From the sequence record LR756502.1: a stretch of DNA of 64,000 nt; one strand, given 5' to 3'. Below are positions 1-64,000 of this stretch, in pieces; position 1 is the first letter of the stretch; the number at the start of each line of letters is the position of its first letter. The translations under genes were made by a program, and so were the position numbers. Below the pieces are notes generated by a model. That model was not told the DNA's origin, made no database searches, and was given only the letters and a program-made list of their open reading frames with translations.

Positions 1-2
1 AT

Positions 3-3000
3 AGTATAAATAATGATGGCGCTTTTACTGTTACAAATGTAGATATTACTGACATTATAAATTTTGAATATGAGGTTTCTGGAGCACCAACAAACTCAAA
101 TCTTATAATGGAGGTTATAACAAGAACAGATCTTCCTATTATATATGAGGGTCCTATCGATATATCTAGTAATAAAGTTAGTTTTTCTGGAGTCGCTCCA
201 TCAATTCTTAAGCCAGGGTCAGAGTTTAAGATAGTTGGATCTTCATTAAACACAAATTTCTTAAATGTCTCGGCTCTACCAACATTTCTTGGTAACACAC
301 AACTTACATACTACTCAACTCAATCACAAGTCCTTTGGAATAACAGAGTTTATGAGTGTTTGTCAGCATATACACAAAGTGCTACATCAAGTATTAACCC
401 AGATAACACATCATATTGGACTTTATCGACATATGTTCCAGTTGATGAATCAACTGTCTCAGAAACATTACTAAATGTTCAAGTATATTTAACAACTGAC
501 CATTTCTATTTTGAATATGGGTGGACTCAAAGTAATGCTGTTACACTAGCATCAACTGCTGAGAAATATGCTGAAGATTTAAAGATATTTAATATTGATT
601 TGTATTATAAGTACAATAAATTAAAAGCGGATTTAATATACCCTAGTAATTATGCTGAAGTTAACTTCTATTACGATAATATATTAGCAACATCATCGAT
701 TGGTAGTATGAGATCTGTTTATGAGAAGGCTGTTCAAGTTAGAGAAGATCTTATAACAGAACTTAGTTATGATTATTCCACAAATAAAAGGTATAATATA
801 GTATTTACTGATATTGATGAATTTGGTATAAAGATAATTATTAATAAGATGGTTTATCAAGAGGAAATCTCTTGGGTATATTCTACTGGTATAACCGTTG
901 ATATGGATAGAACAATTGATGCCACTCTTAGAAATTGGATGGAAAGACACTATGTTAAACTAATAACTCTTGGTATAATAGCTGAGTTAGAATACATTGG
1001 TAACTTCTCTTCTATCTATTATAACTCTATAATATTAAATACTCAATATCCAAATGTTCCAATGGACTTTAGTGTTGAAGTCGGAACAACAGCTGATTTT
1101 CATATTGAACATTCAACAGTTTTATTTACTGATATGGGTGGGTATCTATCTTTCATTATAAATGATAAGAGTTACGACCAAGCTACTGTATTTTTAACAG
1201 GCACAATGTCTCAATATCCTGATATACCAGCTACTCTATCAGCTTGGGTTGAGGCACATACAGAATATCTGACTGAGTTGGGTATAACTGTGGTTGAATA
1301 TAATAACCTTTTGAGCTTCAGTATTGAGGATCTTGAAAGAAGATTTACATATGAAATAAAAATAGGCAAGTCTTTATTACCTGGTCTGTCCGCATATACA
1401 ATTAATAATAAAATCAAGGGAAATGAGGGTGTTCTTATAGCATCAAATGAGGTTTTATTACCTTCTGGTGCCGCTTCTTTGGAAGAGGCTGGATTTGCTA
1501 CGGGAATGGTATTTTCTATTAATAATACTGTTTATCCTTTTGATAATCAAGAGTATAATATTCAATATTTGGATCCTGATAGACTTAATTTAAGTTATCA
1601 AGGACCTTTCTGGGGTCTTACTGATAGTTTATGTAACTCATCTGCTTTTGTTACAATTGCATTTAACACTGGGTTTGGACAAACTGGATGTTCGCCATCA
1701 TCTCCTATTACTGGATTTGCTGGTCCTTTTGAAGATGGTCCTTTCAATACATCTGAATTTAGTATATCATATAATCCAAATACATATACTGTAAATGAGT
1801 ATGCTCTTAGTTCACATGCAGGTACATCAAATCTTATAGATATACAGTATGTGCAATTGTCTAACTCTATATATGGGCTCGGTGATGATGTTACTGTTAT
1901 AGATGCCTATACCGGATACTATAATACTACAATATCTCTTTTGGGTAATACTCAAAGTGTTGATATGGAGTACAATCCAATAAATAGTTATTTATATTGT
2001 TTAAGTTCTTATAAGCTATTTGTAGTTGATCCACTACTAAATGTGGTTGTTGATACAATAACATTAACATATTCTGGATATGATTTAGCTATTAATACAG
2101 TTAATGGTGATGTTTATGTTTCTTATGATAATATATCAAGACTCGATATATGGGACTATTCAAATACACAGCAGATACCTTTGACTGGATGGGGCGGTAC
2201 TTTTTCTGGTAAAATGGCATTTAATGTATTTCAAGAGGATATGTATCTAACTACAAAAGACACATCTGATATAGTTTATAGAATTGATGGTGCTACAAGG
2301 GCTGTTCAATATGTCTTTGGTGTACCTGGAATATCTAACTTAGAAAACCATACAATTTTATATGAGCAAGTAAATGAATCTGTATATGTTTATGGGTCAG
2401 CTTCTTTGTATAAAATAGACGGTGCTAGTGTATCATCTATATCTTCTGTATCCTCTCAAACATTTAGCGAATTATTGTTTAATAATATAAGTGGTGAGAT
2501 GAACATTTCTGACACATCTAATAACTTTACACAGTTAGACCTAAATACTAATGTTATTACACAGACCGGTGTGTCTAGATATGGTTACCTATCACTTAAT
2601 CAGTATGATGGTGATGTGTATCTGTCATCATTAAATACTAATACTATAATAGTAGTTGATTCAACTACAGGAGCTATTAACTATACTGCTCCTATGAGTG
2701 CTAATACTACCAAATCAACATATAACCCGGAAAGGAAGAGTGTTTGGGCTTTACAACCATCAACAAATGCTATGATAGAGGTTATGGTTGTGGTAAATGC
2801 TGTAATAACAATAGTTCCATCAACTCATAGTAGTATTGGAGAGAACTTATATGGTACATTATCGGATGAGTATGTTCCTAAAGACTACCTTTGGCTAAAA
2901 TCAAGAGAGTATATAAGAAAACCAAGAGAAAATTATGAGGGGGAGCATCAAACTAAATTTTACTGGAAGTGGTTCTCTGATAACGTTCCTCAGTTTTTCT

Positions 3001-5021
3001 TATATGACTTCTCCGGGGATCAATTAGAGACATCTGGTTCATATTCATATACTGGTGTAAAGCCACTTGATAAAATTGTATTGAGTAAATATCCGAATAA
3101 AGATTATACTAAAGCATCACTATCTGAGTGGCAACAAACAATATTTGATGTTATCGAATATCCACTTGAATATATTAATGACTCTACTGATATATCTACT
3201 GAGTCAGAGCCAATGCAAGTATTTGTTGGGTTTAACTCACCTGATGAGGGCGCACTTAGATCAATATTGCAGTTATTTAAGAAGGAAGAGATTGAGTTTG
3301 ATATTGTATCAAATTCAACTACTGATAACATAATAACATTTGAGACATTATTTGATTCTAATACTGGAGCAAATTATGGTCAGATATCACTTAGTGCATT
3401 ATCCGAAAATAATTTTATAGATGATGATTCTGATGAAACATTTGTTGGTGTTAAGAGAGGATTGAAAGTTGGTCAAACATTGGCTTTATATATTACTGAT
3501 AACACAAACATTAAGAAACAATACATATCACCCAATAACGGTAGATTGGTTAAAATAAGGGAGATATATACTAGAGTATTAATTGTTGATTTTATAAATA
3601 AAGACCTTGATAAATTAGATACAGAGTCCACAAAAATTTCTGATTATCCAAAAGCTGGACAGACAACCTATTTAACAACTAAGTTTAAGGTGTGGGATAG
3701 AGAGATTGGTAGATTTACAACATATGGACAAACAGAGGTAGAGGATATAAGATATAAGATAGAACTATCAAATGTTGGAAAGAATATTGGGTCAAATGAA
3801 ACATTCATATTTAAGGATTATGACATTAATGAGGGTGGTATAGACTGGACATTTTTAAATAAAAAGAGAAAGGAAATGTTGATGATGAAACATCTGATAT
3901 ATCCTTACATCGGGTCTTATAAGTCTATAATAAATGCTATTAATTACTTTGGTTATAATGATCTTGAGTTAAATGAATACTATAGAAATATCGATGAGAC
4001 ATCTGAGAACTATCTTAAGCTTTTTAAGGTGGAAATACCAGATATATTTGATAATACCGTAGAGGGTTGGACTGATAATGACTTTCTAAAACATACTCTT
4101 CCTAATGAAAAGTATCAAGAGACTAGTCTATTCAATTTAACTTATAATATAACAGATAAAGAGGGTAATATTATACTAAATTACACATTAGATGAGGTTA
4201 TTATTAAGCTACAGGGTTTAAAATATTGGTTAAAAAAGAATATAATACCACTAACTCACAAGATATTGGATATAACTGGTAGAGCTCATTTTGTTGGTGG
4301 TAGTCAAATTCAACATAGAGTGCAAGATATAAACATTATAAATGTTAGACAGTCAATGACACCTATTACATTCAAAATGAATGAGGCTTATTTAATGCCT
4401 GTAAATAGTGGATCCACTGTATATAACTGTGTATTGGACTTCTCTACACAAACAGCATCTATATTACCTGATTACTTTAATATTGATATTAAGACATATA
4501 AAACATATAAAGAATGGGCTCCTTTTACAACATATAATATTGGTGATTTGGTTACTTATTATGGTAGGATGTATGAGTCTCACATTGATAATAATAAGGT
4601 AAAAAACCCAAGAAAGTACGAAAACTTAACAAGTTGGGATGCTAATACTGTTTATATACCAACTAATATAATATCATATGAGAGAGAATTTTATGTCTAT
4701 AGTGGCATAGGAACATATTCTGCTATAGTTCCTCCTTTAGATACTACAAATTGGTTAAATATAACAGAGTGGAAGGAAATAGACTTTGAACCAGTTCAAA
4801 GGATACAAGAATTTAGAAATATTAATAGTCTATTACCATTTAACTTCACAATAGACTCAAATATTGATCCTTTTATTGCTATTGAGGTTTCTTCTGATAA
4901 CGGATATGGTCTTACATATAGAGATAAAAAGAACTACGAGGTTAGGGGTCTTTTGGACTTAAGAGATCCTGTTAGATATATTGATCCAATTGGTCCTTTC
5001 GTACCTATATCTAATATATAA
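3..5021 (+). CDS. Large virion/baseplate wedge-like protein (5' end outside window)
   Basis: Frame is open from base 3, so the ATG at 108 is internal. CBM5/12-like motifs (WAPFTTYNIGDLVTYYGRMYES), a beta-propeller-like repeat region, and a C-terminal YPYIGSYKSIINAINYFGY segment reminiscent of baseplate wedge proteins. Confidence 0.55.
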   Translation, partial: SINNDGAFTVTNVDITDIINFEYEVSGAPTNSNLIMEVITRTDLPIIYEGPIDISSNKVSFSGVAPSILKPGSEFKIVGSSLNTNFLNVSALPTFLGNTQLTYYSTQSQVLWNNRVYECLSAYTQSATSSINPDNTSYWTLSTYVPVDESTVSETLLNVQVYLTTDHFYFEYGWTQSNAVTLASTAEKYAEDLKIFNIDLYYKYNKLKADLIYPSNYAEVNFYYDNILATSSIGSMRSVYEKAVQVREDLITELSYDYSTNKRYNIVFTDIDEFGIKIIINKMVYQEEISWVYSTGITVDMDRTIDATLRNWMERHYVKLITLGIIAELEYIGNFSSIYYNSIILNTQYPNVPMDFSVEVGTTADFHIEHSTVLFTDMGGYLSFIINDKSYDQATVFLTGTMSQYPDIPATLSAWVEAHTEYLTELGITVVEYNNLLSFSIEDLERRFTYEIKIGKSLLPGLSAYTINNKIKGNEGVLIASNEVLLPSGAASLEEAGFATGMVFSINNTVYPFDNQEYNIQYLDPDRLNLSYQGPFWGLTDSLCNSSAFVTIAFNTGFGQTGCSPSSPITGFAGPFEDGPFNTSEFSISYNPNTYTVNEYALSSHAGTSNLIDIQYVQLSNSIYGLGDDVTVIDAYTGYYNTTISLLGNTQSVDMEYNPINSYLYCLSSYKLFVVDPLLNVVVDTITLTYSGYDLAINTVNGDVYVSYDNISRLDIWDYSNTQQIPLTGWGGTFSGKMAFNVFQEDMYLTTKDTSDIVYRIDGATRAVQYVFGVPGISNLENHTILYEQVNESVYVYGSASLYKIDGASVSSISSVSSQTFSELLFNNISGEMNISDTSNNFTQLDLNTNVITQTGVSRYGYLSLNQYDGDVYLSSLNTNTIIVVDSTTGAINYTAPMSANTTKSTYNPERKSVWALQPSTNAMIEVMVVVNAVITIVPSTHSSIGENLYGTLSDEYVPKDYLWLKSREYIRKPRENYEGEHQTKFYWKWFSDNVPQFFLYDFSGDQLETSGSYSYTGVKPLDKIVLSKYPNKDYTKASLSEWQQTIFDVIEYPLEYINDSTDISTESEPMQVFVGFNSPDEGALRSILQLFKKEEIEFDIVSNSTTDNIITFETLFDSNTGANYGQISLSALSENNFIDDDSDETFVGVKRGLKVGQTLALYITDNTNIKKQYISPNNGRLVKIREIYTRVLIVDFINKDLDKLDTESTKISDYPKAGQTTYLTTKFKVWDREIGRFTTYGQTEVEDIRYKIELSNVGKNIGSNETFIFKDYDINEGGIDWTFLNKKRKEMLMMKHLIYPYIGSYKSIINAINYFGYNDLELNEYYRNIDETSENYLKLFKVEIPDIFDNTVEGWTDNDFLKHTLPNEKYQETSLFNLTYNITDKEGNIILNYTLDEVIIKLQGLKYWLKKNIIPLTHKILDITGRAHFVGGSQIQHRVQDINIINVRQSMTPITFKMNEAYLMPVNSGSTVYNCVLDFSTQTASILPDYFNIDIKTYKTYKEWAPFTTYNIGDLVTYYGRMYESHIDNNKVKNPRKYENLTSWDANTVYIPTNIISYEREFYVYSGIGTYSAIVPPLDTTNWLNITEWKEIDFEPVQRIQEFRNINSLLPFNFTIDSNIDPFIAIEVSSDNGYGLTYRDKKNYEVRGLLDLRDPVRYIDPIGPFVPISNI

Positions 5022-5051
5022 AAAAATCCACTCAATTGAGTGGATTTTTTT
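5020..5051. terminator. Bidirectional intrinsic terminator
   Basis: AAAAAATCCACTC-AATT-GAGTGGATTTTTT between convergent genes. Confidence 0.85.
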
Positions 5052-5298
5052 ATGGTTTGAATTTACCAGACATATTTGACATATCTTTCATGTAAGATGA
5101 TGGGTTGAAGTTTGGCATAGTCTTAGACTGTGTATCTTCTTGGCTTTTCTTGTTTTTATCTTCTTCTTCAAGAATCTCGTTTACAAGTTTAATGTTTTCT
5201 TCAAACATCCAGAATGGCCACTCATCCATTGATACCTCAGCTACATGAAAATGTTTCTGAAGCATCAACTTATTCTTTAATATATGCTTCAAAGGCAT
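5050..5298 (-). CDS. gp51: Baseplate hub assembly protein, T4 gp51-like
   Basis: LMLQKHFH...MDEWPFWMFEENIKLVNEILEEE pattern; directly after gp26-like gene; ATG at 5298 preferred over ORF-track start 5364. Confidence 0.6.
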   Translation of the reverse strand: MPLKHILKNKLMLQKHFHVAEVSMDEWPFWMFEENIKLVNEILEEEDKNKKSQEDTQSKTMPNFNPSSYMKDMSNMSGKFKP

Positions 5299-6217
5299 TA
5301 TGAATAACGAAAATACCTGACGATCCGTTGGGAAACTGCATTTCTGCGTGGACCTCCTCGCCACAAGATGTGCATTTCTTTTTAAGTTCTTTAACTCCGA
5401 ATGTCATTTTACTAACCGCTCCATTTAAGAATTGAAATGATATATCATCCATCTCTTCAAATTCTTTAAGTTTGGCTTTTATTCCATCATAAGTAATTGA
5501 TGTTCTTCCTTCTAACATAAAAGGAATAATTTTTAAGAATGCTAAATTTGGTGGTCTTTTCTCATTGTTTTCTCTGACAATATAGTCAGTGAATGCCTTT
5601 TGTAGTCCAATATTTGGTGGTGTTAGAATAAACTCCTTATTATTGGTTGTTCTAAACCTAAAGGCTCTATTAGAATTGTCAAAATACTTATTAAGTTTTT
5701 CATCAAATTCATGAAATGTGAAGTTACCTCTTTTCAATTCTATTTGAGCTTCTTCTCCACATGCACATTTAGCATTAACTGCTAGTGAGCTACCTTGTTG
5801 GAATGTTAATTCTCTTATTAGGAATATTAGATATAATCTATCTTGGTCCTTAACATCAACATACGATGTTACCTTCCCATCAGGATATTTTACCCTAACA
5901 CATGCTTGAATCATATCATTCATTTTCTCAACTATATCATAGAAGTTATTATCATCAACCATTGAGTATGATTGTATTTCTTTAACTTGAGCTGGTCTTA
6001 CCATTAATAGAGTTCCTGTTGGATAAAATCTGCCACATGGTAACTCCTTAACATCAAAATTAAAGAACTGAAGGTCAGTTACCCTTGAATTTTCACTAGT
6101 ATTAGCTAAGAATGGTATATCGCTATTAGATTGATTCTTTGGAGATTTACCAGACTCTAGATCCTCTAAATGTTTTTTTAGATAGTCTTCCTCTGACATA
6201 TTTTTTTCTTCTGACAT
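5270..6217 (-). CDS. gp26: Baseplate hub subunit, T4 gp26-like
   Basis: LMVRP...KE, VKDQDRLYLIFLIRELTF, two CxxC pairs, C-terminal CTSCG...GIF. Confidence 0.65.
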   Translation of the reverse strand: MSEEKNMSEEDYLKKHLEDLESGKSPKNQSNSDIPFLANTSENSRVTDLQFFNFDVKELPCGRFYPTGTLLMVRPAQVKEIQSYSMVDDNNFYDIVEKMNDMIQACVRVKYPDGKVTSYVDVKDQDRLYLIFLIRELTFQQGSSLAVNAKCACGEEAQIELKRGNFTFHEFDEKLNKYFDNSNRAFRFRTTNNKEFILTPPNIGLQKAFTDYIVRENNEKRPPNLAFLKIIPFMLEGRTSITYDGIKAKLKEFEEMDDISFQFLNGAVSKMTFGVKELKKKCTSCGEEVHAEMQFPNGSSGIFVIHNAFEAYIKE

Positions 6218-6262
6218 AAAAATTATTATTTTTAATTATATATTACAAGTACATGTTCCTCC

Positions 6263-6317
6263 ATTAAAACGCATAAAAAAGGGGAGATAAATCTCCCCTT
6301 TTTTTATGCGTTTTAAT
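6263..6317. terminator. Long inverted repeat/terminator after tail sheath
   Basis: ATTAAAACGCATAAAAAAGGGGAGAT-AA-ATCTCCCCTTTTTTTATGCGTTTTAAT; about 26-bp arms with one bulge. Confidence 0.8.
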
Positions 6318-6320
6318 CTT

Positions 6321-9300
6321 TTATGGTATAATAAAACCACCTGATTGAATTGCTCCTGTTCTAAGTATTGTGATATTATTCACGATTATACCCATACCTT
6401 TTATTGGTTCAATGTAGGTATCAAGAACACCCATTTGGCTGTCTATTATATCAGATGTATTATTCTCTTCATCAATTTTATTGAAGTAGTTATATAATCC
6501 ATTTTTACTTACATAAGTCTCACAAATAACATCTGCTCTTAACTTAATTTCAGATCTAATATCTGGAGTGTTAAACTTCCATTGGAAGTCAAGTAACATT
6601 CTAGAAAGTTCTCTTTCAAGTTCAATAAGTACTTCTCTTACGTGTATATAAGATAAAGCTGACTTATATAAAGTTTGTGCAGTGTTCTCTGTTTCAATAA
6701 CATATCCTCTGTTTCTCTTGAACACAATTGGGTTCATTTGAGCTTGGTTAAGGTTTTCTATATCAGTTGGAGTGAAATCAATTTCAAGTCCAGCGATGTT
6801 AGTAACCTTACCATTTGTAACACCAGCTGCAATTGTCCAAGGTGTCATTGATGATATATTAGATGTATGCTTTCTCATATATGTAGTTGCTATATATGAT
6901 GAAGGTGGCATAAATAATGGTCTACCATTATCATCTACACTTACATATGGTGAAAAATAACCTGTACAAGTTGTACCTGCTCCATCACCAAATGAGTAAA
7001 GGAATGCTGGGTTAGACTCAGGGTCTCCACCTTGTGCTATAAATGATGTCTGTAAAACACCTTCACTATCTACAAATGTAGGTGAAGTTGAGTTTTTGAA
7101 TGACTTCATTGAAGGCATGTTTATGAATCCGAATGCGTCTAGTCTTTCACCACAAATGTCAACCAATTGTTGTTTAGATCTTTCTGTTAATCCTAAACCA
7201 AATGAATCTATTAAGTATCTAAAGTCAATAGCTTCCTTGTTAGTTACTGCCTTAAATAAAGGAGTTCCTTTAGCTACTAGATTAAGAATTTCATCCTGTC
7301 TTGTTTCAGTACCATCAGATAAAGAGTCTTGTCTGATTCTAAATCCTTTAAGTGGCATAGCTTTGTATGTTGTTACATAGTCTTCGATAGTTGTATATCT
7401 TGTAGTCTGTAAGTCACCTCCAAATGAGTATGTTGCTATTCTAGAATCACAAGTAACCTCTACTAGACTAGTATCAGCTGCGTATGTTCTCTTACTCAAA
7501 ACTCTTGTAAGATTTTTTGCAACCTCTCCAACCTCTAATGCTGAAGTATCAACATATGCTTCTAAGAAATCACCAATTTTTAACTCAGTGTATCTTGACC
7601 CATTAATAAGAATCTTATTAGGAACTTGAACATATCCAGATGGCGCTTCTATTTCAATTGTTTCTTTGAAATTTGATTTCAATGATTGAATGTAGAATAC
7701 ACTATTTAATGTTGTATCAACTGGTACAATACTTTGTAGTGTAGAATCCATAAATACTACTTCTAGATTATTTGTGTTATCTAAGTACATTTTTAAGTAA
7801 TGTTTGTCTAAGTAATCATATACCTCAGTTACTCCAAGTAATTCTTCATATGTTACATTCTCACTTACTTGATATGCGTAATATCCAGCTCCGTATCCTA
7901 ATGTTGTTGCTTGATTAACATAAGTTAGTACTGTGAAAGAACCTTGATTACTTACTGAATCTGGAACAGACACTTGGTCATATGTTAGTAAAGTAACAGC
8001 ATCCATTGGACTATAGAATACAATGTAGTCATTTCCAATTGCTGAAGATGTCGCTGATGGAGCATCTTCCCCAGGAAGGAAAATAATATCTACTGAAGAT
8101 ACAGTAGGTGAACTGAAAGTCAAGATATTTGAATAGAAGTAATCTCCTGTATTTATCTGACCATCTACATATTTAGTATACATTGTTGAGTATTCAGCAA
8201 CAACTCCACCATCGGTAGAAGATGTTCCAGTCATAGTCGCTGTAGTATTTTTAGTTGAAACAGAAGCTTGTCCTAATATAAACTCATTATCTAATGTGTA
8301 GATTAATAAGTATCCATTTAGTAAGTCTGGTATTTCAGCTGATGTCAATCCTGTGTTAAGAGTGAATGACTTATTTTGTGTATTTGATGTTACGATTCCA
8401 GTTACGGTCATATCACTAAGACTTCTCTTAGTCATAGTTGTTGAACTCATAACCATTGTCATTTTATCCTTATTAGGGCCATCCAATAGATTAATAAAGT
8501 TATTGAATGTTTTAATTCTTCTGTATTGCTCATAGTTTGATAAACTTGATGAGCTATTAGTATTATTAAAATCAACTCTAATAGAGCCACTTCCTAAATC
8601 AGTAACATAATAATCATTTGATCCAGTTCCGAATGTTAATTCGATATATGAAGATGTTCCAACTGTTACTGATGTTTGTGATATAGATGATGTTCCAAAT
8701 GCTCCAGCTTTAACATCAAAAGATACATATCCAAGAACTATATCTGTTGATCCTACACTTGGTTTTGTATTAGCTGTTGTTGTTTCTACTGTTGTTATAC
8801 TTCCAGTGCTATCAATAACAAATGCTGCGTAATAAGATACAGTACCAGATGTTAGTGGGTAAGAACTAGGAGAAAGAGTTAATGAAGACGTTGCTACTGT
8901 AAGATGTTGTCCACCTATTACAGCGTATGGGTTAACACTCGCGTTATATGCAACAACAATAGATGCTGTAGTTGATACCGCTGTTACCTCTGTTAAGTTA
9001 TTAACATATCCTTCAGCAAACCATCCAGTTCTATGTCCATTTACTACAACTCCTGTTTCTTTTGGACCGTTTCCAGTAAATGGATCTCCAAATGCATGAT
9101 ATGCATCTCTAGCAGTTGCTCCTATCGCAACAACATTTCCTGGTAAGTCAAGTGGTGTACTAGTTATAGTAACCGACTCTGATATAGTATCTCTATAAGA
9201 TAAGAAGTCAATATCAACATTCTCAACACCTACTAGTCCATTTCCAACTAAGTCTAAAAGACCATTTTTGAAATCAGCCTCTACTAAGTCTGAATTGAAT

Positions 9301-10172
9301 GCGCAGAATAAACCAGTTTTATTAGTATCTCTGTTTATTATTGTTTCAATAAATATATTTCTACCGTTCAAATCTCTGAAATAAGGAATCAATGACACAC
9401 CTTCGTAGTATGATAATAATGTAACATTTCTGTCGTTTGCGAAGTCACGAACTTTTTCTTTTCTAAGACCTGATGTATTAAAGTATGCACTCCATCTTGA
9501 GTCAACTGATAATGCTTGGTAATCTGACCAATCACCACCAACAACCACAACATCAACCATATAGTCGGATGCGTAATCATTTTGACTAACGTAAGGTGGC
9601 ATTTTTTCAACAGAACCATACCATTCGATAAGTGTTCTGTCAAATCCAGAAACTTTAGTTTTGAATATGAATGTTGTGATATATCTATCAGACATGTTTG
9701 TTAAACTGAAAGCTCTCTCAGTATAACTAGTATTACTCTTTGTTATATTTATAAAAGAATCTGTATCTCTCTTCCAAAATCCTGTTGTGTCGAAGAATCT
9801 TCTATAAGGTGCTGTTCTAACTTCATCATTATTGAAATTAGATGCCGCTGATAATGACATATATTCTAATGTGTCTAGATCATCATCTGTTGCTAGTAAG
9901 TTAATAGCGTAGACAGGAGCTGTCTCAAGCATCTTTGAAATCGTTCTGTGAAAGAAAGATCCTTTTCTTTCAAGACCCCTATCAAGTTGTCCGAAAATAG
10001 AATCAAGATCTCCTATTGTTTGCAATAAAATAGGAGTATTAACAGGTCCCTTTTTTGAAACACCTATAACCATATTAGTTATACCCTCAACAATCGGACT
10101 TGAGATAATTGATTGGTCAAACTCCTCTATGAAGATTCCTGGTCTTTTGTACTTTCCAATTTGAACTGCCAT
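6321..10172 (-). CDS. gp18: Contractile tail sheath protein with large central insertion
   Basis: N-terminal YKRPGIFIEEFDQS and GVSKKGPVNTP; C-terminal PWTIAAGVTNG, LNQAQMNPI, LSYIHVREVL, IEPIKGM. Confidence 0.92.
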   Translation of the reverse strand: MAVQIGKYKRPGIFIEEFDQSIISSPIVEGITNMVIGVSKKGPVNTPILLQTIGDLDSIFGQLDRGLERKGSFFHRTISKMLETAPVYAINLLATDDDLDTLEYMSLSAASNFNNDEVRTAPYRRFFDTTGFWKRDTDSFINITKSNTSYTERAFSLTNMSDRYITTFIFKTKVSGFDRTLIEWYGSVEKMPPYVSQNDYASDYMVDVVVVGGDWSDYQALSVDSRWSAYFNTSGLRKEKVRDFANDRNVTLLSYYEGVSLIPYFRDLNGRNIFIETIINRDTNKTGLFCAFNSDLVEADFKNGLLDLVGNGLVGVENVDIDFLSYRDTISESVTITSTPLDLPGNVVAIGATARDAYHAFGDPFTGNGPKETGVVVNGHRTGWFAEGYVNNLTEVTAVSTTASIVVAYNASVNPYAVIGGQHLTVATSSLTLSPSSYPLTSGTVSYYAAFVIDSTGSITTVETTTANTKPSVGSTDIVLGYVSFDVKAGAFGTSSISQTSVTVGTSSYIELTFGTGSNDYYVTDLGSGSIRVDFNNTNSSSSLSNYEQYRRIKTFNNFINLLDGPNKDKMTMVMSSTTMTKRSLSDMTVTGIVTSNTQNKSFTLNTGLTSAEIPDLLNGYLLIYTLDNEFILGQASVSTKNTTATMTGTSSTDGGVVAEYSTMYTKYVDGQINTGDYFYSNILTFSSPTVSSVDIIFLPGEDAPSATSSAIGNDYIVFYSPMDAVTLLTYDQVSVPDSVSNQGSFTVLTYVNQATTLGYGAGYYAYQVSENVTYEELLGVTEVYDYLDKHYLKMYLDNTNNLEVVFMDSTLQSIVPVDTTLNSVFYIQSLKSNFKETIEIEAPSGYVQVPNKILINGSRYTELKIGDFLEAYVDTSALEVGEVAKNLTRVLSKRTYAADTSLVEVTCDSRIATYSFGGDLQTTRYTTIEDYVTTYKAMPLKGFRIRQDSLSDGTETRQDEILNLVAKGTPLFKAVTNKEAIDFRYLIDSFGLGLTERSKQQLVDICGERLDAFGFINMPSMKSFKNSTSPTFVDSEGVLQTSFIAQGGDPESNPAFLYSFGDGAGTTCTGYFSPYVSVDDNGRPLFMPPSSYIATTYMRKHTSNISSMTPWTIAAGVTNGKVTNIAGLEIDFTPTDIENLNQAQMNPIVFKRNRGYVIETENTAQTLYKSALSYIHVREVLIELERELSRMLLDFQWKFNTPDIRSEIKLRADVICETYVSKNGLYNYFNKIDEENNTSDIIDSQMGVLDTYIEPIKGMGIIVNNITILRTGAIQSGGFIIP

Positions 10173-10199
10173 GTTTTATAATTTAATTTTTATGTAACA

Positions 10200-10229
10200 T
10201 ATATATAAAGTAAAGAAAATGATATTTTT
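10200..10229 (-). promoter_or_regulatory. Late promoter (TATATATA) with upstream AAAAATATCATT box, tail sheath
   Basis: The same ATATATA core precedes most structural genes; the box is shared with the gp21 promoter. Confidence 0.55.
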
Positions 10230-10230
10230 C

Positions 10231-10791
10231 TTATTTTGACTTTTTATCAGTGATATTTTTGATATAGTCCTTCATATCTTTCTCTTGTTTGCTAATCTTA
10301 TCATTTAGAGACTTCTCAGCTGCTGATGTGTCAGTAATTATTTTAGAAATTGTATCATTTGTTAATGATATTCTCTTATTAATGTCTGATATTTTTAACT
10401 GAAGTGATGACTTTTGGCTCGCATCAGTTGATGATGATAAATCTTGATTAAAATCATCTAGTTTTATTTTATCATCAACATTATTCTTTTTAAGCTTTTC
10501 TAGTCTTCTTTTTAGATCAGAAACATTTAGATATTCTACCAAAAATGGATTTCTATCTATCTTTGGTGATACTTCAGGTCCTAGTATTTCCTTAACCTTA
10601 TTAGACAACTCCTTGTCATCTTGTATCTTTATATAGGCTTGTGATATTAGATTCTTTTTGGCCTTAAACTCCTCTATTTGTGACATTAGAGTGTTTAGCT
10701 TCTCTTTAGACATTTTTAGATCAGGAGCATCAGATACTTCTGGTGTGAATAAATCTTCGTTGAATGACGAATATCCTTTTAGGTATTTCAT
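10231..10791 (-). CDS. Hypothetical coiled-coil protein with capsid-targeting-like N-terminus
   Basis: Begins MKYLKGYSSFNE. Confidence 0.6.
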   Translation of the reverse strand: MKYLKGYSSFNEDLFTPEVSDAPDLKMSKEKLNTLMSQIEEFKAKKNLISQAYIKIQDDKELSNKVKEILGPEVSPKIDRNPFLVEYLNVSDLKRRLEKLKKNNVDDKIKLDDFNQDLSSSTDASQKSSLQLKISDINKRISLTNDTISKIITDTSAAEKSLNDKISKQEKDMKDYIKNITDKKSK

Positions 10792-13181
10792 TTCTTTGGT
10801 TCATTTAACTTTGTCTTATATGCATCTTTATTCTTATTAAATAAAGCTTTAAGATCATCTGGTAGGACAAATAGTTTATCCTCTTTATTCACAACCGCAT
10901 ACACCTTAGATATCCTTGTGAATTTTACAGCCTCTGGTTTTGAGTTAGCCTTGTCATTTTTATATTCCTCTAAGTTTAGAGATTTTATTTCCATCTCAGT
11001 TCCCTGTTTTATTGGAAATTTCCTATTAGGAATTCTAGCATAGTTTAATGGGTAGATAACATCATCTTTGTCTCTATCTAACTCAATAAAGTTTGGCAAT
11101 GTTCCCTTTTCCACCTTTATCACATTCTTTGATATGTTCTTGAATGGTAAAAATGTTTCTGAGTATTTAACATATACGTAATCAGCATCAGAATCTATTA
11201 CTGATAGATAGTATTGCTTATCCTCTGTTTTTATTGAGTAAATAGCTCCTATGATTTTAGGATCAATTTCTCTTGTATCCTTAAAAGAGTATTTCTTAAC
11301 CTCTTTAGTTTTTGCTGCAACTTTCCCATTAACCGTAGTATCATTCCCACCCTTTCCAGTATATCCTAGCTTATCTGATTGGACATCCACATCAAAGTAT
11401 TCTTGTATAAATTTAGATTGTGCTCCATTTTTATAAAGTTTACTACCATCCAACATAGAGTTTATAAATGTTAATAGGGCTTTTCCTCCACCTTGTTTCT
11501 TATTTTCTCCAGATACGTTAGCTCTTGTATCGGCCTTTCCAACTTTAACAACTGTATCTTGATTAAATAAAACCTGATATTTAGAATCCTTTACTATATC
11601 AAGAACTGCATTTTCCCACCTGTTGAATAGTGCCTTATTTCTCCATGCCCCACCTGTATTCTCAGTTGGTGCTTGACCTTCTCCTACCCAATCATACTCA
11701 CCTCTTGTTCTATTTGAAATTTTACCACCACTTCTACCAGAAGGTATTATCTCTGATGTGTGTAGTTTATATGCTCTATTGAATATTTTAACTATTTCTA
11801 CTATAGGATCAATTCCATCAATTACTATTCTAGTACTATCTTTTGTTAGCTTATTAATTTCCTCATCCAGTGATTTTTTCTCAACGTCTGTTATTATCCA
11901 TCTCTTCATGAAATCTGGTTGGAATATTTTCATCCAATTGGTTTTAAGATCCGATCCCATGTCTGTTTTTTTAGACTTTGGATCCTCTGTATCCTCTGTA
12001 TTAGAAACTTCCGGATCTACAACTTCTGTATCCGCTTCATTTATTGAAATAAATTTAGCATAATTGTATAATTCAGCAAATTTTTCATTTTTAGTCTCCT
12101 CCTTTGAAATTATTGCCTTCATACTTGTGTTGAATTTAGCAATTTCTGACTTCATACTATCATCTACTCCAGTAAAGTCACCAGCCTCTTTTGTCTTGGT
12201 TATATTATATAGCCCGATCAACTTAGCACCGATGTTTTCAGGCTTGGTTAGTAATTCAACTAAACTCTCATTAACAGACTTTCTTTTGATATAATCATAT
12301 ATCTTTAATATTGGTGATTTATTTTGCTCATTACCAATTAGATTATAAAATTCTTCCTTTCTTCTATTCTCATCCTCTGTGAAAGTAAGGTATTGTTTCA
12401 TATAGTCATATAACGGCTTGATTGCCTTAAGTAGATTTGGGTCAATCGCTGATAATTGTTCATTAATAGATTGACTAAATTCATTTGAATAAGACTCAAG
12501 ATTGCTTACTGGTAGAGTTTTCTTACCTTGAATAGGTTCCTTTACCTGTACTTCTTTAGCCACAACTGCTTTAGCTGGCACTTCTTTAGCTACTGGTGCA
12601 GAGCTCTTTTTTATTTTATCATACCCATATAATATATTATATGATGATGTAAAATTCTCTATCATTTTTGGTAGAAGAGATGATGAATCTGATATAGGCT
12701 GAGTAGTGACATCTCCTATTGATTCTAAAAACTCATTTAACTTAGCTAATAGTTCTTTTTTATCCTCCTCGCTCTCTGGTTGTACTTTTAGAATACTAAT
12801 TTCCTCTATTGTATTTTTGGCTACCTTTATAACTTCACTTTTTTCATCTCCTTTATCAACTGAATCCTTTAGTTTTCCTAATAAAGCTGATATTTTAATC
12901 ATATCAATCTTTTTTAGTACATCTTTACTTAATTCAGCTCCTTTTATTTTAGCGTCTGCTACCAAAGAGTCAAAAGACTCCTTCAATTTATCAATAACCG
13001 AGTCCATTTTGAATAGATTTACCCCTATCCCAGCCTTTCTTATGACAGAGTTTATAAGCCTTCCTAGCAAGGAATCTCCCCAGTTTATATCATTGGCCAT
13101 TGGGCCACTATCGGCCTCTTCTTTTATCAATGAATACTTGTTGTTTCTGATGAATTCTTCCCTTTGTTTTAGATATCTCAT
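10788..13181 (-). CDS. Putative internal head/ejected protein
   Basis: Begins MRYLKQREEF; internal SINE, SVNE, SINE sites resemble prohead-protease sites; late promoter upstream. Confidence 0.55.
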   Translation of the reverse strand: MRYLKQREEFIRNNKYSLIKEEADSGPMANDINWGDSLLGRLINSVIRKAGIGVNLFKMDSVIDKLKESFDSLVADAKIKGAELSKDVLKKIDMIKISALLGKLKDSVDKGDEKSEVIKVAKNTIEEISILKVQPESEEDKKELLAKLNEFLESIGDVTTQPISDSSSLLPKMIENFTSSYNILYGYDKIKKSSAPVAKEVPAKAVVAKEVQVKEPIQGKKTLPVSNLESYSNEFSQSINEQLSAIDPNLLKAIKPLYDYMKQYLTFTEDENRRKEEFYNLIGNEQNKSPILKIYDYIKRKSVNESLVELLTKPENIGAKLIGLYNITKTKEAGDFTGVDDSMKSEIAKFNTSMKAIISKEETKNEKFAELYNYAKFISINEADTEVVDPEVSNTEDTEDPKSKKTDMGSDLKTNWMKIFQPDFMKRWIITDVEKKSLDEEINKLTKDSTRIVIDGIDPIVEIVKIFNRAYKLHTSEIIPSGRSGGKISNRTRGEYDWVGEGQAPTENTGGAWRNKALFNRWENAVLDIVKDSKYQVLFNQDTVVKVGKADTRANVSGENKKQGGGKALLTFINSMLDGSKLYKNGAQSKFIQEYFDVDVQSDKLGYTGKGGNDTTVNGKVAAKTKEVKKYSFKDTREIDPKIIGAIYSIKTEDKQYYLSVIDSDADYVYVKYSETFLPFKNISKNVIKVEKGTLPNFIELDRDKDDVIYPLNYARIPNRKFPIKQGTEMEIKSLNLEEYKNDKANSKPEAVKFTRISKVYAVVNKEDKLFVLPDDLKALFNKNKDAYKTKLNEPKK

Positions 13182-13236
13182 AGAGGTATATATTTTGTTT
13201 ATTATAGACTATATATAAAAATTATATACCCAAAAA

Positions 13237-13268
13237 TTTGGTAGTATTGGTATTTTTTACTATATTTG
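13237..13268 (+). promoter_or_regulatory. Bacteroidota sigma-A-type promoter
   Basis: TTTG(13237-40)-N20-TATATTTG(13261-68). Confidence 0.75.
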
Positions 13269-13316
13269 TATAGTTGAATAAGTGATAATAATTAGAATTA
13301 AATAATTACTATATAA

Positions 13317-13348
13317 TTAGGTAATTTAAGTTATAATCCTTATATTTG
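13317..13348 (+). promoter_or_regulatory. Second tandem Bacteroidota-type promoter
   Basis: TTAG-N20-TATATTTG(13341-48). Confidence 0.6.
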
Positions 13349-13386
13349 TATTATAAGTTTAACCACATACTAAAACCACAAGGACA

Positions 13387-13770
13387 ATGAAAACATCTGT
13401 AATGTTAAAGGGAGTAGAAGTTAAGATTGGTGATGAAATTCGTTTCATTAATGATGCTGATTTATATGTTGGTGATTATGAGGGTGTTGATAATATCGTT
13501 AGACCAAAAGTTGGTAAGGTTTATACTGTAAGAGGATTCAGTGATAGTAATGGTTTCTACCTTACTGAAATTGTGAACAATACTATTCCAGTAGCTTTAT
13601 TTGGTTATATCGTTGATGTTGAACCAGGATTTGGTATCTGGCGTTTTGACCCAGCTAATCCATTGATTGCTGAAGTTAAAGAGTCTGCTAAGTCTAAGAA
13701 GAAGGTTAACATTGTAATCGCTCCTGAATTGAAAGAAACTCTTGAAGAAATTCTTGAATTTACTAACTAA
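13387..13770 (+). CDS. Hypothetical early protein (SH3-like N-terminus)
   Basis: 127-aa ORF between tandem host promoters and a terminator. Confidence 0.6.
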   Translation: MKTSVMLKGVEVKIGDEIRFINDADLYVGDYEGVDNIVRPKVGKVYTVRGFSDSNGFYLTEIVNNTIPVALFGYIVDVEPGFGIWRFDPANPLIAEVKESAKSKKKVNIVIAPELKETLEEILEFTN

Positions 13771-13793
13771 TTTTAATGTTTTTAATATATTGT

Positions 13794-13823
13794 AAAAAAC
13801 CGAGAGTGATCTCGGTTTTTTTT
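13794..13823 (+). terminator. Intrinsic terminator
   Basis: AAAAAACCGAGA-GTGA-TCTCGGTTTTTTTT. Confidence 0.85.
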
Positions 13824-13929
13824 GTTTAAATAATTTTAAATTATTATACCTCGTTTTTTTCAAAATTTCAATGGTGGTGGTTTTATCGGGGAAAAATACG
13901 AATATATACTTGAGTAAATTATAATTCAT

Positions 13930-14223
13930 ATGAAGTACTTAGAACTAATAAATGGTGATAAAAGATACACCAAAGAGTCACAGATTAACGAAATACTTTC
14001 CAAAAACAAATTTTATTGGCTAATAGACTCTGAAGTAGAGAACGCTATAATAGAGATTAAAAAAGATACTATTATTTGGCATGGTGGTGACTACTATGTT
14101 GGTAATTGGTATTATGGTATATTTAAAAGAGGTAACTTCTATGGTACATGGGAGGATGGAATATTTGAAAATGGCAATTTCGGTGGTAAATGGATAGACG
14201 GCATTAATCTTAAAAAGATATAA
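13930..14223 (+). CDS. Hypothetical protein with G-x-[WF]-x-x-G repeats
   Basis: GNWYYGIFKRGNFYGTWEDGIFENGNFGGKWIDG. Confidence 0.6.
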   Translation: MKYLELINGDKRYTKESQINEILSKNKFYWLIDSEVENAIIEIKKDTIIWHGGDYYVGNWYYGIFKRGNFYGTWEDGIFENGNFGGKWIDGINLKKI

Positions 14224-14238
14224 AAAATTATTATTACT

Positions 14239-14691
14239 ATGAGAAAGAAAAAAGTTGCTTTGAAAAGAGCACACGATGTTTATAATGATAGCATCGTTAA
14301 GATTAGTAGAGAACAAAATGAGTATTTTTTTGAAATTGGAAAAGAAATAACAACGGATGTGGGTGAAGCTGTATCTATGTTAATGAGACAAAAAGATATG
14401 TGGGATAGCTCGTTTTGGGATTTAGAAATAAAAAACATTTCTTATCATGAAATTTCACCAGAGAAAGCACTGTTTTGGTTAACAGGTGGGTATGCTGAGT
14501 GGAGAACATTAGAACACTATAACAAACCTTGGTGTGATAGTTATTTGGAATTCCAAGAAGAATTTGGAATACTTATAGTTAACATTATAAAAAGGTCTAA
14601 AAAATTAAAAGATATAAGAGACAACTTTATAAAATATTTAAGTCTTCCTGTCTTATATGATTTTGCAATCAATAAGAACTTGACTAAGTAA
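14239..14691 (+). CDS. Hypothetical protein
   Basis: 150-aa ORF in operon. Confidence 0.6.
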   Translation: MRKKKVALKRAHDVYNDSIVKISREQNEYFFEIGKEITTDVGEAVSMLMRQKDMWDSSFWDLEIKNISYHEISPEKALFWLTGGYAEWRTLEHYNKPWCDSYLEFQEEFGILIVNIIKRSKKLKDIRDNFIKYLSLPVLYDFAINKNLTK

Positions 14692-14693
14692 TT

Positions 14694-14721
14694 AAAACCC
14701 ACCTTATAAGGTGGGTTTTTT
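14694..14721 (+). terminator. Intrinsic terminator
   Basis: AAAACCCACCTT-AT-AAGGTGGGTTTTTT. Confidence 0.85.
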
Positions 14722-14738
14722 ATTTTAATATATAATGC

Positions 14739-15011
14739 ATGGAAAGAGCAGTTTGTAAAAATCCTTGGTGTAAAGCAACATTTGAATACAATGAGGAAGA
14801 TATGATAGTTGTTCCTGGTGATGTTAGAGAGTCTAAGATAGATAATATACTAGGTGAAGTTAAAAGAATACCACCACAACAGTGTAAAAAGTGTAAAAGC
14901 TTTGCTAACGATTTAAGTACTGGGGTTGAGTGGAAAGAAAAGAAGTATGAGGGTAGTAGAGATGATGGTATGCCTCACCAAATAAGATATAAAATTAATA
15001 AATTTTTCTAA
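14739..15011 (+). CDS. Zinc-ribbon protein
   Basis: CKNPWC and CKKC; internal RESKIDNIL motif. Confidence 0.6.
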   Translation: MERAVCKNPWCKATFEYNEEDMIVVPGDVRESKIDNILGEVKRIPPQQCKKCKSFANDLSTGVEWKEKKYEGSRDDGMPHQIRYKINKFF

Positions 15012-15860
15012 ATGAAGGCTCACTTTTTTGACATTGATGCACTAATGATAGTTGATAGTCAACCATGGATTGTTAGTAAAAGTAATCCAAATATTCCTAT
15101 TATGAAGATATCACAATCTGACTTTAACTTAAGTAAGAATGGTATTTACAAATCACATGGTAATAAAATAGATTTTAATGGTAAGATTTTCTGGTTATCT
15201 GATAACCTGATGCATAAACTAAAAGTTAAGTCGAAAAACCACAAGGTTGATATTTCTAATTTATCTATATCTATGCAAGAGTTTCTTAACAAAGACATCA
15301 TATCTAAAATAGACTTCAAGTTAAATATGGATGTAATTATGCCTATTAAAAATACCAATGATGATGTTTATGTAATCTGTTCTAGAAACTCTAAGAGAAA
15401 CTATGAAATTATTGTTGAGAAATTAGAGGAATCTCTTAAAGAGAATGGAATTCTAATAAAAAAATACTACTTTATATCTGATACATTCTATAACAGGAAC
15501 CATGATGAGATATCATATAAGAAGGTTAGACTACTTCTACAACATCTTATTGGATATAAAACAGATGGTAATAAATTCATAGATGAAGAACTTGATAAAT
15601 ATGATGAAATAGACTATTATGATGATGATAAACACTCTATTAATTTGGTAAAGGATTCAAATAAAATACTTCAAATATTTCTATCTAAGACTGATTCCGT
15701 TATTAAGTCAAAGATTAAAGATTCTTTAAAATCTAAAGAGAATAAGTTAGTTATAAATGAAGTTACTTCAAATGATCATAATAAGTTTATAACATCCAAG
15801 GTTAATATAGAGTATAGTAATTTGATAAAGGCTTTTGAAAGCTTTAAATTTGGAAAGTAG
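15012..15860 (+). CDS. Hypothetical protein, possible degenerate HAD fold
   Basis: N-terminal HFFDID, later YYDDD. Confidence 0.4.
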   Translation: MKAHFFDIDALMIVDSQPWIVSKSNPNIPIMKISQSDFNLSKNGIYKSHGNKIDFNGKIFWLSDNLMHKLKVKSKNHKVDISNLSISMQEFLNKDIISKIDFKLNMDVIMPIKNTNDDVYVICSRNSKRNYEIIVEKLEESLKENGILIKKYYFISDTFYNRNHDEISYKKVRLLLQHLIGYKTDGNKFIDEELDKYDEIDYYDDDKHSINLVKDSNKILQIFLSKTDSVIKSKIKDSLKSKENKLVINEVTSNDHNKFITSKVNIEYSNLIKAFESFKFGK

Positions 15861-15862
15861 AA

Positions 15863-16480
15863 TTAGTCCTTCTTCTTATTCATCGCATCTTTGATTAAAT
15901 CATTTAACTTTCTGTTATCGATTATTTCACCATCCTCTGATGAGGTTATTGCGTCTATTGACTTTTGTACATCTGGATTATCAGCAACTTCATTTAATCC
16001 TAAATCTTTTCTTAACTCTTTATAGAACTTCTCTAAATCAGTTCTTTGTGTTGATGAAAATTTTGAATTTTCTCTTATTTGTCCAATTGTTTGATTGACA
16101 ACCTCATGCATTCTAGCTGAGTTGTCTCCATTATCAACTTGTCTTAGTTGTGATAAGAAGTTTTTTCTTGTCATTTTTGATAAAAAAATAGACTCTGCGT
16201 AAACAAGAGCATCTTCTTTCATTTTATTTTTTATATAGGCATGTTGTTTTAGCTGAGGGACATCACTTAGGTATAGATCAACAAGAGATTCTAATACATT
16301 CATTGCTTGTTGTGATGATACTGTTAAATCCGCATCATAATCATATATTTCTATCTCTCCTAAATCTGGTAGATCCTCAGGTCTTGCAAGGTGTTGAGTT
16401 ATATCAAACTCTTTACCTTCGGATTGTATTTGTTCAAATTCATCCTGTATTCTATTTTTCTCATTTTCTGATTTTGACAT
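15863..16480 (-). CDS. gp16: Probable terminase small subunit, T4 gp16-like
   Basis: NSARMHEVVNQTIGQI resembles the gp16 SPR..EVF..LMGQM motif; divergent from TerL. Confidence 0.55.
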   Translation of the reverse strand: MSKSENEKNRIQDEFEQIQSEGKEFDITQHLARPEDLPDLGEIEIYDYDADLTVSSQQAMNVLESLVDLYLSDVPQLKQHAYIKNKMKEDALVYAESIFLSKMTRKNFLSQLRQVDNGDNSARMHEVVNQTIGQIRENSKFSSTQRTDLEKFYKELRKDLGLNEVADNPDVQKSIDAITSSEDGEIIDNRKLNDLIKDAMNKKKD

Positions 16481-16497
16481 AGAACCACTATTTTTTC

Positions 16498-16507
16498 AAT
16501 ATATATT
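16498..16507. promoter_or_regulatory. Palindromic bidirectional late promoter
   Basis: AATATATATT lies 17 nt from both the TerS and TerL start codons. Confidence 0.6.
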
Positions 16508-16524
16508 AAAAATTAATTACCCCG

Positions 16525-18663
16525 ATGGCGGTTAAACAAAAACAAGAAATCATCAGACAGATGGTCTTTACAACAAAATTAGTTGATGAGGCCACTGAAA
16601 AGATTAATGATGGTATTGTTGTAAAGAGATATCAGAATCCTTGGTTGAAGAGTGAAGTTGGTCTTAAAAGAGCAGGTGTTTCATTTAAAATGACAACTGA
16701 TGAGCAGCAAGAATATGTAAAATGTGCACTTGATATACACTACTTCACTGAAAAGTATTGTCAAACAAAAACAGAAGATGGTAGTGTTGATAATATACTT
16801 CTGAGAGATTATCAGAAAGAAGTTCTTGATAATTTTATCAGCAATAGATTTAATATATTGATGGCTAGTAGGCAGGTTGGTAAGACAATAATGTCCTCCG
16901 TATTTATATTACATACTATTCTATTTAGTAATGATAAGAATATAATGATAGTAGCGAATAAGGGAGATACCGCAATTGAGATTGTTGATAAGATAAAGGC
17001 CATCTACTCACTATTGCCATTTTTTCTAAAACCAGGTATAAAGTTATGGAACCAAAAATCATTAACATTTGATAATGGTTGTAGAATAAAAACATCCGCT
17101 CGTACAAAGACACCGGCTATTGGTTTTACTATTGACCTTTTATTCCTAGATGAGTTTGCTCACATACCATCTAATATTATTGAGCCATATTATACCGCTG
17201 CATTTCCGGTTACATCAGCTGTTCAGAATTCAAAGATAATTATAACATCAACACCAAATGGTATGAATCTATTTCATAGACTTTTGAGTAATGCTGAGAG
17301 ACCATCCGGTGATCCTCAAAAGAATAACTATAAGGCGATGAGAGTATATTGGTACCAAGTTCCTGGTAGATTCGTTACATATCTGAGACTAAACCCACAT
17401 AAGTTATATGACTATGGTGTTACTAAGGAGGATATCTTTACTTTAATTAATGATACTTGGGGGTCTAAGACAACAGTAGAGATGAAGTTTATATTAGATT
17501 TACAGAAAGATGTTATCTATGTTTATAATAATGAGTTTTGTTCTGATGAGGCAATTAAATCAATGACATTTACTGATAAAGATGGTAACGAGGTTCCTAT
17601 TATGGCTATTGCTGAACTAACAACATGGAAAGAAGAAGCTATAAAGGATATTGGTGGTGAAGATGCATTTAACCAAGAGTATGGACTTAGATTTATTAAC
17701 TCAAGTAAGTCACTTTTAAATGAGAACTTGATAGATGATCTACTTAAACATAAGAGAAATTATATACATGAAAATATACAAGAGTTTGATAGGAAGATAA
17801 GATTTAGTTATGAGGATCTTAAATGGATTGATGATGATGAGGTATTTATGCCTATTAATAGAAAGGAAACAAAGGTAATATTGTCTGTCGATATATCAGA
17901 AGGGCTTGGACAGGATTATTCTATAATTAATATATTTAAGATATCTCCAAAGCCAATAGATCTAATAGATGCTCAGAAGATGTCATATAAGAGCATAGTT
18001 GACTTCTTTCGACTAGAGCAAATAGGTATTTTTAGAAATAACTTTGTTTCTGTTAAGCAACTTTCTGAGTTACTATATATGATTGTCTTTGAGTATTTCT
18101 ACTACGAGAATGTTAAGGTCGTTCTCGAGTTAAATAATTATGGTAATACACTGTTAGCTGAAATGCCACACGTTTTTGATGGTAATAATAACTATGGATC
18201 TTCTATATTCTTCAGATATAAACATAGAGCCGACTCACTTGATGAAAAGGTTGGACTAAAGGTTGGTGAGAATAAGAATCTTATGGTAAAAGACTACCAG
18301 GAGTTAATGCAGAACAAAGGATTTGTTATAACAAACGAGGATAATATTAGAGAAATAACAACATTTGTTAAACACGTAACAACATCAGGTAACATTAGAT
18401 ATGCTGCTGATAATGGTCATGATGATACAGTTATGACTGTTGTTAATACCACAAGTATATTTGCTAAGAGTGATTTCAGGGAAATTGTTGAAGATTATGC
18501 TAATAAAATGGTTGATAAATCATTTATGACATATGTAAATGAATGTTTAAAAACAATGGAGTATGTTGAGGGTGTTGATTATAGTCAAGTATTGAAGATA
18601 AGGAGGCAACAGATGAACAGGTATAAAGGAAATTCTAATAATAAAAATTGGTTTGATAGATAG
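16525..18663 (+). CDS. gp17: Terminase large subunit
   Basis: LRDYQ, ASRQVGKT (Walker A), LFLDEFAH (Walker B), TSTPNG, FNQEY, VDISEG, HDDTVM. Confidence 0.95.
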   Translation: MAVKQKQEIIRQMVFTTKLVDEATEKINDGIVVKRYQNPWLKSEVGLKRAGVSFKMTTDEQQEYVKCALDIHYFTEKYCQTKTEDGSVDNILLRDYQKEVLDNFISNRFNILMASRQVGKTIMSSVFILHTILFSNDKNIMIVANKGDTAIEIVDKIKAIYSLLPFFLKPGIKLWNQKSLTFDNGCRIKTSARTKTPAIGFTIDLLFLDEFAHIPSNIIEPYYTAAFPVTSAVQNSKIIITSTPNGMNLFHRLLSNAERPSGDPQKNNYKAMRVYWYQVPGRFVTYLRLNPHKLYDYGVTKEDIFTLINDTWGSKTTVEMKFILDLQKDVIYVYNNEFCSDEAIKSMTFTDKDGNEVPIMAIAELTTWKEEAIKDIGGEDAFNQEYGLRFINSSKSLLNENLIDDLLKHKRNYIHENIQEFDRKIRFSYEDLKWIDDDEVFMPINRKETKVILSVDISEGLGQDYSIINIFKISPKPIDLIDAQKMSYKSIVDFFRLEQIGIFRNNFVSVKQLSELLYMIVFEYFYYENVKVVLELNNYGNTLLAEMPHVFDGNNNYGSSIFFRYKHRADSLDEKVGLKVGENKNLMVKDYQELMQNKGFVITNEDNIREITTFVKHVTTSGNIRYAADNGHDDTVMTVVNTTSIFAKSDFREIVEDYANKMVDKSFMTYVNECLKTMEYVEGVDYSQVLKIRRQQMNRYKGNSNNKNWFDR

Positions 18664-18689
18664 TGGTTTTTTAAAATAATATATAACTA

Positions 18690-19055
18690 ATGATAACTAA
18701 GTTCAGCTTATTCTTGGAAAGTATTGGTGATAAGACCGTTTATGATCAAGAAACACGTTCAATGACAGGTGCTTATAAGGTAATAAGTAATGATGGGGTT
18801 ACTACATCTATTGAAAACTATCAGGAGATTCCTGAGCTTAAAGGGAGTAGACCACTTATTTATATGGATGATAAATTATCTGGTATAAGAATAAAGAAAG
18901 TAGTCAATATACCATCCGACCAAATTAAAATTGGAGCAGACCTTGGTGATGGATATTTTGATATATCAATACCATATTTCATATTTAAAAAATATGACTC
19001 AGATCTAGAAATTAAAAAGCTAAGTGATCGATACCGAGTAAAGGATAAGGTTTAA
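18690..19055 (+). CDS. Hypothetical protein with capsid-targeting-like N-terminus
   Basis: MITKFSLFLE; late promoter AATATATA immediately upstream. Confidence 0.55.
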   Translation: MITKFSLFLESIGDKTVYDQETRSMTGAYKVISNDGVTTSIENYQEIPELKGSRPLIYMDDKLSGIRIKKVVNIPSDQIKIGADLGDGYFDISIPYFIFKKYDSDLEIKKLSDRYRVKDKV

Positions 19056-19333
19056 TTAATCTCCATTGTTGCTAACAATCCAGCAGAAGTTAATTTATCC
19101 TTCATATCAGATATTGTTTCCAAATCACCATATTTCACATCACATTGACCATTGAAGTGAATGATATGAGCACATTGTGATGCTTGTTCCTGTTCGTGAT
19201 TACATATCTTCATAAGACAACTGATTACATGGTCGAAACTATTGTAGTCATCGTTGTGAAGCATTAGTTTGTACGGATTTGATAAAATCTCTTCCACTTG
19301 TGAATCAGTTTTTGTTTTTGTAATAGTTGCCAT
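19052..19333 (-). CDS. clpS: ClpS N-degron adaptor (Bacteroidota-like)
   Basis: LMLHNDDYNSFDHVI...QASQCAHIIHFNGQCDVKYG...GLLA. Confidence 0.9.
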   Translation of the reverse strand: MATITKTKTDSQVEEILSNPYKLMLHNDDYNSFDHVISCLMKICNHEQEQASQCAHIIHFNGQCDVKYGDLETISDMKDKLTSAGLLATMEIN

Positions 19334-19356
19334 TCTTTATTATATATTATAATTAA

Positions 19357-19881
19357 TTATTTGTTTTCAATTCTAGTTACTTTCTTGTTTATCACATCAA
19401 TAATATTAATGTCTGATCTTTGACCAACCGCCCATCTTTTGAATTCAACAAGGTGTTCATGTCTATCATCATACATTGTAAACTCTTTAACTTTAAGCTT
19501 TGCCATAGTTTCTTCAAACAATTTGGTCTTGAACTTGAATGTATCTCCTCCCCAATTTAAGTGTACTTCATCAAAGACTATGTTATTTTGCTCGAGGATC
19601 TTCTCTATATTTTTCCTCATATTTGGTACCTTTTGTAGACGTCCAGTTGCTAGTATTACGTATGCCTTTGGATCTGCTACAGCTTCCTTATATCTAGAAA
19701 GTACCCACTCATTAACTGGTATATAGAATACCTCTGTGCTTAGTGTCTCTGCTTTGCCCCACCAACCTGTGTGTGGAAATTCAAATCCAGTTTGTTCTCG
19801 CCATATTCTTCTACCCTCATGTGGTTCAGGTGAATGAAATAGTGTTCCATCAAAATCAAAGCAGTATAGTTTGTCGTACAT
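19357..19881 (-). CDS. HAD-superfamily phosphatase, Swiss-Army-Knife RNA-repair-like
   Basis: FDFDGTLFHSP...WW, LATGR, MYDDRHEH. Confidence 0.75.
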   Translation of the reverse strand: MYDKLYCFDFDGTLFHSPEPHEGRRIWREQTGFEFPHTGWWGKAETLSTEVFYIPVNEWVLSRYKEAVADPKAYVILATGRLQKVPNMRKNIEKILEQNNIVFDEVHLNWGGDTFKFKTKLFEETMAKLKVKEFTMYDDRHEHLVEFKRWAVGQRSDINIIDVINKKVTRIENK

Positions 19882-19906
19882 AGTTTATTTATTTTATATA
19901 GAGATA

Positions 19907-19937
19907 CAAATATAGTTAAAATATTGAAATTATCAAA
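19907..19937 (-). promoter_or_regulatory. Bacteroidota sigma-A-type promoter
   Basis: TTTG-N19-TATATTTG on minus strand. Confidence 0.75.
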
Positions 19938-19990
19938 ATTTACGAGGAAAAGTATCATATTTGATATATAACAATAAATAAAAAGTTTTT

Positions 19991-20407
19991 ATGAATTTTA
20001 AATTGGACATAAAATCAATAGCAATTCTTGTATTACTTGGGGCTTGTATAATATTCTTTGGTATGTGGTTTTTCAAAGGTGATGATACTAAGGATCGAGT
20101 TAAGCAATTAGAAAAAGATGTTAAGAAAATAGAGGTTGTTAGAGACTCGTTGAAAGCATATAATGTTAAGCTAAAGGGTGACTATGATAGTAGGGAAAAA
20201 GATATAACAGATAGGGATAACCAAATAAAGATAATTGAATCCCAGTTATCAATAGCTAAAGGTGATCTTAGAGTTGCTAATGGTAAAGTTGCTCAGAATG
20301 CAAAGGATCTAGCTGATACTAGAAAAAAAATAGAGGAATTGAAAAAGAATCCTGTTAATAGAACGGATGATGCTTTAATAAACTCTCTTAAAGAAAAACT
20401 AAAATAA
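19991..20407 (+). CDS. Membrane-anchored coiled-coil protein (i-spanin-like)
   Basis: N-terminal TM helix followed by a long coiled coil. Confidence 0.45.
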   Translation: MNFKLDIKSIAILVLLGACIIFFGMWFFKGDDTKDRVKQLEKDVKKIEVVRDSLKAYNVKLKGDYDSREKDITDRDNQIKIIESQLSIAKGDLRVANGKVAQNAKDLADTRKKIEELKKNPVNRTDDALINSLKEKLK

Positions 20408-20411
20408 GACT

Positions 20412-20969
20412 ATGAAGAAACTATTATTTGTATTTATGTTGTTATCATCAACAATGTTTTCTCAGGGCAAGACCTTCGGTGATTACCTACACCCATCCAC
20501 TAAGGCTAGGGAAGTTAATCAACTTAAATCAGATTACCCAAAGATTGAGACTGACTCAATGGGTATTAAAGTTGTTATTATGACGATTGAGCAAGCCCAA
20601 AAAATAGATAATAACTTGGATGTGCTTACTTTGTTAGAGAAAGCGGGTGTTCAATGTGATAGCCTTAACAAAGCATATCTAAAAGTTATTGATAACTTAG
20701 GTAAGCAAGTAAGTATATTGGAGTTAGATGTTAAAAAGTTAAAGGATCAGATAAAGGATAAAGATTTGCAAATATCAAACCTGCAAGATCGCCTAAATAA
20801 TGAGTCAATAAGTAATGGATTGTGTGAAGAACAGAAGAATAAAAAGGATGAGGAGATTAAATTACTAAAGAAGGAAGTTAGAAAGCAAAAAAGACAAAAG
20901 GTTGTTGGATTTATTGTTGGTGGCCTTGCCGCTGCTGGTGGTGTTTTTTTACTGATAGCTGGTATTTAA
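20412..20969 (+). CDS. Exported coiled-coil protein with C-terminal TM (spanin-like?)
   Basis: Signal peptide MKKLLFVFMLLSSTMFSQ, coiled coil, basic patch, then hydrophobic C-terminus. Confidence 0.4.
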   Translation: MKKLLFVFMLLSSTMFSQGKTFGDYLHPSTKAREVNQLKSDYPKIETDSMGIKVVIMTIEQAQKIDNNLDVLTLLEKAGVQCDSLNKAYLKVIDNLGKQVSILELDVKKLKDQIKDKDLQISNLQDRLNNESISNGLCEEQKNKKDEEIKLLKKEVRKQKRQKVVGFIVGGLAAAGGVFLLIAGI

Positions 20970-21029
20970 TTTGTAAAAAATGACTTTTAGAGTTTAATAT
21001 ATAAAGTACAAAAAATATTTTAATTATAG

Positions 21030-21584
21030 ATGAAGCATATTAGACAATTTGAAAGCTATCGTAATAGAAAACACAGAGAAGAGATTATTAGAGAATCAGT
21101 TCTTCAAGTTAATGATATCTACAAAGTAAAAGCAATGATTGACATTCCTAAGTCACTTATCAATTCTTATGTTAAGAAGGTAAAAGAAATAGGTGGTCAG
21201 GACTTAAGACAGTTTTTTGGTGATTATGATCTTGCTGAGGAAATTGTTAAGTATATAACATTAAACAACTTGGATGCTGATAAAATACCAGCTAATGCAT
21301 TGATGGGTGGTCCCGCTCAAGCACAAGCTCCACAAGCACAAACACAACAAGCTCCACAAGCACAAACACAACAAGCTCCAGAAGCACAAGCAGCACCGGC
21401 TCCAGAAGCACAAGCAGCACCAGCTCCAGAAGCACAAGCAGCAACAGCTCCAGAAGCACAAGCTCCACAAGTTCAGGTTCAAACTCAAACTGAAGGTGGT
21501 GAGAATGTAGGGGAATTTGAAGAGCCTAATGTTCAAACTGAAAAAGAGAAAGAAGAAGAAGGTGAAGAAGAACTTCCACTTTAG
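21030..21584 (+). CDS. Capsid-targeting-motif protein with Ala/Pro/Gln/Glu repeats
   Basis: MKHIRQFESY; APQAQTQQ and APEAQAAP repeats; acidic tail. Confidence 0.65.
   Translation: MKHIRQFESYRNRKHREEIIRESVLQVNDIYKVKAMIDIPKSLINSYVKKVKEIGGQDLRQFFGDYDLAEEIVKYITLNNLDADKIPANALMGGPAQAQAPQAQTQQAPQAQTQQAPEAQAAPAPEAQAAPAPEAQAATAPEAQAPQVQVQTQTEGGENVGEFEEPNVQTEKEKEEEGEEELPL
21316..21480 (+). repeat. Coding tandem repeats (GCTCCAcaagcacaa / GCTCCAgaagcacaa units)
   Basis: Direct repeats visible in DNA, in frame. Confidence 0.9.
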
Positions 21585-21604
21585 TCTAATCTAAATATAT
21601 TATT

Positions 21605-21631
21605 AAAACCCATCATATTGATGGGTTTTTT
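21605..21631 (+). terminator. Intrinsic terminator
   Basis: AAAACCCATCA-TAT-TGATGGGTTTTTT. Confidence 0.85.
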
Positions 21632-21649
21632 ATTTTTATATATACATAG

Positions 21650-22264
21650 ATGAAATACATTAAGACCTATGAGAACCATAATAATTCAACACTTATAATT
21701 GTTGATGTTCAGAAGTCATTTAGGAAATACTTCAATGAAATGTATCTTAATGAACTTAAGAAATACTGTAAAAACTTCCAAAATGTTTACCAAATTTGGG
21801 ATAATCATGTCGATGGTAAGAATGTTGATAAGGATTATCTATACCATAGTTCACCTGATATACCAGTACATGAGGATCTGTATGATTTTCCAAACCAAAA
21901 GGATATAATTGAGAAGAGATATAACTACGATGTTGATGTTGATTTCTATAAGAAGATATTAAGTAAGGAAACATATAAAGAAATAAAATCTAAAGAGAAA
22001 AAAAGTCTATTAAAGAAGGGTGATCTTTTTAGGACAAGTGAGGGTACCGCTATTGCTTATATAGGAAATAATCACCAATGGACACATGTTCCTAAGAAGC
22101 TACTCAGTCTTTTGGAGTCACTAAGGGGTATGAATGTTGTTATTGTTGGTGGTGCTGATGGTGAATGCTTAGAAGATATATTTGTGGTTGCTGAATCTAT
22201 TGGTGTTATTGTTAAGAGGGACTGGAAGTTCATTTATACCGCATCTCATTGTCCAATTCGATAA
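21650..22264 (+). CDS. Isochorismatase/cysteine hydrolase family protein
   Basis: TLIIVDVQKSF, IIEK, IVGGADGECL (D-K-C triad); N-terminus MKYIKTYEN. Confidence 0.75.
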   Translation: MKYIKTYENHNNSTLIIVDVQKSFRKYFNEMYLNELKKYCKNFQNVYQIWDNHVDGKNVDKDYLYHSSPDIPVHEDLYDFPNQKDIIEKRYNYDVDVDFYKKILSKETYKEIKSKEKKSLLKKGDLFRTSEGTAIAYIGNNHQWTHVPKKLLSLLESLRGMNVVIVGGADGECLEDIFVVAESIGVIVKRDWKFIYTASHCPIR

Positions 22265-22298
22265 CATTTCCATGAATTTTGCTTTTAATATATAAAAT

Positions 22299-22742
22299 AT
22301 GAGATATCTAAAAACATTTGAAAGTTTTGATTACGATACAATAGATGCTAATGAGGATGAGTATCTATATGTTCAAGAATCGCAGATTCCAAACTCCGGT
22401 AGTGGTTTATTTACAGCGATAGATATAGGTAAGGATGAGATAGTGTCAAAATTTATTGGTGAGGTTATATCAGAGGAAGAGTCACAAATAAGAGTTGATA
22501 ATGATGATGATCAATATTTTATGAGTCTCCCGTCAGGTGAAATGTTTGATTGTAAAAGAACAGATTGTTTCGCCAAATATGCAAATGATGCTGAAGGACT
22601 TCCCACAAAATTCAAAAATAATACATTTATAGGAATGGATGATGATGATAATGTTGTTTTAATAGCCAAGAGAGATATTAAAGCTGGTGATGAGATATTT
22701 ACTGGATATGGTAAAGAATATTGGGGTAAACACGGTATATAA
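22299..22742 (+). CDS. SET-domain methyltransferase
   Basis: GSGLFT, KYANDA, AKRDIKAGDEIFTGYG..YW; N-terminus MRYLKTFESF. Confidence 0.88.
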   Translation: MRYLKTFESFDYDTIDANEDEYLYVQESQIPNSGSGLFTAIDIGKDEIVSKFIGEVISEEESQIRVDNDDDQYFMSLPSGEMFDCKRTDCFAKYANDAEGLPTKFKNNTFIGMDDDDNVVLIAKRDIKAGDEIFTGYGKEYWGKHGI

Positions 22743-22752
22743 TTTTTGAAAA

Positions 22753-23847
22753 TTAAAGATTATCTATAAACTTATAAAGCTTTTTAACATATTCTCTTCT
22801 CTTATATTCTGGATTTGTCATAGTATATACAACAAATGAAAAGTAATTCATTTTCTCAATTAATAACTCCTTAGAGATATTACCTCCAACATACCTGAAC
22901 TCAACATAATTATTATCAAGTTTTGTAATATTAAATCCGAAGTTTTTGTGACCAAGCTCTTTAATCTTCCCTGTAAGAAAACTGTTTAATGTTTCTTCTG
23001 TTTCTTTTAGATTGTTTAAATCAATTGACCTCTTCAACTTTTCTATTACTTTACTATCTAGTGATTTTATTGCTGGTATTAAAGATCCACAGAAGTGACT
23101 ATTCATTCTCCATGTCATATCTTTGAATGTTAGAGGCGGTGCATCACCCTCGTTAAAATCATTTAACATAAGTAATCCCTTTATTGGGTTCCATTCAGCG
23201 TTATTATCATTTACTCCAATGTTTATATGTAGTCCAGTTTTTTCTGTAAATTTCCAATAGCTTTGCTTTTCTAAATCAGAATAAAAGTCGTTGATCATCT
23301 CTGTTCCCTCGGAAAGACCTACTAGATATGTTTTTGGCTTTATTTCTATACCTCTGTCCAATGTAACATCTTCAACTAAATCTATCTTTTTGGACCATTT
23401 CTTTATAAAGTTTGGTAGGTATTTTTTTGTTTGTTTTGTCATGTATAGTAGATCTGATTCAGCTATTTGACTCATTACGGCTGACTTAATAAACTTTACA
23501 ATTTCCCTTTCCCTATTACTTTCGTAATTATCTAGGTTGAATATTTTGACCATGTCTTCTTTTATAGTACCATCCTCATTCGCATCTACCAGTGATTGTA
23601 TAATGCTTTTAACTAGAGTTTTTTCAGATCTAGTCCTTATATCCATTTCGTGTTTTGTGCTACTTATTATATCATCAATATCATCTTCATCTTCCAGAAT
23701 ACTAAAGTCCATTTTAATGTTTGACTTATCATCCGTCTCTATCTCAAACTCAAATGATACTGTGAAATATTTATCCATGTTCTGGATAAATGATATATCC
23801 TTTGGATTTACTTCTTCAAAAAGAGAAAATTTAATAATGTGTTTCAT
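22753..23847 (-). CDS. Putative amidoligase (COOH-NH2 ligase type 2)
   Basis: SFEFEIE, GIEIKP, TGLHINIG, YVEFRYVGG; N-terminus MKHIIKFSLFEE. Confidence 0.75.
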   Translation of the reverse strand: MKHIIKFSLFEEVNPKDISFIQNMDKYFTVSFEFEIETDDKSNIKMDFSILEDEDDIDDIISSTKHEMDIRTRSEKTLVKSIIQSLVDANEDGTIKEDMVKIFNLDNYESNREREIVKFIKSAVMSQIAESDLLYMTKQTKKYLPNFIKKWSKKIDLVEDVTLDRGIEIKPKTYLVGLSEGTEMINDFYSDLEKQSYWKFTEKTGLHINIGVNDNNAEWNPIKGLLMLNDFNEGDAPPLTFKDMTWRMNSHFCGSLIPAIKSLDSKVIEKLKRSIDLNNLKETEETLNSFLTGKIKELGHKNFGFNITKLDNNYVEFRYVGGNISKELLIEKMNYFSFVVYTMTNPEYKRREYVKKLYKFIDNL

Positions 23848-23906
23848 GAATATTATATATTAAAAATTAATATATAATAAAATAATACAAAAATTTACCA
23901 GTGAAA

Positions 23907-24398
23907 ATGAAAGAAACTCGTATAATGAACTTTGGAACATTTGTTAATGAATCCTATGATTTTGAAGATTTTACAATGAATGATATGGAGTTTGTTAAAG
24001 AACTTTGGAATGATGGAATGACTGATACTGTTCAAATAGCAATTGAGTGTGATTTGGATAAACCAACAGTTGTGCAAATATTAGATACTCTTAAAAGACG
24101 AGGTGATATTAAAGATACTGATGGTGTATTGGAGTCTGAACAATTTGATGAACATGATGAGGAACATTCTGGGTGCGGTTGTCATATTTGTAACTGTGTT
24201 GGAGAATGTGAATGTGAATGTTGTTGTTCAGATGTTTCGGATATTAAGAGTTGTAAATGGTGTTATAAAGAATTTGAGCCAGAAAACAATTCTCAATGCT
24301 GTTGTAGTGAATGTGATTCAAAATATAATAACTATTTATCAAATGATAATTCAAAGACTCCTTGGAGTGATGATAAGTACAATTATCGAGAAAGATAA
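23907..24398 (+). CDS. Acidic protein with Cys-rich metal-binding C-terminal half
   Basis: CGCHICNCVGECECECCC...CKWC...CCCSEC; NFGTFVNE near N-terminus. Confidence 0.6.
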   Translation: MKETRIMNFGTFVNESYDFEDFTMNDMEFVKELWNDGMTDTVQIAIECDLDKPTVVQILDTLKRRGDIKDTDGVLESEQFDEHDEEHSGCGCHICNCVGECECECCCSDVSDIKSCKWCYKEFEPENNSQCCCSECDSKYNNYLSNDNSKTPWSDDKYNYRER

Positions 24399-24428
24399 AA
24401 AAAGAGTCAGATTATTCTGACTCTTTTT
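24399..24428. terminator. Bidirectional terminator
   Basis: AAAAAGAGTCAG-ATTATT-CTGACTCTTTTT between convergent genes. Confidence 0.8.
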
Positions 24429-24900
24429 CTTTTAATATATCATCAATTGCCTCATCTCTATGAATCTGTTTATAGTCAATAAACTCTCTAACCGTTTCTA
24501 AATCCGCAGAGACTGAGGAATTTTTTGAATTTATGACCCAATTTGATTCGTCCTTTAGACTAATTTGCCATAGATATATTGGGTTACCAAGATCCTCAAT
24601 TTGAACTCCATCTTTAATACAAAATTGGTTTTTCAATAAGTCATCTTTAACTGTAAAGTATCCTAATTTTGCATCATCATAAGATCTAACCCATATCTTC
24701 CATTTAGTAATCGATTGCTCAATGGTTTCACCATCTTTAAATATATATCCATGAATGACCGGATGTAGCCAGTCATTCAAAGAGGATATACTATCATCAG
24801 AATATACCTTAGCTTGTGTTGGATCCTGTGATTTACTCCAAAAGGTATCACACTTGAAGTGTTTTTTACCTCCCATCTCTACAAATAATAAAGCTCTCAT
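24412..24900 (-). CDS. Hypothetical protein with C-terminal RDxxIxxIL motif
   Basis: Ends HRDEAIDDILKEKESE. Confidence 0.6.
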   Translation of the reverse strand: MRALLFVEMGGKKHFKCDTFWSKSQDPTQAKVYSDDSISSLNDWLHPVIHGYIFKDGETIEQSITKWKIWVRSYDDAKLGYFTVKDDLLKNQFCIKDGVQIEDLGNPIYLWQISLKDESNWVINSKNSSVSADLETVREFIDYKQIHRDEAIDDILKEKESE

Positions 24901-24901
24901 C

Positions 24902-25306
24902 TTACATTCTGAATATTTTGGCTAAAATAGATTTCTTTTCCTCTGTGACTGGTATTCCAGAGACTATAGAGTTTGTGATTTTAGTAATTTCGGTTTTGTC
25001 TGTTTTTTCAGAAATCGCCTCTTTAATTGTAGATACTTTTTCCTTCATTGTTTTGAAATTTTTTGTGGATTTTAATTCTTTGTTCAAAAACAAAATATGC
25101 TTTATTACACATTTTGCGTTCCCCTCATACCAGCTGATATATTGGTCAATGTCATAGATTGTTGTCTTATCACCATTAAGAACGATGATATTATTGCCCT
25201 CTACAAATACTTTATAGAGTTCTCCATTTTTCTTTACGAATAAATGTTTTGATGTTTGTTCTAAGTAATTTAATACTTCTGTTTTGATTTGTTCTTTTGT
25301 TTTCAT
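24902..25306 (-). CDS. Hypothetical protein
   Basis: 134-aa ORF in the PTH2 operon. Confidence 0.6.
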   Translation of the reverse strand: MKTKEQIKTEVLNYLEQTSKHLFVKKNGELYKVFVEGNNIIVLNGDKTTIYDIDQYISWYEGNAKCVIKHILFLNKELKSTKNFKTMKEKVSTIKEAISEKTDKTEITKITNSIVSGIPVTEEKKSILAKIFRM

Positions 25307-25317
25307 AGTTTTTAGTT

Positions 25318-25782
25318 TTATTTTTTTAGTAATTGATTTATTTTTAATTCTCTTTTGTAACTTCTTTTGAATTCAAAATCGCGCCCTAGTAAATTTTCTA
25401 GGAAGTCCTTTATAAACTCTACATTTTTTAGTCTTATATCAAATATGTGATCTACTCCTTCCCATCTATCTTCTCTATCGGAAAATGAACATCTATCTAA
25501 AATATCATTATATTCAATAACTCCAGATTCTGTCCTGTATACACTATACTGAGCACGACCACTCTTATTTTCAAATATATAGTAGGATCCATCATCATAT
25601 ATTACATGGTAGTGTTTGTCTCTATTTGGTCCATCTGATATACTATACACTCCTTCAAATACATCACTTATCCAAATATCACATTGTTCATTATATGAGT
25701 ATTTTTGGTCTATTCTATCTTTGTCTGGTATCAATCCCTCTGATTTTAACCACTCGATTGATTTTTTATTAAATGGCCACAT
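25318..25782 (-). CDS. Hypothetical protein with C-terminal RELKINQLL motif
   Basis: Ends KRELKINQLLKK; start overlaps the PTH2 end. Confidence 0.6.
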   Translation of the reverse strand: MWPFNKKSIEWLKSEGLIPDKDRIDQKYSYNEQCDIWISDVFEGVYSISDGPNRDKHYHVIYDDGSYYIFENKSGRAQYSVYRTESGVIEYNDILDRCSFSDREDRWEGVDHIFDIRLKNVEFIKDFLENLLGRDFEFKRSYKRELKINQLLKK

Positions 25783-26125
25783 TTTCTTCTCTATTTTTTA
25801 ATAACAATGGTAGTTTACTTAACTTCTTCCTTATTGCATGTGATCCATACACACACATTGATGTATACTCATCAATATCTGGTTCAAAGAATAGAACTGA
25901 ATTTGTCTCATCCTTTAACTTATCATATAGCTTTAGTAATTCTTTTTGGTCTGGGGTTCTCAGGCAAATTATGGAATTTGTATCTTCTTTCCACATTTTA
26001 AATACTTCGGGGTGTTCATACGCGAAGTCAGCTACCGAATGGCAACTTTGGACAGCTTGGTATCCTGGTGAGATATCACTTCTGGTGATAACTATTAACT
26101 TTGTTTCTTCAATCTAATTTTTCAT
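25769..26125 (-). CDS. Peptidyl-tRNA hydrolase 2-like protein with in-frame TAG at codon 4
   Basis: ATG AAA AAT TAG ATT..., then KLIVITRSDISPGYQAVQSCHSVADF...FFEPD...TSM, in frame with ORF 25769..25996; the ORF track misses the N-terminal PTH2 motif. Confidence 0.75.
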
Positions 26126-26144
26126 AATTTTATGTTTTGTTTTT

Positions 26145-26212
26145 AAAATAAAAATCTCCTTAATATTATTCTCGCATCACCATGGCAGATGACAGAAAAT
26201 CCTATTAAGGAG
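26145..26212 (-). terminator. Attenuator-like terminator hairpin
   Basis: CTCCTTAATA/TATTAAGGAG 10-bp arms plus inner pairings (AUUUUC/GAGAAU, UCAUC/GGUGA), followed by AUUUUUAUUUU. Confidence 0.7.
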
Positions 26213-26273
26213 GCTTAACTACTAAATTTTTATATGTTTTAATCTAATTCATTTTCTTCTATTTTTTATTCAT
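26205..26273 (-). CDS. Leader peptide MNKK*KKMN*IKTYKNLVVKPP* (two in-frame TAG)
   Basis: Read directly; Pro-Pro-TAA lies in the hairpin 5' arm. Confidence 0.6.
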
Positions 26274-26275
26274 TA

Positions 26276-26315
26276 ATTATACTACAAATATATATAGAAA
26301 GTTTCAAACTACAAA
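26276..26315 (-). promoter_or_regulatory. Overlapping Bacteroidota-type and AAAC-type promoters for the PTH2 leader
   Basis: TTTG-N19-TATATTTG (26315..26285) and AAAC-N19-TATAAT (26304..26276). Confidence 0.65.
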
Positions 26316-26327
26316 AAATAATTTTAA

Positions 26328-26705
26328 TTATTTTATAATAGCGTATACTTCGTAGTCTGTTATTTGAAATTTTATCTCCATAACCTCTTGATAGTTCTCT
26401 GGGTCTGATGAAAATTCGGCCTTTAGTTGGAAATTCATATCAGATATCTCCGGGATATATTCAAATATCTGATTAAGTATATTTTTTTCAACCGCCTCTG
26501 ATGATACTCTAGTCTGAAATAGAAGTTTTGGTAAGTCTCCCCCGAAATTTGGGTCACCCAATACCTCACCTTTATTTGTGAATATTATCATTTCGTACTT
26601 TTGAATGATTACTCTAACTAAGTCATCCTCTATCATCTTTTTATCGACAAATCTAGGATGATTCTTATACCCAATGTAGAAATCTATGAAGTTAAAGCTT
26701 GCCAT
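26328..26705 (-). CDS. gp25: Baseplate wedge protein gp25-like
   Basis: IFTNKGEVLGDPNFGGDLPKLLF. Confidence 0.8.
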   Translation of the reverse strand: MASFNFIDFYIGYKNHPRFVDKKMIEDDLVRVIIQKYEMIIFTNKGEVLGDPNFGGDLPKLLFQTRVSSEAVEKNILNQIFEYIPEISDMNFQLKAEFSSDPENYQEVMEIKFQITDYEVYAIIK

Positions 26706-26796
26706 AATTAAAATATATATTAAATTTTGTTATGGCTGGTATTTAATATCTTAAATATAGTATATTCTACCAAATACAAATGCCTTATTGCTTTCT

Positions 26797-27231
26797 TCAA
26801 AACGAGGTTATTCTATATGCAACCTTGACGAGTTTAATACCACGATTCACACTACTGGATCCTATAAAACTTTGTGAGGTGGGAAAATTATAAAATGGTA
26901 CTCTTAAATTGTTTTTTTCTTCACCATCAAAAATAACACCAATATATTCAAAATTCATATTATCACTTTGTTTTATATAGGATATCAATCTATCAATTGC
27001 ATCAGATACATCAGAGTACTTAAATACCTTTAGATTATCTGATATAGGAATTAAATGAGGTGATATCTCACCATTGGCTATAAAAATACTTCTTGATAAT
27101 TTACCAGAAGCTCCCAATCTTATATAGAAACCATCATCTTCTAAATCTAAACAAATGTCATTTAAGTCATCGTTGATTGATGATTCAAAATCATCGGATT
27201 CAAATAAATTATATTTAATTAAGTGATTCAT
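26797..27231 (-). CDS. Hypothetical protein with capsid-targeting-like N-terminus
   Basis: MNHLIKYNLFES. Confidence 0.55.
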   Translation of the reverse strand: MNHLIKYNLFESDDFESSINDDLNDICLDLEDDGFYIRLGASGKLSRSIFIANGEISPHLIPISDNLKVFKYSDVSDAIDRLISYIKQSDNMNFEYIGVIFDGEEKNNLRVPFYNFPTSQSFIGSSSVNRGIKLVKVAYRITSF

Positions 27232-27275
27232 GATGTATATATTTTTATTTAATATTAAAATTTAATATATACCTT

Positions 27276-27608
27276 ATGAAAAATTTAAAAAGTTGGAAAC
27301 TATTCACCGAAAGCGTTGATACAGACATTGATATATTGGATCCTAAATTTACTGATGGTAATGCTGAAGAATTCTTAACACGACTTGGTGTGGAGGTTAC
27401 AAAATCGACGGGTGAGTATAAACCAGGTGTGCCTGAGGAATCTAATGTTGGTATTAGGCCATATCCAAATAATGTCTCCTATGGATTTAAATTGCAAAAA
27501 GACTGTGATAATTTTGAGGAGTATGTGAAGGGTAAGAACATTAAATATAAGACTTTTCCTTCAGAGGGTGCTAGATATCCATACCATATTATAGTTTATA
27601 AGAACTAA
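27276..27608 (+). CDS. Hypothetical protein with capsid-targeting-like N-terminus
   Basis: MKNLKSWKLFTE. Confidence 0.55.
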   Translation: MKNLKSWKLFTESVDTDIDILDPKFTDGNAEEFLTRLGVEVTKSTGEYKPGVPEESNVGIRPYPNNVSYGFKLQKDCDNFEEYVKGKNIKYKTFPSEGARYPYHIIVYKN

Positions 27609-28573
27609 TTAAGTATATCTCTAAACTTACCTATTATTGTCATTCCTAAAATTATAGGATCTGTATTGGTTTCTAGCTTAGATGTATAATCTGCAATTAT
27701 GTAATTCATTTCAAATAGCTTATTAATATCTTCTTTCTTCTCATTAATTAACCAATCATTAAAAGGTCTACCAAGTAGATTTATCATAACATCTATTTTA
27801 TCAGCACCAAACGATGACATTAGAAAGTGATATATTTTTTCATAATCAACAGATTTATCATATAATAGATTATATAGTTCAAGCTTTAGTTTATTGGATA
27901 CATTTGAAGTCTCTTGAATAACACCATCAGTGTTTATGTATATCTGAACACTTTGTAATATTCCTCTAAAATCTGGAAATTTCTTTGTTATAATTGAGAC
28001 TAAATGTTCTTTTGGGATGACAAACTTCTCAGTGGGTAGAATAACATTTGTTATTCTTTTGTATATTTCGGTCTTTAGGTATTTCTCTTCTTCCAAGTCC
28101 TGACAGTCAAAATTTATTTCTGTGAATCTAGACTTAATTCCTTGTGATATTTTATTTATATGGTTTGTCGTTAATATAAATCTGACATTTTTGTGATATT
28201 TTTCAATAAATGCCTTGAAAGCATCTTGATATTGTGGAGACACTCTTTCAAACTCATCCAGAAATACATATTTAATATCAGAGTCAGTCTCCATCATTGG
28301 AGTTGTTTTACAAAATGTTTCTATCTCTGATCTAAGTGTATCAATAGATGTGAATAAAGAACTGTTTAGTTCCAAGTATGCTTTATCTTTCGAGTATCGA
28401 CCAATTAATATTCTAGCAAGTGTTGTTTTACCAGTTCCGTAATGTCCATGTAGTATGTAGTTTGAGTTAACTCCATTTTCAAATTGCTTTCGGATTCTAG
28501 GCAGAAGTATTATATCGTCTGTTGTTTTTGGACGCCACTTCTCCCACAATAATAAATTTTTAATATCTGACAT
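27605..28573 (-). CDS. gp44: Clamp loader large subunit (RFC-like AAA+)
   Basis: WEKWRPKT, GHYGTGKTT, FLDEFE, FILTTN, IKSRF. Confidence 0.92.
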   Translation of the reverse strand: MSDIKNLLLWEKWRPKTTDDIILLPRIRKQFENGVNSNYILHGHYGTGKTTLARILIGRYSKDKAYLELNSSLFTSIDTLRSEIETFCKTTPMMETDSDIKYVFLDEFERVSPQYQDAFKAFIEKYHKNVRFILTTNHINKISQGIKSRFTEINFDCQDLEEEKYLKTEIYKRITNVILPTEKFVIPKEHLVSIITKKFPDFRGILQSVQIYINTDGVIQETSNVSNKLKLELYNLLYDKSVDYEKIYHFLMSSFGADKIDVMINLLGRPFNDWLINEKKEDINKLFEMNYIIADYTSKLETNTDPIILGMTIIGKFRDILN

Positions 28574-28590
28574 AGTTTCTAATTGTAGTA

Positions 28591-28618
28591 AATATATTCT
28601 GGTTGGAAGAGAAAGTTT
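28591..28618 (-). promoter_or_regulatory. AAAC-N18-TATA promoter (clamp loader)
   Basis: AAAC-N18-TATATT. Confidence 0.55.
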
Positions 28619-28637
28619 ATTTTTTATATATAATCTT

Positions 28638-29453
28638 ATGATAGGAGAAAGGTTTAATTTTGAAGACGTCTTTTTTAGAGATCTTACCGTTTGTGTTCTT
28701 GATACACTTGAAGGGCAGGTTAAGTGGTTAAATAGATTTTCTACAGGTGATGTACATGTACAAGTCCCATTTTACTACTCTCTTACTGGGGATGAAAGAT
28801 TTCTTTTAGATTCTTTTCAAGATGATATTGTTTCGCAAAATAGATTTGTTGAATTAAACACGGATCTTATTCCAAGAGGTCATTTAACAATGACTGGGTT
28901 TAATATAAAGTCTGATGAGTTTGCTAATCCAAATGTTTGGTTAAAAATGGTTATAGAAAACGATTTAGAGATAAGAAAAGTTTTGGGAAAAGTAAGAGCT
29001 GTTCCTATTTCTGTTAACTATGACTTAACTATTACTGTATCTAGTGAAATAGATGTTTTTAAGTGTAGTCAGTCGATAATGGATACTCTGTGGTTATATA
29101 GATATATGTATTTTGAACATAATTTTATGAACATTGATGCTATTATGATCATGCCTGATACTGAGCAAATAGAGCTACAAAGAGAAAAAAATATGTCAAG
29201 TGATAATAATATTAAATTAACTGCATCATTTGAAGTACATACTTATTATCCTGCACTTAGAAAAGATAAGATGGGAAATAATGGATTTGCTAATACTCAA
29301 TCTGGGGTAACTCCTTCTGATGGTGGCTTAGATCCGGCATACGCAATGGTTCCAAAGAGGACAAGATGGTTTAATAATATTTTAAAAACAAGAGAAACTT
29401 CCACACTGAGACCTAATAATCCAAACTCAGAAAATTCAAATAGCACAGAGTAA
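28638..29453 (+). CDS. gp15: Tail sheath stabilizer/terminator gp15-like
   Basis: VPFYYS...RFL, IPRGHL, VPISVNYDLTI. Confidence 0.6.
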   Translation: MIGERFNFEDVFFRDLTVCVLDTLEGQVKWLNRFSTGDVHVQVPFYYSLTGDERFLLDSFQDDIVSQNRFVELNTDLIPRGHLTMTGFNIKSDEFANPNVWLKMVIENDLEIRKVLGKVRAVPISVNYDLTITVSSEIDVFKCSQSIMDTLWLYRYMYFEHNFMNIDAIMIMPDTEQIELQREKNMSSDNNIKLTASFEVHTYYPALRKDKMGNNGFANTQSGVTPSDGGLDPAYAMVPKRTRWFNNILKTRETSTLRPNNPNSENSNSTE

Positions 29454-29520
29454 TGGAAATGACAAAAATTGACATTTTGGATATAATATATAATACATAT
29501 AAAAAATAACATTTTAAAGT

Positions 29521-30804
29521 ATGAAGAATCTTAAATTAGAACTGTTCAACTTCAAGAAGAATCTTTCTCTTGACCAAGAAGAAGTTTCAAGAGTAATTGA
29601 GGCACATTTGAATTCATGTAATGACTTTTCTGAAAAGGCTATAGTACTTTCATTGAATGAAAGACTTAAACCATATACTTACGATGGGGACGTTAAATCC
29701 TTATTAGAAGGCCTAAATGATGATATGAAGAATTTTGAACTTGTTTATGAGTTAAAAAACTTATATTCTGTTCTTAATACTAAGAATCAAGGGGAACTTT
29801 ACAGACAACCAATAAATGTTTTGTTACAAACAATAAATCTTGAGTCAGATCAAGATAGAATGTCTAAGATACTTAATGAATTGGCTGTTTATGACTGGGT
29901 TCCTGAAATTAAGTTATTTGTTCATAATTTAACTAAATCTCCTGAGCAAAGATCTAACCTATTAAGTGGTGGTAAAGGTGAATCAATATTCACAATTGCT
30001 GAACAAGTTGAGGATGGTCACATTGCACTTGTTAAAGACTCTTGGTTTTTACTAGGTGAAAATGTTATAGAGAAAACTTTATTAGAGAATCATGTTAAAG
30101 ATGAAGAAACTCTAAGAACTATGAGAATGTTAGAAACTGCTATGAAATACGCATCTGTGTATGAAGATAGAGTTAATTTCAGAATTTCGGAATATTTAAC
30201 AATTGGTATCTCTGTTGGTAAAAAAGGAATTTATTATATAAATGATGATGAAATGAATGAAGAAACAACTCTTGAGAGTTTATTTTCTTCTCCGATAGTA
30301 CCGATAGTAAATAAAAACTTTTACCCTTTGTTAATGGAAGTATCTAAAAATATGGATAAATTTGTTGAATTAGATGTTGTAAAAAGAATATCTAATCTTG
30401 TTAACCCTTACCTTGAAGCATTCGCTTTCAATTATAAAAACAGCACATTCTTATATAGATGTGATGAAAGATATGGTAACTCATTCTTTAAATATGAATC
30501 AGCTTTAGAATTAGTAAACGAAGTTAGAAATGAACTTAACTACGACTTAACTTATTTCTATGAGAATAGATTAGATAAAGAAATCGTTTCAAGAAAAAAA
30601 CTTGAAGATAAAGAAAGAGAAATATCTCTAAAATTAGAAGATGTTAACTTTAACATTTCAAAAATTAAAGGATCAATTCAAATGATTGGTGAATCTCAAG
30701 TTCTTGTTGTTGCGTTAGGTAACCTAGAAAAGAGAAAAGTAACTTTGGATTCTGACCTTTTAGCCTTGAAAGAACTTCAATACAAAGAGAGAATTAAACT
30801 TTAA
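29521..30804 (+). CDS. Hypothetical late protein with C-terminal coiled coil
   Basis: 427-aa ORF after a late promoter. Confidence 0.6.
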   Translation: MKNLKLELFNFKKNLSLDQEEVSRVIEAHLNSCNDFSEKAIVLSLNERLKPYTYDGDVKSLLEGLNDDMKNFELVYELKNLYSVLNTKNQGELYRQPINVLLQTINLESDQDRMSKILNELAVYDWVPEIKLFVHNLTKSPEQRSNLLSGGKGESIFTIAEQVEDGHIALVKDSWFLLGENVIEKTLLENHVKDEETLRTMRMLETAMKYASVYEDRVNFRISEYLTIGISVGKKGIYYINDDEMNEETTLESLFSSPIVPIVNKNFYPLLMEVSKNMDKFVELDVVKRISNLVNPYLEAFAFNYKNSTFLYRCDERYGNSFFKYESALELVNEVRNELNYDLTYFYENRLDKEIVSRKKLEDKEREISLKLEDVNFNISKIKGSIQMIGESQVLVVALGNLEKRKVTLDSDLLALKELQYKERIKL

Positions 30805-30805
30805 T

Positions 30806-31009
30806 ATGAAACACGTAAATAAATTTTCTGAGTTTATAACAGAAGAACATAGACTTGGATACCTTGATAAAGAAGATAAAGAGCAGGTTCTTGAATTTGA
30901 ACCAAAAGAAGGAGAGTCCTTTGAAGAGGCTAAGAATAGATTACTCGGAGACTTTAAGTTTTTTTGGTCTCACTATATAAGACCAGAAGTTGAAGAAACA
31001 AAGAATTAA
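30806..31009 (+). CDS. Small protein with capsid-targeting-like N-terminus
   Basis: MKHVNKFSEFITEE, close to T4 MKTYQEFIAE. Confidence 0.6.
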   Translation: MKHVNKFSEFITEEHRLGYLDKEDKEQVLEFEPKEGESFEEAKNRLLGDFKFFWSHYIRPEVEETKN

Positions 31010-31016
31010 AAATCTA

Positions 31017-31048
31017 AATAAATCCTCAAAGAAATTTGAGGATTTATT
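31017..31048 (+). terminator. Hairpin/terminator with GAAA loop
   Basis: AATAAATCCTCAAA-GAAA-TTTGAGGATTTATT. Confidence 0.7.
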
Positions 31049-31057
31049 ATTTTAAAT

Positions 31058-31085
31058 AAACTTTTATCAATATACATCGTATAAC
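31058..31085 (+). promoter_or_regulatory. AAAC-N18-TATAAC promoter (late sigma gene)
   Basis: Same spacing as six other sites. Confidence 0.6.
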
Positions 31086-31127
31086 ATGAAAGCATGAATA
31101 ATTTATCTATAAAAATAATCAAAATGG

Positions 31128-31493
31128 ATGTACTTAAATAATAAAGATTTGTATGTAGAAGTGATAGTATCAAAAGCACAAGGGAAACTTACTAGAAGCG
31201 CTGAAAAAATGTTGGAGCTACTTGCTAAAAAGACAATAAAGAAAATGAGATATTGGTCTAATGATGATAAACTTGATTGTTACCAAAGTGGTCTTTTAGA
31301 TATGTTTCAAAACTGGTATAACTTTAATGAATATAAGAGTGTTAATGCATTTGCATACTTTACTGAAGTTTTTAAGAGAGGAATCGCTAAGGGATATAAC
31401 GAACTTTACAAGAAGAAAGGCGATAACGAACATTTAATAAAACTAATATCTATTGAGGGTTCAAATGATGGAATGGGATTACACTCATTATAA
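31128..31493 (+). CDS. gp55: Late-transcription sigma factor, T4 gp55-like
   Basis: YLNNKDLY, NFN, NAFAYFTEV. Confidence 0.85.
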   Translation: MYLNNKDLYVEVIVSKAQGKLTRSAEKMLELLAKKTIKKMRYWSNDDKLDCYQSGLLDMFQNWYNFNEYKSVNAFAYFTEVFKRGIAKGYNELYKKKGDNEHLIKLISIEGSNDGMGLHSL

Positions 31494-31494
31494 A

Positions 31495-31632
31495 ATGGAC
31501 TACAACTTCCCTAATTTTGATAAAACTATAAGTAGGTTGAATTATCAACCATCTATTTATCTGAAAAGAAATACAGTTCGTATTTATAAAATAAATAAAA
31601 TATTATCTAAACTAAAAAAGACAATCAATTGA
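31495..31632 (+). CDS. 45-aa ORF not in ORF track, carrying RIYKINKIL motif
   Basis: MDYNFPNFDKTISRLNYQPSIYLKRNTVRIYKINKILSKLKKTIN. Confidence 0.5.
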   Translation: MDYNFPNFDKTISRLNYQPSIYLKRNTVRIYKINKILSKLKKTIN

Positions 31633-31643
31633 TTGTCTTTTTT
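31614..31643. terminator. Bidirectional terminator
   Basis: AAAAAAGACAATC-AATT-GATTGTCTTTTTT. Confidence 0.85.
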
Positions 31644-31649
31644 ATATTA

Positions 31650-31967
31650 TTACTTCTTAGTTTTAGTATTTAACTTTTCCAACATATCTGGAGTAGCCAT
31701 ATTCATGTCTATTTCCTCACTTGGTTCCTTAACACCATGTAGTGTTCCTTTACCATCTACTGTTGATGCGCTAAGATTATATGTTCCAAGCTCTACATCT
31801 TGGTTTTGATTAGCTATGAACTCCATTTTATCTTCAGCTTCTTCTTGATTCTTCGCTCTAACTGTAATATCACAAGTAAATGTGTAGTAATTGTTCTCAT
31901 CTATATCAGATCCCCATTTTTCTTTAGGGTTTTGCTCATATAATTCATTGAACTTTTTGATTTTCAT
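31650..31967 (-). CDS. Hypothetical protein with capsid-targeting-like N-terminus
   Basis: MKIKKFNELYE. Confidence 0.55.
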   Translation of the reverse strand: MKIKKFNELYEQNPKEKWGSDIDENNYYTFTCDITVRAKNQEEAEDKMEFIANQNQDVELGTYNLSASTVDGKGTLHGVKEPSEEIDMNMATPDMLEKLNTKTKK

Positions 31968-32022
31968 GGTATCAATTTTATTTTTATTAACATATATATT
32001 AAAAGCAAAAACCCTTTTTTAC

Positions 32023-32051
32023 AAAAAACCCACTCGATTGAGTGGGTTTTT
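32023..32051 (-). terminator. Intrinsic terminator after glutamine synthetase
   Basis: AAAAAACCCACTC-GATT-GAGTGGGTTTTT. Confidence 0.85.
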
Positions 32052-32052
32052 G

Positions 32053-33150
32053 TTAATTTTCTATAGTCTCTTCAATGTTCGAATATACTGTTTTAAGCAT
32101 TTGATTGGCGACTAAGTATGGGTCACAATTTGAAGATGGTCTTCGGTCTTCAAAGTAACCTTTTTTATCCACAATAGACTGAGCCGGTATTCTAATACTT
32201 GTATCTCTAGTGCTGTATCCGAAGCTAAAGTCATCAATTCCTGATGTCTCATGTTCGCCAGTTAATCTTTCCTCATTATGTAGTCCATATACTTTAATAT
32301 GCGCTTTATGACTTTTTTCAAGTTTATGCATTGTACTTTCTATAATATCTATTCCGCCTTCCACTCTCATTTCTTTTGATGAGAAGTTAACATGGCATCC
32401 AGTTCCATTCCAGTCACCTCTGACTGGTTTGGGATGTATTGATACATTAACATTATGTTTTTCAGCAACCCTTTGTAGTAAATATCTTGATATCCATAGT
32501 TGATCAGCTCCTATTAATGCTGGTACTGGTCCAATTTGATATTCCCATTGTCCTAATAATACTTCAGCATTTATACCAGATATCTCTAGTCCAATTTCCA
32601 TACACACATTCATGTGTTCTTCTACGATTTCTCTACCAACAACACTATCATATCCAACTCCGCAGTAATAATCTCCTTGTGGTCTAGGATGTCCGGTTGG
32701 TCCTTGAGCAAATCCCAAAGGAATTCCATTTCCCTCACCGAAAGGAGCATTTGGTTTATGAGTTAGTGTGTATTCCTGTTCCCATCCGAACCATGGTAGG
32801 ATGTCTATTGACTGGTCTTCTGTTATTTTAAGATCTTTAACTTTTTTGGAAAGGATATGTCTATTATTACTTGCATGTGGTGTTCCATCCGGATTCAAAA
32901 CTTCACACATAACTAATCTACCATTTTTTCTAAATGGGTCTTCGGTTACAAATACCGGCTTTAATAAACAATCGGTATTATTGCCTTTACCAGACTTTGC
33001 TTGATTAGTGGAACTACCATCAAATGACCAAATTGGATAATCTTTTGGTAAAAAAGTATCCATTTTAGAAACTATTTTTGTCTTACTCCTTATCTGTTGT
33101 GGGTTGTTCCCATCTAACCAAATGTACTCTAGAGTTATTTTAGTATTCAT
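32053..33150 (-). CDS. glnII: Glutamine synthetase type II
   Basis: LEYIWLDG, WSFDGSST, WFGWEQEY, GINAEVLLGQWEYQIGP, DWNGTGCH, RLTGEHET, YFEDRRP. Confidence 0.95.
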   Translation of the reverse strand: MNTKITLEYIWLDGNNPQQIRSKTKIVSKMDTFLPKDYPIWSFDGSSTNQAKSGKGNNTDCLLKPVFVTEDPFRKNGRLVMCEVLNPDGTPHASNNRHILSKKVKDLKITEDQSIDILPWFGWEQEYTLTHKPNAPFGEGNGIPLGFAQGPTGHPRPQGDYYCGVGYDSVVGREIVEEHMNVCMEIGLEISGINAEVLLGQWEYQIGPVPALIGADQLWISRYLLQRVAEKHNVNVSIHPKPVRGDWNGTGCHVNFSSKEMRVEGGIDIIESTMHKLEKSHKAHIKVYGLHNEERLTGEHETSGIDDFSFGYSTRDTSIRIPAQSIVDKKGYFEDRRPSSNCDPYLVANQMLKTVYSNIEETIEN

Positions 33151-33169
33151 ATATTAAAGTTATTTTCGA

Positions 33170-33197
33170 ATTATATTAGTTTATGTAATATTTGTTT
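33170..33197 (-). promoter_or_regulatory. AAAC-N18-TATAAT promoter (glnII)
   Basis: Exact spacing. Confidence 0.6.
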
Positions 33198-33270
33198 ACT
33201 GTGTAGTAAAATAAATAGATTATATTAAACTTAGTCTCCATTAAATTATAAAATTATAAATATAGAATTT

Positions 33271-33582
33271 ATGAATAAGGTAATTTTGCAATTTTGGGAG
33301 GAATCTGAAAGAGGATCTGGTGTAAGACCAGATGGGTGTTCATTACATATGGATAAGTCCGCAAGACATATTTATGTTAGTAATGTATATAATAACAGAA
33401 GTGAGGAATTCATACCTAGTGAGTATGATAGAGTCGTTGGTGATCCGATTGATGCCTTTATTAGTGATGTTTTATATTCTAAAGTTAAGCTTAAGTCATC
33501 AATTCGTATTCATCAACATGAACTAAACAATCTTATGTCTATGGCGATGTTGGTAATAAGAGAAGAAAAAAATGATAAATAA
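33271..33582 (+). CDS. Hypothetical protein
   Basis: WEESERGSGVRPDGCSLH motif; 103 aa. Confidence 0.6.
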   Translation: MNKVILQFWEESERGSGVRPDGCSLHMDKSARHIYVSNVYNNRSEEFIPSEYDRVVGDPIDAFISDVLYSKVKLKSSIRIHQHELNNLMSMAMLVIREEKNDK

Positions 33583-33919
33583 CATATTTTATATACTATC
33601 TATATTATTCATATTAAATGAATTTTATTATATTAATAATAGGGCACTTTTGGATATGAAGTTCAAGGAGAGATCACTTGACTCATTTAGTAAAATGGAT
33701 GTTATCTACTATCTAATGAGAGTTCTTTCTTGGGTGTGGATAGTATGTGGTTGTTTTTCTAGTCTTCATTTTTATTTTTATACCTTGGTAGGTATTTCAT
33801 CCTTTAGATTACTTATCTACCCAATAAGTAAAATATCATATTTGATATATGATAGAATATATCCATTTATATCATTATCTATAATGTCCTTTATTCTATA
33901 TAAGTTTATTATAGGTTAA
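33572..33919 (+). CDS. Small multi-TM membrane protein
   Basis: Three to four hydrophobic segments. Confidence 0.55.
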   Translation: MINNIFYILSILFILNEFYYINNRALLDMKFKERSLDSFSKMDVIYYLMRVLSWVWIVCGCFSSLHFYFYTLVGISSFRLLIYPISKISYLIYDRIYPFISLSIMSFILYKFIIG

Positions 33920-34433
33920 ACTTCTTTAGATGTTCCTCAGTTATTATTATAAATGTATATCCCTTTTTCTCACACCATTTTATCATCGTTTCCCATTTAT
34001 TTTTGTTTTTATATGCCATTTTTAGGTCATATTCAAAGTTCTTTATTTTTTTAAGACCTTCGGGTACACTAAGTCTACCTTCGTTTAGACTTTGAACCAT
34101 TTTATACTCCTTCATTGGCTTAACCTCAGCAACAACTTGTTTTAGTACCCCGTCTGATGTCCTCATTTCATAATAAAAGTCTGGAAAGTAAGAATGTTCT
34201 TTTATTCTCGTATCCCCGTTCTCAAAATGTGTCATTTGGTATGGTATACGTAGACACTCGGCGCCCCATTTAGTTATATCTGGATTATTATCAAGCCAAG
34301 TCATTATTCTTTTTTCTAGACCAGACCTAAAGAATAGACCTCCCTGATTATTTAATTTCAGTACCTTATCCTTATATTTTGGTATAAAATTCCCTTGATG
34401 GTATTTTTTATTATTTGGTTTCGAATTTAACAT
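33909..34433 (-). CDS. gp4: Head completion nuclease gp4-like (TnsA fold)
   Basis: FRSGLE, KWGAE..IPY, YFPDFY, EVKP, N.NKW. Confidence 0.88.
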   Translation of the reverse strand: MLNSKPNNKKYHQGNFIPKYKDKVLKLNNQGGLFFRSGLEKRIMTWLDNNPDITKWGAECLRIPYQMTHFENGDTRIKEHSYFPDFYYEMRTSDGVLKQVVAEVKPMKEYKMVQSLNEGRLSVPEGLKKIKNFEYDLKMAYKNKNKWETMIKWCEKKGYTFIIITEEHLKKFNL

Positions 34434-34522
34434 ATGGTTTATTTTTTATTATTGGTCCTTATTGACTTGTAGAAATCAAATCTTAGATTCCTTTTATTTA
34501 TATATAAAATAAAAAGTTTCTC

Positions 34523-35218
34523 ATGGGTGCTCTTCAAGATAAGGTTGATCTCAGTCTACTCGTTTATGGTGATGGTGTAGCTGATAACTTTAAGAATAAC
34601 TGCCTTTTTTTATATGATAAGTATCAAAAAAGTGACAAAAGTGTAACCAGTATAAATGTTACTGATATAGAGGTTGGTGGTTTCTACTTTATTCATTACC
34701 TTGATGATTCTAATTGGATGAGATGGTCTCCTGTATTCGTATCCAATTCAAAAAAGTTTTCTAATATGGTTATATTATTTGCTATTAATTTTAACTTCAT
34801 ACCTATTGAAGTTAGAGTTGCTATATTTGATAAGTATATAAAGGAAGAAGATTTCGAAAATAATTCTCTATTAAAAGTTGATTATAAGGGTGTATATGCT
34901 GAGTTAGTAAAATTTGGTTTTGAGTATGCTTTAATGGAGTATAATCTATTGCAGGTTAAATTTGTTCATAAAATATCTATGGATATGGTTCCGAGGTTCC
35001 TGTACTCACAGCATCCTCAAAATAAATATGATCCAAATAAGTTAATGCAGATTTGGAATGCAAAGATCGGGCAGCAAGACCAAAGGCATAAAGAGATTAT
35101 GTCTTCATTGATAAGTGATTTTTATGATTTAAATGGTGAGATAAAGGACCAATATAAACTACTAAAGGATCACATTCAAAGAATACAGAAGAGTTTAAGT
35201 AAATATGGTGGTAAATAA
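34523..35218 (+). CDS. gp2: DNA end-protector gp2-like
   Basis: FYFIHY...SPVFV...AINFNFIP..VR; adjacent to gp4. Confidence 0.55.
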   Translation: MGALQDKVDLSLLVYGDGVADNFKNNCLFLYDKYQKSDKSVTSINVTDIEVGGFYFIHYLDDSNWMRWSPVFVSNSKKFSNMVILFAINFNFIPIEVRVAIFDKYIKEEDFENNSLLKVDYKGVYAELVKFGFEYALMEYNLLQVKFVHKISMDMVPRFLYSQHPQNKYDPNKLMQIWNAKIGQQDQRHKEIMSSLISDFYDLNGEIKDQYKLLKDHIQRIQKSLSKYGGK

Positions 35219-35231
35219 TAATATATAAGTT

Positions 35232-36002
35232 ATGAAATATCTATCGAAATATAATATGTTTATTGAGCAAAAGTCAATTGGGTATAATAAACAGGGATAT
35301 CTTGATTCAATTGAACTATACCATGTCGGTGATCATATATACGCTGTTAAAATATTAGATAGCCATTCTCGTGCTATGTTGTTTATGAGATCTCAAGAGT
35401 TCTATGAAAGTGCCTTTGATGAGATAATAAAGAAGCAATTCAAGACATCTAGATTTATTGATGTATATAAGCAACATTATGGTAAACAAGAATTTACATA
35501 CGGATCTGATTGGTCTGGATTTAATATACCTTCGGATGTTTTAGAGGAATGTATGTTTAATATTAATGATGATGATTTTAACACTTATGATAAAGTTATG
35601 TTATCAATTATATTAAGTATTAGAGAATTGGAGGGTGATGGTAAATATTACTTACTTGGTGTTGATGAATTATCGAATGATCTTTTGGAGCATGAGTTTG
35701 CGCATGCTATGTACTATACACTGCCTGATTATAAGTTATCTGTTAATAAATTGACATCAAGTTGTGATAGCGTTGTGAAGGATATGATGTATAAATGTAT
35801 AACAAAATATGGGTATGCTGACCATGTTCTTCCTGATGAGATGCAGGCCTATATGTCAACTGGTCTGGGTGATGAGATGGAGAAGATGAATATACCAAAC
35901 ATTGACAAGGAGATTGAAAAATATAAGGAAGTATTTAATAAGTATTATAATAATAATCTATATAAGGATCCGATAAAATTGAATATAAAATTTAATATAT
36001 AA
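35232..36002 (+). CDS. Putative zinc metallopeptidase with capsid-targeting-like N-terminus
   Basis: LLEHEFAHA (HExxH), DEMQAY; MKYLSKYNMFIE. Confidence 0.55.
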   Translation: MKYLSKYNMFIEQKSIGYNKQGYLDSIELYHVGDHIYAVKILDSHSRAMLFMRSQEFYESAFDEIIKKQFKTSRFIDVYKQHYGKQEFTYGSDWSGFNIPSDVLEECMFNINDDDFNTYDKVMLSIILSIRELEGDGKYYLLGVDELSNDLLEHEFAHAMYYTLPDYKLSVNKLTSSCDSVVKDMMYKCITKYGYADHVLPDEMQAYMSTGLGDEMEKMNIPNIDKEIEKYKEVFNKYYNNNLYKDPIKLNIKFNI

Positions 36003-36006
36003 GTAT

Positions 36007-36480
36007 ATGAAACATCTTAGAAAATTCGAAGAGTTAAATTATTCAACCTATACTAGTGCTGTTGATAAGTTAGGTCAATATGGTCAAAGGGGAAGAGCTG
36101 ATAGGATAAAAGCTCATGCTGAGGAAATGGAACTACTTCATATAAATGATATGAAGTTTGATATATTGGTTGGTGAATCAAGAACCTTTCCTGGTGCTAA
36201 ATATAGTTCAGTGCAGGTTATGAGAGAGACATCATCGAAGGCGATTCTTATGATTTTTAAATCCGGTGATAATACTCATAGAGTTTTAGCTAATATAAGT
36301 CCAGATGGTACTATTGTTTGGAGAGATTTTAATAAATTTGCAAATAGAAGGTCTGTCAATGAGTATCAAAAGGCTATAAGACTACTAGCTTCATTTAACC
36401 CAGCTGTTAAAAAACTGATAGAGGAGATGTCATTAACTCCGGAATCTTTAAATGTTGTATCTAGAACTTTCTACATCTAA
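36007..36480 (+). CDS. Hypothetical protein with capsid-targeting-like N-terminus
   Basis: MKHLRKFEEL. Confidence 0.55.
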   Translation: MKHLRKFEELNYSTYTSAVDKLGQYGQRGRADRIKAHAEEMELLHINDMKFDILVGESRTFPGAKYSSVQVMRETSSKAILMIFKSGDNTHRVLANISPDGTIVWRDFNKFANRRSVNEYQKAIRLLASFNPAVKKLIEEMSLTPESLNVVSRTFYI

Positions 36481-36544
36481 GTAATGACCACTTGGTTTGG
36501 AGGGACATTTATTTTTTAATATATATCCTAAATTTAATCTTTAA

Positions 36545-38260
36545 ATGGCTTCATATAATCCATCGGGTAACCAACAAGGAAATTTTCAAATAAACTCCTC
36601 CATAGAAAATAAAGGACTATTTAGTAGAATACTGAGAAATCTATCATCATTTGGCATGAACTATGATGATATGATTATACGAAATCAGGTTGGTGTTGGT
36701 ATAAATGAGGATCCATACGCATCAAAAGGAAATTCAATGTACGACTTCTTTAGTCAAAGAGCCGTTGCGTCTGTGCTTAACAGGAAATCAATTCCATATC
36801 TAGATAAAGCATATGGTGATAAAAGAAGAATTCTTAGAGAATATTCAATAAAGGATGAAATTAGAGATTTCGTAAGTACATTAGCAGATGAGACTGTTAT
36901 ATATGATGATGATAAAGATTTTTGTCAACCAAAGGTTTTATCAAGTGATTACTCACAGGAGATAAGAGATAAGTACCAGGAGATTTTCGAGAAAATATAT
37001 AATAAATATGGATTCTCTGATAGTATTACCGCTTGGAATATGATTAGAGACTTCTTGATTGATGGGTATGTTGCTGTTGAGATTATATTTGATGATAAAA
37101 AGAAAAATATTATAGGTTTTAATAGACTTAGACCCGAGACTCTTGTTCCGGCATATGAGCCACAAGTTGGTCACCTATGGATACAGTTTCCAGAGGATCC
37201 ACAGCTAAGAAGGATCTTTTTAGATTCTCAGATAGTTTATATTTCATATTCAACACAAAATGATTATTCTGAAACTTCTTATGTAGAAGGACTAATAAAA
37301 CCATATAACCAATTAAAGATTATTGAGCAAACAAGAATAATGTTCAATATAATCAATGCTACTGTTTATCAGAAATTTACTATTCCTATTAAAGGACTTC
37401 CTAGACAAAGAGCTGAGGAACAAATCGGTCAGTTAATACATGATTATTCAGAAGAGGTTGAGTGGGATGATAGTTTAGGTACTTTAACTATAAATGGTGC
37501 TAAACATTTACCTTATAATAAACAAGTATGGTTTCCAGAGGGAGATGGTGGTACTCCAAACATGGAGTTGGTTTCTCCTGAGGGGCATAACTTAAATGAG
37601 AGTGATATCATGACTTGGTTTTATAATGCTTTAAAGAGAGCAAGTAAAATTCCTTTTCAGAGATTTGATAAAGAGAATGGTGGTGGTAATATGTTTACTG
37701 ATGCTGCTGAAATGACAAGAGATGAAGTTAAGTTTTCAAATTTTATCAACAGGTTAAGAGCTAACTTCAAGGAACTTATTGTTAAGCCTATTAAGTTACA
37801 GATGTTAATAGAGTTTCCAGAATTAAAAGATGATGAGGTATTTACTAATCAGCTTGATATAACATTCAACTCAAACGATTTGTTTGAGGAGTGGAAAAAA
37901 ATTGGTAATATGGAGAAAAAGTCAGGTGTCTTGGGTACATTATTGGGTATTCAAACTCCGGATGGCAAGCCTTATTTTCATATTGAATATTTAATTGATC
38001 ACGTATTTAAACTATCACAAGAAGAGAAAGAAGAGAATAAGAAGTATTGGACAAAAGATGCTGCTGGGGCTGGAGCTGCTGAAGCTGGCCCAGAAGGTGG
38101 TCCAGAAGGTGGTCCTGAGATGGGTGGTCCAGAAGGTGGTCCAGAAGGTGCTCAAGGTGCTCCTGAAGCAGGTGGTGAAACTCCTCCTCCTGAAACAGGT
38201 GCTGAAACTCCTCCTCCTGAAACAGGTGGTGGTGGTGAAGGATCTGAATTTGAATTTTAA
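36545..38260 (+). CDS. gp20: Portal protein
   Basis: IDGY, LIKPYNQLKIIEQ, EGDGGT, RDEVKFSNFINRLR; Gly/Pro/Glu low-complexity tail. Confidence 0.93.
   Translation: MASYNPSGNQQGNFQINSSIENKGLFSRILRNLSSFGMNYDDMIIRNQVGVGINEDPYASKGNSMYDFFSQRAVASVLNRKSIPYLDKAYGDKRRILREYSIKDEIRDFVSTLADETVIYDDDKDFCQPKVLSSDYSQEIRDKYQEIFEKIYNKYGFSDSITAWNMIRDFLIDGYVAVEIIFDDKKKNIIGFNRLRPETLVPAYEPQVGHLWIQFPEDPQLRRIFLDSQIVYISYSTQNDYSETSYVEGLIKPYNQLKIIEQTRIMFNIINATVYQKFTIPIKGLPRQRAEEQIGQLIHDYSEEVEWDDSLGTLTINGAKHLPYNKQVWFPEGDGGTPNMELVSPEGHNLNESDIMTWFYNALKRASKIPFQRFDKENGGGNMFTDAAEMTRDEVKFSNFINRLRANFKELIVKPIKLQMLIEFPELKDDEVFTNQLDITFNSNDLFEEWKKIGNMEKKSGVLGTLLGIQTPDGKPYFHIEYLIDHVFKLSQEEKEENKKYWTKDAAGAGAAEAGPEGGPEGGPEMGGPEGGPEGAQGAPEAGGETPPPETGAETPPPETGGGGEGSEFEF
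38070..38240 (+). repeat. Portal C-terminal coding repeats (GGPE, ETPPPETG)
   Basis: GGTCCAGAAGGT and GAAACTCCTCCTCCTGAAACAGGT repeats. Confidence 0.85.
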
Positions 38261-38261
38261 T

Positions 38262-38293
38262 AAAAAATCCACTCAAATTGAGTGGATTTTTTT
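38262..38293. terminator. Bidirectional terminator
   Basis: AAAAAATCCACTC-AAATT-GAGTGGATTTTTT. Confidence 0.85.
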
Positions 38294-38714
38294 ATTCTAA
38301 GTAGAATCCTCCGTATGGTGAAATCATTCCGTTTATATATGATATTTTAAGTTGTAACTCAATATCGCTGTTTATTATATTTTCAATTATTTCCCCATTG
38401 AGCGTTTCCATTGTTTCAATAATTATTGATAATTTTTCAACAATATCATTTTTTATTATAAATGTCATTGATTTAACTTTGAATGATACCGTTGAATTAG
38501 CAGCAAAACGATCTGGTTGTCCAGTTGTTCCGTATAGAGGATTGCCTTTTACTTCCGTTATATCAAACTGGGTTCTTTTACTACTATCTAGTATGTTATT
38601 TATCAGTATATCCCTTTTGAAGGAATTGAACTCAGGCATTCTCTCCAATATTGTGTAGAATGATGAAAATTTACTTGATATATCATCTAATTGTAACTCA
38701 AATTTCTTTTCCAC
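38292..38714 (-). CDS. Hypothetical protein with internal RDILINNIL motif
   Basis: 140-aa ORF. Confidence 0.55.
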   Translation of the reverse strand: MEKKFELQLDDISSKFSSFYTILERMPEFNSFKRDILINNILDSSKRTQFDITEVKGNPLYGTTGQPDRFAANSTVSFKVKSMTFIIKNDIVEKLSIIIETMETLNGEIIENIINSDIELQLKISYINGMISPYGGFYLE

Positions 38715-39097
38715 TATTTCTTAGATATATTGTCTACTCCGTACTTTTCAATAATGGTATTCTTCATTTTTGTTAATACCTTTTTGTTCTGAATTGGGTA
38801 ATCTACTCCGTAGTTTTCTTGTAGAGATTTTTTTCTTTTAGCCTCGGAACATTTTCTACAATAGTATTCACCCCATTTATTGTCATACTTTACATAATTC
38901 TTAAATATTACTTCTTTTTCCTTATTACATCCATATCCATCACACTTACACTTTATTCTAAAGTGAGAGCCCTTTGAGAGTAATTCTATTGGAATTACAA
39001 GATCCTCACCTATAGATACATCATCATATCCCATATCTTCATAGTATTGATAATTTGACTCTGTTATTCTAATAGTTATCTCTCTTGTTAATATCAT
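38714..39097 (-). CDS. Zn-finger plus [K/N]YGV-repeat protein (homing-endonuclease accessory domain, no nuclease)
   Basis: CKCDGYGC, YCRKC, ENYGVDYP, EKYGVDN. Confidence 0.55.
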   Translation of the reverse strand: MILTREITIRITESNYQYYEDMGYDDVSIGEDLVIPIELLSKGSHFRIKCKCDGYGCNKEKEVIFKNYVKYDNKWGEYYCRKCSEAKRKKSLQENYGVDYPIQNKKVLTKMKNTIIEKYGVDNISKK

Positions 39098-39192
39098 AAA
39101 GTGTTAATTTTTGTAATTTCTTTATTTATTAAAATGTTTAGGCTTCATTTTAAATGTTTTCATGTTCGTTGTTGATACTTGGTCATGTGATG

Positions 39193-39243
39193 TCTGTAAA
39201 AAATCCACCTATATAAAAATATCATTCCACTCTACAATATATA
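39193..39243 (+). promoter_or_regulatory. Late promoter region of prohead protease
   Basis: TCTGTAAAAAATCCACC, AAAAATATCATT and AATATATA elements. Confidence 0.55.
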
Positions 39244-39271
39244 CTATACCTTAAAAAATAAGAAATTTTAA

Positions 39272-41371
39272 ATGAAACCAGTTTTAATCGTAGAAAACGC
39301 AACAAACTCCTTGATAAGAGAAGGTGTTGCGGGCAAGAATGATTATATCATGGGTGGTATTTTTACTGAATTCGGTGTTAAAAACCGTAATGAAAGAATT
39401 TATACTGCTGATAAATTTCTTCCTTGTTTGGAAGAAATGAATGATAGAATGAATTCTTTTGGTACAGTTTATGGTGAATTCGATCATCCAGATGTATTTG
39501 ATACATCATTATCGAGAGCATCTCACATAATCACAAAAGCTGAATATGTAAAAGAGTCAAATAGAGTAGAGGGTGAAATTAGATTACTAAGTACTTATTG
39601 GGGAAAAGAAGCTAAGGCATTAGTCAATGACGGATGTCCTGTTTTCGTTTCCTCTAGAGCTGCTGGTATTACTGAGTCCGATGGTACAGTTACATTGAAG
39701 AAGTTATTTACTTATGATATTGTTGCTGATCCAGGATTTGCATCTGCTAAAATGAGTGTAAAAGTACTTAATGAGTCATTGGCTTATGGAGCACCTAGCA
39801 CAAACACAAACTTCAGGATATATGAAATGTCCGATGAGTCAAAAATTAATGAACTATTCAATATGAACAAGAATGAGTTTGTCACAAAAGAGCAATTAAC
39901 AGATTACTCTAAGTATTTAGTTAAAGAACTATTAGATACTAAGAAAGAAGTTAAAAACGCTTTAACTAAGGGTAACGTAGCACCTAAAAAGTTAGAAAAT
40001 CTTCTAGAATACTATGAAGAATTACAAAAGAGTAACACACAAATGGTTAAGTATCTTGACTATTTATCTGAAAAAATTCAAGTTGTTGTTGATGAAAATT
40101 CTTCATTAAAGAAAACAGCTGATAAATTAATTAAGCATAATGATTATTTAGCTGAGAATTTAGAGAAATCTATTAACTACTCTGAATATCTTGCTGAAAG
40201 TCTTGATAAAAATATTGACTATTCTGAGTATATCGCTGAAAATTTAGATAAGAACATTTCTTATGGTGAGTATTTAGCAGAAAATTTAGATAAGAACATT
40301 TCTTATGCTGAGTATATCGCTGAAAACTTAGATAAGAATATTCAGTATTCTGAATATATCGCTGAGAACTTAGATAGTAATATAGCTTACTCAGAATATA
40401 TTGCTGAAAGTCTTGATAAGAACATTTCTTATTCCGAATACTTAGCAGAACACTTAGATAATTCTATTGCTTACTCAGAATATTTAGCTGAGAATGTTGA
40501 AGGAAATATCGCTTATTCTGAATATATCGCAGAACACTTAGATGATAATATCGCTTATTCTGAATATATCGCTGAAAACTTAGATAAGAGCATTTCTTAC
40601 CAAGGTTTAATAGTTGAAAAACTAAATGGTGGTAAACTAAACGAAAATAATGGAGAGATTTTACCATCTCTTAATGTTGCTGGATTCGAAAGCATTGAAG
40701 AAACACCTGTATCAAATGAGGTTGTTGCTGATGTTGTTGAAGAAGTTGCTACTGAACCTACAATGGAAAATGTTGTTGAGGAGTCTACAGACGATTCTGC
40801 ATCTGAATCTACTGAAGAAGAAGAAGTACATGAAAATATTAGTGGTGATTCTGATACAGAATTATCATTATCTATTGATAAATTAATTGAAGAAGCTAAA
40901 AAACGTAAAGTTTCTGAATCAACTGACTTGAACTTCTTAAAGTTCTTGAACAAGTCACAAGTTGATAGCTTTTACGCTCTAAGTCCAGAGGAACAGGAAA
41001 CTGTTAAACTTCATATAAACGAAAGAAGTTATTTTACATCTAAGGACGTATTAGGGTTAATAAGTGAATCATTATCTACTAAGAACGAAACTCTTGAAGA
41101 AAGAGTTATCAGATTAATGCCGGAAAACATTAAGGCAATCTGGAATCAGTTAAATGAATCTTCTAAAAAGTCTATCTTATCACAAGCTAGATTATATCCA
41201 GAAGATGTATTAATGACTGAAGGTCAAGTTGAGCATTTCTGGACAACTAGAAATCTTAAAAAGAATGAGTCTGTTACTAAAAAGTTAGTATCTCATGAAA
41301 GCCTTATCCAAGAGGATAAACTTTCTGATAAAGATGTACAAGCTATAATGGAGAGATTCAAAAACATTTAA
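39272..41371 (+). CDS. gp21: Prohead protease fused to scaffold
   Basis: GIFTEFGVKNRNERIY, GEFDHP, VSSRAAG, TYDIVADPGF; long coiled-coil/repeat C-terminus. Confidence 0.92.
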   Translation: MKPVLIVENATNSLIREGVAGKNDYIMGGIFTEFGVKNRNERIYTADKFLPCLEEMNDRMNSFGTVYGEFDHPDVFDTSLSRASHIITKAEYVKESNRVEGEIRLLSTYWGKEAKALVNDGCPVFVSSRAAGITESDGTVTLKKLFTYDIVADPGFASAKMSVKVLNESLAYGAPSTNTNFRIYEMSDESKINELFNMNKNEFVTKEQLTDYSKYLVKELLDTKKEVKNALTKGNVAPKKLENLLEYYEELQKSNTQMVKYLDYLSEKIQVVVDENSSLKKTADKLIKHNDYLAENLEKSINYSEYLAESLDKNIDYSEYIAENLDKNISYGEYLAENLDKNISYAEYIAENLDKNIQYSEYIAENLDSNIAYSEYIAESLDKNISYSEYLAEHLDNSIAYSEYLAENVEGNIAYSEYIAEHLDDNIAYSEYIAENLDKSISYQGLIVEKLNGGKLNENNGEILPSLNVAGFESIEETPVSNEVVADVVEEVATEPTMENVVEESTDDSASESTEEEEVHENISGDSDTELSLSIDKLIEEAKKRKVSESTDLNFLKFLNKSQVDSFYALSPEEQETVKLHINERSYFTSKDVLGLISESLSTKNETLEERVIRLMPENIKAIWNQLNESSKKSILSQARLYPEDVLMTEGQVEHFWTTRNLKKNESVTKKLVSHESLIQEDKLSDKDVQAIMERFKNI
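40136..40597 (+). repeat. 11 x 42-bp coding tandem repeat (YSEY[IL]AENLDKNI)
   Basis: Units counted from the translation; in frame. Confidence 0.92.
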
Positions 41372-41422
41372 TCTGTATAAAAAATCCACCCTTGAAAAAT
41401 ATAGGTTTAGGATGAATATATA
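41372..41422 (+). promoter_or_regulatory. Late promoter region of major capsid gene
   Basis: TCTGTATAAAAAATCCACC, then AATATATA 24 nt later. Confidence 0.55.
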
Positions 41423-41451
41423 TAGATATACAAAAAAGAAAATAATAAATT

Positions 41452-43167
41452 ATGTCACACATTAGAATAGACAAACAAAAAGCAGTTAAGAAGTGGGGAC
41501 CTGTTCTTGAGAACATGGGAGTTACTGGCGACAGAATTGATTGGATGGCAGAATATGCTGAATTTCACCAAATCAATGAGAACGCATATGTAAACGCTTC
41601 TAACGTAGCAGGTATGGGTCAAGTTATTGCAGCTGGTCCATCAATATTACCAGGTGCTACAATTGGTACAAATTGGTCATCAACAGGAATCGCAGGTTCA
41701 GGTGATGTTGGTCAAAACCTTTTACCAGTAGCAATGAAAATCGCAGCTCAAACAATCGGTTTGGATTTAGTAGCTGTTAAGCCTTCTCCAGGACCAAAAA
41801 TTGACTTACTTTATATTGATTTTCAATATGATGATACTCAATTGGGTGCTAATGATGAGAGACCACAGGTTTTCAAATTAAACATGACAGAATTGTCAAC
41901 AGTTCAAATCGCTCTTAGAGCTTTTATGTCTGCTAACGGTATCGTTGAGTCTCAAGGTGGGATGAATGATAGAATCTGGGCTAACATAAACGGATCTTCA
42001 ACAATCTCTACTTTTACTACAACTGATCAAACAGCAAATAGTAAAGTTGGTACAGTTGAATTCTTAGGTTTCTCTCGTATCGATGGTTACCCAATGTTCA
42101 GAGCTTACAGACAGTTTAACACAGCTCACACAGCAGTTACAACTGGTTCTACTCTTTGGTCATTTGACGCAACTAGAAACACATTTAACCCAACACAATC
42201 TATGATTACTCAAGTAACAGCAATTGGTACAGTTTCTGTTAGTGGTGTAACTCTTGAGTTGGTATCAGCTCTTGAAGATCATATCCCGGGATTCTCTGCA
42301 AATTGGAACTCTAGTTCAACTGGATTTGCTGGTAACTATCCAATGGACAGATTACAAGATGACAGCACATATGCTGGTGTTATCGGACCAAAAATTTCTT
42401 CTAAATCTATTGCAGTTGGTACTATTGAAGTAACTTCAGCTCTTAGAAGATCAGAAATTGAAGATATCAAAGCTAACACAGGTATGGACATCGTTCAAAA
42501 GATGGAGTCAATCCTTGTTAATGAGTTATCTCAAACAATTTCTAAACAAATTGTAGCTAAGATTTTCGAAATGGGTGATCTAAACAGAACAACAGCTCCT
42601 TTATTTACTGGAACTGCTTTAGCTGGTGACCCAACTGGAAAAACTATCTTCGACTTAAACACTGTATATGCAGCAGTTGCAACAGGACCAGGAGGAGAAA
42701 CTACACACGCGATTCAACGTAAGTTGATCACTAAGATAGCTCACGCTTCTAACTACATTGCGACTGAAGGTCGTGTTGGTCCAGCTCAATACTTGATCAC
42801 AAATGGAGGTCTTGCAGCAGCTTTACAAGATATCGCTGGTTACACAGTTAACCCTATGAAATCTAAATTAAACTCACAAGGTCAATTATACCCTGTAGGT
42901 ACAATTGGAGATATCTCTATCTATGTTGATCCTTATATGAAGTATAATGACAACAGAATTGTTGTAGGAAGAAAGAACAACGCTGACCAACCTGGTATTA
43001 TTTTCGTACCTTATTTGATGGCTCAGTCTATCTCTGTAATCTCTGAAGCTACATTCGCACCACGTATGTTGTTAAGATCAAGATATGCAGTTGCTGAAGT
43101 TGGTTGGTTCCCACAAAAACAATTTATGACTATTAAAGTTGTAGATGCTAATGGTTACTTAAACTAA
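41452..43167 (+). CDS. gp23: Major capsid protein
   Basis: KKWGPVLE, HQINE cleavage-like site, DLVAVKPSPGP, IYVDPY, PGIIFVPY, FAPRMLLRSRYAV. Confidence 0.95.
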   Translation: MSHIRIDKQKAVKKWGPVLENMGVTGDRIDWMAEYAEFHQINENAYVNASNVAGMGQVIAAGPSILPGATIGTNWSSTGIAGSGDVGQNLLPVAMKIAAQTIGLDLVAVKPSPGPKIDLLYIDFQYDDTQLGANDERPQVFKLNMTELSTVQIALRAFMSANGIVESQGGMNDRIWANINGSSTISTFTTTDQTANSKVGTVEFLGFSRIDGYPMFRAYRQFNTAHTAVTTGSTLWSFDATRNTFNPTQSMITQVTAIGTVSVSGVTLELVSALEDHIPGFSANWNSSSTGFAGNYPMDRLQDDSTYAGVIGPKISSKSIAVGTIEVTSALRRSEIEDIKANTGMDIVQKMESILVNELSQTISKQIVAKIFEMGDLNRTTAPLFTGTALAGDPTGKTIFDLNTVYAAVATGPGGETTHAIQRKLITKIAHASNYIATEGRVGPAQYLITNGGLAAALQDIAGYTVNPMKSKLNSQGQLYPVGTIGDISIYVDPYMKYNDNRIVVGRKNNADQPGIIFVPYLMAQSISVISEATFAPRMLLRSRYAVAEVGWFPQKQFMTIKVVDANGYLN

Positions 43168-43188
43168 TCTTTAGGATTAAAGAATACC

Positions 43189-43218
43189 GAAAAAAGTCCC
43201 TTAATTGGGACTTTTTTC
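43189..43218 (+). terminator. Intrinsic terminator
   Basis: GAAAAAAGTCCC-TTAATT-GGGACTTTTTTC. Confidence 0.85.
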
Positions 43219-43252
43219 ATTTTAAATAGTTTGTGAATTAATATATACACAT

Positions 43253-43942
43253 ATGAAAAAGTATATCCTAGTTGCTGATGATCCTAATTGTACTGATTTA
43301 TATCTTCAATATTTTGATGATCTAATAGGAGTATATCAATTTGTTTGTGACGATCTAACATATGATGACTTTGATATCGAAGATTTTATGGCTGGTGGTT
43401 CTACTGGATATAGCTGCGTTGAAGAAAGAATTCAAGAACATGAAGTTAGTTATAACCTATTTAAAAATGGTGAATCTGATTGCACTTTCATACTAAGTGG
43501 GGATGATGGATCTTGGGAAGAATTTACCAATATTTGTTTTGGTATTAAGGAGAATAAGATTATAAAATTTGATAAATTTAATGAGGGTAAGAAGGATAAA
43601 TTTCCAAATCTTAAAAAGCTAGAAATAGATGGATTTGTTGTGTATATTGGTAAGGATGCTATTTCAAATGATCATCTAACATTCAATATCGCCTATCCGG
43701 AAGATATTTGGATGCATGCTAAGGGTGTTCCTGGTAGTCATGTTGTTATAAGAGTAAGAGAAAATCTACCAACAAAAGAAACAATAAAAAAAGTGGCACA
43801 ACTAGCATTAAAAAATAGTAAGTCTAAGTCAGATAGAGCTTCAGTTGTCTATTGTCAAAGAAAATTTGTTAAAAAAGAAAAGGGTATGAATCCTGGTGAA
43901 GTTAGGGTTGATTATACCAATTCTGAGGAAATTGCTATTTGA
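43253..43942 (+). CDS. Acidic N-domain plus NFACT-R (DUF814, RqcH/FbpA C-terminal) domain
   Basis: YIGKDAISNDHLT...DIWMHAKGVPGSHVVI...LA...SK...PGEV. Confidence 0.82.
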   Translation: MKKYILVADDPNCTDLYLQYFDDLIGVYQFVCDDLTYDDFDIEDFMAGGSTGYSCVEERIQEHEVSYNLFKNGESDCTFILSGDDGSWEEFTNICFGIKENKIIKFDKFNEGKKDKFPNLKKLEIDGFVVYIGKDAISNDHLTFNIAYPEDIWMHAKGVPGSHVVIRVRENLPTKETIKKVAQLALKNSKSKSDRASVVYCQRKFVKKEKGMNPGEVRVDYTNSEEIAI

Positions 43943-43974
43943 AATTAATATATAGAATATAAAATAAGTATAAT

Positions 43975-45351
43975 ATGGCTGATAAAACAAGTACTCCTGC
44001 AACACCAAGATTGACATTTACACAGGATCTTATAGATATTTTAGATAAATTATCAGCTGATAATAGTTATCTAGCATTTGAGTTACTTGGGTTAATTGAA
44101 CCAAATGTTAAATATCATAATGGATTGAAAATAACTATGGTTGGTCCATCTAAAGAAGATTGGTGTTTTGATATTGTTATTAACAATAAGAGAATGCCTA
44201 TGAAGATTGGTAAATTCGCTAGATATTTTATAGGCAATGAATCAATAATATCAAACCAAGAGGTATATAAGTTCAGTTCTAGTTATAATAAGCTTAAGAA
44301 TGATGAGCCTGATAATAATGATGCTGAAGAACAATATACTCCAATAGTAGTTCCTGAATTTTCATATAATCCAAAGGATGTTAAAGCAACTTTTCTTTCT
44401 ATGGTAACAAAGACATATCCACATGGACATGAGGATGAGGTCTTGCAGTTTTTGCCTGAGTTGCAAAAAGATTCTGTTGGTAATTACTATTTAATAGTTG
44501 GTAAGTCACAAACTATGTTTACTTCACATCTAGATACTGCTGATAGACTACAGGAACCAACTGTATTATATGATGCTGAGTTAGATGGTGATGATTTTAT
44601 AATAACTGATGGTCATACTATACTTGGTGCTGATGATAAATCTGGAATAACTGTTATGTTGTATATGATATCTCATAATATTCCCGGATTATATTATTTT
44701 TTCATTGGTGAGGAAAGAGGTGGTATTGGATCTGGTAAATTATCCGCTGTTTTTAACTCAACAGATCACGTTAGGAACATTAAGCGTTGTGTTTCCTTTG
44801 ATAGAAGAAGTTATCATTCAGTTATTACTGAACAATTAGGTAGAAGATGTTGTTCTGATGAGTTTGGAACAGCTTTGTGTAAGGAATATAATAAGACTGG
44901 ATTTGTTAAGCTGTCACTTGATCCAACTGGTATATATACCGATTCAGCATCCTTTTTGGATGATATACCGGAGTGTACTAATATATCTGTTGGTTATATG
45001 CATGAGCATACCGGTGATGAGTTTCAGAATATAACATATCTGGAGAGTCTTTGTAAGGCATCATTGCTTATAAATTGGGAGGGATTACCAACACTTAGAA
45101 AAGTTGGAATAGATCAAGAAATTGTTAAGAAATATAGAAAGTTTTTAGATGATGTTAAATTGGCAGCATTTGAATTGGATGTTAAGCTTTTTGGATATGA
45201 GGGTAAGGTTTCATTGAGAGTTGATTTGGAAGAAACTGATATAGACACCATACATAGTGATCTACTTTCAATTTCAGAACTATTCAAAAAACATAAAATG
45301 GATCCAAATATCACATTCAGAGACACTTATTTAAAAATAGAATTAATATAA
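43975..45351 (+). CDS. M20/M28-family metallopeptidase with N- and C-terminal extensions
   Basis: SHLDTA, LGADDKSG, GEERGGIGS, SFDRR, TNISVGYMHEHT. Confidence 0.82.
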   Translation: MADKTSTPATPRLTFTQDLIDILDKLSADNSYLAFELLGLIEPNVKYHNGLKITMVGPSKEDWCFDIVINNKRMPMKIGKFARYFIGNESIISNQEVYKFSSSYNKLKNDEPDNNDAEEQYTPIVVPEFSYNPKDVKATFLSMVTKTYPHGHEDEVLQFLPELQKDSVGNYYLIVGKSQTMFTSHLDTADRLQEPTVLYDAELDGDDFIITDGHTILGADDKSGITVMLYMISHNIPGLYYFFIGEERGGIGSGKLSAVFNSTDHVRNIKRCVSFDRRSYHSVITEQLGRRCCSDEFGTALCKEYNKTGFVKLSLDPTGIYTDSASFLDDIPECTNISVGYMHEHTGDEFQNITYLESLCKASLLINWEGLPTLRKVGIDQEIVKKYRKFLDDVKLAAFELDVKLFGYEGKVSLRVDLEETDIDTIHSDLLSISELFKKHKMDPNITFRDTYLKIELI

Positions 45352-45869
45352 TGAAGCTTAAGAAATATAAAGACATTTTCGAGAAAAGCGTTCGTACTCC
45401 AACTAGCATGGATGATTACCCAATTGATTATGGTGATGATGATGATGATGATATCTACGGTAGACCTAGTTATGGTATTGGTAGTTATGGTTCGATTGGA
45501 CCATCGGGTATTTCATATGGTGGTAAAGGGAAATCCAAAGCAAAAGTTGAAGATGAGATACCATCTGAGGATATGGAACATTTGTTATATTTATTAAGGA
45601 CACTTTTTAAGAATAGTGGTGTTGATGCTGATATTGAGAGTAAGGGTCTTGATATAACAATTTTTGTTGTATTGAATAAAAAAGAGAAAATGTCTTCTAT
45701 TATTAAGGTATTTGATGTTGCTAAAAAGCTTAAGAAGGACATACTACCACAATATGACTCAGAATTTGAGATGTGGGAGACTAAAACCGGAGATCCTATG
45801 CTTACCTTCAACTTTATGTATGAAGGTGATGATGATGATGAAAACTACGATGGTAACGCTCCTTTCTAA
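45351..45869 (+). CDS. Hypothetical protein with capsid-targeting-like N-terminus
   Basis: MKLKKYKDIFE; Gly/Ser/Tyr linker. Confidence 0.55.
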   Translation: MKLKKYKDIFEKSVRTPTSMDDYPIDYGDDDDDDIYGRPSYGIGSYGSIGPSGISYGGKGKSKAKVEDEIPSEDMEHLLYLLRTLFKNSGVDADIESKGLDITIFVVLNKKEKMSSIIKVFDVAKKLKKDILPQYDSEFEMWETKTGDPMLTFNFMYEGDDDDENYDGNAPF

Positions 45870-45918
45870 GAAAAATAGATAAAAGTCTATATTTATAACT
45901 AATATATAATAATCACAG

Positions 45919-45956
45919 AAACATTTTTGTTATTAAGTAATATAAGTGTATATTTG
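45919..45956 (+). promoter_or_regulatory. Tandem AAAC-N18-TATAAG and Bacteroidota TTTG-N19-TATATTTG promoters for tmRNA
   Basis: Read directly upstream of ssrA. Confidence 0.7.
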
Positions 45957-45978
45957 TGTAAGAATATAATTACAACTT

Positions 45979-46357
45979 GGGGGTGTCATAGAATAGATTC
46001 GCAGAGTAAAGGTAGTTATGCAGGTATCGGGTGGTAAGATGTCCGATTAATAAATTATCATACAAACTTGTAAACGACAACGTTTCAGAAGTAGGAACCC
46101 GTGAAGACATAGTATCGGCTCTACAAAACAACATGATCTCTGTAGGAGATCTAGCAGTAGCTTAATCGCAACTCTACTAAATAAATTCTACAACTGATTC
46201 ACAACAGTAAAACAAGGTGAGATTTTTTGTTGTTATTTGTTTGAGTCTTTCAAAATCAAATAACTATTTTGTCCACTTAGAAAAATGGACTAAGCCTGTA
46301 AATGAATAGATACAATTAACTGAGGAAGACACCGGGGGCAGTGCCTGGTCACCTCCA
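45979..46357 (+). ncRNA. ssrA: tmRNA
   Basis: Acceptor stem GGGGGTG/CACCTCC with G3:U70 and discriminator A; T-arm ACCGGG-GGCAGTG-CCTGGT; tag ORF 46076..46165 ending LAVA*. Confidence 0.92.
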
Positions 46358-46363
46358 CAAAAG

Positions 46364-46427
46364 AAAAGCCATTTGCGCTAGGTTAAGCCACGTTTTAGGA
46401 GGCTTTTTTTCGGCAAATGGCTTTTTT
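46364..46427 (+). terminator. Nested hairpin terminator after tmRNA
   Basis: Outer AAAAGCCATTTGC/GCAAATGGCTTTT; inner AAGCC/GGCTT followed by a U-run. Confidence 0.75.
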
Positions 46428-46435
46428 AATTTTAA

Positions 46436-46717
46436 ATGGAAATCATCGTAAATTCTAGAAAAAAAAGAGAACCTATATCATTAATATTTGATTCAGAGGT
46501 TTATTTACCAAATGAGTTGCTTCGGTCGTTTGATGAGTTAATAGTTCTTAAAAAGATTACACAAGAGGTTTTAGAGTATCTTGGTTTAAATACTGAGAAA
46601 ATTAGTGGATTGAATCCAGGATTTAAAATAACAAAAGTGCTCGTTGATGATGATGAATATGTTAGAATAAAAACAATTGTTAAAAGAGATAATATAATAG
46701 AAAATATACTAAGATGA
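46436..46717 (+). CDS. Hypothetical protein with C-terminal RDNIIENIL motif
   Basis: Ends KRDNIIENILR. Confidence 0.55.
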   Translation: MEIIVNSRKKREPISLIFDSEVYLPNELLRSFDELIVLKKITQEVLEYLGLNTEKISGLNPGFKITKVLVDDDEYVRIKTIVKRDNIIENILR

Positions 46718-47175
46718 TAGATAAATTTGATGGTCGATTTAGATTTTTATCTAATTTCTACCCCTCTGAAATAGAGTACCAAGGAATAACTTACCCAACT
46801 AATGAGCACTATTACGTTGCTATGAAAATAAATGACATACAACTAATAAATGGTCAGATGTTAACTGTTAACGATGCTAGAGAGCTCGTTGCTTCTATTG
46901 AGAGTTCTGGTAAGGTTAAAAGATTTGGTAGGTCTATAAAGGTAAGAAAAGATTGGGATGATGTGAAGTTGAAGGTTATGGAGTATGGAGTTCGTCAAAA
47001 ATTTACAAAGCACAAAAATCTATCAGATCTATTGATATCAACTGGTGATGAACAACTTATTGAAGGCAATTGGTGGGGTGATATTTTTTGGGGTGTTTGT
47101 GATGGTAAAGGAGAAAATAATCTAGGTAAGATTCTAATGATGATCCGTGATGAAATCAGAGGAAAAAGAATATAA
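46714..47175 (+). CDS. NADAR/YbiA family hydrolase
   Basis: FLSNFYPS, EHYY.AMK, WDDVK..VM, LIEGNWWGDIFWG, G.N.LGKILM.IR. Confidence 0.92.
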   Translation: MIDKFDGRFRFLSNFYPSEIEYQGITYPTNEHYYVAMKINDIQLINGQMLTVNDARELVASIESSGKVKRFGRSIKVRKDWDDVKLKVMEYGVRQKFTKHKNLSDLLISTGDEQLIEGNWWGDIFWGVCDGKGENNLGKILMMIRDEIRGKRI

Positions 47176-47410
47176 GTTTTTAATTTTCGTATTTAAACTC
47201 GATGTTGGACCCAATAGCGAGATTATGGAATCATATGCTAATGAGGAACAGTTAATTAAATTAGGATTAGATCCATCAAAAGATATGGATATAAAAATTG
47301 ACCACAAAGGATATAATGTGGCTTCTATTAACCTATCTGGTAAATTCAAAGATAAATATCCACATCATAAAAGAGACCTTTCTCTCCGTAAATTATTTGA
47401 TGAATTGTAG
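47147..47410 (+). CDS. Hypothetical protein with C-terminal RDLSLRKLF motif
   Basis: 87-aa ORF. Confidence 0.55.
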   Translation: MMKSEEKEYKFLIFVFKLDVGPNSEIMESYANEEQLIKLGLDPSKDMDIKIDHKGYNVASINLSGKFKDKYPHHKRDLSLRKLFDEL

Positions 47411-47413
47411 TCC

Positions 47414-47441
47414 AAACTTTTTGAGTAGTAATTAGTATAAT
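47414..47441 (+). promoter_or_regulatory. AAAC-N18-TATAAT promoter (dam)
   Basis: Exact spacing. Confidence 0.6.
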
Positions 47442-47459
47442 TAAAAACTAATATAATAC

Positions 47460-48410
47460 ATGTCAATAATATCATACTTTGGTGGTAAGTCCAGCAATAT
47501 TTTCATCGAATTTATAAATTCGAAAATACCAAAATCAGGTATTAAAACATATGTAGAGCCATTTAGTGGGTCTATGGGTACCTATATGGATGATCCATCT
47601 TTAAATTTTGATACCGTTATTTATAATGATAAAAATAGACACCAAGTAAACCTAGTTAAGTGTTGCTCTGATCCTGAAAAATTTGTTATTTACTTGGAGA
47701 AACTTAAAGATACTTTGTTAAAAACGAATGAAACGGATCCACTTAAAAAGTGGGACTTCTATAAATCTATTTATCATAAATATACTAAAAATGACTTTCT
47801 TGATGATATGAATTTTGAAATCGGTGATTTCAAAAAAGCTGCTATTTATGCTTTTTTAATAACATCTAGCTTTTCTTCTGTGTATCCAAGAGGTGGGGGA
47901 TTTTCTGGATATAACAAGGCAAAAGATAGATTGAAACTAGAGGTACTCATAGGTAAATTAAAGAAAAATAAATATACCAATAAAATAAAGTCAATAACTA
48001 ATTTTTACAATGTTGATTTTGAAGAACTCATTTTAAAATATGATTCAGATGAGACTTATTTATATTTAGATCCTCCTTATGCTAGATTTAATGAAGAAAG
48101 TGGTGAGGATGATGACTCAAAAAGACTATTCTGGTATGGGTCTGATAAGGATGGTGTGTTTGGTCCTCAATCACATAGAAGATTGTTGGAGTTATTAAAG
48201 AATACCAAATGTAGATGGTCACTCTCTTATTACTATTTTCCTCTTTTAGAGGAATTATTACCAAGAGATAAATATTTCTGGACACAGAAGGAGGTATTCA
48301 GAGGATCTGCCCAAGGTGGTAATAATCATGATCCAAATAAAGATCACGCAAAAGGTGTAGAAATTCTAATTATGAATTACGATCCATCTACTGGTAAAAA
48401 AACAAATTAA
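47460..48410 (+). CDS. dam: DNA adenine methyltransferase (D12 class, alpha group)
   Basis: YFGGKS, YVEPFSG, VIYND, LYLDPPY; target sequence not determinable from sequence. Confidence 0.88.
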   Translation: MSIISYFGGKSSNIFIEFINSKIPKSGIKTYVEPFSGSMGTYMDDPSLNFDTVIYNDKNRHQVNLVKCCSDPEKFVIYLEKLKDTLLKTNETDPLKKWDFYKSIYHKYTKNDFLDDMNFEIGDFKKAAIYAFLITSSFSSVYPRGGGFSGYNKAKDRLKLEVLIGKLKKNKYTNKIKSITNFYNVDFEELILKYDSDETYLYLDPPYARFNEESGEDDDSKRLFWYGSDKDGVFGPQSHRRLLELLKNTKCRWSLSYYYFPLLEELLPRDKYFWTQKEVFRGSAQGGNNHDPNKDHAKGVEILIMNYDPSTGKKTN

Positions 48411-48416
48411 TATTAC

Positions 48417-49202
48417 ATGAAATATGATGATATAGTTGATGGTATCAATTTTAATAGAATTAAACTATTTGAGAGTCATGAATTAGCGATCAGTAATAGT
48501 AATCTAAAAAACCCAACATCTTTTGGATTAAGTGTTCCTTTGGTGGATCCACAGTCACTTGTAAATGATATTGGTATTAATGCAGAAGATAATATATTTG
48601 GTATAATAAGACGAGAAGTTTCACAATCAGTAAATAGTATAATTTTCTCTAAACTATTTGCAACTAGAAAGTTTGAGTACTTGGATTTATCTAAATCTGG
48701 TGGGATATCTGGATCTACATATAAGGATCAAAGAAGTTTATATAATCTTATAGTTAGTTCCAATGAAGGATATAGTAATATTATATCTAATGGATATGTT
48801 GCTACATCTCTACAGGATTTACCGGAGTATATACTTACGGGTAGAAATATTCAACGGGATAATTATAATTTCAATGATTATGGTCGTTTGTCTATTCCCA
48901 AAGATATGAGTTTTAATGGACCTGATAGTATAAATATATGGGTTGATCCATATATGACGTATAATGATACTAGATTAGTTATGTTTAGTAATGTTGAATT
49001 TAATTTTACAAATTTGTGTTCCGCTGTTGTTAATAATGCAACATTTACCCCATCAATTAAAATTCAATATGATTTGTCGGTTGATGTTGGTGATTCAAAG
49101 GTAATATTTGTCATTGATAATGAGTCATCTGATGTTTTCCGAAAGTATAAATCACTTCAGCGTGATATAAAAATAGATAATGTTCTTGATGAAGAAGACT
49201 AG
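48417..49202 (+). CDS. Truncated major-capsid paralog
   Basis: IIRREVSQSVNSIIFSKLF, ISNGYVATSLQD and IWVDPYMTYNDTRLV match gp23 ILVNELSQTISKQIVAKIF, ITNGGLAAALQD and IYVDPYMKYNDNRIV. Confidence 0.8.
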   Translation: MKYDDIVDGINFNRIKLFESHELAISNSNLKNPTSFGLSVPLVDPQSLVNDIGINAEDNIFGIIRREVSQSVNSIIFSKLFATRKFEYLDLSKSGGISGSTYKDQRSLYNLIVSSNEGYSNIISNGYVATSLQDLPEYILTGRNIQRDNYNFNDYGRLSIPKDMSFNGPDSINIWVDPYMTYNDTRLVMFSNVEFNFTNLCSAVVNNATFTPSIKIQYDLSVDVGDSKVIFVIDNESSDVFRKYKSLQRDIKIDNVLDEED

Positions 49203-49458
49203 AACATCATCTATTTATGTGAATCCTGGTCCATCTAAACATGAATTAGCAATGGATGTTGATGGTATTACTAGAACCGATAGATTGGTTATTATAGACA
49301 CTGTTGATGGTAAAGAATGGGAGTTATTAATAAAAGATGGTAAAATATCAATAGAGCCATTTGAGCTATCCGAAAAAAGAGATTTTAAAATTAAAAAGGT
49401 GTTAAAGTCATCGGTCAGCATCGGTGAATGGTTGTTATCTAAAATTAAAAATAGATAA
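49180..49458 (+). CDS. Hypothetical protein with RDFKIKKVL motif
   Basis: 92-aa ORF. Confidence 0.5.
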   Translation: MFLMKKTRTSSIYVNPGPSKHELAMDVDGITRTDRLVIIDTVDGKEWELLIKDGKISIEPFELSEKRDFKIKKVLKSSVSIGEWLLSKIKNR

Positions 49459-49460
49459 AT

Positions 49461-49811
49461 TTATCTACTAGCAATATCTAGAATCGCCTTAGCAAGAATA
49501 GATAAATCTCCATTCCCTTTTGACATAGCTTCAACTCTTTCCCATCCATCTTGATTTAGTTCATCCTCAACATTATATATTGGATCGTGATGTTCTAATT
49601 TACTCTCTAAACTATCTATCTTATCTTGAAGCATTGCTGGAGTTAAGTCATCTATTTTTCGAGTAACTTTATTAAATACCATCTTGGAATTCCCTATTAT
49701 CTGTTGCTTCTCAACATCATTCTTGGAAAATCCTCTTCTAATCTTTTTTAGTTCTTCTTTCTCAACATCATTGTTGAAGTCATTGAAGCTTACTATCTTT
49801 TTCTTAGCCAT
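49461..49811 (-). CDS. Hypothetical late protein with capsid-targeting-like N-terminus
   Basis: KIVSFNDF. Confidence 0.5.
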   Translation of the reverse strand: MAKKKIVSFNDFNNDVEKEELKKIRRGFSKNDVEKQQIIGNSKMVFNKVTRKIDDLTPAMLQDKIDSLESKLEHHDPIYNVEDELNQDGWERVEAMSKGNGDLSILAKAILDIASR

Positions 49812-49842
49812 TTAGTATTTTACTTTTTATTATATATTAAAT

Positions 49843-50532
49843 CTAGGATTTAATTTTTTCATCTAATATTCTTGCAATATTACTTCCAATGAAGAAGTGT
49901 ATATTCTTTATTGTGTCTGACTCCACTGTCTCTATTGTATCCATGAACTTAAATTGGAATTTATATATGTCTGTATCATCATCCTCACTATCTATTTTAT
50001 TGATGGATAAGTTCATTTTGTAATTATCATTAATATTTATTTCAAAATCAAATGTGGTTTTGTCACAAGGAGTTGACTTGAACTTTGGTTCATATTTAAC
50101 ATCAAATATTGAATAATCAGTTATTTTAGCTCTTCTCATGTAGTAATTTAGAAACATTGCTGGTGCTTCAATAAAATCTGATAGAATTTGAAGATCTTCA
50201 CCAAAGTTTTTTGACTCAATTATATCTTCTATTTTCTTTTTCATATCAACTATATTACTAAAGTCTATTCTATGATATACGCAATTTATATCATATAAAT
50301 ATATTAATGAGTTTTCTATAATATTTCTTTTATCCAAATCTGTTTTGTAGATAAACTTTGTGTGTATTATTGATGTGTCCTCAATTGATAGTCCATGTAT
50401 ACATATAACCAGCTTATAGAATTCCTTATCATCCGATATTTCATATACCGTCTCGACTGATGTTACTACCCCTTCTTCCTCTTCAAAGATTTCCTTAAAT
50501 GCTTGTTCTATTTCTGATATTTTAATGTTCAT
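49843..50532 (-). CDS. Hypothetical acidic protein
   Basis: 229-aa ORF overlapping the NTase stop. Confidence 0.6.
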   Translation of the reverse strand: MNIKISEIEQAFKEIFEEEEGVVTSVETVYEISDDKEFYKLVICIHGLSIEDTSIIHTKFIYKTDLDKRNIIENSLIYLYDINCVYHRIDFSNIVDMKKKIEDIIESKNFGEDLQILSDFIEAPAMFLNYYMRRAKITDYSIFDVKYEPKFKSTPCDKTTFDFEININDNYKMNLSINKIDSEDDDTDIYKFQFKFMDTIETVESDTIKNIHFFIGSNIARILDEKIKS

Positions 50533-51620
50533 AACCCAAATTCTTCTTTTATATCCTTTACTAACTCTTTAAATGAGTTAAAAGTTTCAGTTCTATTATT
50601 TTTAAAATCTCCGAATACTGTGTTTCCATAGTTTTGTCTTTCAACTCTTATCGGACTTTCTTTATAGAATACTCTTAAATGATCTGAAAATCCTTCAGAA
50701 TATCCATGTGATGAGTAATCAATATCCATATAATCTTTTGATTCATCAAAGTCATATGTTAGACTACAAGACCAACTTTCATCACTTGTTTTAGATATTT
50801 CTTTATCTATATTATCAAGCTCATATAATAGACCCAATATGTCACTATCTGATGATTCAAATTGCTTATCATAGGCATATTTTTTCATATCCATTATCTT
50901 ACTTATATATCCATTTCGTCTTAATAACTTGAACATGATATTTCCTATTGAATATTCACCACTTTCACTCTCTAATCCACTTTTTCTTAGATCTTTTATT
51001 TTCTTCCATACCTTATCAATCTTAACCTTGAAGGATGAGTAGTTATCCTCATCAACCTGTTCTTCAATTTCATCAACCTTATACATTATTGACTTTGCCT
51101 TGGATGATATTAGCTTCTCATCCGGTTCAAAGTCTGCTTTTATTGGCCTTTTTATCCACTTATTATTAAGTATTGAAAATACACCACCCATTCTTCCTGA
51201 TTTTATAGCAACTTTGAGATCATCTTCATCTTGAATAGCAATTTCTACCTCATATCCCTTTATAGTTATATCATGCATTGAATTCCATAACTTCTTGGCG
51301 TAGTCACAAAGTTGTTCAACCAACTCTAGATTTTCATCAACATCTTTGTAATTTATTATTATATGTAAGTCAAAATCGGAATATTTTTCCGACCAATTGT
51401 AATTACACAATGACCCACACAACGCAATATCAATAACATCTACCTCTATATCTGTCGACTCGAAAAAATCTTGTGCAATTTGAAGAAGTTGTTCTCTTGT
51501 TTCTTTATCTAAATCAAATCCATCCCATAACTTAGGATTTAAATCATCCTTTAGGTAAAATGACTTAATTGGTTCTAAATCAACCTCTTTGAATTCATAG
51601 AATTTACTTAACATAATCAT
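50529..51620 (-). CDS. Pol-beta-family nucleotidyltransferase
   Basis: GSLCNYNWS..SDFDLH, VEI (third acidic residue); N-terminus LSKFYEFKE. Confidence 0.82.
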   Translation of the reverse strand: MIMLSKFYEFKEVDLEPIKSFYLKDDLNPKLWDGFDLDKETREQLLQIAQDFFESTDIEVDVIDIALCGSLCNYNWSEKYSDFDLHIIINYKDVDENLELVEQLCDYAKKLWNSMHDITIKGYEVEIAIQDEDDLKVAIKSGRMGGVFSILNNKWIKRPIKADFEPDEKLISSKAKSIMYKVDEIEEQVDEDNYSSFKVKIDKVWKKIKDLRKSGLESESGEYSIGNIMFKLLRRNGYISKIMDMKKYAYDKQFESSDSDILGLLYELDNIDKEISKTSDESWSCSLTYDFDESKDYMDIDYSSHGYSEGFSDHLRVFYKESPIRVERQNYGNTVFGDFKNNRTETFNSFKELVKDIKEEFGL

Positions 51621-51685
51621 ATATATTAAATTGACTGAATACTATTTATTATAAACTTTGATATTTTATATATATAAACAATCAA

Positions 51686-53026
51686 ATGGATAAAACATAT
51701 AATAGTGAAATGGGTAAATTAGTTACATTAAATGGAGTAGATGATCAAAAGCTACTTGATGAAATTATAGACAATGAAATAGTTGTCATTGAAGATGTTC
51801 AGGGTAGTAAAATTTGGGTTAATTGGGATGGTGAAAAATTTTCAATAAAGCCAAAGTCAATAAGCAATGATCCTATTAATTTAATAGACCTTGCTATGCA
51901 AAACTACTATAACCCAGCTATAAACTACCTTGACTCATTGGATAGTAGGATTAAATCACTTTTGAATAAAAAGTGGTCATTTTGCTTTGAATATTTCCCT
52001 GATAATCAACCAGCTAATATTGAATATCAGAAAATGCCAAAAAATAATCTGGTTCTTACTTCAATATGTAAAAATGGTAAGTATGATTATACACTAGAAG
52101 AACTTGACGAATATGCAAGACTATTTGATGTTGATATTATACCAGTTGTTTTTAAAGGTAAGCTCTCTCAAAGAATGGTTGAGGCCATTAAATATTTTAT
52201 AAACACTGGTGAAGATGACTTGGAGTATGTATTTGGTGAAAAGTCATTTGCATTTTTCTTCTATAAGATATTAAACCCTTCTTCTGATAGTTCTTTTTTG
52301 ATGGATGGTGATAACTTTCAGGATAACTTAGAAAAGCTTATTATAAAAGTGCAGGGTAAAGATATTTCATTTGAAATACTAAACCCTCTTTATAAGAGAG
52401 TTAGTGATACCAACTCAACCGAATTTGTTGAAATATATACACTTATACTTATAAACTTTCTTAACTTCTGTCAATCCATTGATATGGATGATATAAAGCT
52501 AAAGGGTGAATCAAAGGACGAGTCATATATTTATCTAATCTGTAAACTATATAACATATATGTCTCCGAGGTAAAGGATGACTTGATAAATTTTGATTTT
52601 ATCATACCTGAATTTTTTGACAAGGATAAGTTCAAAATTAACAAGGAGTTAATATCAAATAAGCTAACAAAGGAATATATTGATGAGAGTGATAAGCTTG
52701 AGTATATATTTAAAGTTATACTTGGATCATTTAATAGAAAAAGAAAAAAGCCACTTGGTGTTTTTAGTGATAGTACGGTTATTACATTTAATGCATTCGT
52801 TGATAGTATTAATGTGTATATCGAGAAATATCTAAATAGAATTCATGAGGTTGAATTAACAAGAGCTGGTCTTCTAGACTTTGGTGACTTTTTTGAGATT
52901 AAGTATGATCAAGATGCTGAAGGTGATGTTTATCCTGATGTATATGGCGAGTTTGAAAAAGAACCAACTGAGTCTAAGAAAAAGGGCAAAGGTGGTAAGT
53001 ATCCATCAAAAGCTCCATCCAAGTAG
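51686..53026 (+). CDS. RNA-ligase-like fold with degenerate motif I
   Basis: VIEDVQGSKIW in place of EKxDGS; FCFEYF; IIPVVFKG. Confidence 0.45.
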   Translation: MDKTYNSEMGKLVTLNGVDDQKLLDEIIDNEIVVIEDVQGSKIWVNWDGEKFSIKPKSISNDPINLIDLAMQNYYNPAINYLDSLDSRIKSLLNKKWSFCFEYFPDNQPANIEYQKMPKNNLVLTSICKNGKYDYTLEELDEYARLFDVDIIPVVFKGKLSQRMVEAIKYFINTGEDDLEYVFGEKSFAFFFYKILNPSSDSSFLMDGDNFQDNLEKLIIKVQGKDISFEILNPLYKRVSDTNSTEFVEIYTLILINFLNFCQSIDMDDIKLKGESKDESYIYLICKLYNIYVSEVKDDLINFDFIIPEFFDKDKFKINKELISNKLTKEYIDESDKLEYIFKVILGSFNRKRKKPLGVFSDSTVITFNAFVDSINVYIEKYLNRIHEVELTRAGLLDFGDFFEIKYDQDAEGDVYPDVYGEFEKEPTESKKKGKGGKYPSKAPSK

Positions 53027-53187
53027 TGAAAATCATCGATTTGAATTTAACATCTGTTGTTGTTCAATGCAAAACAGTTAAAATTCGCTCTAAATGGACT
53101 AGAGTGATGGCTCATGATATTTATGTGATGGGTAGGAAAAATTCCTTTAGGAAAGATAAAATTCGTAAAATTTTAGATTCTATATAA
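53026..53187 (+). CDS. 53-aa ORF not in ORF track, with RKDKIRKIL motif
   Basis: GTG overlaps the preceding TAG; ends SFRKDKIRKILDSI. Confidence 0.55.
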   Translation: MKIIDLNLTSVVVQCKTVKIRSKWTRVMAHDIYVMGRKNSFRKDKIRKILDSI

Positions 53188-53216
53188 ACAATCTCCACTT
53201 TTTGCTTATAAAAATT

Positions 53217-54437
53217 ATGAATGTAGTAGTAAATTGGGATGATATTTCAAGATCATCCATTCGATCAAAGTTAGAAGACAAGAAGAATAGTTTACAATTT
53301 CTTCCACATTGTCTTGAGGAATCCTCAAAATTAAATACCTTTACTTATAAGGGACAAAAACTAAAGATGTCCTATGTTGTCGATATAGTACATAACCTAA
53401 TACTTAAGTATTATTTCAAGAGAGATAATAAATTTAACCTATCATCCGTTATTTTAAAGGAAAAATATGGATATTTATATAACTACTATATTAACTACCT
53501 TGTTGATCAAAAGATAATACTAATGCTTTTTAATTATAAGGCTGGTACAAGGTCAAGAGTATATGCTCTAAATGAGTCAATATTGAGAGGGAATATTAAG
53601 AGATATAGAAATTCTGATAAGACTATTCTTAAAAAATATAAGAATAAAGTGTCTCAGGTCGAAGAGGGTGGCATAGAGAACTCTCTTATAGATAATGATA
53701 TTAAATCTAAATTGGTCAATGATCTATTTAATATTAAGATAGAATTTGATAGATCTGTATTCTATCTGGATTCACTTAAGAACGAGGATAGTGACATATA
53801 TAATAGAAACAAGTATAGTGTTGAGTGTATAAACGATAAGCATATATTCTATCATTTTGATAACTATGGTCGTATGCATACAAACTTCACAATATTAAAA
53901 TCCTTTATAAGGAAGAACTGTCTTCTTATAGATGATATGAGGACTTCCGAAATAGACATACCTAATAGCCAACCACTATTTCTATCAAAACTAATTGAGA
54001 ATAGTAAGTGGGTTGATGTTGATGAACTAAAGCTATTTAAATATCTAACAATAGAGGGAATATACTATAAGTATGTAATGACCGAATTGGGTATATCTGA
54101 TAAGTCCGAGGTTAAAGAACTAACATATAAAGTTCTATTTGGAAGAAATGGTAAAAATAGTAAGTCTGATATACTTTTCTGTAAACTATTTCCAACAATA
54201 CATAATTTTATAAAGCTATATAAGAAGGAGATGGGAGATTATAAAATATTAGCATATGAATTACAAAAGGCTGAGTCGAATTTGATATTCAATAAGATAA
54301 TAAGGCAAATAATGACACTATATCCGGATATAAAGATAGTAACTGTACATGATAGTATAATTGTTGCTGATAAATGGAAGGATCAAGTGTCTGCTGTTTT
54401 TTATTCTAAATTATATGAGGAGTTCGGTGTAATATGA
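53217..54437 (+). CDS. Family-A-polymerase-like protein lacking exonuclease domains
   Basis: YGRMHT, EIDIPNSQP (motif A), KELTYKVLFG (motif B), LQKAES, VTVHDS (motif C); helical N-domain. Confidence 0.55.
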   Translation: MNVVVNWDDISRSSIRSKLEDKKNSLQFLPHCLEESSKLNTFTYKGQKLKMSYVVDIVHNLILKYYFKRDNKFNLSSVILKEKYGYLYNYYINYLVDQKIILMLFNYKAGTRSRVYALNESILRGNIKRYRNSDKTILKKYKNKVSQVEEGGIENSLIDNDIKSKLVNDLFNIKIEFDRSVFYLDSLKNEDSDIYNRNKYSVECINDKHIFYHFDNYGRMHTNFTILKSFIRKNCLLIDDMRTSEIDIPNSQPLFLSKLIENSKWVDVDELKLFKYLTIEGIYYKYVMTELGISDKSEVKELTYKVLFGRNGKNSKSDILFCKLFPTIHNFIKLYKKEMGDYKILAYELQKAESNLIFNKIIRQIMTLYPDIKIVTVHDSIIVADKWKDQVSAVFYSKLYEEFGVI

Positions 54438-54589
54438 AAACATTTTATCTTAAAAATAAAATTGATGAGAGTACTAAAATTAGTGTGGGTGCCAATACCC
54501 TCGATCAAGCTATAAAGCTTTTTTCCAAAATTAAAAAATTAGGGAAAGATGATCTTCTTAAAAAATTTATTGTAACTGATCGATTATGA
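54434..54589 (+). CDS. 51-aa basic ORF not in ORF track
   Basis: ATGA overlap with upstream stop; MKTFYLKNK...TDRL. Confidence 0.5.
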   Translation: MKTFYLKNKIDESTKISVGANTLDQAIKLFSKIKKLGKDDLLKKFIVTDRL

Positions 54590-54607
54590 TAATTTAATAT
54601 ATACTTA

Positions 54608-55138
54608 ATGATAGGATTGGACCAATCAACATCTTCTTATATTATAATCTCGACAAATAATGGTATTGAAAGTACTCTTTATGGTCGAGACTATTCTATT
54701 ATCCCTATAAAGGAGTTCTATAAGGGATCCTATGTTGACTATATCATATCTTATGGTCGTGTCGATAATGGTAATCTTAGAAAAGATGTTTTATTTTTAT
54801 TAAATGAGTTTAACCAGGATTCGGCTATTATAAAATATACTGGAGAAAATATAATTAGAAAGATATACCGAGATGGATCTGAAGTACAGGTTGATATAGA
54901 TTTATATAGTACCGACTTTGACAAAGAGTCATACATTTACAATGGGTATTCATTCTCTTTTACCGAAACAAAGAAGTATTTCTTCCCTACAAAAAAGGAA
55001 GACATTAAGATAGGGATGATAGTTGAATTTTTTAATAATAATAAATGGGTTGAGAAGAAAGTCTATAACCCAGATTTGGAATATGATAATCTGTATAAAT
55101 TACTTATTAAGTATAATAAGGTAAGAATTCCTATTTAG
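54608..55138 (+). CDS. Hypothetical protein
   Basis: 176-aa ORF with late promoter. Confidence 0.55.
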   Translation: MIGLDQSTSSYIIISTNNGIESTLYGRDYSIIPIKEFYKGSYVDYIISYGRVDNGNLRKDVLFLLNEFNQDSAIIKYTGENIIRKIYRDGSEVQVDIDLYSTDFDKESYIYNGYSFSFTETKKYFFPTKKEDIKIGMIVEFFNNNKWVEKKVYNPDLEYDNLYKLLIKYNKVRIPI

Positions 55139-55887
55139 TTTATTTTAAACCAAACAAAATTTTTATAGAATGTCATATTAGTTTCACATATGTTATATCT
55201 ACCACCATCAACATAATCAATCATCATTAGTCCGCCCCCACTGTTATCGTTTTCTATTCGTCCTATAATTACCTTATCTGGATCAATTCTACTTGAAATG
55301 ATAATTTTAGATCCGTTAAAACTACCAATTATACTTGGGTTATTACTTGCCGTCTCTGGTGAAGTATAAGTATTTAGTAGTGTTTTAAATATTTTTTGTG
55401 TTTCAACTCCAGCAATTATTATATTCGCTGGTCCTTTCCTGGATAACTGTGCGATCATGTTTGATAGACCAGTCAATCTAGCTACAATCTTCCGTAGTGT
55501 ATCGTTATATGTTATTGTAGAAAGATTACAGGTTGATAGATAAGAGTGTTGTCCTTTTGTGTTTGATTCAATGTAGTCAATTACATCATTCCAAGTATCG
55601 ATGTTTGATTTGAAGTTGGTGTTGGCTAGAACATTCATTGATTTTACCTTAACTGAGAATTCTGGATAGATCATCATTTCATCTGATCCAAGGTGAAATC
55701 GATTATCATATTCTTCCACTTTGTCTTCAAGAATAACATCAAGAGCAAGATTTCTATTTTTTTGAATTATAGATCTCTTATACTCATCACTACTACTATC
55801 TTCTGATTCAATGTAGTTTATAACAGATTTTGGTTGATCTACCTTTATATAATTACATATTATTTTAATATCCTCTTTACTTATCAT
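55135..55887 (-). CDS. Second divergent major-capsid paralog fragment
   Basis: LRKIVARLTGLSNMIAQLSRKGPANIII and IGSFNG..KVIIGR match gp23 RKLITKIAHASNYIATEGRVGPAQYLI and VGTIG..RIVVGR. Confidence 0.65.
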   Translation of the reverse strand: MISKEDIKIICNYIKVDQPKSVINYIESEDSSSDEYKRSIIQKNRNLALDVILEDKVEEYDNRFHLGSDEMMIYPEFSVKVKSMNVLANTNFKSNIDTWNDVIDYIESNTKGQHSYLSTCNLSTITYNDTLRKIVARLTGLSNMIAQLSRKGPANIIIAGVETQKIFKTLLNTYTSPETASNNPSIIGSFNGSKIIISSRIDPDKVIIGRIENDNSGGGLMMIDYVDGGRYNICETNMTFYKNFVWFKIN

Positions 55888-56632
55888 ATTTGTTTACCAT
55901 TCCAATTTTTTGTTGAGAAATGTTAATCTGTCTAGCTAATTCTTCTTTAGAAACATTGGCCGCACCGCTTAGTATCTGAAGATTCCTTTGATACCACTTC
56001 ATGTCTGGGTTGTCCTTACTATGATATAAATGATAACACTTATATTTTAACTCTGTCCATGTTAGAAAATGCTTGACCTTCATTGTCTGAAAGTCATCCT
56101 CTCCTCCCCATCCAATGAAGTCTTCGTTCCATCCTCCTATTTTAGTAATGGCTTCCTTTTTGAACATTGCAATTCCACCAGAGATGTTAATTTTTTGATT
56201 ATCATTTTCTCCTCTACCTGGTCTATTTATCTGCATTATTTGTCCAAATTCTAATCCACTTTCTTGTGGTGTTAGGTCAACTACTGAATAATATGGGCTA
56301 ACCATATCAAAATTTTGAACATTCTTCAATCCTTCTATAAACTCATCTGGGTTCATTAGTAAGTCAGAATCACCGAATACTAATATTGGTGAAGTTGAAT
56401 ACCTTAGAGCTACATTAAATGCCCATGACCTATTGTATGGCATATTCGACTTAATGAATATATGTTTCGCTTTTAGATTTAGATTTTTAATTTTAGAGTG
56501 TGTGTCTTGTTCAACTAATAGTACTTCGGCGCCACTAAATCCGTTAATCCACTCAAGGACTCTTTTTAGATTTGATAGTCTGTCTAGTCTATGTCTGTAT
56601 CCGATGACATAAGTAAAGGAATATGGATTCAT
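55877..56632 (-). CDS. Glycosyltransferase (GT2/GT7-like)
   Basis: LVEQD, YNRSWAFN, FGDSD, IGGWNEDFIGWGGEDD, YHLYH. Confidence 0.85.
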   Translation of the reverse strand: MNPYSFTYVIGYRHRLDRLSNLKRVLEWINGFSGAEVLLVEQDTHSKIKNLNLKAKHIFIKSNMPYNRSWAFNVALRYSTSPILVFGDSDLLMNPDEFIEGLKNVQNFDMVSPYYSVVDLTPQESGLEFGQIMQINRPGRGENDNQKINISGGIAMFKKEAITKIGGWNEDFIGWGGEDDFQTMKVKHFLTWTELKYKCYHLYHSKDNPDMKWYQRNLQILSGAANVSKEELARQINISQQKIGMVNKYDK

Positions 56633-56650
56633 TAAAGATATTATTTTTTA

Positions 56651-56678
56651 TTTATACTTTTTTAAACAGATAATGTTT
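56651..56678 (-). promoter_or_regulatory. AAAC-N18-TATAAA promoter (glycosyltransferase operon)
   Basis: Exact spacing. Confidence 0.55.
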
Positions 56679-56765
56679 AATTGTATTTGGGTAATCAGTA
56701 AAATTTATTATATTTGTAGGACGAAGCTATAAAATATATATAAAAGTAAAGTAATTTTTTCAAAA

Positions 56766-57170
56766 ATGAATAAAATTGGAAGAGTGGAGAAAATAAGTTT
56801 TCCAGATCTTAATATACTTTCACTAGACGCAAAGGTTGATACTGGAGCATATGGTACAGCTTTGCATGTTGATGGTATACGAGCAAGAGCTGGTAAATTA
56901 TCATTTTGGATAAATGATCCATCTAACAGATTGTACTTTGATAGATATAGAGTAATTAATGTTAGAAACTCTTTTGGTAAAAAGCAAAAAAGATATTCAA
57001 TTATGACAAGAGTTGTAGTTGGTGATTCAACATATAAGATATTTATATCACTTACAAACAGAAAGGATATGAAGTATCCTGTGTTGATTGGTCGTAGATT
57101 TCTATATAAGTTCAATTATATAGTTGATGTTAGAAAAAAACATTTAAATGATAAATCTAAAAAGGTGTAA
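56766..57170 (+). CDS. RimK-associated retropepsin-like protease
   Basis: IGRVEKI, AKVDTGAYGTALH, MKYPVLIGRRFL. Confidence 0.82.
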   Translation: MNKIGRVEKISFPDLNILSLDAKVDTGAYGTALHVDGIRARAGKLSFWINDPSNRLYFDRYRVINVRNSFGKKQKRYSIMTRVVVGDSTYKIFISLTNRKDMKYPVLIGRRFLYKFNYIVDVRKKHLNDKSKKV

Positions 57171-57696
57171 CTATATTACTGGAGATCCTCAATCAATATC
57201 GTTTGGTGTTGCTCGGATACTCGACTATCTTGAACTAGATGGTAGAAATATAGTATTACTAACTCTAGGTAAGAGAAATATAAGACAAAGTCTAACCCCA
57301 CTTTCATATTTTGTAAATAATAAGATTGAATATAATAATATCGGTGATTTTGGAAATATATTTTCTGATACATCAGTACTATTTAGGGTTGATCTTATTG
57401 TTGTTGATTTTTGGCATTTGAAGACTTCTGAGATTATAGACTATAAGGATATATTAGATAGTTCTAATATTGATTATATTATAGTGGCCAAAGAATACCA
57501 CTATAAGGACTCTGATGATGTTAATGATTATCATATAAAGAAGGAATCATCAGCCACAAGCATTGGGTTTCATCAACCTGATTCCAACTATATTATAACA
57601 AATAAAGTAGATGGTTGGTCAAGTGACCTTGATAGTATTGTAAAATCACATGTAAGAGATAAGAAGATTGATGGTATAATTGGTACTAAAGAATAG
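57148..57696 (+). CDS. Hypothetical protein with C-terminal RDKKIDGII motif
   Basis: Possible degenerate RecA-like fold (LIVVDFW). Confidence 0.5.
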   Translation: MINLKRCNYITGDPQSISFGVARILDYLELDGRNIVLLTLGKRNIRQSLTPLSYFVNNKIEYNNIGDFGNIFSDTSVLFRVDLIVVDFWHLKTSEIIDYKDILDSSNIDYIIVAKEYHYKDSDDVNDYHIKKESSATSIGFHQPDSNYIITNKVDGWSSDLDSIVKSHVRDKKIDGIIGTKE

Positions 57697-57739
57697 TAAA
57701 CTTTTATCTAAATTCTTTCTAAATTACATAATAAATCCG

Positions 57740-57747
57740 TATATTTG
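57740..57747 (+). promoter_or_regulatory. Bacteroidota -7 element
   Basis: TATATTTG 17 nt upstream of ATG. Confidence 0.55.
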
Positions 57748-57764
57748 TATAAATAGACATAAAT

Positions 57765-58949
57765 ATGCGAATTAGACGAAAATTTCTTCAATTAACAAGT
57801 TGGACTTATCCTTATGGAACTGAGTATACACTTGAGAGTTACCTACCAAAAGGATTTCAAAGAGATGAAAATGAGAACTATTATATTGTAGTTGGTAATA
57901 ATCCAAGTACAATGTTTACTTGTCATTTAGATACAGCTTGTTCATATCAGGAAAAAGTAACACATGTACCCAGTGGTAATTTTATTAGAACTAATGGTAA
58001 GACAATTTTAGGATCTGATGATAAGGCTGGTATGACAGTTATGTTATATATGATTGAGAAAAAGGTTCCTGGTATATACTACTTCTTTACTGGTGAGGAA
58101 GTTGGATGTATTGGATCTGGTGATTTGGCAGATCAGTGGTTTGAGTTAAAAATGTTTAATGATATAACTAAAATTGTTTCTTTTGATAGAAGGGGTACTG
58201 GTTCTGTAATTACTCACCAATTATATGGTAGATGTTGTTCAAATGAGTTCGCTGAAGAACTATCAAAGAGATTAAACGATACTGATGAGGGCATTAATAT
58301 GTCTCCGGATAATACTGGTATAATGACAGATTCTGCTAAGTTTGTTGATATGGTTCCGGAGTGTACTAACATTTCAGTTGGATATTATAAAGAACATACT
58401 GTTGATGAGTGTCAAGATATTGAATTTTTGCAGAGGTTGTGTAAGGCTGTTGTTAAAATTGACTGGGAAACACTTCCGGTTAAGAGAGATCCGACCGAAG
58501 AAGAAGAGGAAAGTTATATAGATACTTATGCAAATTGGAGTAATGGAAAATATAAGTACTCAATAGATGAAGATGGATATGAGTTCTTGGAGGAAAACTA
58601 TACATATGTTCAGTATTCTACACCAACTGGTAAGGATGTAAAGAAAATGCTTATTTCAAAGGATAGAGTTTCTGAGGAAAAGAAATATATATACAACTGG
58701 GTATTCTCAACCGGGTTATATAGTGATATGACTGGTATGGATTGGAATGGTCATTCATTGTATATTGCAAATGCGAAAGGAAATCTTGAATTTGTTGGTA
58801 ATAGAGTTGAGCTTATGGATTATGTCCCTGAGTTAAAGACTGTTCCAACAAGATGTCTTTCTGATAAACCTAGGAAGCACGTTAAGGATATAGACACTGA
58901 AGTTACTGACATGAGTGATGATAGGTTTATGGAAGAGTATATGTATTAA
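57765..58949 (+). CDS. Second M20/M28-family metallopeptidase
   Basis: CHLDTA, LGSDDKAG, GEEVGCIGS, SFDRRG, TNISVGYYKEHT. Confidence 0.82.
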   Translation: MRIRRKFLQLTSWTYPYGTEYTLESYLPKGFQRDENENYYIVVGNNPSTMFTCHLDTACSYQEKVTHVPSGNFIRTNGKTILGSDDKAGMTVMLYMIEKKVPGIYYFFTGEEVGCIGSGDLADQWFELKMFNDITKIVSFDRRGTGSVITHQLYGRCCSNEFAEELSKRLNDTDEGINMSPDNTGIMTDSAKFVDMVPECTNISVGYYKEHTVDECQDIEFLQRLCKAVVKIDWETLPVKRDPTEEEEESYIDTYANWSNGKYKYSIDEDGYEFLEENYTYVQYSTPTGKDVKKMLISKDRVSEEKKYIYNWVFSTGLYSDMTGMDWNGHSLYIANAKGNLEFVGNRVELMDYVPELKTVPTRCLSDKPRKHVKDIDTEVTDMSDDRFMEEYMY

Positions 58950-58959
58950 ACCAAAAACT

Positions 58960-59868
58960 TTAATGTAATTTAGAACCTACGAAATCTTCGTAGGTTTCTT
59001 TTTTTACAACGTGAATGCAATCATCGATGGAGAATGAAAGCGAGAATCGATCAATGTCGTCATGAATAAAAACACCATCAGACCCATCTCCAAAGGAATT
59101 ATATGTACCAATAACAACTTTAATTAAAGAAGATCTCAGTGGTTGTACATCCGCGCGATCCAGCTTTAATATCTTGAGACTCTCACTGGTCACTAATACT
59201 ACTTTATCCTCATCTTCAAGACTATTTCTCTCATCTTTAATTTCATTTAATATTTGGAAGTTAACCTTGTCACTTTTTAGTGACTTAGCAATGGACGACA
59301 TATCCATATTTGTAATTACTTGATTAGTTGTTGTCTCTATTATATTCTTACTAGTATATTCATCCTTGTAGTCTTCTATTAGATCACATGTTGTGAAGTC
59401 AGCATCACCACTTACTGTCTTATATTTATGATGTAGGTCACCGAAAACCTTATCTATTGCATTCTCGTATGTTTTTCTAACTTCTTCCTCTATCTCAGTT
59501 GATATGTATAATAACCAATCTGGTGCATCATTAGAAGCCTTTTCTAAAACCTTTTCGGGCTCAGCAAAATCATTATATGTTTCTTTTTTAACTATATGGA
59601 AAGCATGTTCTATTGTATAAACAGTATCGTTAGTCGAAGTTCCTAATACATAACAATTATCATTTTGATCAAACCATCTTTCTAATTTAAATTGATATGT
59701 ATCATATCCACCGCTGAAATATGTAGCTAAAACTTCATCACCCTCCATAAGAGAATTTCTCTCATCATCTAATTTAGTAAGCACAGAAAGGTCAACCTCA
59801 TCATTTACGCACTTGAAGTCGTGTGATTGAACATATAGTTCATTGAACTGTTTCCACTTTTTGATCAT
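58960..59868 (-). CDS. Tandem-duplicated-domain protein with capsid-targeting-like N-terminus
   Basis: MIKKWKQFNE; DERNSL and H[IV]VKKETY.DF each occur twice. Confidence 0.6.
   Translation of the reverse strand: MIKKWKQFNELYVQSHDFKCVNDEVDLSVLTKLDDERNSLMEGDEVLATYFSGGYDTYQFKLERWFDQNDNCYVLGTSTNDTVYTIEHAFHIVKKETYNDFAEPEKVLEKASNDAPDWLLYISTEIEEEVRKTYENAIDKVFGDLHHKYKTVSGDADFTTCDLIEDYKDEYTSKNIIETTTNQVITNMDMSSIAKSLKSDKVNFQILNEIKDERNSLEDEDKVVLVTSESLKILKLDRADVQPLRSSLIKVVIGTYNSFGDGSDGVFIHDDIDRFSLSFSIDDCIHVVKKETYEDFVGSKLH
58972..59005 (+). terminator. Intrinsic terminator overlapping the 3' end of the opposite-strand gene
   Basis: AACCTACGAA-ATC-TTCGTAGGTT followed by a U-run. Confidence 0.75.
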
Positions 59869-60059
59869 TATCCTAAAATAATACCTGGGCTTTTATATTC
59901 CTTTTGTGTAGCAATCTCTAACATCTGTGTAGTTGATAGATTTTTAGGATCCCATCCTTTTTGCTTAGAGTATTCTCCAATAAATTTCTCTCTTAATAGA
60001 GTTGTCTCTTCTTTTGTAATTGCTTGATTCTTTATCAAGTCTGATTTCTTTTCAATCAT
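59868..60059 (-). CDS. Small hypothetical protein
   Basis: 63-aa ORF in operon. Confidence 0.55.
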   Translation of the reverse strand: MIEKKSDLIKNQAITKEETTLLREKFIGEYSKQKGWDPKNLSTTQMLEIATQKEYKSPGIILG

Positions 60060-60074
60060 AATTATATTTTATTT

Positions 60075-60500
60075 TTAGTTTATTAGAAATATGTATATAA
60101 AGACCTCTGTTACCAACCCAGCCAACATAAATATGGTCCTATTTCTATATGTCATTATCTTTGTCATTTTAGCTGTTGATGTTGTTGACTGATCTTGCCA
60201 TCTAAGCTTGTATATATTCTCATCCAACTTGTTTCTTGTGTAGTAGTAGGCTCCATTATGAAAGAAACTAAATATTAACATAAGAGCAGCTACGCATAGT
60301 AATGAATAAAATCCTATTGTGTGAGCTAGTATCAATGCAATTGTCAGTAAAACAAGTCCTCTTTGAATAGAGAATATAGGATGTATTTCGAACTTAAACT
60401 CCCTTCTACTATTACTTTTGAAGTGCCAGTAAAACCCCTCTCTAAACCCTTCTAGTAATGAGTATAATATCCATATTATATTTGTAATAATTAATATCAT
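60075..60500 (-). CDS. Membrane protein
   Basis: About four hydrophobic segments. Confidence 0.55.
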   Translation of the reverse strand: MILIITNIIWILYSLLEGFREGFYWHFKSNSRREFKFEIHPIFSIQRGLVLLTIALILAHTIGFYSLLCVAALMLIFSFFHNGAYYYTRNKLDENIYKLRWQDQSTTSTAKMTKIMTYRNRTIFMLAGLVTEVFIYIFLIN

Positions 60501-60538
60501 TATATAAATGTTTTCTTTTATATATTAAAATTTTTTTG

Positions 60539-60546
60539 TATCTTTG
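60539..60546 (+). promoter_or_regulatory. Bacteroidota -7 element (near-leaderless transcript)
   Basis: TATCTTTG ending 4 nt before ATG 60551. Confidence 0.5.
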
Positions 60547-60550
60547 TGTT

Positions 60551-61333
60551 ATGAAAGAGAAGGAATTACTATGGAACATACTAAATTCTACTAATCCTGC
60601 AGAGGAATTGGATGGACTTGATAATGCTGGTGTTTTAGAACATCTACTTCCTGAGTTAACTAAACTAAGAGGAGTTGATATTGTTGATGGACAAGGACAC
60701 AAAGATAACTTTTTACACACTTTACAAGTAGTTAAACAAACTGCTGAGGTTTCTATAAACCCTTGGCTACGTCTTGTTGCTATTCTACACGATGCTGGTA
60801 AGGCTCCTACAAAAAGATTTGATAAAGAGAAAGGTTGGACATTTCAAAACCACGAACTTGTTAGTTCAAGAATGGTTAATGATATCTTTAAGAGATTTGA
60901 CTTAGATAGAACAAAAATAGAATATGTTTCTAAGTTAGTTGAATACCACGGTATCGCCAAAGAGTTGACCAAGAAAGGTGTTACTGACTCAGCTATTCGT
61001 AGATTCTCTACTGAGTTGGGTGATTGGGTGGATGATATGTTATTATTTTGTAGATGTGATATGACCACAAAATCTGCAGCTAATCGTCAAAGATTTCAAG
61101 CTGAACTTGATGGACTTAAATCAAGAATTGAAGAAGTTCGCAAATCAGATGAGGCTTCTAAATGGAGAGCACCTATCGATGGTAACTTCATTATGAAGGA
61201 ACTTGGTATCACACCTGGTCGTAGACTTGGTCAAATAAAATCTGAAATTGAAAGAGCTATTAAGGCTAATGAGATTGAAGATAACTTTATGAGTGCTTAC
61301 AATTACTTACTGAAAATTAAAGATAAATTCTAA
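60551..61333 (+). CDS. Stand-alone HD/tail half of CCA-adding enzyme
   Basis: LLPEL..L.GV...HKDNFLHTLQV, LHDAGK.PTKRF...GWTF.NHE, PIDGN.IM..LGI.PG..LG; no GGxVRD/DxD head domain. Confidence 0.82.
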   Translation: MKEKELLWNILNSTNPAEELDGLDNAGVLEHLLPELTKLRGVDIVDGQGHKDNFLHTLQVVKQTAEVSINPWLRLVAILHDAGKAPTKRFDKEKGWTFQNHELVSSRMVNDIFKRFDLDRTKIEYVSKLVEYHGIAKELTKKGVTDSAIRRFSTELGDWVDDMLLFCRCDMTTKSAANRQRFQAELDGLKSRIEEVRKSDEASKWRAPIDGNFIMKELGITPGRRLGQIKSEIERAIKANEIEDNFMSAYNYLLKIKDKF

Positions 61334-61527
61334 TGAATATTTTATTGGAATTAAATAATAAGATTGTAGAGTTGAAGAGTATTGGAATTAATGACTCTCA
61401 AATTAAAGAAGAGAGTCTTAGATTCCTAAAAGATATTCTAAAAGAGTCTTCCTTTCAAGATAGAAAAGACTTTTGGTTACACATTGATAGAAATAAAAAA
61501 TTAGATGAATTACTCAGTGGTAAATAA
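61333..61527 (+). CDS. Small protein with RNKKLDELL motif
   Basis: 64-aa ORF. Confidence 0.55.
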   Translation: MNILLELNNKIVELKSIGINDSQIKEESLRFLKDILKESSFQDRKDFWLHIDRNKKLDELLSGK

Positions 61528-62023
61528 CATAGTTAGTCATTTAACAAATGTCTATGGGTTTGAACTCGTTTCTCCGTCTATTCCGAGAAACGAGTTTCAG
61601 CGTTTAAAGAGATCCTTTTACTTATTCATATTAAGTAGTGTGAGTGAGAAACTATTCTATTTCCTTAGAGATAAGGTATCTCCTATAAAATTTAAACTTG
61701 AAAGACCAGATGGTGAAGTTTGGATGAGAAGAAGATTCAGTGTTGAGGCTGGATCTATGTGTGAGATTGAAATAAGACCAATTCCTCCAGAGGCTGCTAT
61801 CTATGTGATTGATGATAAGGGCATTTATACACCTGATTATCGAGATAATTTTAAGATTAATATTTGGTATCCAATTATTTATAGTGAAAAAACTGGAGAG
61901 GCTAAGTCTTTTCCAGTTAATTCAAAAAGATTTGATGAGTGTGTTGATGCTCATTTTTCTGACTTGCCTCAACTGAGAGAGTCATTAAGAGATTATAAAT
62001 TAAAAAAACTTTTCAATGAATAA
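61505..62023 (+). CDS. Hypothetical protein with RDYKLKKLF motif
   Basis: 172-aa ORF. Confidence 0.55.
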   Translation: MNYSVVNNIVSHLTNVYGFELVSPSIPRNEFQRLKRSFYLFILSSVSEKLFYFLRDKVSPIKFKLERPDGEVWMRRRFSVEAGSMCEIEIRPIPPEAAIYVIDDKGIYTPDYRDNFKINIWYPIIYSEKTGEAKSFPVNSKRFDECVDAHFSDLPQLRESLRDYKLKKLFNE

Positions 62024-62372
62024 AAAAATTCACTGTATCATAACCAAATTGATTAGTACTACTACAATAATAGTATCTATACTCTTCACCCCATTTCAAT
62101 ATTACTATTGTGGTTTGAATTTCACCTGGGTTAATTTGACCATCTTGATATTAATGTCATTTATGTTCTTTTCGTTTGGGAGGTTTCAACTTCTAAAAAC
62201 AAATAACCCACTAAGTAGATATAATCCATTCTCATTACACCCTAGATGGAAAACAAGAATGGATTATAGTATGGAAGAGAAACCTGGTCAACTATATCAA
62301 CTTGATGATCCAACAGAAGAAGAGATATTGCAGTTGAATAGAGATAAAAAAATAAATCAGTTACTAAAATAA
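62016..62372 (+). CDS. Two-TM membrane protein with RDKKINQLL motif
   Basis: Hydrophobic N-half; motif at C-terminus. Confidence 0.55.
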   Translation: MNKKIHCIITKLISTTTIIVSILFTPFQYYYCGLNFTWVNLTILILMSFMFFSFGRFQLLKTNNPLSRYNPFSLHPRWKTRMDYSMEEKPGQLYQLDDPTEEEILQLNRDKKINQLLK

Positions 62373-62716
62373 TGTCGGATAGTTTTTTTGATAGCTTTAA
62401 GTCTGATGGTGTTCCAAAATCAGTCAATAATACCAAAGTAGTGCACTTTAAGAAGGAAGACTATGATGTTTATATTGGTCGTCTACCAGGTGGTAAATAT
62501 AATAAGTGGGCTTATCCTAAGGAGTTGAGAGATTCTTTTCCAAAGGGGACACCAAGAAAACAGATAGTAGATGCTTATAGAGACTATGTTCTCTCTAAGC
62601 CCGAATTAATTAAGGATTTATGTGAGATAAAGGATAAAGTTCTTGGTTGTTGGTGTAAGCCATCAAAGTCTTGTCATGGTGATATACTTGTTGAATTGAT
62701 ATCAAAATATTGCTAA
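62372..62716 (+). CDS. DUF4326 family protein
   Basis: YDVYIGR, KWAYP, KVLGCWCKP..CHGDIL. Confidence 0.82.
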   Translation: MSDSFFDSFKSDGVPKSVNNTKVVHFKKEDYDVYIGRLPGGKYNKWAYPKELRDSFPKGTPRKQIVDAYRDYVLSKPELIKDLCEIKDKVLGCWCKPSKSCHGDILVELISKYC

Positions 62717-62720
62717 AATT

Positions 62721-62748
62721 AAACTAAAATAAACATCTATCATATAAA
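62721..62748 (+). promoter_or_regulatory. AAAC-N18-TATAAA promoter (P-loop/thyA operon)
   Basis: Exact spacing. Confidence 0.55.
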
Positions 62749-62752
62749 AAAC

Positions 62753-63298
62753 GTGTTTAATAAAAACTTTAATATAATCTTAGGTAAAAGATCAAGTGGT
62801 AAAACATACCTTCTTTGGGAAATTTCAAAGATTTTTAAATCACTTGGATATAAGATATGTTTTATCGGACTATCTAATGAATTTACTGAGGGTTATGTTG
62901 GTGATGATTTTCTAAAACATTTTGATCTTCATCGTAATCTTACAGATATTACTGGGAATAATGACATTAAGATGTTGGAGCTTGTAAAGGAGATAGTTGA
63001 GAGAGATAAGTTTGACTTTATATTTATAGATGATATGCATCTTAATGAAAGGATACATAAACTGATATCTGAAATTGAAGTTAGAAAAGTTTGCACATCA
63101 AACAGTATTAGTTCATCCAAGCAATCTCCAATTAGCTTTGATAAAGATTTTGATACCTATAGTATAAATAATTCTTATGATGATGAAACAATGAAGTCAG
63201 TGTCAATGATACAATATAATGGTTTATTGGTTGGTGAAATTAAAGAATTCCTACTCTCTTTAACAAGAGAATTAAAAATTAATAATGTATTAAAATGA
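62753..63298 (+). CDS. P-loop protein with C-terminal RELKINNVL motif
   Basis: [14 protein letters not shown]. Confidence 0.6.
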
Positions 63299-64000
63299 AT
63301 TCAGTAGATAGACAATACCTTGATTTACTAAGACACATATTAGAAAATGGTGTCATAAAAACTGATAGAACCGGCACAGGAACGATTTCTGTGTTTGACT
63401 ACACAATGAGATTCAATATGAGTGAGGGTTTTCCCTTACTAACATCAAAGAAGATGTTTACTAAAGGTGTTATACATGAATTGATTTGGTTCCTTCGAGG
63501 TGATACAAATATTAAGTATCTTGTTGATAACGATGTTCATATTTGGGATGGTGATGCCTATAAGAGTTACCTAAAAAATGTCATTACTTCCTCTAATCCA
63601 TATGATAGAAACATCATATCAATGGATGTGGTTGATGGGATAGGTTCATTTAAGATTGGTGACCCTTTCAGTAAAGAAGAATTTATTGAGAAAATAAAAA
63701 CAGATTCTAGGTTTGCTAAGACATGGGGTGAATTAGGGCCGGTTTATGGTAAGCAGTGGAGAAGATGGGAATATGTTGAGGGTTCGTCTATTAGAGATGT
63801 TTCAAGAAGAGATGGTAGAGTAATACATATAGACCAAATATCAAACCTAATTAACGACCTTAAAAACAATCCAGATTCAAGAAGATTGATGGTATCTGCT
63901 TGGAACGTTGCTGAAATAGACCAAATGACACTACCCCCTTGTCACTATGGATTCCAATGTTATACATCCGAAATAACCACCTTTGAGAGAAAGAAGATAT
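63295..64000 (+). CDS. thyA: Thymidylate synthase (3' end outside window)
   Basis: [51 protein letters not shown]. Confidence 0.95.

What the first reader, a model, noticed from the sequence alone, without database searches (positions are those of the whole stretch)
45979..46360. tmRNA with an inferred 29-aa tag and a non-canonical T-arm
Seen: UAAAC-G resume context gives (A)DNVSEVGTREDIVSALQNNMISVGDLAVA* (46076-46165), about three times the E. coli tag. The T-arm has a 6-bp stem and a GGCAGUG loop instead of UUCRANY, and CCA is not encoded (ACAA). Inference: the long tag may add an adaptor site that reroutes tagged proteins. The resume codon is inferred.
Basis: partly seen in the sequence, partly recalled or inferred. 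Interest (0 to 1): 0.65.

Follow-up and report, generated by a model that had tools for sequence, protein, structure and literature searches.

The report
Hidden tmRNA of huge phages
A 642-kb phage genome carries its own ribosome-rescue RNA (tmRNA) with a rebuilt tRNA-like elbow and a 29-codon tag; it belongs to a widespread phage family that the standard tmRNA finders miss.

Summary
Window 45979-46357 (+) is a one-piece tmRNA gene of the huge phage LR756502.1. ARAGORN and Rfam both miss it (0 genes; 8.6 bits against a cut-off of 47).

I found 53 distinct full-length homologues (67-84% identical) in related phage contigs. Compensatory changes support the acceptor stem, helix 2, PK1, PK2, PK4 and the T stem. 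G3:U70 and discriminator A are present in 54 of 54.

The tag frame is open for 27-29 codons in all 54, while the other two frames close early. All indels in it are multiples of three. The resume context UAAAY|GGN matches that of a canonical sister-phage tmRNA.

The T arm is non-canonical across the family: a 6-bp stem and a GGCAGUR loop. Its second and third loop bases co-vary with two D-loop bases, so the elbow seems kept with new bases. CCA is encoded in only 3 of 54.

The phage encodes a full SmpB, a CCA-adding-type enzyme, three ClpP homologues and a ClpC-like unfoldase. It has no Lon, ClpX, SspB, AlaRS or EF-Tu.

The idea that the tag reroutes proteins is untested. A 27-aa tag is already known in Mycoplasma. 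Verdict: a new variant of a known kind.

The parts
45926..45956 (+). Promoter-like element: TTTG (45926-45929), a 19-nt spacer, then TATATTTG (45949-45956), ending 22 nt before G1
   Evidence: Read. An exact TAnnTTTG lies 11-29 nt upstream of G1 in 33 of 54 family members, and TTTG lies 15-26 nt further upstream in 25. That this matches the Bacteroidetes -33/-7 promoter consensus is my own knowledge. The generic sigma-70 scan is no better than shuffles.
45979..46357 (+). tmRNA (ssrA) gene, 379 nt from G1 to discriminator A; CCA must be added
45979..45985 (+). Acceptor stem, 5' strand GGGGGUG. It pairs with 46350-46356 (CACCUCC) and has G3:U70.
   Evidence: 7 of 7 pairs form in the window. G3:U70 and discriminator A occur in 54 of 54. 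Compensatory changes occur at pairs 5 and 6.
45986..45997 (+). D-loop analogue UCAUAGAAUAGA. A45990 and G45991 correspond to tRNA G18 and G19.
   Evidence: These two bases co-vary with T-loop bases 2 and 3. The first pair is A/G in 51 and G/U in 3. The second is G/C in 53 and A/U in 1. No other combination occurs. The canonical sister tmRNA has UGG here.
45998..46024 (+). Helix 2, 5' strand, in three segments. It pairs with 46295-46327.
   Evidence: 92.8-100% of cells pair. 14 of 21 pairs show changes on both sides.
46026..46063 (+). Pseudoknot 1: AUCGG 46026-46030 pairs with CCGAU 46043-46047; loop bases 46034-46037 pair with 46060-46063
   Evidence: Stem 1 is 100% paired and stem 2 is 89.8% paired, with all four pairs of stem 2 co-varying
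46071..46075 (+). UAAAC, the sequence just upstream of the resume codon (-5 to -1)
   Evidence: UAAAY precedes the resume codon in 52 of 54; the exceptions are UAAGC and CAAAC. The same UAAAU|GGC AAC precedes the ARAGORN-called tag of sister phage LR756500.1.
46076..46165 (+). Tag reading frame: resume codon GAC, 29 codons (DNVSEVGTREDIVSALQNNMISVGDLAVA), stop TAA at 46163-46165
   Evidence: The frame is open for 27-29 codons in 54 of 54. The other two frames close after 2-10 codons in nearly all, at the latest after 23. All indels are multiples of 3. Entropy by codon position is 19.0 / 16.5 / 25.1.
46093..46122 (+). Hairpin A inside the tag frame (46093-46095 with 46120-46122; 46099-46102 with 46115-46118)
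   Evidence: 96-98% of cells pair; 5 of 7 pairs change on both sides
46135..46151 (+). Hairpin B inside the tag frame, GAUCUC/GAGAUC, in the position of helix 5 but ending 11 nt before the stop
   Evidence: 6 of 6 pairs form in the window. 83% of cells pair in the family, and 5 of 6 pairs change on both sides.
46193..46220 (+). Pseudoknot 2: ACUG 46193-46196 with CAGU 46205-46208; UCAC 46199-46202 with GUGA 46217-46220
   Evidence: 89.8% and 98.6% of cells pair; 7 of 8 pairs co-vary
46221..46264 (+). Pseudoknot 3 (tentative): GAUUUU 46221-46226 with AAAAUC 46252-46257; GUUAUUU 46232-46238 with AAAUAAC 46258-46264
   Evidence: 13 of 13 pairs form in the window. On the family alignment only 37% and 65% of cells pair, because the region is gappy. 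After local re-alignment the second stem co-varies by eye. The first stem is uncertain.
46271..46294 (+). Pseudoknot 4: GUCCA 46271-46275 with UGGAC 46286-46290; CUUA 46276-46279 with UAAG 46291-46294
   Evidence: 91.5% and 88% of cells pair; all 5 pairs of stem 1 co-vary
46331..46349 (+). T arm: 6-bp stem ACCGGG/CCUGGU and 7-nt loop GGCAGUG (46337-46343)
   Evidence: 98.4% of cells pair. 5 of 6 pairs change on both sides. 41 of 54 have exactly 6 bp plus 7 nt. GGCAGUR accounts for 29 of 54, and 34 of 54 if GGCGGUA is counted. None has UUC. The arm is 2 nt longer than in the canonical sister tmRNA.
46358..46360 (+). CAA in the place of CCA
   Evidence: Across the family: CAA 43, CUA 7, CCA 3. 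The phage encodes a PolyA_pol/CCA-adding-type nucleotidyltransferase at record 598559-598936, 104 bits.
46362..46427 (+). Terminator-like long hairpin ending in a U run
   Evidence: -27.6 kcal/mol, z = -4.6. Nearly every homologue has a GC-rich hairpin plus T run of unrelated sequence within about 40 nt of its 3' end.

Best explanation
This is a functional phage-encoded one-piece tmRNA (ssrA). It belongs to a family shared by huge phages related to LR756502.1, whose hosts are predicted to be Bacteroidetes.

Inferred pathway:
- It is its own transcription unit: a promoter-like element, a roughly 15-20-nt leader, 379 nt of RNA, and a terminator hairpin.
- The 5' end is cut to G1, and the 3' end is trimmed and given CCA. 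The phage has its own CCA-adding-type enzyme.
- Host AlaRS charges it through G3:U70 and A73, and host EF-Tu delivers it.
- It works together with the phage's own full-length SmpB.
- On stalled ribosomes, translation resumes at GAC 46076. It adds Ala plus 29 residues and stops at UAA.

The T arm is rebuilt, not broken. The stem has one extra base pair. In the loop GGCAGUR, C3 still pairs with the D-loop G. The usual G18-Psi55 contact appears replaced by A-G.

Shown here: gene anatomy, conservation, covariation, the conserved reading frame and the partner genes.

Inferred only: processing, charging, tagging and the fate of tagged proteins. My best guess for that fate is degradation through Clp proteases, possibly the phage's own ClpC-like/ClpP set.
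For: Identity and context:
- The window equals LR756502.1, a 642,428-bp uncultured phage.
- The neighbours are a Gp23-type capsid protein and other phage genes.

Family and structure:
- 53 distinct full-length homologues were found in IMG/VR contigs and in LR745206.1.
- Structure counts: 89.4% of cells pair against 34-46% when slid; covariation is 0.342 against 0.05-0.11; 0 of 500 shuffles reach this.
- RNAalifold on its own finds the acceptor stem, helix 2, the PK1 stem, a PK2 stem and the T stem.
- G3:U70 and discriminator A occur in 54 of 54.

Tag:
- The frame is open for 27-29 codons in all 54, while the other frames are closed.
- Indels are multiples of 3, and the third codon position is the most variable.
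- The resume context UAAAY|GGN AA equals that of the ARAGORN-called tag of the canonical tmRNA of sister phage LR756500.1.

Elbow: D-loop and T-loop bases co-vary without exception.

Partner genes:
- The phage encodes SmpB (167 bits, with its C-terminal tail aligned to solved SmpBs) but has no other tmRNA above the Rfam cut-off.
- It has a CCA-adding-type enzyme.
- It has three ClpP homologues and a ClpC-like unfoldase with a VGF loop.

Transcription unit and expression:
- Promoter-like and terminator elements are conserved in position but not in sequence.
- A 336-nt contig of a marine metatranscriptome lies wholly inside a relative's tmRNA.
Against: - No experiment exists, and the host is uncultured.
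- ARAGORN and the Rfam model reject the gene.
- The T loop lacks the U54, U55 and A58 equivalents that canonical tmRNAs keep.
- The 7+6 bp acceptor/T helix is one pair longer than the 12 bp that EF-Tu, RNase P and CCA enzymes normally see (own knowledge). Use of host factors is therefore not assured, and the phage has no EF-Tu or AlaRS of its own.
- The tertiary covariation rests on only about two independent events.
- The RNA-library contig could come from contaminating DNA, and it derives from a relative, not from this phage.
Confidence: 0.8

Rival explanations
1. The RNA is a tmRNA, but translation resumes further downstream, so the real tag is of ordinary length. The upstream part of the frame would then be conserved only as RNA structure.
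For: Hairpin A (46093-46122) lies inside the frame and shows compensatory changes that alter amino acids, for example TR..AA to SK..FA. Its loop, GAAGAUUUAGUA, is almost invariant at nucleotide level. No tool can place a resume codon.
Against: - The frame is kept from the first codon in all 54 sequences.
- A 3-nt deletion at codon 3 (L037) and one at codon 18 (L069) keep the frame.
- First-position changes in the hairpin loop are conservative (L/I/V/M at codon 12).
- The UAAAY|GGN AA context is shared with an ARAGORN-annotated canonical relative.
- It lies about 12 nt after PK1, as in E. coli (own knowledge).
- Sister phages LR756504.1 and LR756501.1 also have 24- and 27-29-codon frames.
Confidence: 0.08
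2. The RNA acts mainly as a decoy or competitor that shuts down or replaces host trans-translation. It could do so by titrating host SmpB, AlaRS or ribosomes, rather than as a productive tagging template. The TLD-only tmRNA of mycobacteriophage DS6A is the model.
For: The T loop is altered and the acceptor/T helix is longer, which could impair normal function. The DS6A TLD-only RNA inhibits tmRNA in E. coli (PMC4131195, PMC11915505).
Against: A decoy would not need PK1, PK2 and PK4, a conserved resume context, a 27-29-codon open frame with a stop, or a phage SmpB with an intact C-terminal tail. All of these are kept.
Confidence: 0.07
3. It is a decaying tmRNA pseudogene, or another structured RNA that only resembles a tmRNA.
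For: Both standard detectors fail. The T loop is non-canonical.
Against: At 67-84% identity there are compensatory changes in every major helix. The alanine identity elements are invariant, the frame is conserved, and each member has its own promoter-like element and terminator. Features align column by column with Rfam-positive sister tmRNAs: the 5' TLD, the GAC before the T stem, and the resume context.
Confidence: 0.03

Closest known systems
Standard one-piece bacterial tmRNA (Rfam RF00023, e.g. E. coli SsrA)
   Same: 7-bp acceptor stem with G3:U70 and discriminator A. A D-loop analogue without a D stem. Long helix 2. PK1 about 12 nt before the resume codon. A UA-containing -5/-4 context. 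A tag frame without a start codon. Pseudoknots after the frame. GAC before the T stem. A length of 379 nt. A dedicated SmpB partner.
   Different: The T stem has 6 bp, not 5. The T loop is GGCAGUR, not UUCRANY. The first D-loop G is an A. The tag has 29 codons (the most frequent length is 10, PMC11915505) and contains two co-varying hairpins. The last hairpin ends before the stop instead of enclosing it. It scores 8.6 bits against a cut-off of 47.
tmRNAs of sister huge phages: LR756500.1 (95.5 bits), LR756504.1 (65 bits), LR756501.1 (intron form)
   Same: Same phage clade by capsid protein, at 36-51% identity. Same UAAAU|GGC AAC or UAAAU|GAC AAC resume context. LR756504.1 and LR756501.1 also have long tag frames of 24 and 27-29 codons.
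   Different: LR756500.1 has a canonical UGG D loop, a UUCAAAC T loop and a 10-aa tag, and that phage has no SmpB. LR756501.1 has the strands of a canonical-looking T arm interrupted by a group I intron. LR756504.1 has yet another deviant T loop. All three genes lie elsewhere in their genomes, not next to the capsid gene.
Mycoplasma/Mesoplasma tmRNA with a 27-aa tag recognised by Lon
   Same: An unusually long tag of 27 aa, which is thought to have shifted protease specificity (PMC8403727, citing Gur and Sauer 2008).
   Different: There is no sequence similarity between the tags. No Lon is encoded by the phage. The Mycoplasma T arm is not reported as deviant (own knowledge).
Previously listed phage tmRNAs (mycobacteriophages Bxz1, Catera and others; Bacillus phage G; DS6A TLD-only)
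   Same: Phage-borne ssrA genes (PMC4131195). Huge phages were reported to carry tmRNA and SmpB (PMC7162821).
   Different: Those were found with the standard tools. The source paper of this genome assigned tmRNAs with ARAGORN only (PMC7162821), and ARAGORN misses this gene and all 53 relatives.

Membership tests
tmRNA (ssrA), standard one-piece form | tRNA-like acceptor stem of 7 bp with G3:U70 and discriminator A (alanine identity) | tested here: met
   7 of 7 pairs form in the window. G3:U70 and A73 occur in 54 of 54. Compensatory changes occur at pairs 5 and 6.
tmRNA (ssrA), standard one-piece form | T arm with a 5-bp stem and a canonical T-Psi-C loop (UUCRANY) | tested here: not met
   The stem has 6 bp and the loop is GGCAGUG. 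No family member has UUC. The arm itself is real: 98.4% of cells pair and 5 of 6 pairs co-vary.
tmRNA (ssrA), standard one-piece form | D-loop/T-loop tertiary contacts that form the elbow | tested here: inconclusive
   Two D-loop/T-loop column pairs co-vary without exception, but this rests on only about two independent events.
tmRNA (ssrA), standard one-piece form | Long helix 2 joining the tRNA-like domain to the pseudoknot ring | tested here: met
   21 pairs, 92.8-100% of cells paired, 14 pairs with changes on both sides
tmRNA (ssrA), standard one-piece form | PK1 just upstream of the resume codon | tested here: met
   Both stems are supported, at 100% and 89.8%. About 12 nt separate PK1 from the resume codon.
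tmRNA (ssrA), standard one-piece form | Internal tag frame without a start codon, ending at an in-frame stop, with a hydrophobic or Ala C-terminus | tested here: met
   27-29 codons in 54 of 54. The last residue is A or V in 53 of 54. The other frames are closed.
tmRNA (ssrA), standard one-piece form | Pseudoknots PK2-PK4 after the tag frame | tested here: inconclusive
   PK2 and PK4 are supported by covariation. PK3 forms in the window but counts poorly on the gappy family alignment.
tmRNA (ssrA), standard one-piece form | Score at or above the Rfam RF00023 gathering threshold, or an ARAGORN call | tested here: not met
   8.6 bits against 47. ARAGORN finds 0 genes in the window and in 53 relatives. 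Rfam finds nothing in 8 of 8 relatives tested.
tmRNA (ssrA), standard one-piece form | A cognate SmpB in the same genome | tested here: met
   Record 367597-368013, 167 bits, 145 aa, with its C-terminal tail aligned to solved SmpBs
tmRNA (ssrA), standard one-piece form | Alanylation, ribosome entry and tagging of non-stop products | not testable with these tools
   This needs biochemistry or mass spectrometry.
Long-tag, Lon-directed tmRNA (Mycoplasma type) | A tag recognised by Lon, in an organism that relies on Lon and lacks ClpXP | tested here: not met
   The phage has no Lon. ClpP homologues and a ClpC-like unfoldase are present. Host proteases are unknown.

The most novel reading that the evidence does not exclude
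The phage runs a semi-private trans-translation module. The tmRNA has a re-coded elbow (A-G in place of G18-Psi55, a G/G in place of T54-A58, and a 13-bp acceptor/T helix) that is matched to the phage SmpB. Its conserved 27-29-residue tag would be a degron for the phage's own ClpC-like/ClpP protease, or another phage-chosen fate, instead of the host's ClpXP route. The changed T loop might also remove the target site of the group I introns that invade tmRNA T loops; one such intron sits in the 735-kb sister phage.
Probability: 0.15. Interest if true: 0.75.

Novelty: new variant of a known kind. Interest (0 to 1): 0.55.

Why it matters
- It fills a gap. These huge phages were known to carry SmpB. 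Here the matching tmRNA escapes ARAGORN, the only tool the source paper used, and also the current Rfam model. This holds for the window and for all 53 relatives tested with ARAGORN.
- It is a natural experiment on the part of tmRNA usually thought to be most constrained. The T-Psi-C loop is replaced and the T stem lengthened, while the alanine identity elements, the pseudoknots and the reading frame are kept. The D-loop seems to have changed in step.
- That gives testable predictions about which elbow contacts SmpB, EF-Tu, RNase P and the ribosome really need.
- The alignment made here could seed a covariance model to annotate this family in viral metagenomes.
- The long, internally conserved tag together with phage Clp genes offers a concrete hypothesis about how a huge phage handles stalled ribosomes during infection.

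Tried and rejected
- **ARAGORN rescue test.** In a script I swapped in a canonical 5-bp or 6-bp T arm, CCA and a GG D loop. ARAGORN still called nothing at default settings. At very low thresholds it gave only spurious 'permuted' calls. ARAGORN therefore cannot arbitrate the tag, and the T arm is not the only reason it fails.
- **Alternative short tag.** One of those spurious calls was UAAUC|GCA..., reading ATLLNKFYN just after the stop. I rejected it because that stretch is not conserved and its indels are not multiples of three.
- **Whole-genome search of the window's own assembly.** None is held. I used the public record through locus handles instead.
- **Link between the NFACT-R protein (43253-43942) and the tmRNA.** It is present only in the two phage records with this tmRNA type. 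At least 8 relatives have the tmRNA without it, so it is synteny at best.
- **Genes sought in the phage and not found.** Lon, ClpX, SspB, AlaRS and EF-Tu.
- **PK3.** My drawn stems count poorly on the family alignment. I keep it as tentative.
- **Generic scans.** The sigma-70 promoter scan is no better than shuffles. The terminator scan missed the long hairpin downstream, and its single hit is hairpin B read on the minus strand.
- **Metatranscriptome runs X15 and X16.** Nothing was laid.
- **Not run.** No full covariance model was built: the alignment has 405 columns, over the 400-column limit, and calibration would be too slow. No complex prediction of the tag with a protease was run, because the tag has 29 residues (under the 30-residue minimum) and I make no binding claim.

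Full report
**What the window is.** The region is 100% identical to LR756502.1, an uncultured phage genome of 642,428 bp. Window position 1 is record position 186001. The source paper describes this as one of the four largest curated phage genomes. It places it in the 'Mahaphage' clade, with Bacteroidetes as predicted hosts (PMC7162821).

Genes around the finding are phage genes:
- a prohead-protease-like protein
- a Gp23-type major capsid protein (41452-43167)
- an NFACT-R-domain protein (43253-43942)
- two proteins of unknown function
- after the RNA, a NADAR protein (46714-47175) and a Dam-type methylase

G+C is about 31% throughout.

**Checking the observation.**
- GGGGGUG (45979-45985) pairs with CACCUCC (46350-46356), with G3:U70.
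- A46357 is the discriminator, and CAA follows instead of CCA.
- The T arm is ACCGGG-GGCAGUG-CCUGGU (46331-46349).
- After UAAAC, a frame of 29 codons runs from GAC 46076 to UAA 46163-46165.

ARAGORN reports no gene in the window. Rfam reports nothing at gathering score. In permissive mode the tmRNA model gives only 8.6 bits, on 46334-46360. So the case had to be made by comparative analysis.

**Relatives.** Three searches brought in more than 100 loci:
- a blastn search of phage records found one relative, LR745206.1, at 75% identity
- a pattern from PK1 found 34 IMG/VR contigs
- the capsid protein found 261, of which 80 were fetched

From these I extracted 53 distinct full-length homologues, 67-84% identical to the window RNA, and aligned them (A2).

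None of the 53 loci gives an ARAGORN call. None of 8 tested gives an Rfam hit.

A scan of one genome per prokaryote species with the T-arm pattern found a single hit. It is a 3.6-kb contig binned into a Peribacteria MAG, and it carries a full homologue. This T-arm pattern therefore looks essentially phage-borne.

**Secondary structure.** RNAalifold on its own recovers the acceptor stem, a long helix 2, the first PK1 stem, a PK2 stem and the T stem. 30 of its 47 pairs have compensatory changes.

I then drew the full tmRNA layout with pseudoknots and counted it.
- Over 86 pairs, 89.4% of cells pair, against 34-46% when the partners are slid by 1-3 columns.
- The covariation score is 0.342 against 0.05-0.11, and 0 of 500 shuffles reach it.
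- Well supported: acceptor stem, three segments of helix 2, both stems of PK1, both stems of PK2, both stems of PK4, and the T stem (5 of 6 pairs change on both sides).
- PK3 forms perfectly in the window but counts poorly on the gappy alignment. After local re-alignment its second stem co-varies by eye. I keep it as tentative.

G3:U70 and discriminator A are present in 54 of 54. The anatomy is that of a standard one-piece tmRNA.

**The tag.**
- From the column of the window's GAC, the frame is open for 27-29 codons in all 54 sequences. The other two frames close after 2-10 codons in nearly all.
- Every indel inside the frame is a multiple of three, unlike those outside it.
- Summed entropy by codon position is 19.0 / 16.5 / 25.1.
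- The resume codon is GGC in 41, GGA in 12, and GAC only in the window.
- The preceding bases are UAAAY in 52 of 54.
- The canonical tmRNA of sister phage LR756500.1 scores 95.5 bits in Rfam, and ARAGORN reads its tag as GNNAEMRMAA. That tag starts at UAAAU|GGC AAC, the same context.
The placement is still an inference.

The tag consensus is G-(N/K)-(V/T)-N-E-V-G-T-R-E-D-L-V-A-A-L-Q-N-N-M-I-L-V-E-D-L-A-T-V. The core NEVGTREDLVAALQNN is the most conserved part. The C-terminus varies and keeps only A or V as last residue (53 of 54).

Two hairpins lie inside the frame (46093-46122 and 46135-46151), and both show compensatory changes. RNA structure and coding therefore constrain this stretch together. 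That weakens any reading of the conserved core as purely a protein signal.

Sister phages LR756504.1 and LR756501.1 also have long frames, of 24 and 27-29 codons.

Long tags have a precedent. The Mycoplasma tag has 27 residues and is thought to be adapted to Lon (PMC8403727). The most frequent tag length in the 2025 tmRNA database is 10 (PMC11915505).

**The T arm.**
- Aligned with the canonical sister tmRNA, both arms follow a conserved GAC and abut the acceptor strand, but the window's arm is 2 nt longer.
- 41 of 54 members have exactly 6 bp plus a 7-nt loop.
- The loop is GGCAGUA in 20, GGCAGUG in 9 and GGCGGUA in 5; the rest are near variants. None has UUC.

The most informative result concerns the elbow.
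- The D-loop analogue reads UAG where the canonical relative reads UGG.
- The D-loop A pairs off with loop base 2: A/G in 51 sequences and G/U in 3.
- The D-loop G pairs off with loop base 3: G/C in 53 and A/U in 1.
- No other combination occurs.
- These are the positions of tRNA G18-Psi55 and G19-C56 (own knowledge). The elbow contact therefore seems kept, with A-G in place of G-Psi.
- Loop bases 1 and 5, the T54/A58 positions, are G/G in most. The exceptions are U/A, C/A, A/U and A/G.
- The caveat is that only about two independent events underlie the D/T covariation.

A 7+6-bp acceptor/T helix is one pair longer than the usual 12 bp (own knowledge). Whether host EF-Tu, RNase P and the CCA enzyme accept it is untested.

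**Partners in the phage genome.**
- The record encodes a 145-aa SmpB (167 bits). It aligns over its whole length, including the C-terminal tail, with solved SmpBs; the best is 7ljp at 1e-34.
- The Rfam model finds no other tmRNA above cut-off in this record or in LR745206.1. The weak hits there are tRNA genes.
- There is a PolyA_pol/CCA-adding-type enzyme. This fits CCA being encoded in only 3 of 54 family members.
- There are three ClpP homologues (260, 234 and 94 bits). The third lies about 2.6 kb from smpB.
- There is a 707-aa two-ring Clp/Hsp100 unfoldase. It has a UVR motif, no N domain and a VGF loop. I read this as ClpC-like and ClpP-docking, from my own knowledge.
- Lon, ClpX, SspB, AlaRS and EF-Tu were not found.

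**Transcription unit and expression.**
- Upstream lie TTTG, 19 nt, then TATATTTG, ending 22 nt before G1.
- An exact TAnnTTTG sits 11-29 nt upstream in 33 of 54 members. It resembles the Bacteroidetes -33/-7 promoter (own knowledge).
- Downstream, the window has a long hairpin with a U run (z = -4.6). Nearly all relatives have a GC-rich hairpin plus T run of unrelated sequence.
- In one marine metatranscriptome, a 336-nt contig of a relative (about 84% alike) lies entirely within the tmRNA, from position 9 to just before the T arm.
- In another, a 184-nt contig ends in the T arm.
- Contigs cannot prove ends, and DNA carry-over is possible. This is only a hint of expression.

**Interpretation.** The best explanation is a functional phage tmRNA that works with the phage SmpB and host AlaRS, EF-Tu and ribosomes. 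It would add Ala plus 29 residues to stalled chains.

The rivals are a later resume codon, a decoy role and a pseudogene. Each is disfavoured by the conserved frame, the pseudoknots and the intact SmpB. Only experiments can exclude the first two.

The conservation pattern and the phage Clp genes make a phage-directed fate plausible. No adaptor was found, and no binding was tested.

**Novelty.** Phage tmRNAs and long tags are both known. Three things are new here:
- a large, coherent phage family whose tmRNA has a rebuilt T arm and D loop
- its invisibility to ARAGORN and Rfam
- its pairing with phage SmpB and Clp genes

I rate it a new variant of a known kind, of moderate interest to RNA and phage specialists.

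Noticed in passing
L011:1272-1503 (-), i.e. LR756501.1 about 718159-718390: The tmRNA gene of the 735-kb sister phage is interrupted by a group I intron (Rfam RF00028, 96 bits). The intron lies between the T-stem strands CAGGG and CCCUG. The acceptor GGGCUCG/CGGGUCC with G3:U70 is intact. The exact splice junctions were not determined.
   Followed up: partly
window 43253-43942 (+): A 229-aa protein with an NFACT-R_1 RNA-binding domain, a domain otherwise known from ribosome quality-control factors. It sits between the capsid gene and the tmRNA. It occurs only in the two phage records with this tmRNA type, but at least 8 relatives have the tmRNA without it.
   Followed up: partly
LR756502.1 440544-442667 (L141:45-2168) and 58622-59143, 112104-112634, 364599-365000: The phage encodes a ClpC-like two-ring AAA+ unfoldase (707 aa, UVR motif, VGF loop, no N domain) and three ClpP homologues. 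The third ClpP lies in a cluster with a sigma factor, a thioredoxin and SmpB.
   Followed up: partly
window 46714-47175 (+): A NADAR-domain protein follows the tmRNA here and in most relatives. The order capsid, NFACT-R, 458-aa protein, 172-aa protein, tmRNA, NADAR is widely conserved.
   Followed up: partly
L140 (CAZKEK010000113.1, 3624 bp): The only hit to the T-arm pattern among 185,579 species genomes is a short contig binned into a Candidatus Peribacteria MAG. It carries a full homologue of this phage tmRNA (71% identity) and is probably a mis-binned phage contig.
   Followed up: partly
upstream of the tmRNA in most relatives (e.g. L054, L001, L046; window 45926-45956): A conserved promoter-like block, TTTTTTGA, about 10 nt, AATATTATATATA, two variable bases, then TTTG. 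It is shared even where flanking sequence differs, and may be a promoter class of these phages.
   Followed up: no
LR756500.1 (W05): The sister phage with the fully canonical tmRNA (95.5 bits, 10-aa tag) has no SmpB gene. The four records with long-tag tmRNAs (deviant T loop or intron-bearing) all have one.
   Followed up: no
L009 (LR756502.1 372349-375432) and L010: tRNA gene clusters lie a few kb from smpB. They include 82-89-nt tRNA-Lys calls, and ARAGORN reports an odd tRNA with a 2-base anticodon in LR745206.1 and one with a 4-base anticodon (tcta) in LR756504.1.
   Followed up: no

What the first reader, a model, noticed from the sequence alone, without database searches (positions are those of the whole stretch)
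48417..55887. Two miniature capsid-protein paralogs among non-structural genes
Seen: 261-aa and 250-aa ORFs align by eye to the C-terminal half of this phage's gp23 but lack its N-arm and propeptide. They sit in the dam and glycosyltransferase operons behind AAAC-type promoters, and both carry the RDxKI motif. Inference: not ordinary vertex proteins. They may be assembly chaperones, decoys for host capsid-sensing immunity, or poisons of competing phage assembly.
Basis: partly seen in the sequence, partly recalled or inferred. Interest (0 to 1): 0.72.

Follow-up and report, generated by a model that had tools for sequence, protein, structure and literature searches.

The report
Two fast-evolving mini capsid-protein paralogues
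A 642-kb phage of Bacteroidetes carries two small, rapidly evolving copies of its own capsid-shell protein that are switched on with DNA-replication genes rather than with the head genes, and one of them ends in a short peptide tag shared by dozens of unrelated phage proteins, so they probably do something other than build the shell.

Summary
The window is part of LR756502.1, a 642-kb uncultured huge phage. ORFs 48417-49202(+) (p261) and 55135-55887(-) (p250) are real, conserved genes. Both are distant paralogues of the phage's gp23-type major capsid protein at 41452-43167: profile-profile E is 4.6e-17 and 2e-13, and the AlphaFold models hit T4 gp23/gp24, HK97 and encapsulins. They are not only a C-terminal half. 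The models align over nearly their whole length as compact HK97 cores without propeptide or insertion domain.

Three results argue against ordinary vertex proteins:
- Both are translationally coupled to dam and GT2, behind a TAAACTT-N17-TATAAT promoter class. Genome-wide, that class drives polymerase, helicase, SSB, RNR and topoisomerase genes. Portal, protease, capsid, terminase and baseplate genes use a different TAATATATA box.
- Their dN is about 8-fold (p250) and about 2-3-fold (p261) that of well-conserved neighbours, with omega 0.35-0.55 against 0.03-0.25.
- p261 ends in an invariant RDIKIDNIL tag. The tag closes 44 unrelated ORFs (0.4 expected), none of which has the late box.

Function is untested. 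Most likely they are off-lattice capsomer mimics or binders made before head assembly. A gp24-like minor capsid role remains the main rival.

The parts
48417..49202 (+). p261: compact HK97-fold paralogue of the gp23-type capsid protein (261 aa)
   Evidence: ORF. A family of 29 proteins of about 245 aa was found and 27 were aligned. hhalign against the MCP gives E 4.6e-17. The AF2 model has pLDDT 78.5. Foldseek hits T4 head proteins and encapsulins.
49161..49187 (+). C-terminal peptide tag of p261 (R249-D-I-K-I-D-N-V-L257), within predicted helix 239-259
   Evidence: S246, Q248, R249, D250, K252 and I253 are invariant in 27 homologues. The same tag type ends 44 ORFs genome-wide against 0.39 expected. 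It is conserved in orthologues from 4 phages.
55135..55887 (-). p250: compact HK97-fold paralogue of the gp23-type capsid protein (250 aa)
   Evidence: ORF. The family has 156 representative clusters, mostly about 230-270 aa. hhalign against the MCP gives E 2e-13. The AF2 model has pLDDT 92. Foldseek hits T4 gp23/gp24 and HK97 and viral MCPs.
55729..55755 (-). Degenerate internal tag-like motif of p250 (R45-N-L-A-L-D-V-I-L53), in predicted helix 34-54
   Evidence: R45 is the only invariant column of the 68-sequence family alignment, whose consensus here is NRxLxIDxxL. The best local profile match between the two families pairs this segment with the p261 C-terminus, E 7.5e-4.
47460..48410 (+). 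dam-type N6-adenine methyltransferase, first gene of the p261 operon
   Evidence: Pfam MethyltransfD12 E 4.6e-15 and phrog_56. Its stop lies 6 nt before the p261 start. The dam-p261 order recurs in three other phages, directly in two and with one small gene between in the third.
47414..47441 (+). Replication-class promoter box upstream of dam (AAAC-N18-TATAAT)
   Evidence: Sequence read. The class is 6.6% of gene upstreams against 0.7% background. Genes behind this class are listed.
55877..56632 (-). GT2-family glycosyltransferase, first gene of the p250 operon; its stop overlaps the p250 start by 11 nt
   Evidence: Pfam Glyco_transf_7C and Glycos_transf_2, and phrog_1721. The overlap is conserved in L001, L002 and L022.
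56651..56678 (-). Replication-class promoter box upstream of GT2 (TAAAC-N18-TATAAATA)
   Evidence: Sequence read. The TAAAC and TATAA(A/T)TA elements are conserved in 4 phages while the spacer has diverged.
41452..43167 (+). gp23-type major capsid protein (571 aa), the parent of both paralogues
   Evidence: Pfam Gp23 E 3.7e-28. It is 75-89% identical across the listed best 120 of more than 2000 relatives.
41415..41422 (+). Late/structural-class box (AATATATA) upstream of the capsid gene
   Evidence: The same box lies upstream of the portal, protease, terminase and baseplate hub genes. It is conserved upstream of the MCP in relatives.
43189..43218 (.). Bidirectional intrinsic terminator after the capsid gene, separating late head transcripts from the downstream genes
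   Evidence: 12-13 bp stem followed by a T run on both strands.
49180..49458 (+). Small tagged ORF (92 aa) overlapping the 3' end of p261; third gene of the operon
   Evidence: It carries the tag KRDFKIKKVL. The ORF and its tag are conserved in L021, L001 and L002.

Best explanation
p261 and p250 are two anciently diverged, compact HK97-fold paralogues of this huge phage's gp23-type major capsid protein. Each keeps the shell-protein core but has lost the propeptide, N-arm similarity and insertion domain. This part is shown.

They are single-copy genes in conserved syntenic positions in at least four related phages. They are co-transcribed with a dam methylase and a glycosyltransferase from the promoter class that also drives the DNA-replication and nucleotide-metabolism genes. 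They evolve several-fold faster than their neighbours. This part is shown at the sequence level; the timing of expression is inferred from promoter class.

The proposed mechanism is inferred.
- They are not stoichiometric lattice subunits. They are off-lattice capsomer mimics made before the head genes.
- They keep segments of MCP-like sequence: WVDPYMKFNDGR and TTGxIASELQD in p261, and SNxIAxxGRxGPA and PDKIIxxR in p250.
- If these segments are capsomer contacts, which is my inference and not something mapped here, the two proteins could bind capsid-protein subunits or whatever else recognises them.
- The outcome would be a regulatory or host/competitor-conflict role: assembly control, sensor decoy or assembly interference.
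- The RDxKIDxIL helix of p261 links it to a set of about 45-70 non-late proteins that probably dock on one common partner.
For: **Homology and fold:**

**Real, constrained genes:** the families keep their lengths and have conserved columns, and omega is below 1.

**Synteny:**

**Promoter classes**
- Class c2 (AAAC-N16-20-TATAAW) lies upstream of 63 of 957 genes against 0.7% background.
- c2 genes include PolB, DnaB, gp32-like SSB, both RNR subunits, both topoisomerase II subunits, a 5'-3' exonuclease and an Mre11-like protein.
- Class c1 (AATATATA) lies upstream of 197 of 957 genes against 1.2% background.
- c1 genes include the portal, protease, MCP, large terminase, baseplate hub and a head-decoration-like gene.
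- Both box types are conserved in relatives.
- A strong terminator follows the MCP gene.

**Rates**
- Against LR745206, p261 is 34.5% and p250 31.2% identical; these are the two lowest of 26 orthologue pairs, and the MCP is 75.7%.
- Against a close relative, p250 has dN 0.40 while GT2 has 0.05 and o54608 has 0.07. p261 has omega 0.55 while four of its five immediate neighbours show 0.12-0.25 and dam shows 0.38.

**Tag**
- The loose motif occurs in 73 ORFs against 8 expected, with 44 at the C-terminus against 0.39 expected. The strict motif occurs 30 times against 0.07 expected.
- Carriers are unrelated to each other outside the tag.
- 0 of 44 C-terminal carriers have their own late box, p = 6e-5.
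- The tag is conserved in orthologues.
Against: - No experiment or expression data exists. Promoter class is only a proxy for timing, and read-through or unrecognised internal late promoters cannot be excluded.
- No other gp24-like gene was found in the whole genome, so a vertex role is vacant unless the MCP makes its own pentons.
- Short vertex proteins exist in T4-type phages, for example the 297-aa nt-1 protein.
- Conserved, syntenic, single-copy genes close to the head module are more typical of core functions than of accessory conflict genes.
- No precedent is known to me for a capsid-fold decoy or chaperone.
- Elevated omega may reflect relaxed constraint rather than an arms race, and dS is saturated (above 1) for p250.
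Confidence: 0.42

Rival explanations
1. They are minor virion capsid proteins. One or both would form the pentons at the 11 non-portal vertices, or occupy other special lattice sites, as functional analogues of T4 gp24 that have shed the insertion domain.
For: - The head module is T4-type (gp20, gp21, gp23).
- No other gp23/gp24-like full-length gene exists in the 642 kb.
- Both models show a complete HK97 core.
- The 22-24% identity to the MCP equals the roughly 21% between gp23 and gp24 in T4 (PMC10580926).
- A 297-aa 'head vertex protein' of Vibrio phage nt-1 is a structural match.
- In the Rak2-like jumbo phage phAPEC6 the vertex protein could not be identified in silico (PMC7247149).
- The genes lie 5-13 kb downstream of the MCP in conserved synteny.
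Against: - They sit behind the replication-class promoter, with no late box.
- p250's dN is about 8-fold that of its neighbours, and both proteins are 31-35% identical where the lattice partner MCP is 76%.
- Two different paralogues are present.
- p261 shares a tag with non-late proteins.
- Neither family was detected within 20 kb either side of the MCP in the 735-kb phage, the 462-kb phage or Lak-A1, nor in the PAU head region.
- In the jumbo phage phiKp24 a 597-aa MCP builds both hexamers and pentamers (PMC9700779). Its relatedness to this MCP was not tested here.
- gp24 is absent from cyanomyoviruses (PMC2984593).
Confidence: 0.3
2. They self-assemble into small encapsulin-like shells or a capsomer-like hub, separate from the phage head. 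The RDxKIDxIL peptide would be the addressing signal that brings early and middle proteins to it.
For: - Both are of encapsulin size, with short N-terminal helices.
- Many encapsulins are among the best p261 matches.
- A terminal peptide tag on dozens of unrelated proteins resembles cargo-loading or encapsulation peptides. The resemblance to those systems is from general knowledge.
- One tag carrier is a riboflavin kinase, an enzyme.
Against: - The tag sits on p261 itself.
- There is no encapsulin Pfam hit.
- The tag consensus is unlike known encapsulin loading peptides.
- Sequence homology is to the phage's own MCP, not to encapsulins.
- There is no evidence of assembly.
- p250 has only a degenerate, buried version of the tag.
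Confidence: 0.07
3. They are decaying duplicates of the capsid gene with no function of their own.
For: They diverge fast. The genome also holds MCP fragments and a frameshift-split third copy.
Against: - The ORFs are intact, with conserved length, in 29 homologues (p261) and 156 representative clusters (p250).
- Several motifs are invariant.
- Omega is below 1.
- Operon position and gene overlaps are conserved in four phages.
- The fold predictions are confident.
Confidence: 0.03

Closest known systems
T4 gp24 head vertex protein (paralogue of gp23)
   Same: It is an HK97-fold derivative of the gp23-type capsid protein by duplication. Identity to the parent is about 21-24%. It occurs in a phage with a gp20/gp21/gp23 head module.
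   Different: gp24 keeps the insertion domain and a cleaved N-terminal peptide, lies next to gene 23 and is a late gene. Here the proteins are about 250 aa with no insertion domain or propeptide similarity. They lie in dam and GT2 operons behind a replication-class promoter, evolve much faster than the capsid protein, and there are two of them.
Short head vertex proteins of KVP40/nt-1-type T4-like phages (297 aa entry R9TJ44 in BFVD)
   Same: It is a small HK97-fold protein in a T4-type phage and a structural match to p250 (E 4.9e-6).
   Different: Only a structural resemblance was seen. Sequence relation, gene position and expression class were not compared here.
Encapsulin shell proteins with C-terminal cargo-loading peptides
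   Same: They have a compact HK97 fold of about 260 aa with an N-terminal helix instead of an N-arm. A short terminal peptide is shared by unrelated proteins of the same genome.
   Different: There is no sequence membership, because the homology is to the phage's own gp23-type protein. The tag is on the capsid-like protein itself and has a different consensus. No assembly has been shown.
Capsid-fold proteins of phage satellites that redirect helper assembly (PICI capsid homologues such as the E. coli CFT073 prophage capsid protein 3bqw; P4 Sid works differently)
   Same: They are HK97-fold proteins that act on another capsid protein's assembly rather than being the resident shell. 3bqw is among the p261 matches.
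   Different: Those are encoded by satellites and act against a helper phage. Here the genes are core genes of the phage itself, and no satellite features were seen.
T4 capsid-targeting sequences and BMC encapsulation peptides (short terminal helices that address proteins to a protein shell)
   Same: RDxKIDxIL is a short, probably helical, terminal peptide appended to many unrelated proteins.
   Different: Its carriers lack late promoters, which argues against packaging into heads. The receptor is unknown and the consensus is different.

Membership tests
HK97-fold capsid protein superfamily, gp23 lineage (Pfam PF07068) | Sequence match to the Gp23 family model at the curated threshold | tested here: not met
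   p250 scores 17.9 bits against a cut-off of 24.4 (E 0.0023). p261 has no Pfam hit.
HK97-fold capsid protein superfamily, gp23 lineage (Pfam PF07068) | Significant profile-level homology to a bona fide gp23-family protein | tested here: met
   hhalign against the phage's own MCP family gives E 4.6e-17 for p261 and 2e-13 for p250. HMMs of both families hit the MCP at 1.5e-18 and 5.7e-18 in the genome-wide ORF set.
HK97-fold capsid protein superfamily, gp23 lineage (Pfam PF07068) | HK97 fold (spine helix, P-domain sheet, A-domain) | tested here: met
   The AF2 models have pLDDT 78.5 and 92. Foldseek gives 79 and 76 PDB hits at E<=1e-3; the listed top 50 of each are HK97-fold shell entries, and the alignments span nearly the whole query. 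These are predicted, not solved, structures.
HK97-fold capsid protein superfamily, gp23 lineage (Pfam PF07068) | N-terminal propeptide/N-arm and insertion domain of gp23-type proteins | tested here: not met
   There is no similarity to MCP residues 1-340. The length of 250-261 aa leaves no room for the insertion domain. Other small ORFs in the genome do carry the MCP N-terminal segment.
T4 gp24-type vertex (penton) protein | Paralogue of the major capsid protein in a T4-type head module | tested here: met
T4 gp24-type vertex (penton) protein | Late gene within or beside the head gene cluster, co-regulated with gene 23 | tested here: not met
   They are 5 and 12 kb from the MCP, in the dam and GT2 operons behind c2 boxes. 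The c1 box of head genes is absent, and a terminator follows the MCP. Timing is inferred from sequence only.
T4 gp24-type vertex (penton) protein | Present in virions as pentamers at 11 vertices | not testable with these tools
   The phage is uncultured. No proteome or map is available.
T4 gp24-type vertex (penton) protein | Evolutionary constraint comparable to the lattice partner | tested here: inconclusive
   Both are much faster than the MCP and their neighbours. No quantitative yardstick for true vertex proteins was computed here.
Encapsulin shell protein | Membership of an encapsulin sequence family | tested here: not met
   No encapsulin or Linocin_M18 hit in Pfam, NCBIfam or PHROGs.
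Encapsulin shell protein | Compact HK97 fold with N-terminal helix, structurally close to encapsulins | tested here: met
   Encapsulins and PfV are among the top p261 matches, with E 8e-6 to 1e-4 and TM 0.40-0.47. Both models have N-terminal helices.
Encapsulin shell protein | Cargo proteins with a terminal loading peptide that binds the shell | tested here: inconclusive
   A terminal tag exists on 44 ORFs. It is also on p261 itself, and binding is untested.
Known anti-phage defence or counter-defence families | Match to a curated defence-system model | tested here: not met
   PADLOC gives no hit for p261, p250 or seven neighbours.

The most novel reading that the evidence does not exclude
The RDxKIDxIL peptide is an addressing signal. 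It would recruit several dozen early and middle phage proteins, including enzymes such as a riboflavin kinase, to a phage-built assembly made of, or organised by, the miniature HK97-fold proteins. That would make it a capsid-derived intracellular compartment or hub that operates before head assembly.
Probability: 0.07. Interest if true: 0.9.

Novelty: new variant of a known kind. Interest (0 to 1): 0.62.

Why it matters
Duplicated capsid proteins are known as vertex proteins. Here capsid-fold paralogues appear to have left the late structural programme. They are expressed with replication genes, they evolve at the pace of conflict genes, and p261 carries a proteome-wide peptide tag.

If they act off the lattice, as regulators of giant-head assembly, as mimics that blunt capsid-sensing immunity, or as a hub for tagged proteins, this would be a new use of the commonest viral fold. 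It would also give a handle on how 600-kb phages organise infection.

The tag is a separate lead: it marks about 5-8% of the ORFs and has no known function. The three-class promoter map is also directly usable for annotating these unannotated huge-phage genomes.

Tried and rejected
- **Sequence search of PDB.** Profiles of both families and of the MCP gave no capsid hit. Homology to solved structures is visible only by fold.
- **p261 against p250 directly.** No significant similarity. They are independent, old derivatives. Only the tag segments pair weakly.
- **Tag as a DNA element such as a promoter or mobile-element end.** Rejected. Codons differ between instances, substitutions follow amino-acid similarity, and the tag is kept in orthologues.
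- **Tag carriers as one paralogous family.** Rejected. 73 of 74 are singletons after masking the tag.
- **Tag as a capsid-packaging signal.** Disfavoured. Carriers lack late boxes. Portal, protease and MCP give no match to a tag HMM.
- **Cultured relatives with virion data.** The Sphingomonas phage PAU head region has no member of either family. tblastn of a short Gp23-like relative hits only the MCPs of Lak, pT24, PAU, PTm1 and MA9V phages.
- **Lak-A1 and the 735-kb and 462-kb huge phages.** No orthologue within 20 kb either side of the MCP. Their whole genomes were not scanned.
- **Sigma-70 consensus scan.** Uninformative in this AT-rich DNA: 105 found against 100 expected.
- **Literature.** No paper found on capsid decoys or on mini capsid paralogues in huge phages.

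Full report
**Identity of the window.** Positions 47400-56700 are 100% identical to LR756502.1 positions 233400-242700. LR756502.1 is an unannotated 642,428-bp 'uncultured phage'. It matches the 642-kb complete genome of the Mahaphage clade, whose largest members are predicted to infect Bacteroidetes (PMC7162821). Window position plus 186,000 gives the record position. The window contains no N.

**The observation**
- The two ORFs exist as described: p261 at 48417-49202(+) and p250 at 55135-55887(-).
- The phage's gp23 is ORF 41452-43167 (571 aa, Pfam Gp23 E 3.7e-28). It is preceded by a gp20-like portal (36545-38260) and a gp21-like prohead protease (39272-41371).
- Within the window, the only significant match of either small protein is this MCP.
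- BLASTP of p261 against the MCP gives E 5e-7 (residues 63-225 against 354-551, 22% identity). It includes the striking INIWVDPYMTYNDTRLV against ISIYVDPYMKYNDNRIV.
- BLASTP of p250 against the MCP gives E 1e-3 (132-226 against 423-522).
- p250 has sub-threshold hits to Pfam Gp23 (E 0.0023) and to phrog_28442, the PHROG that the MCP itself matches at 2.9e-50.

**Families and profile evidence**
- p261 belongs to a family of 29 proteins of about 245 aa, at 31-82% identity.
- p250 belongs to a large family: 156 representative clusters at E<=1e-3 and 80 at <=1e-10, most of them about 230-270 aa.
- Profile-profile comparison with an alignment of 19 MCPs gives 98.8% probability and E 4.6e-17 for p261 (p261 52-221 against MCP 343-546).
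- The same comparison gives 98.0% and E 2e-13 for p250 (128-225 against 415-521).
- The two small families are not detectably similar to each other in their cores. Each keeps a different subset of MCP motifs. They are therefore independent, old derivatives.

**Structure**
- The AlphaFold2 models are good: p261 has pLDDT 78.5 and pTM 0.75; p250 has pLDDT 92.0 and pTM 0.84.
- Foldseek against the PDB returns 79 and 76 matches at E<=1e-3. The listed top 50 of each are HK97-fold shell entries, led by T4 gp23/gp24 (7vrt, 8gmo, 9mkb, 1yue). They also include HK97 itself, phiKZ, phage S6 and, for p261, many encapsulins and the P. furiosus virus-like particle.
- Against predicted viral structures, p250 hits gp23-type MCPs, the 590-aa MCP of Tenacibaculum phage pT24 and a 297-aa 'head vertex protein' of Vibrio phage nt-1.
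- The alignments cover essentially the whole of both queries.
- The correct description is therefore a complete, compact HK97 core without the insertion domain and without sequence similarity to the MCP's first 340 residues. It is not 'a C-terminal half'.

**Genomic context and conservation**
- The p261 start lies 6 nt after the stop of a D12-class adenine methyltransferase.
- The p250 start overlaps the stop of a GT2 glycosyltransferase by 11 nt.
- The same arrangement recurs in three other sources:
  - LR745206.1 (635 kb).
  - A 481-kb JGI contig, where a small DUF1653 gene lies between dam and the p261 orthologue.
  - Two contigs from one further sample.
- In the two long sequences the block is MCP ... 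NADAR - dam - p261 - small ORF ... 176-aa ORF - p250 <- GT2 - RimB-like.
- They are thus core, single-copy, syntenic genes of a subclade.
- Within 20 kb either side of the MCP in Lak-A1, the 735-kb phage and the 462-kb phage, neither family is found. Nor is it found in the head region of the cultured jumbo phage PAU.
- An HMM scan of all ORFs of the 642-kb genome finds no further full-length gp23/gp24-like gene.

**Expression class**
- Two upstream box classes were defined on the whole genome.
  - AATATATA (usually TTAATATATA) occurs within 50 nt of the start of 197 of 957 ORFs, 20.6% against 1.2% background.
  - AAAC-N16-20-TATAA[AT] (consensus TAAACTT..N17..TATAAT) occurs upstream of 63 ORFs, 6.6% against 0.7% background.
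  - Only 11 ORFs have both.
- The first class precedes the portal, prohead protease, MCP, large terminase, baseplate hub and a head-decoration-like gene.
- The second class precedes these genes:
  - family B DNA polymerase, DnaB-like helicase and a DEAD_2/ResIII-type helicase;
  - gp32-like SSB;
  - both ribonucleotide reductase subunits;
  - both topoisomerase II subunits;
  - a 5'-3' exonuclease and an Mre11-like phosphoesterase;
  - PrkA, NAD synthase and a sugar epimerase;
  - two further GT2 genes and glutamine synthetase;
  - dam and the GT2 gene of the finding.
- The second class is therefore a replication/metabolism class, by analogy with T4 middle promoters. The temporal assignment is an inference.
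- The GT2 box is conserved in four phages while the spacer has diverged, and the MCP box is conserved too.
- A strong bidirectional terminator follows the MCP gene.
- A third box, TATATTTG, resembles the Bacteroidetes -7 element. It is also enriched, 6.4% against 1.2%.

**Evolutionary rate**
- Between the 642-kb and 635-kb genomes, p261 (34.5%) and p250 (31.2%) are the two least conserved of 26 detectable orthologue pairs in the block. The MCP is 75.7%, dam 77% and GT2 70% identical.
- The MCP is 75-89% identical across the listed best 120 of more than 2000 relatives.
- Against a much closer phage, p250 has 53.5% identity, dN 0.40 and omega about 0.35. Its overlapping neighbour GT2 has 91.6%, dN 0.05 and omega 0.035.
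- In the same comparison p261 has omega 0.55, four of its five immediate neighbours have 0.12-0.25, and dam has 0.38.
- dS is saturated for p250, so the ratios are rough, but the contrast in dN is not.
- Both genes are under purifying selection (omega below 1, invariant motifs), yet far less constrained than a lattice subunit would be expected to be.

**The RDxKI motif**
- p261 ends in ...YKSLQRDIKIDNVLDEED. In 27 homologues S246, Q248, R249, D250, K252 and I253 are invariant.
- Across the genome the motif [RK][DEN]x[KRIL]Ixx[ILVM][ILV] occurs in 73 of about 959 ORFs against 8.1 expected from residue shuffles. Of these, 44 lie within 6 residues of the C-terminus against 0.39 expected.
- The strict form R[DE]xKI[DN]x[ILVM][IL] occurs 30 times against 0.07 expected.
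- Carriers are mostly 70-220 aa and are unrelated outside the motif: 73 of 74 are singletons. One is a riboflavin kinase.
- Codons differ between instances, and the tag is retained in orthologues of three different proteins in four phages. It is therefore a peptide-level tag.
- None of the 44 C-terminal carriers has its own late box, against 197 of 913 other ORFs (p = 6e-5). At operon level 6.8% are late-class against 38% genome-wide. This argues against a head-packaging signal.
- p250 lacks the literal motif. It has R45-N-L-A-L-D-V-I-L in a confidently predicted helix (34-54). R45 is the only invariant column of its family. This segment is the best local profile match to the p261 C-terminus, E 7.5e-4.

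**Interpretation**
- Shown: two conserved, compact HK97-fold paralogues of the gp23-type MCP, in conserved operons with non-structural genes, behind a conserved promoter box shared with replication genes, evolving fast, one carrying a proteome-wide tag.
- Inferred: they are made before the head genes and act off the lattice.
- I rate 'off-lattice capsomer mimic or binder with a regulatory or conflict role' at about 0.4.
- I rate a gp24-like or other minor virion protein at about 0.3. The vertex role is otherwise vacant in this genome, short vertex proteins exist in other T4-type phages, and the vertex protein of at least one T4-related jumbo phage could not be identified in silico (PMC7247149). 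Against this, another jumbo phage builds its pentons from a large MCP (PMC9700779), and cyanomyoviruses lack gp24 (PMC2984593).
- An encapsulin-like hub to which the tag addresses proteins is the most novel reading, at about 0.07.
- Functionless remnants are effectively excluded.
- No defence-related, NCBIfam or informative PHROG/Pfam annotation exists for either protein.
- I found no paper describing such paralogues or the tag.

**Verdict.** The finding is a new variant of a known kind, a capsid-protein paralogue. It has an unusual regulatory and evolutionary signature and a link to an undescribed peptide tag. It deserves experimental follow-up, and its function remains open.

Noticed in passing
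Whole LR756502.1 genome. In the window: 14736-15011(+), 25318-25782(-), 38292-38714(-), 46436-46717(+), 49180-49458(+), 57148-57696(+), 62004-62372(+), 62753-63298(+): The peptide tag (S)xxR-[DE]-x-K-I-[DN]-x-[IV]-L closes 44 unrelated, mostly small ORFs against 0.4 expected. It occurs in 73 ORFs in all, about 8% of the ORFs. Carriers lack late-class promoter boxes, and the tag is conserved in orthologues from related phages. Its receptor and function are unknown.
   Followed up: partly
Genome-wide. Window examples: 36517-36525, 43239-43247, 43946-43954 (TAATATATA); 47414-47441, 51653-51678, 56678-56651 (AAAC..TATAAW); upstream of 57765 (CCGTATATTTGTATAAATA): Three upstream box classes are present. 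TAATATATA marks head, terminase and baseplate genes. TAAACTT-N17-TATAAT marks replication and nucleotide-metabolism genes. A Bacteroidetes-like TAnnTTTG box is 6.4% against 1.2% background. Together they give a usable temporal map for this unannotated genome.
   Followed up: partly
Record 315773-316270(+), 542908-543423(+), 80294-80539(+) (outside the window; loci L009, L013, L005): Three small ORFs (165, 171 and 81 aa) share the N-terminal propeptide/N-arm segment of the MCP, within residues 8-129, at E 1e-14 to 2e-9. The first also has an internal tag and a replication-class promoter. They may be prohead-core or MCP-propeptide mimics.
   Followed up: partly
Record 501380-502047(-) and 277261-277446(+) (loci L013, L008): A third mini MCP-like gene appears split by a frameshift. 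A 59-aa ORF carries the MCP 421-451-like helix. A 167-aa ORF carries an ISIYP..EYN segment and a C-terminal RDNKINSIL tag. Separately, a 61-aa ORF holds MCP 513-546 followed by a tag-like end.
   Followed up: partly
Window 43975-45351(+) and 57765-58949(+): Two paralogous peptidase-like genes (phrog_4191; 47-49% identical to each other's orthologues) flank the region. One lies directly downstream of the MCP/NFACT-R genes. A retropepsin-like RimB/Zn_protease gene sits at 56766-57170.
   Followed up: no
Window 43253-43942(+): An NFACT-R (RNA-binding, ribosome-quality-control type) domain protein is encoded immediately after the capsid gene. It is conserved at that position in two related phages.
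   Followed up: no
Window 32053-33150(-) and record 38954-39598(-): The phage encodes a glutamine synthetase-like gene behind a replication-class promoter, and a riboflavin kinase that carries the C-terminal tag.
   Followed up: no
Window 47460-48410 against L021 1923-2837: The dam gene is only 51% identical between two phages whose neighbouring genes are 85-95% identical. Synonymous divergence drops to 0.17-0.30 in four of the five genes around it (o46436, NADAR, p261, o49180). This suggests a recent recombination or gene replacement at this spot.
   Followed up: no
Locus L018 (Lak-A1, MK250016.1) 18924-20876: With table 11 the Lak-A1 capsid gene reads as two adjacent ORFs of 369 and 281 aa. 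This is consistent with the stop-codon reassignment reported for Lak phages.
   Followed up: no
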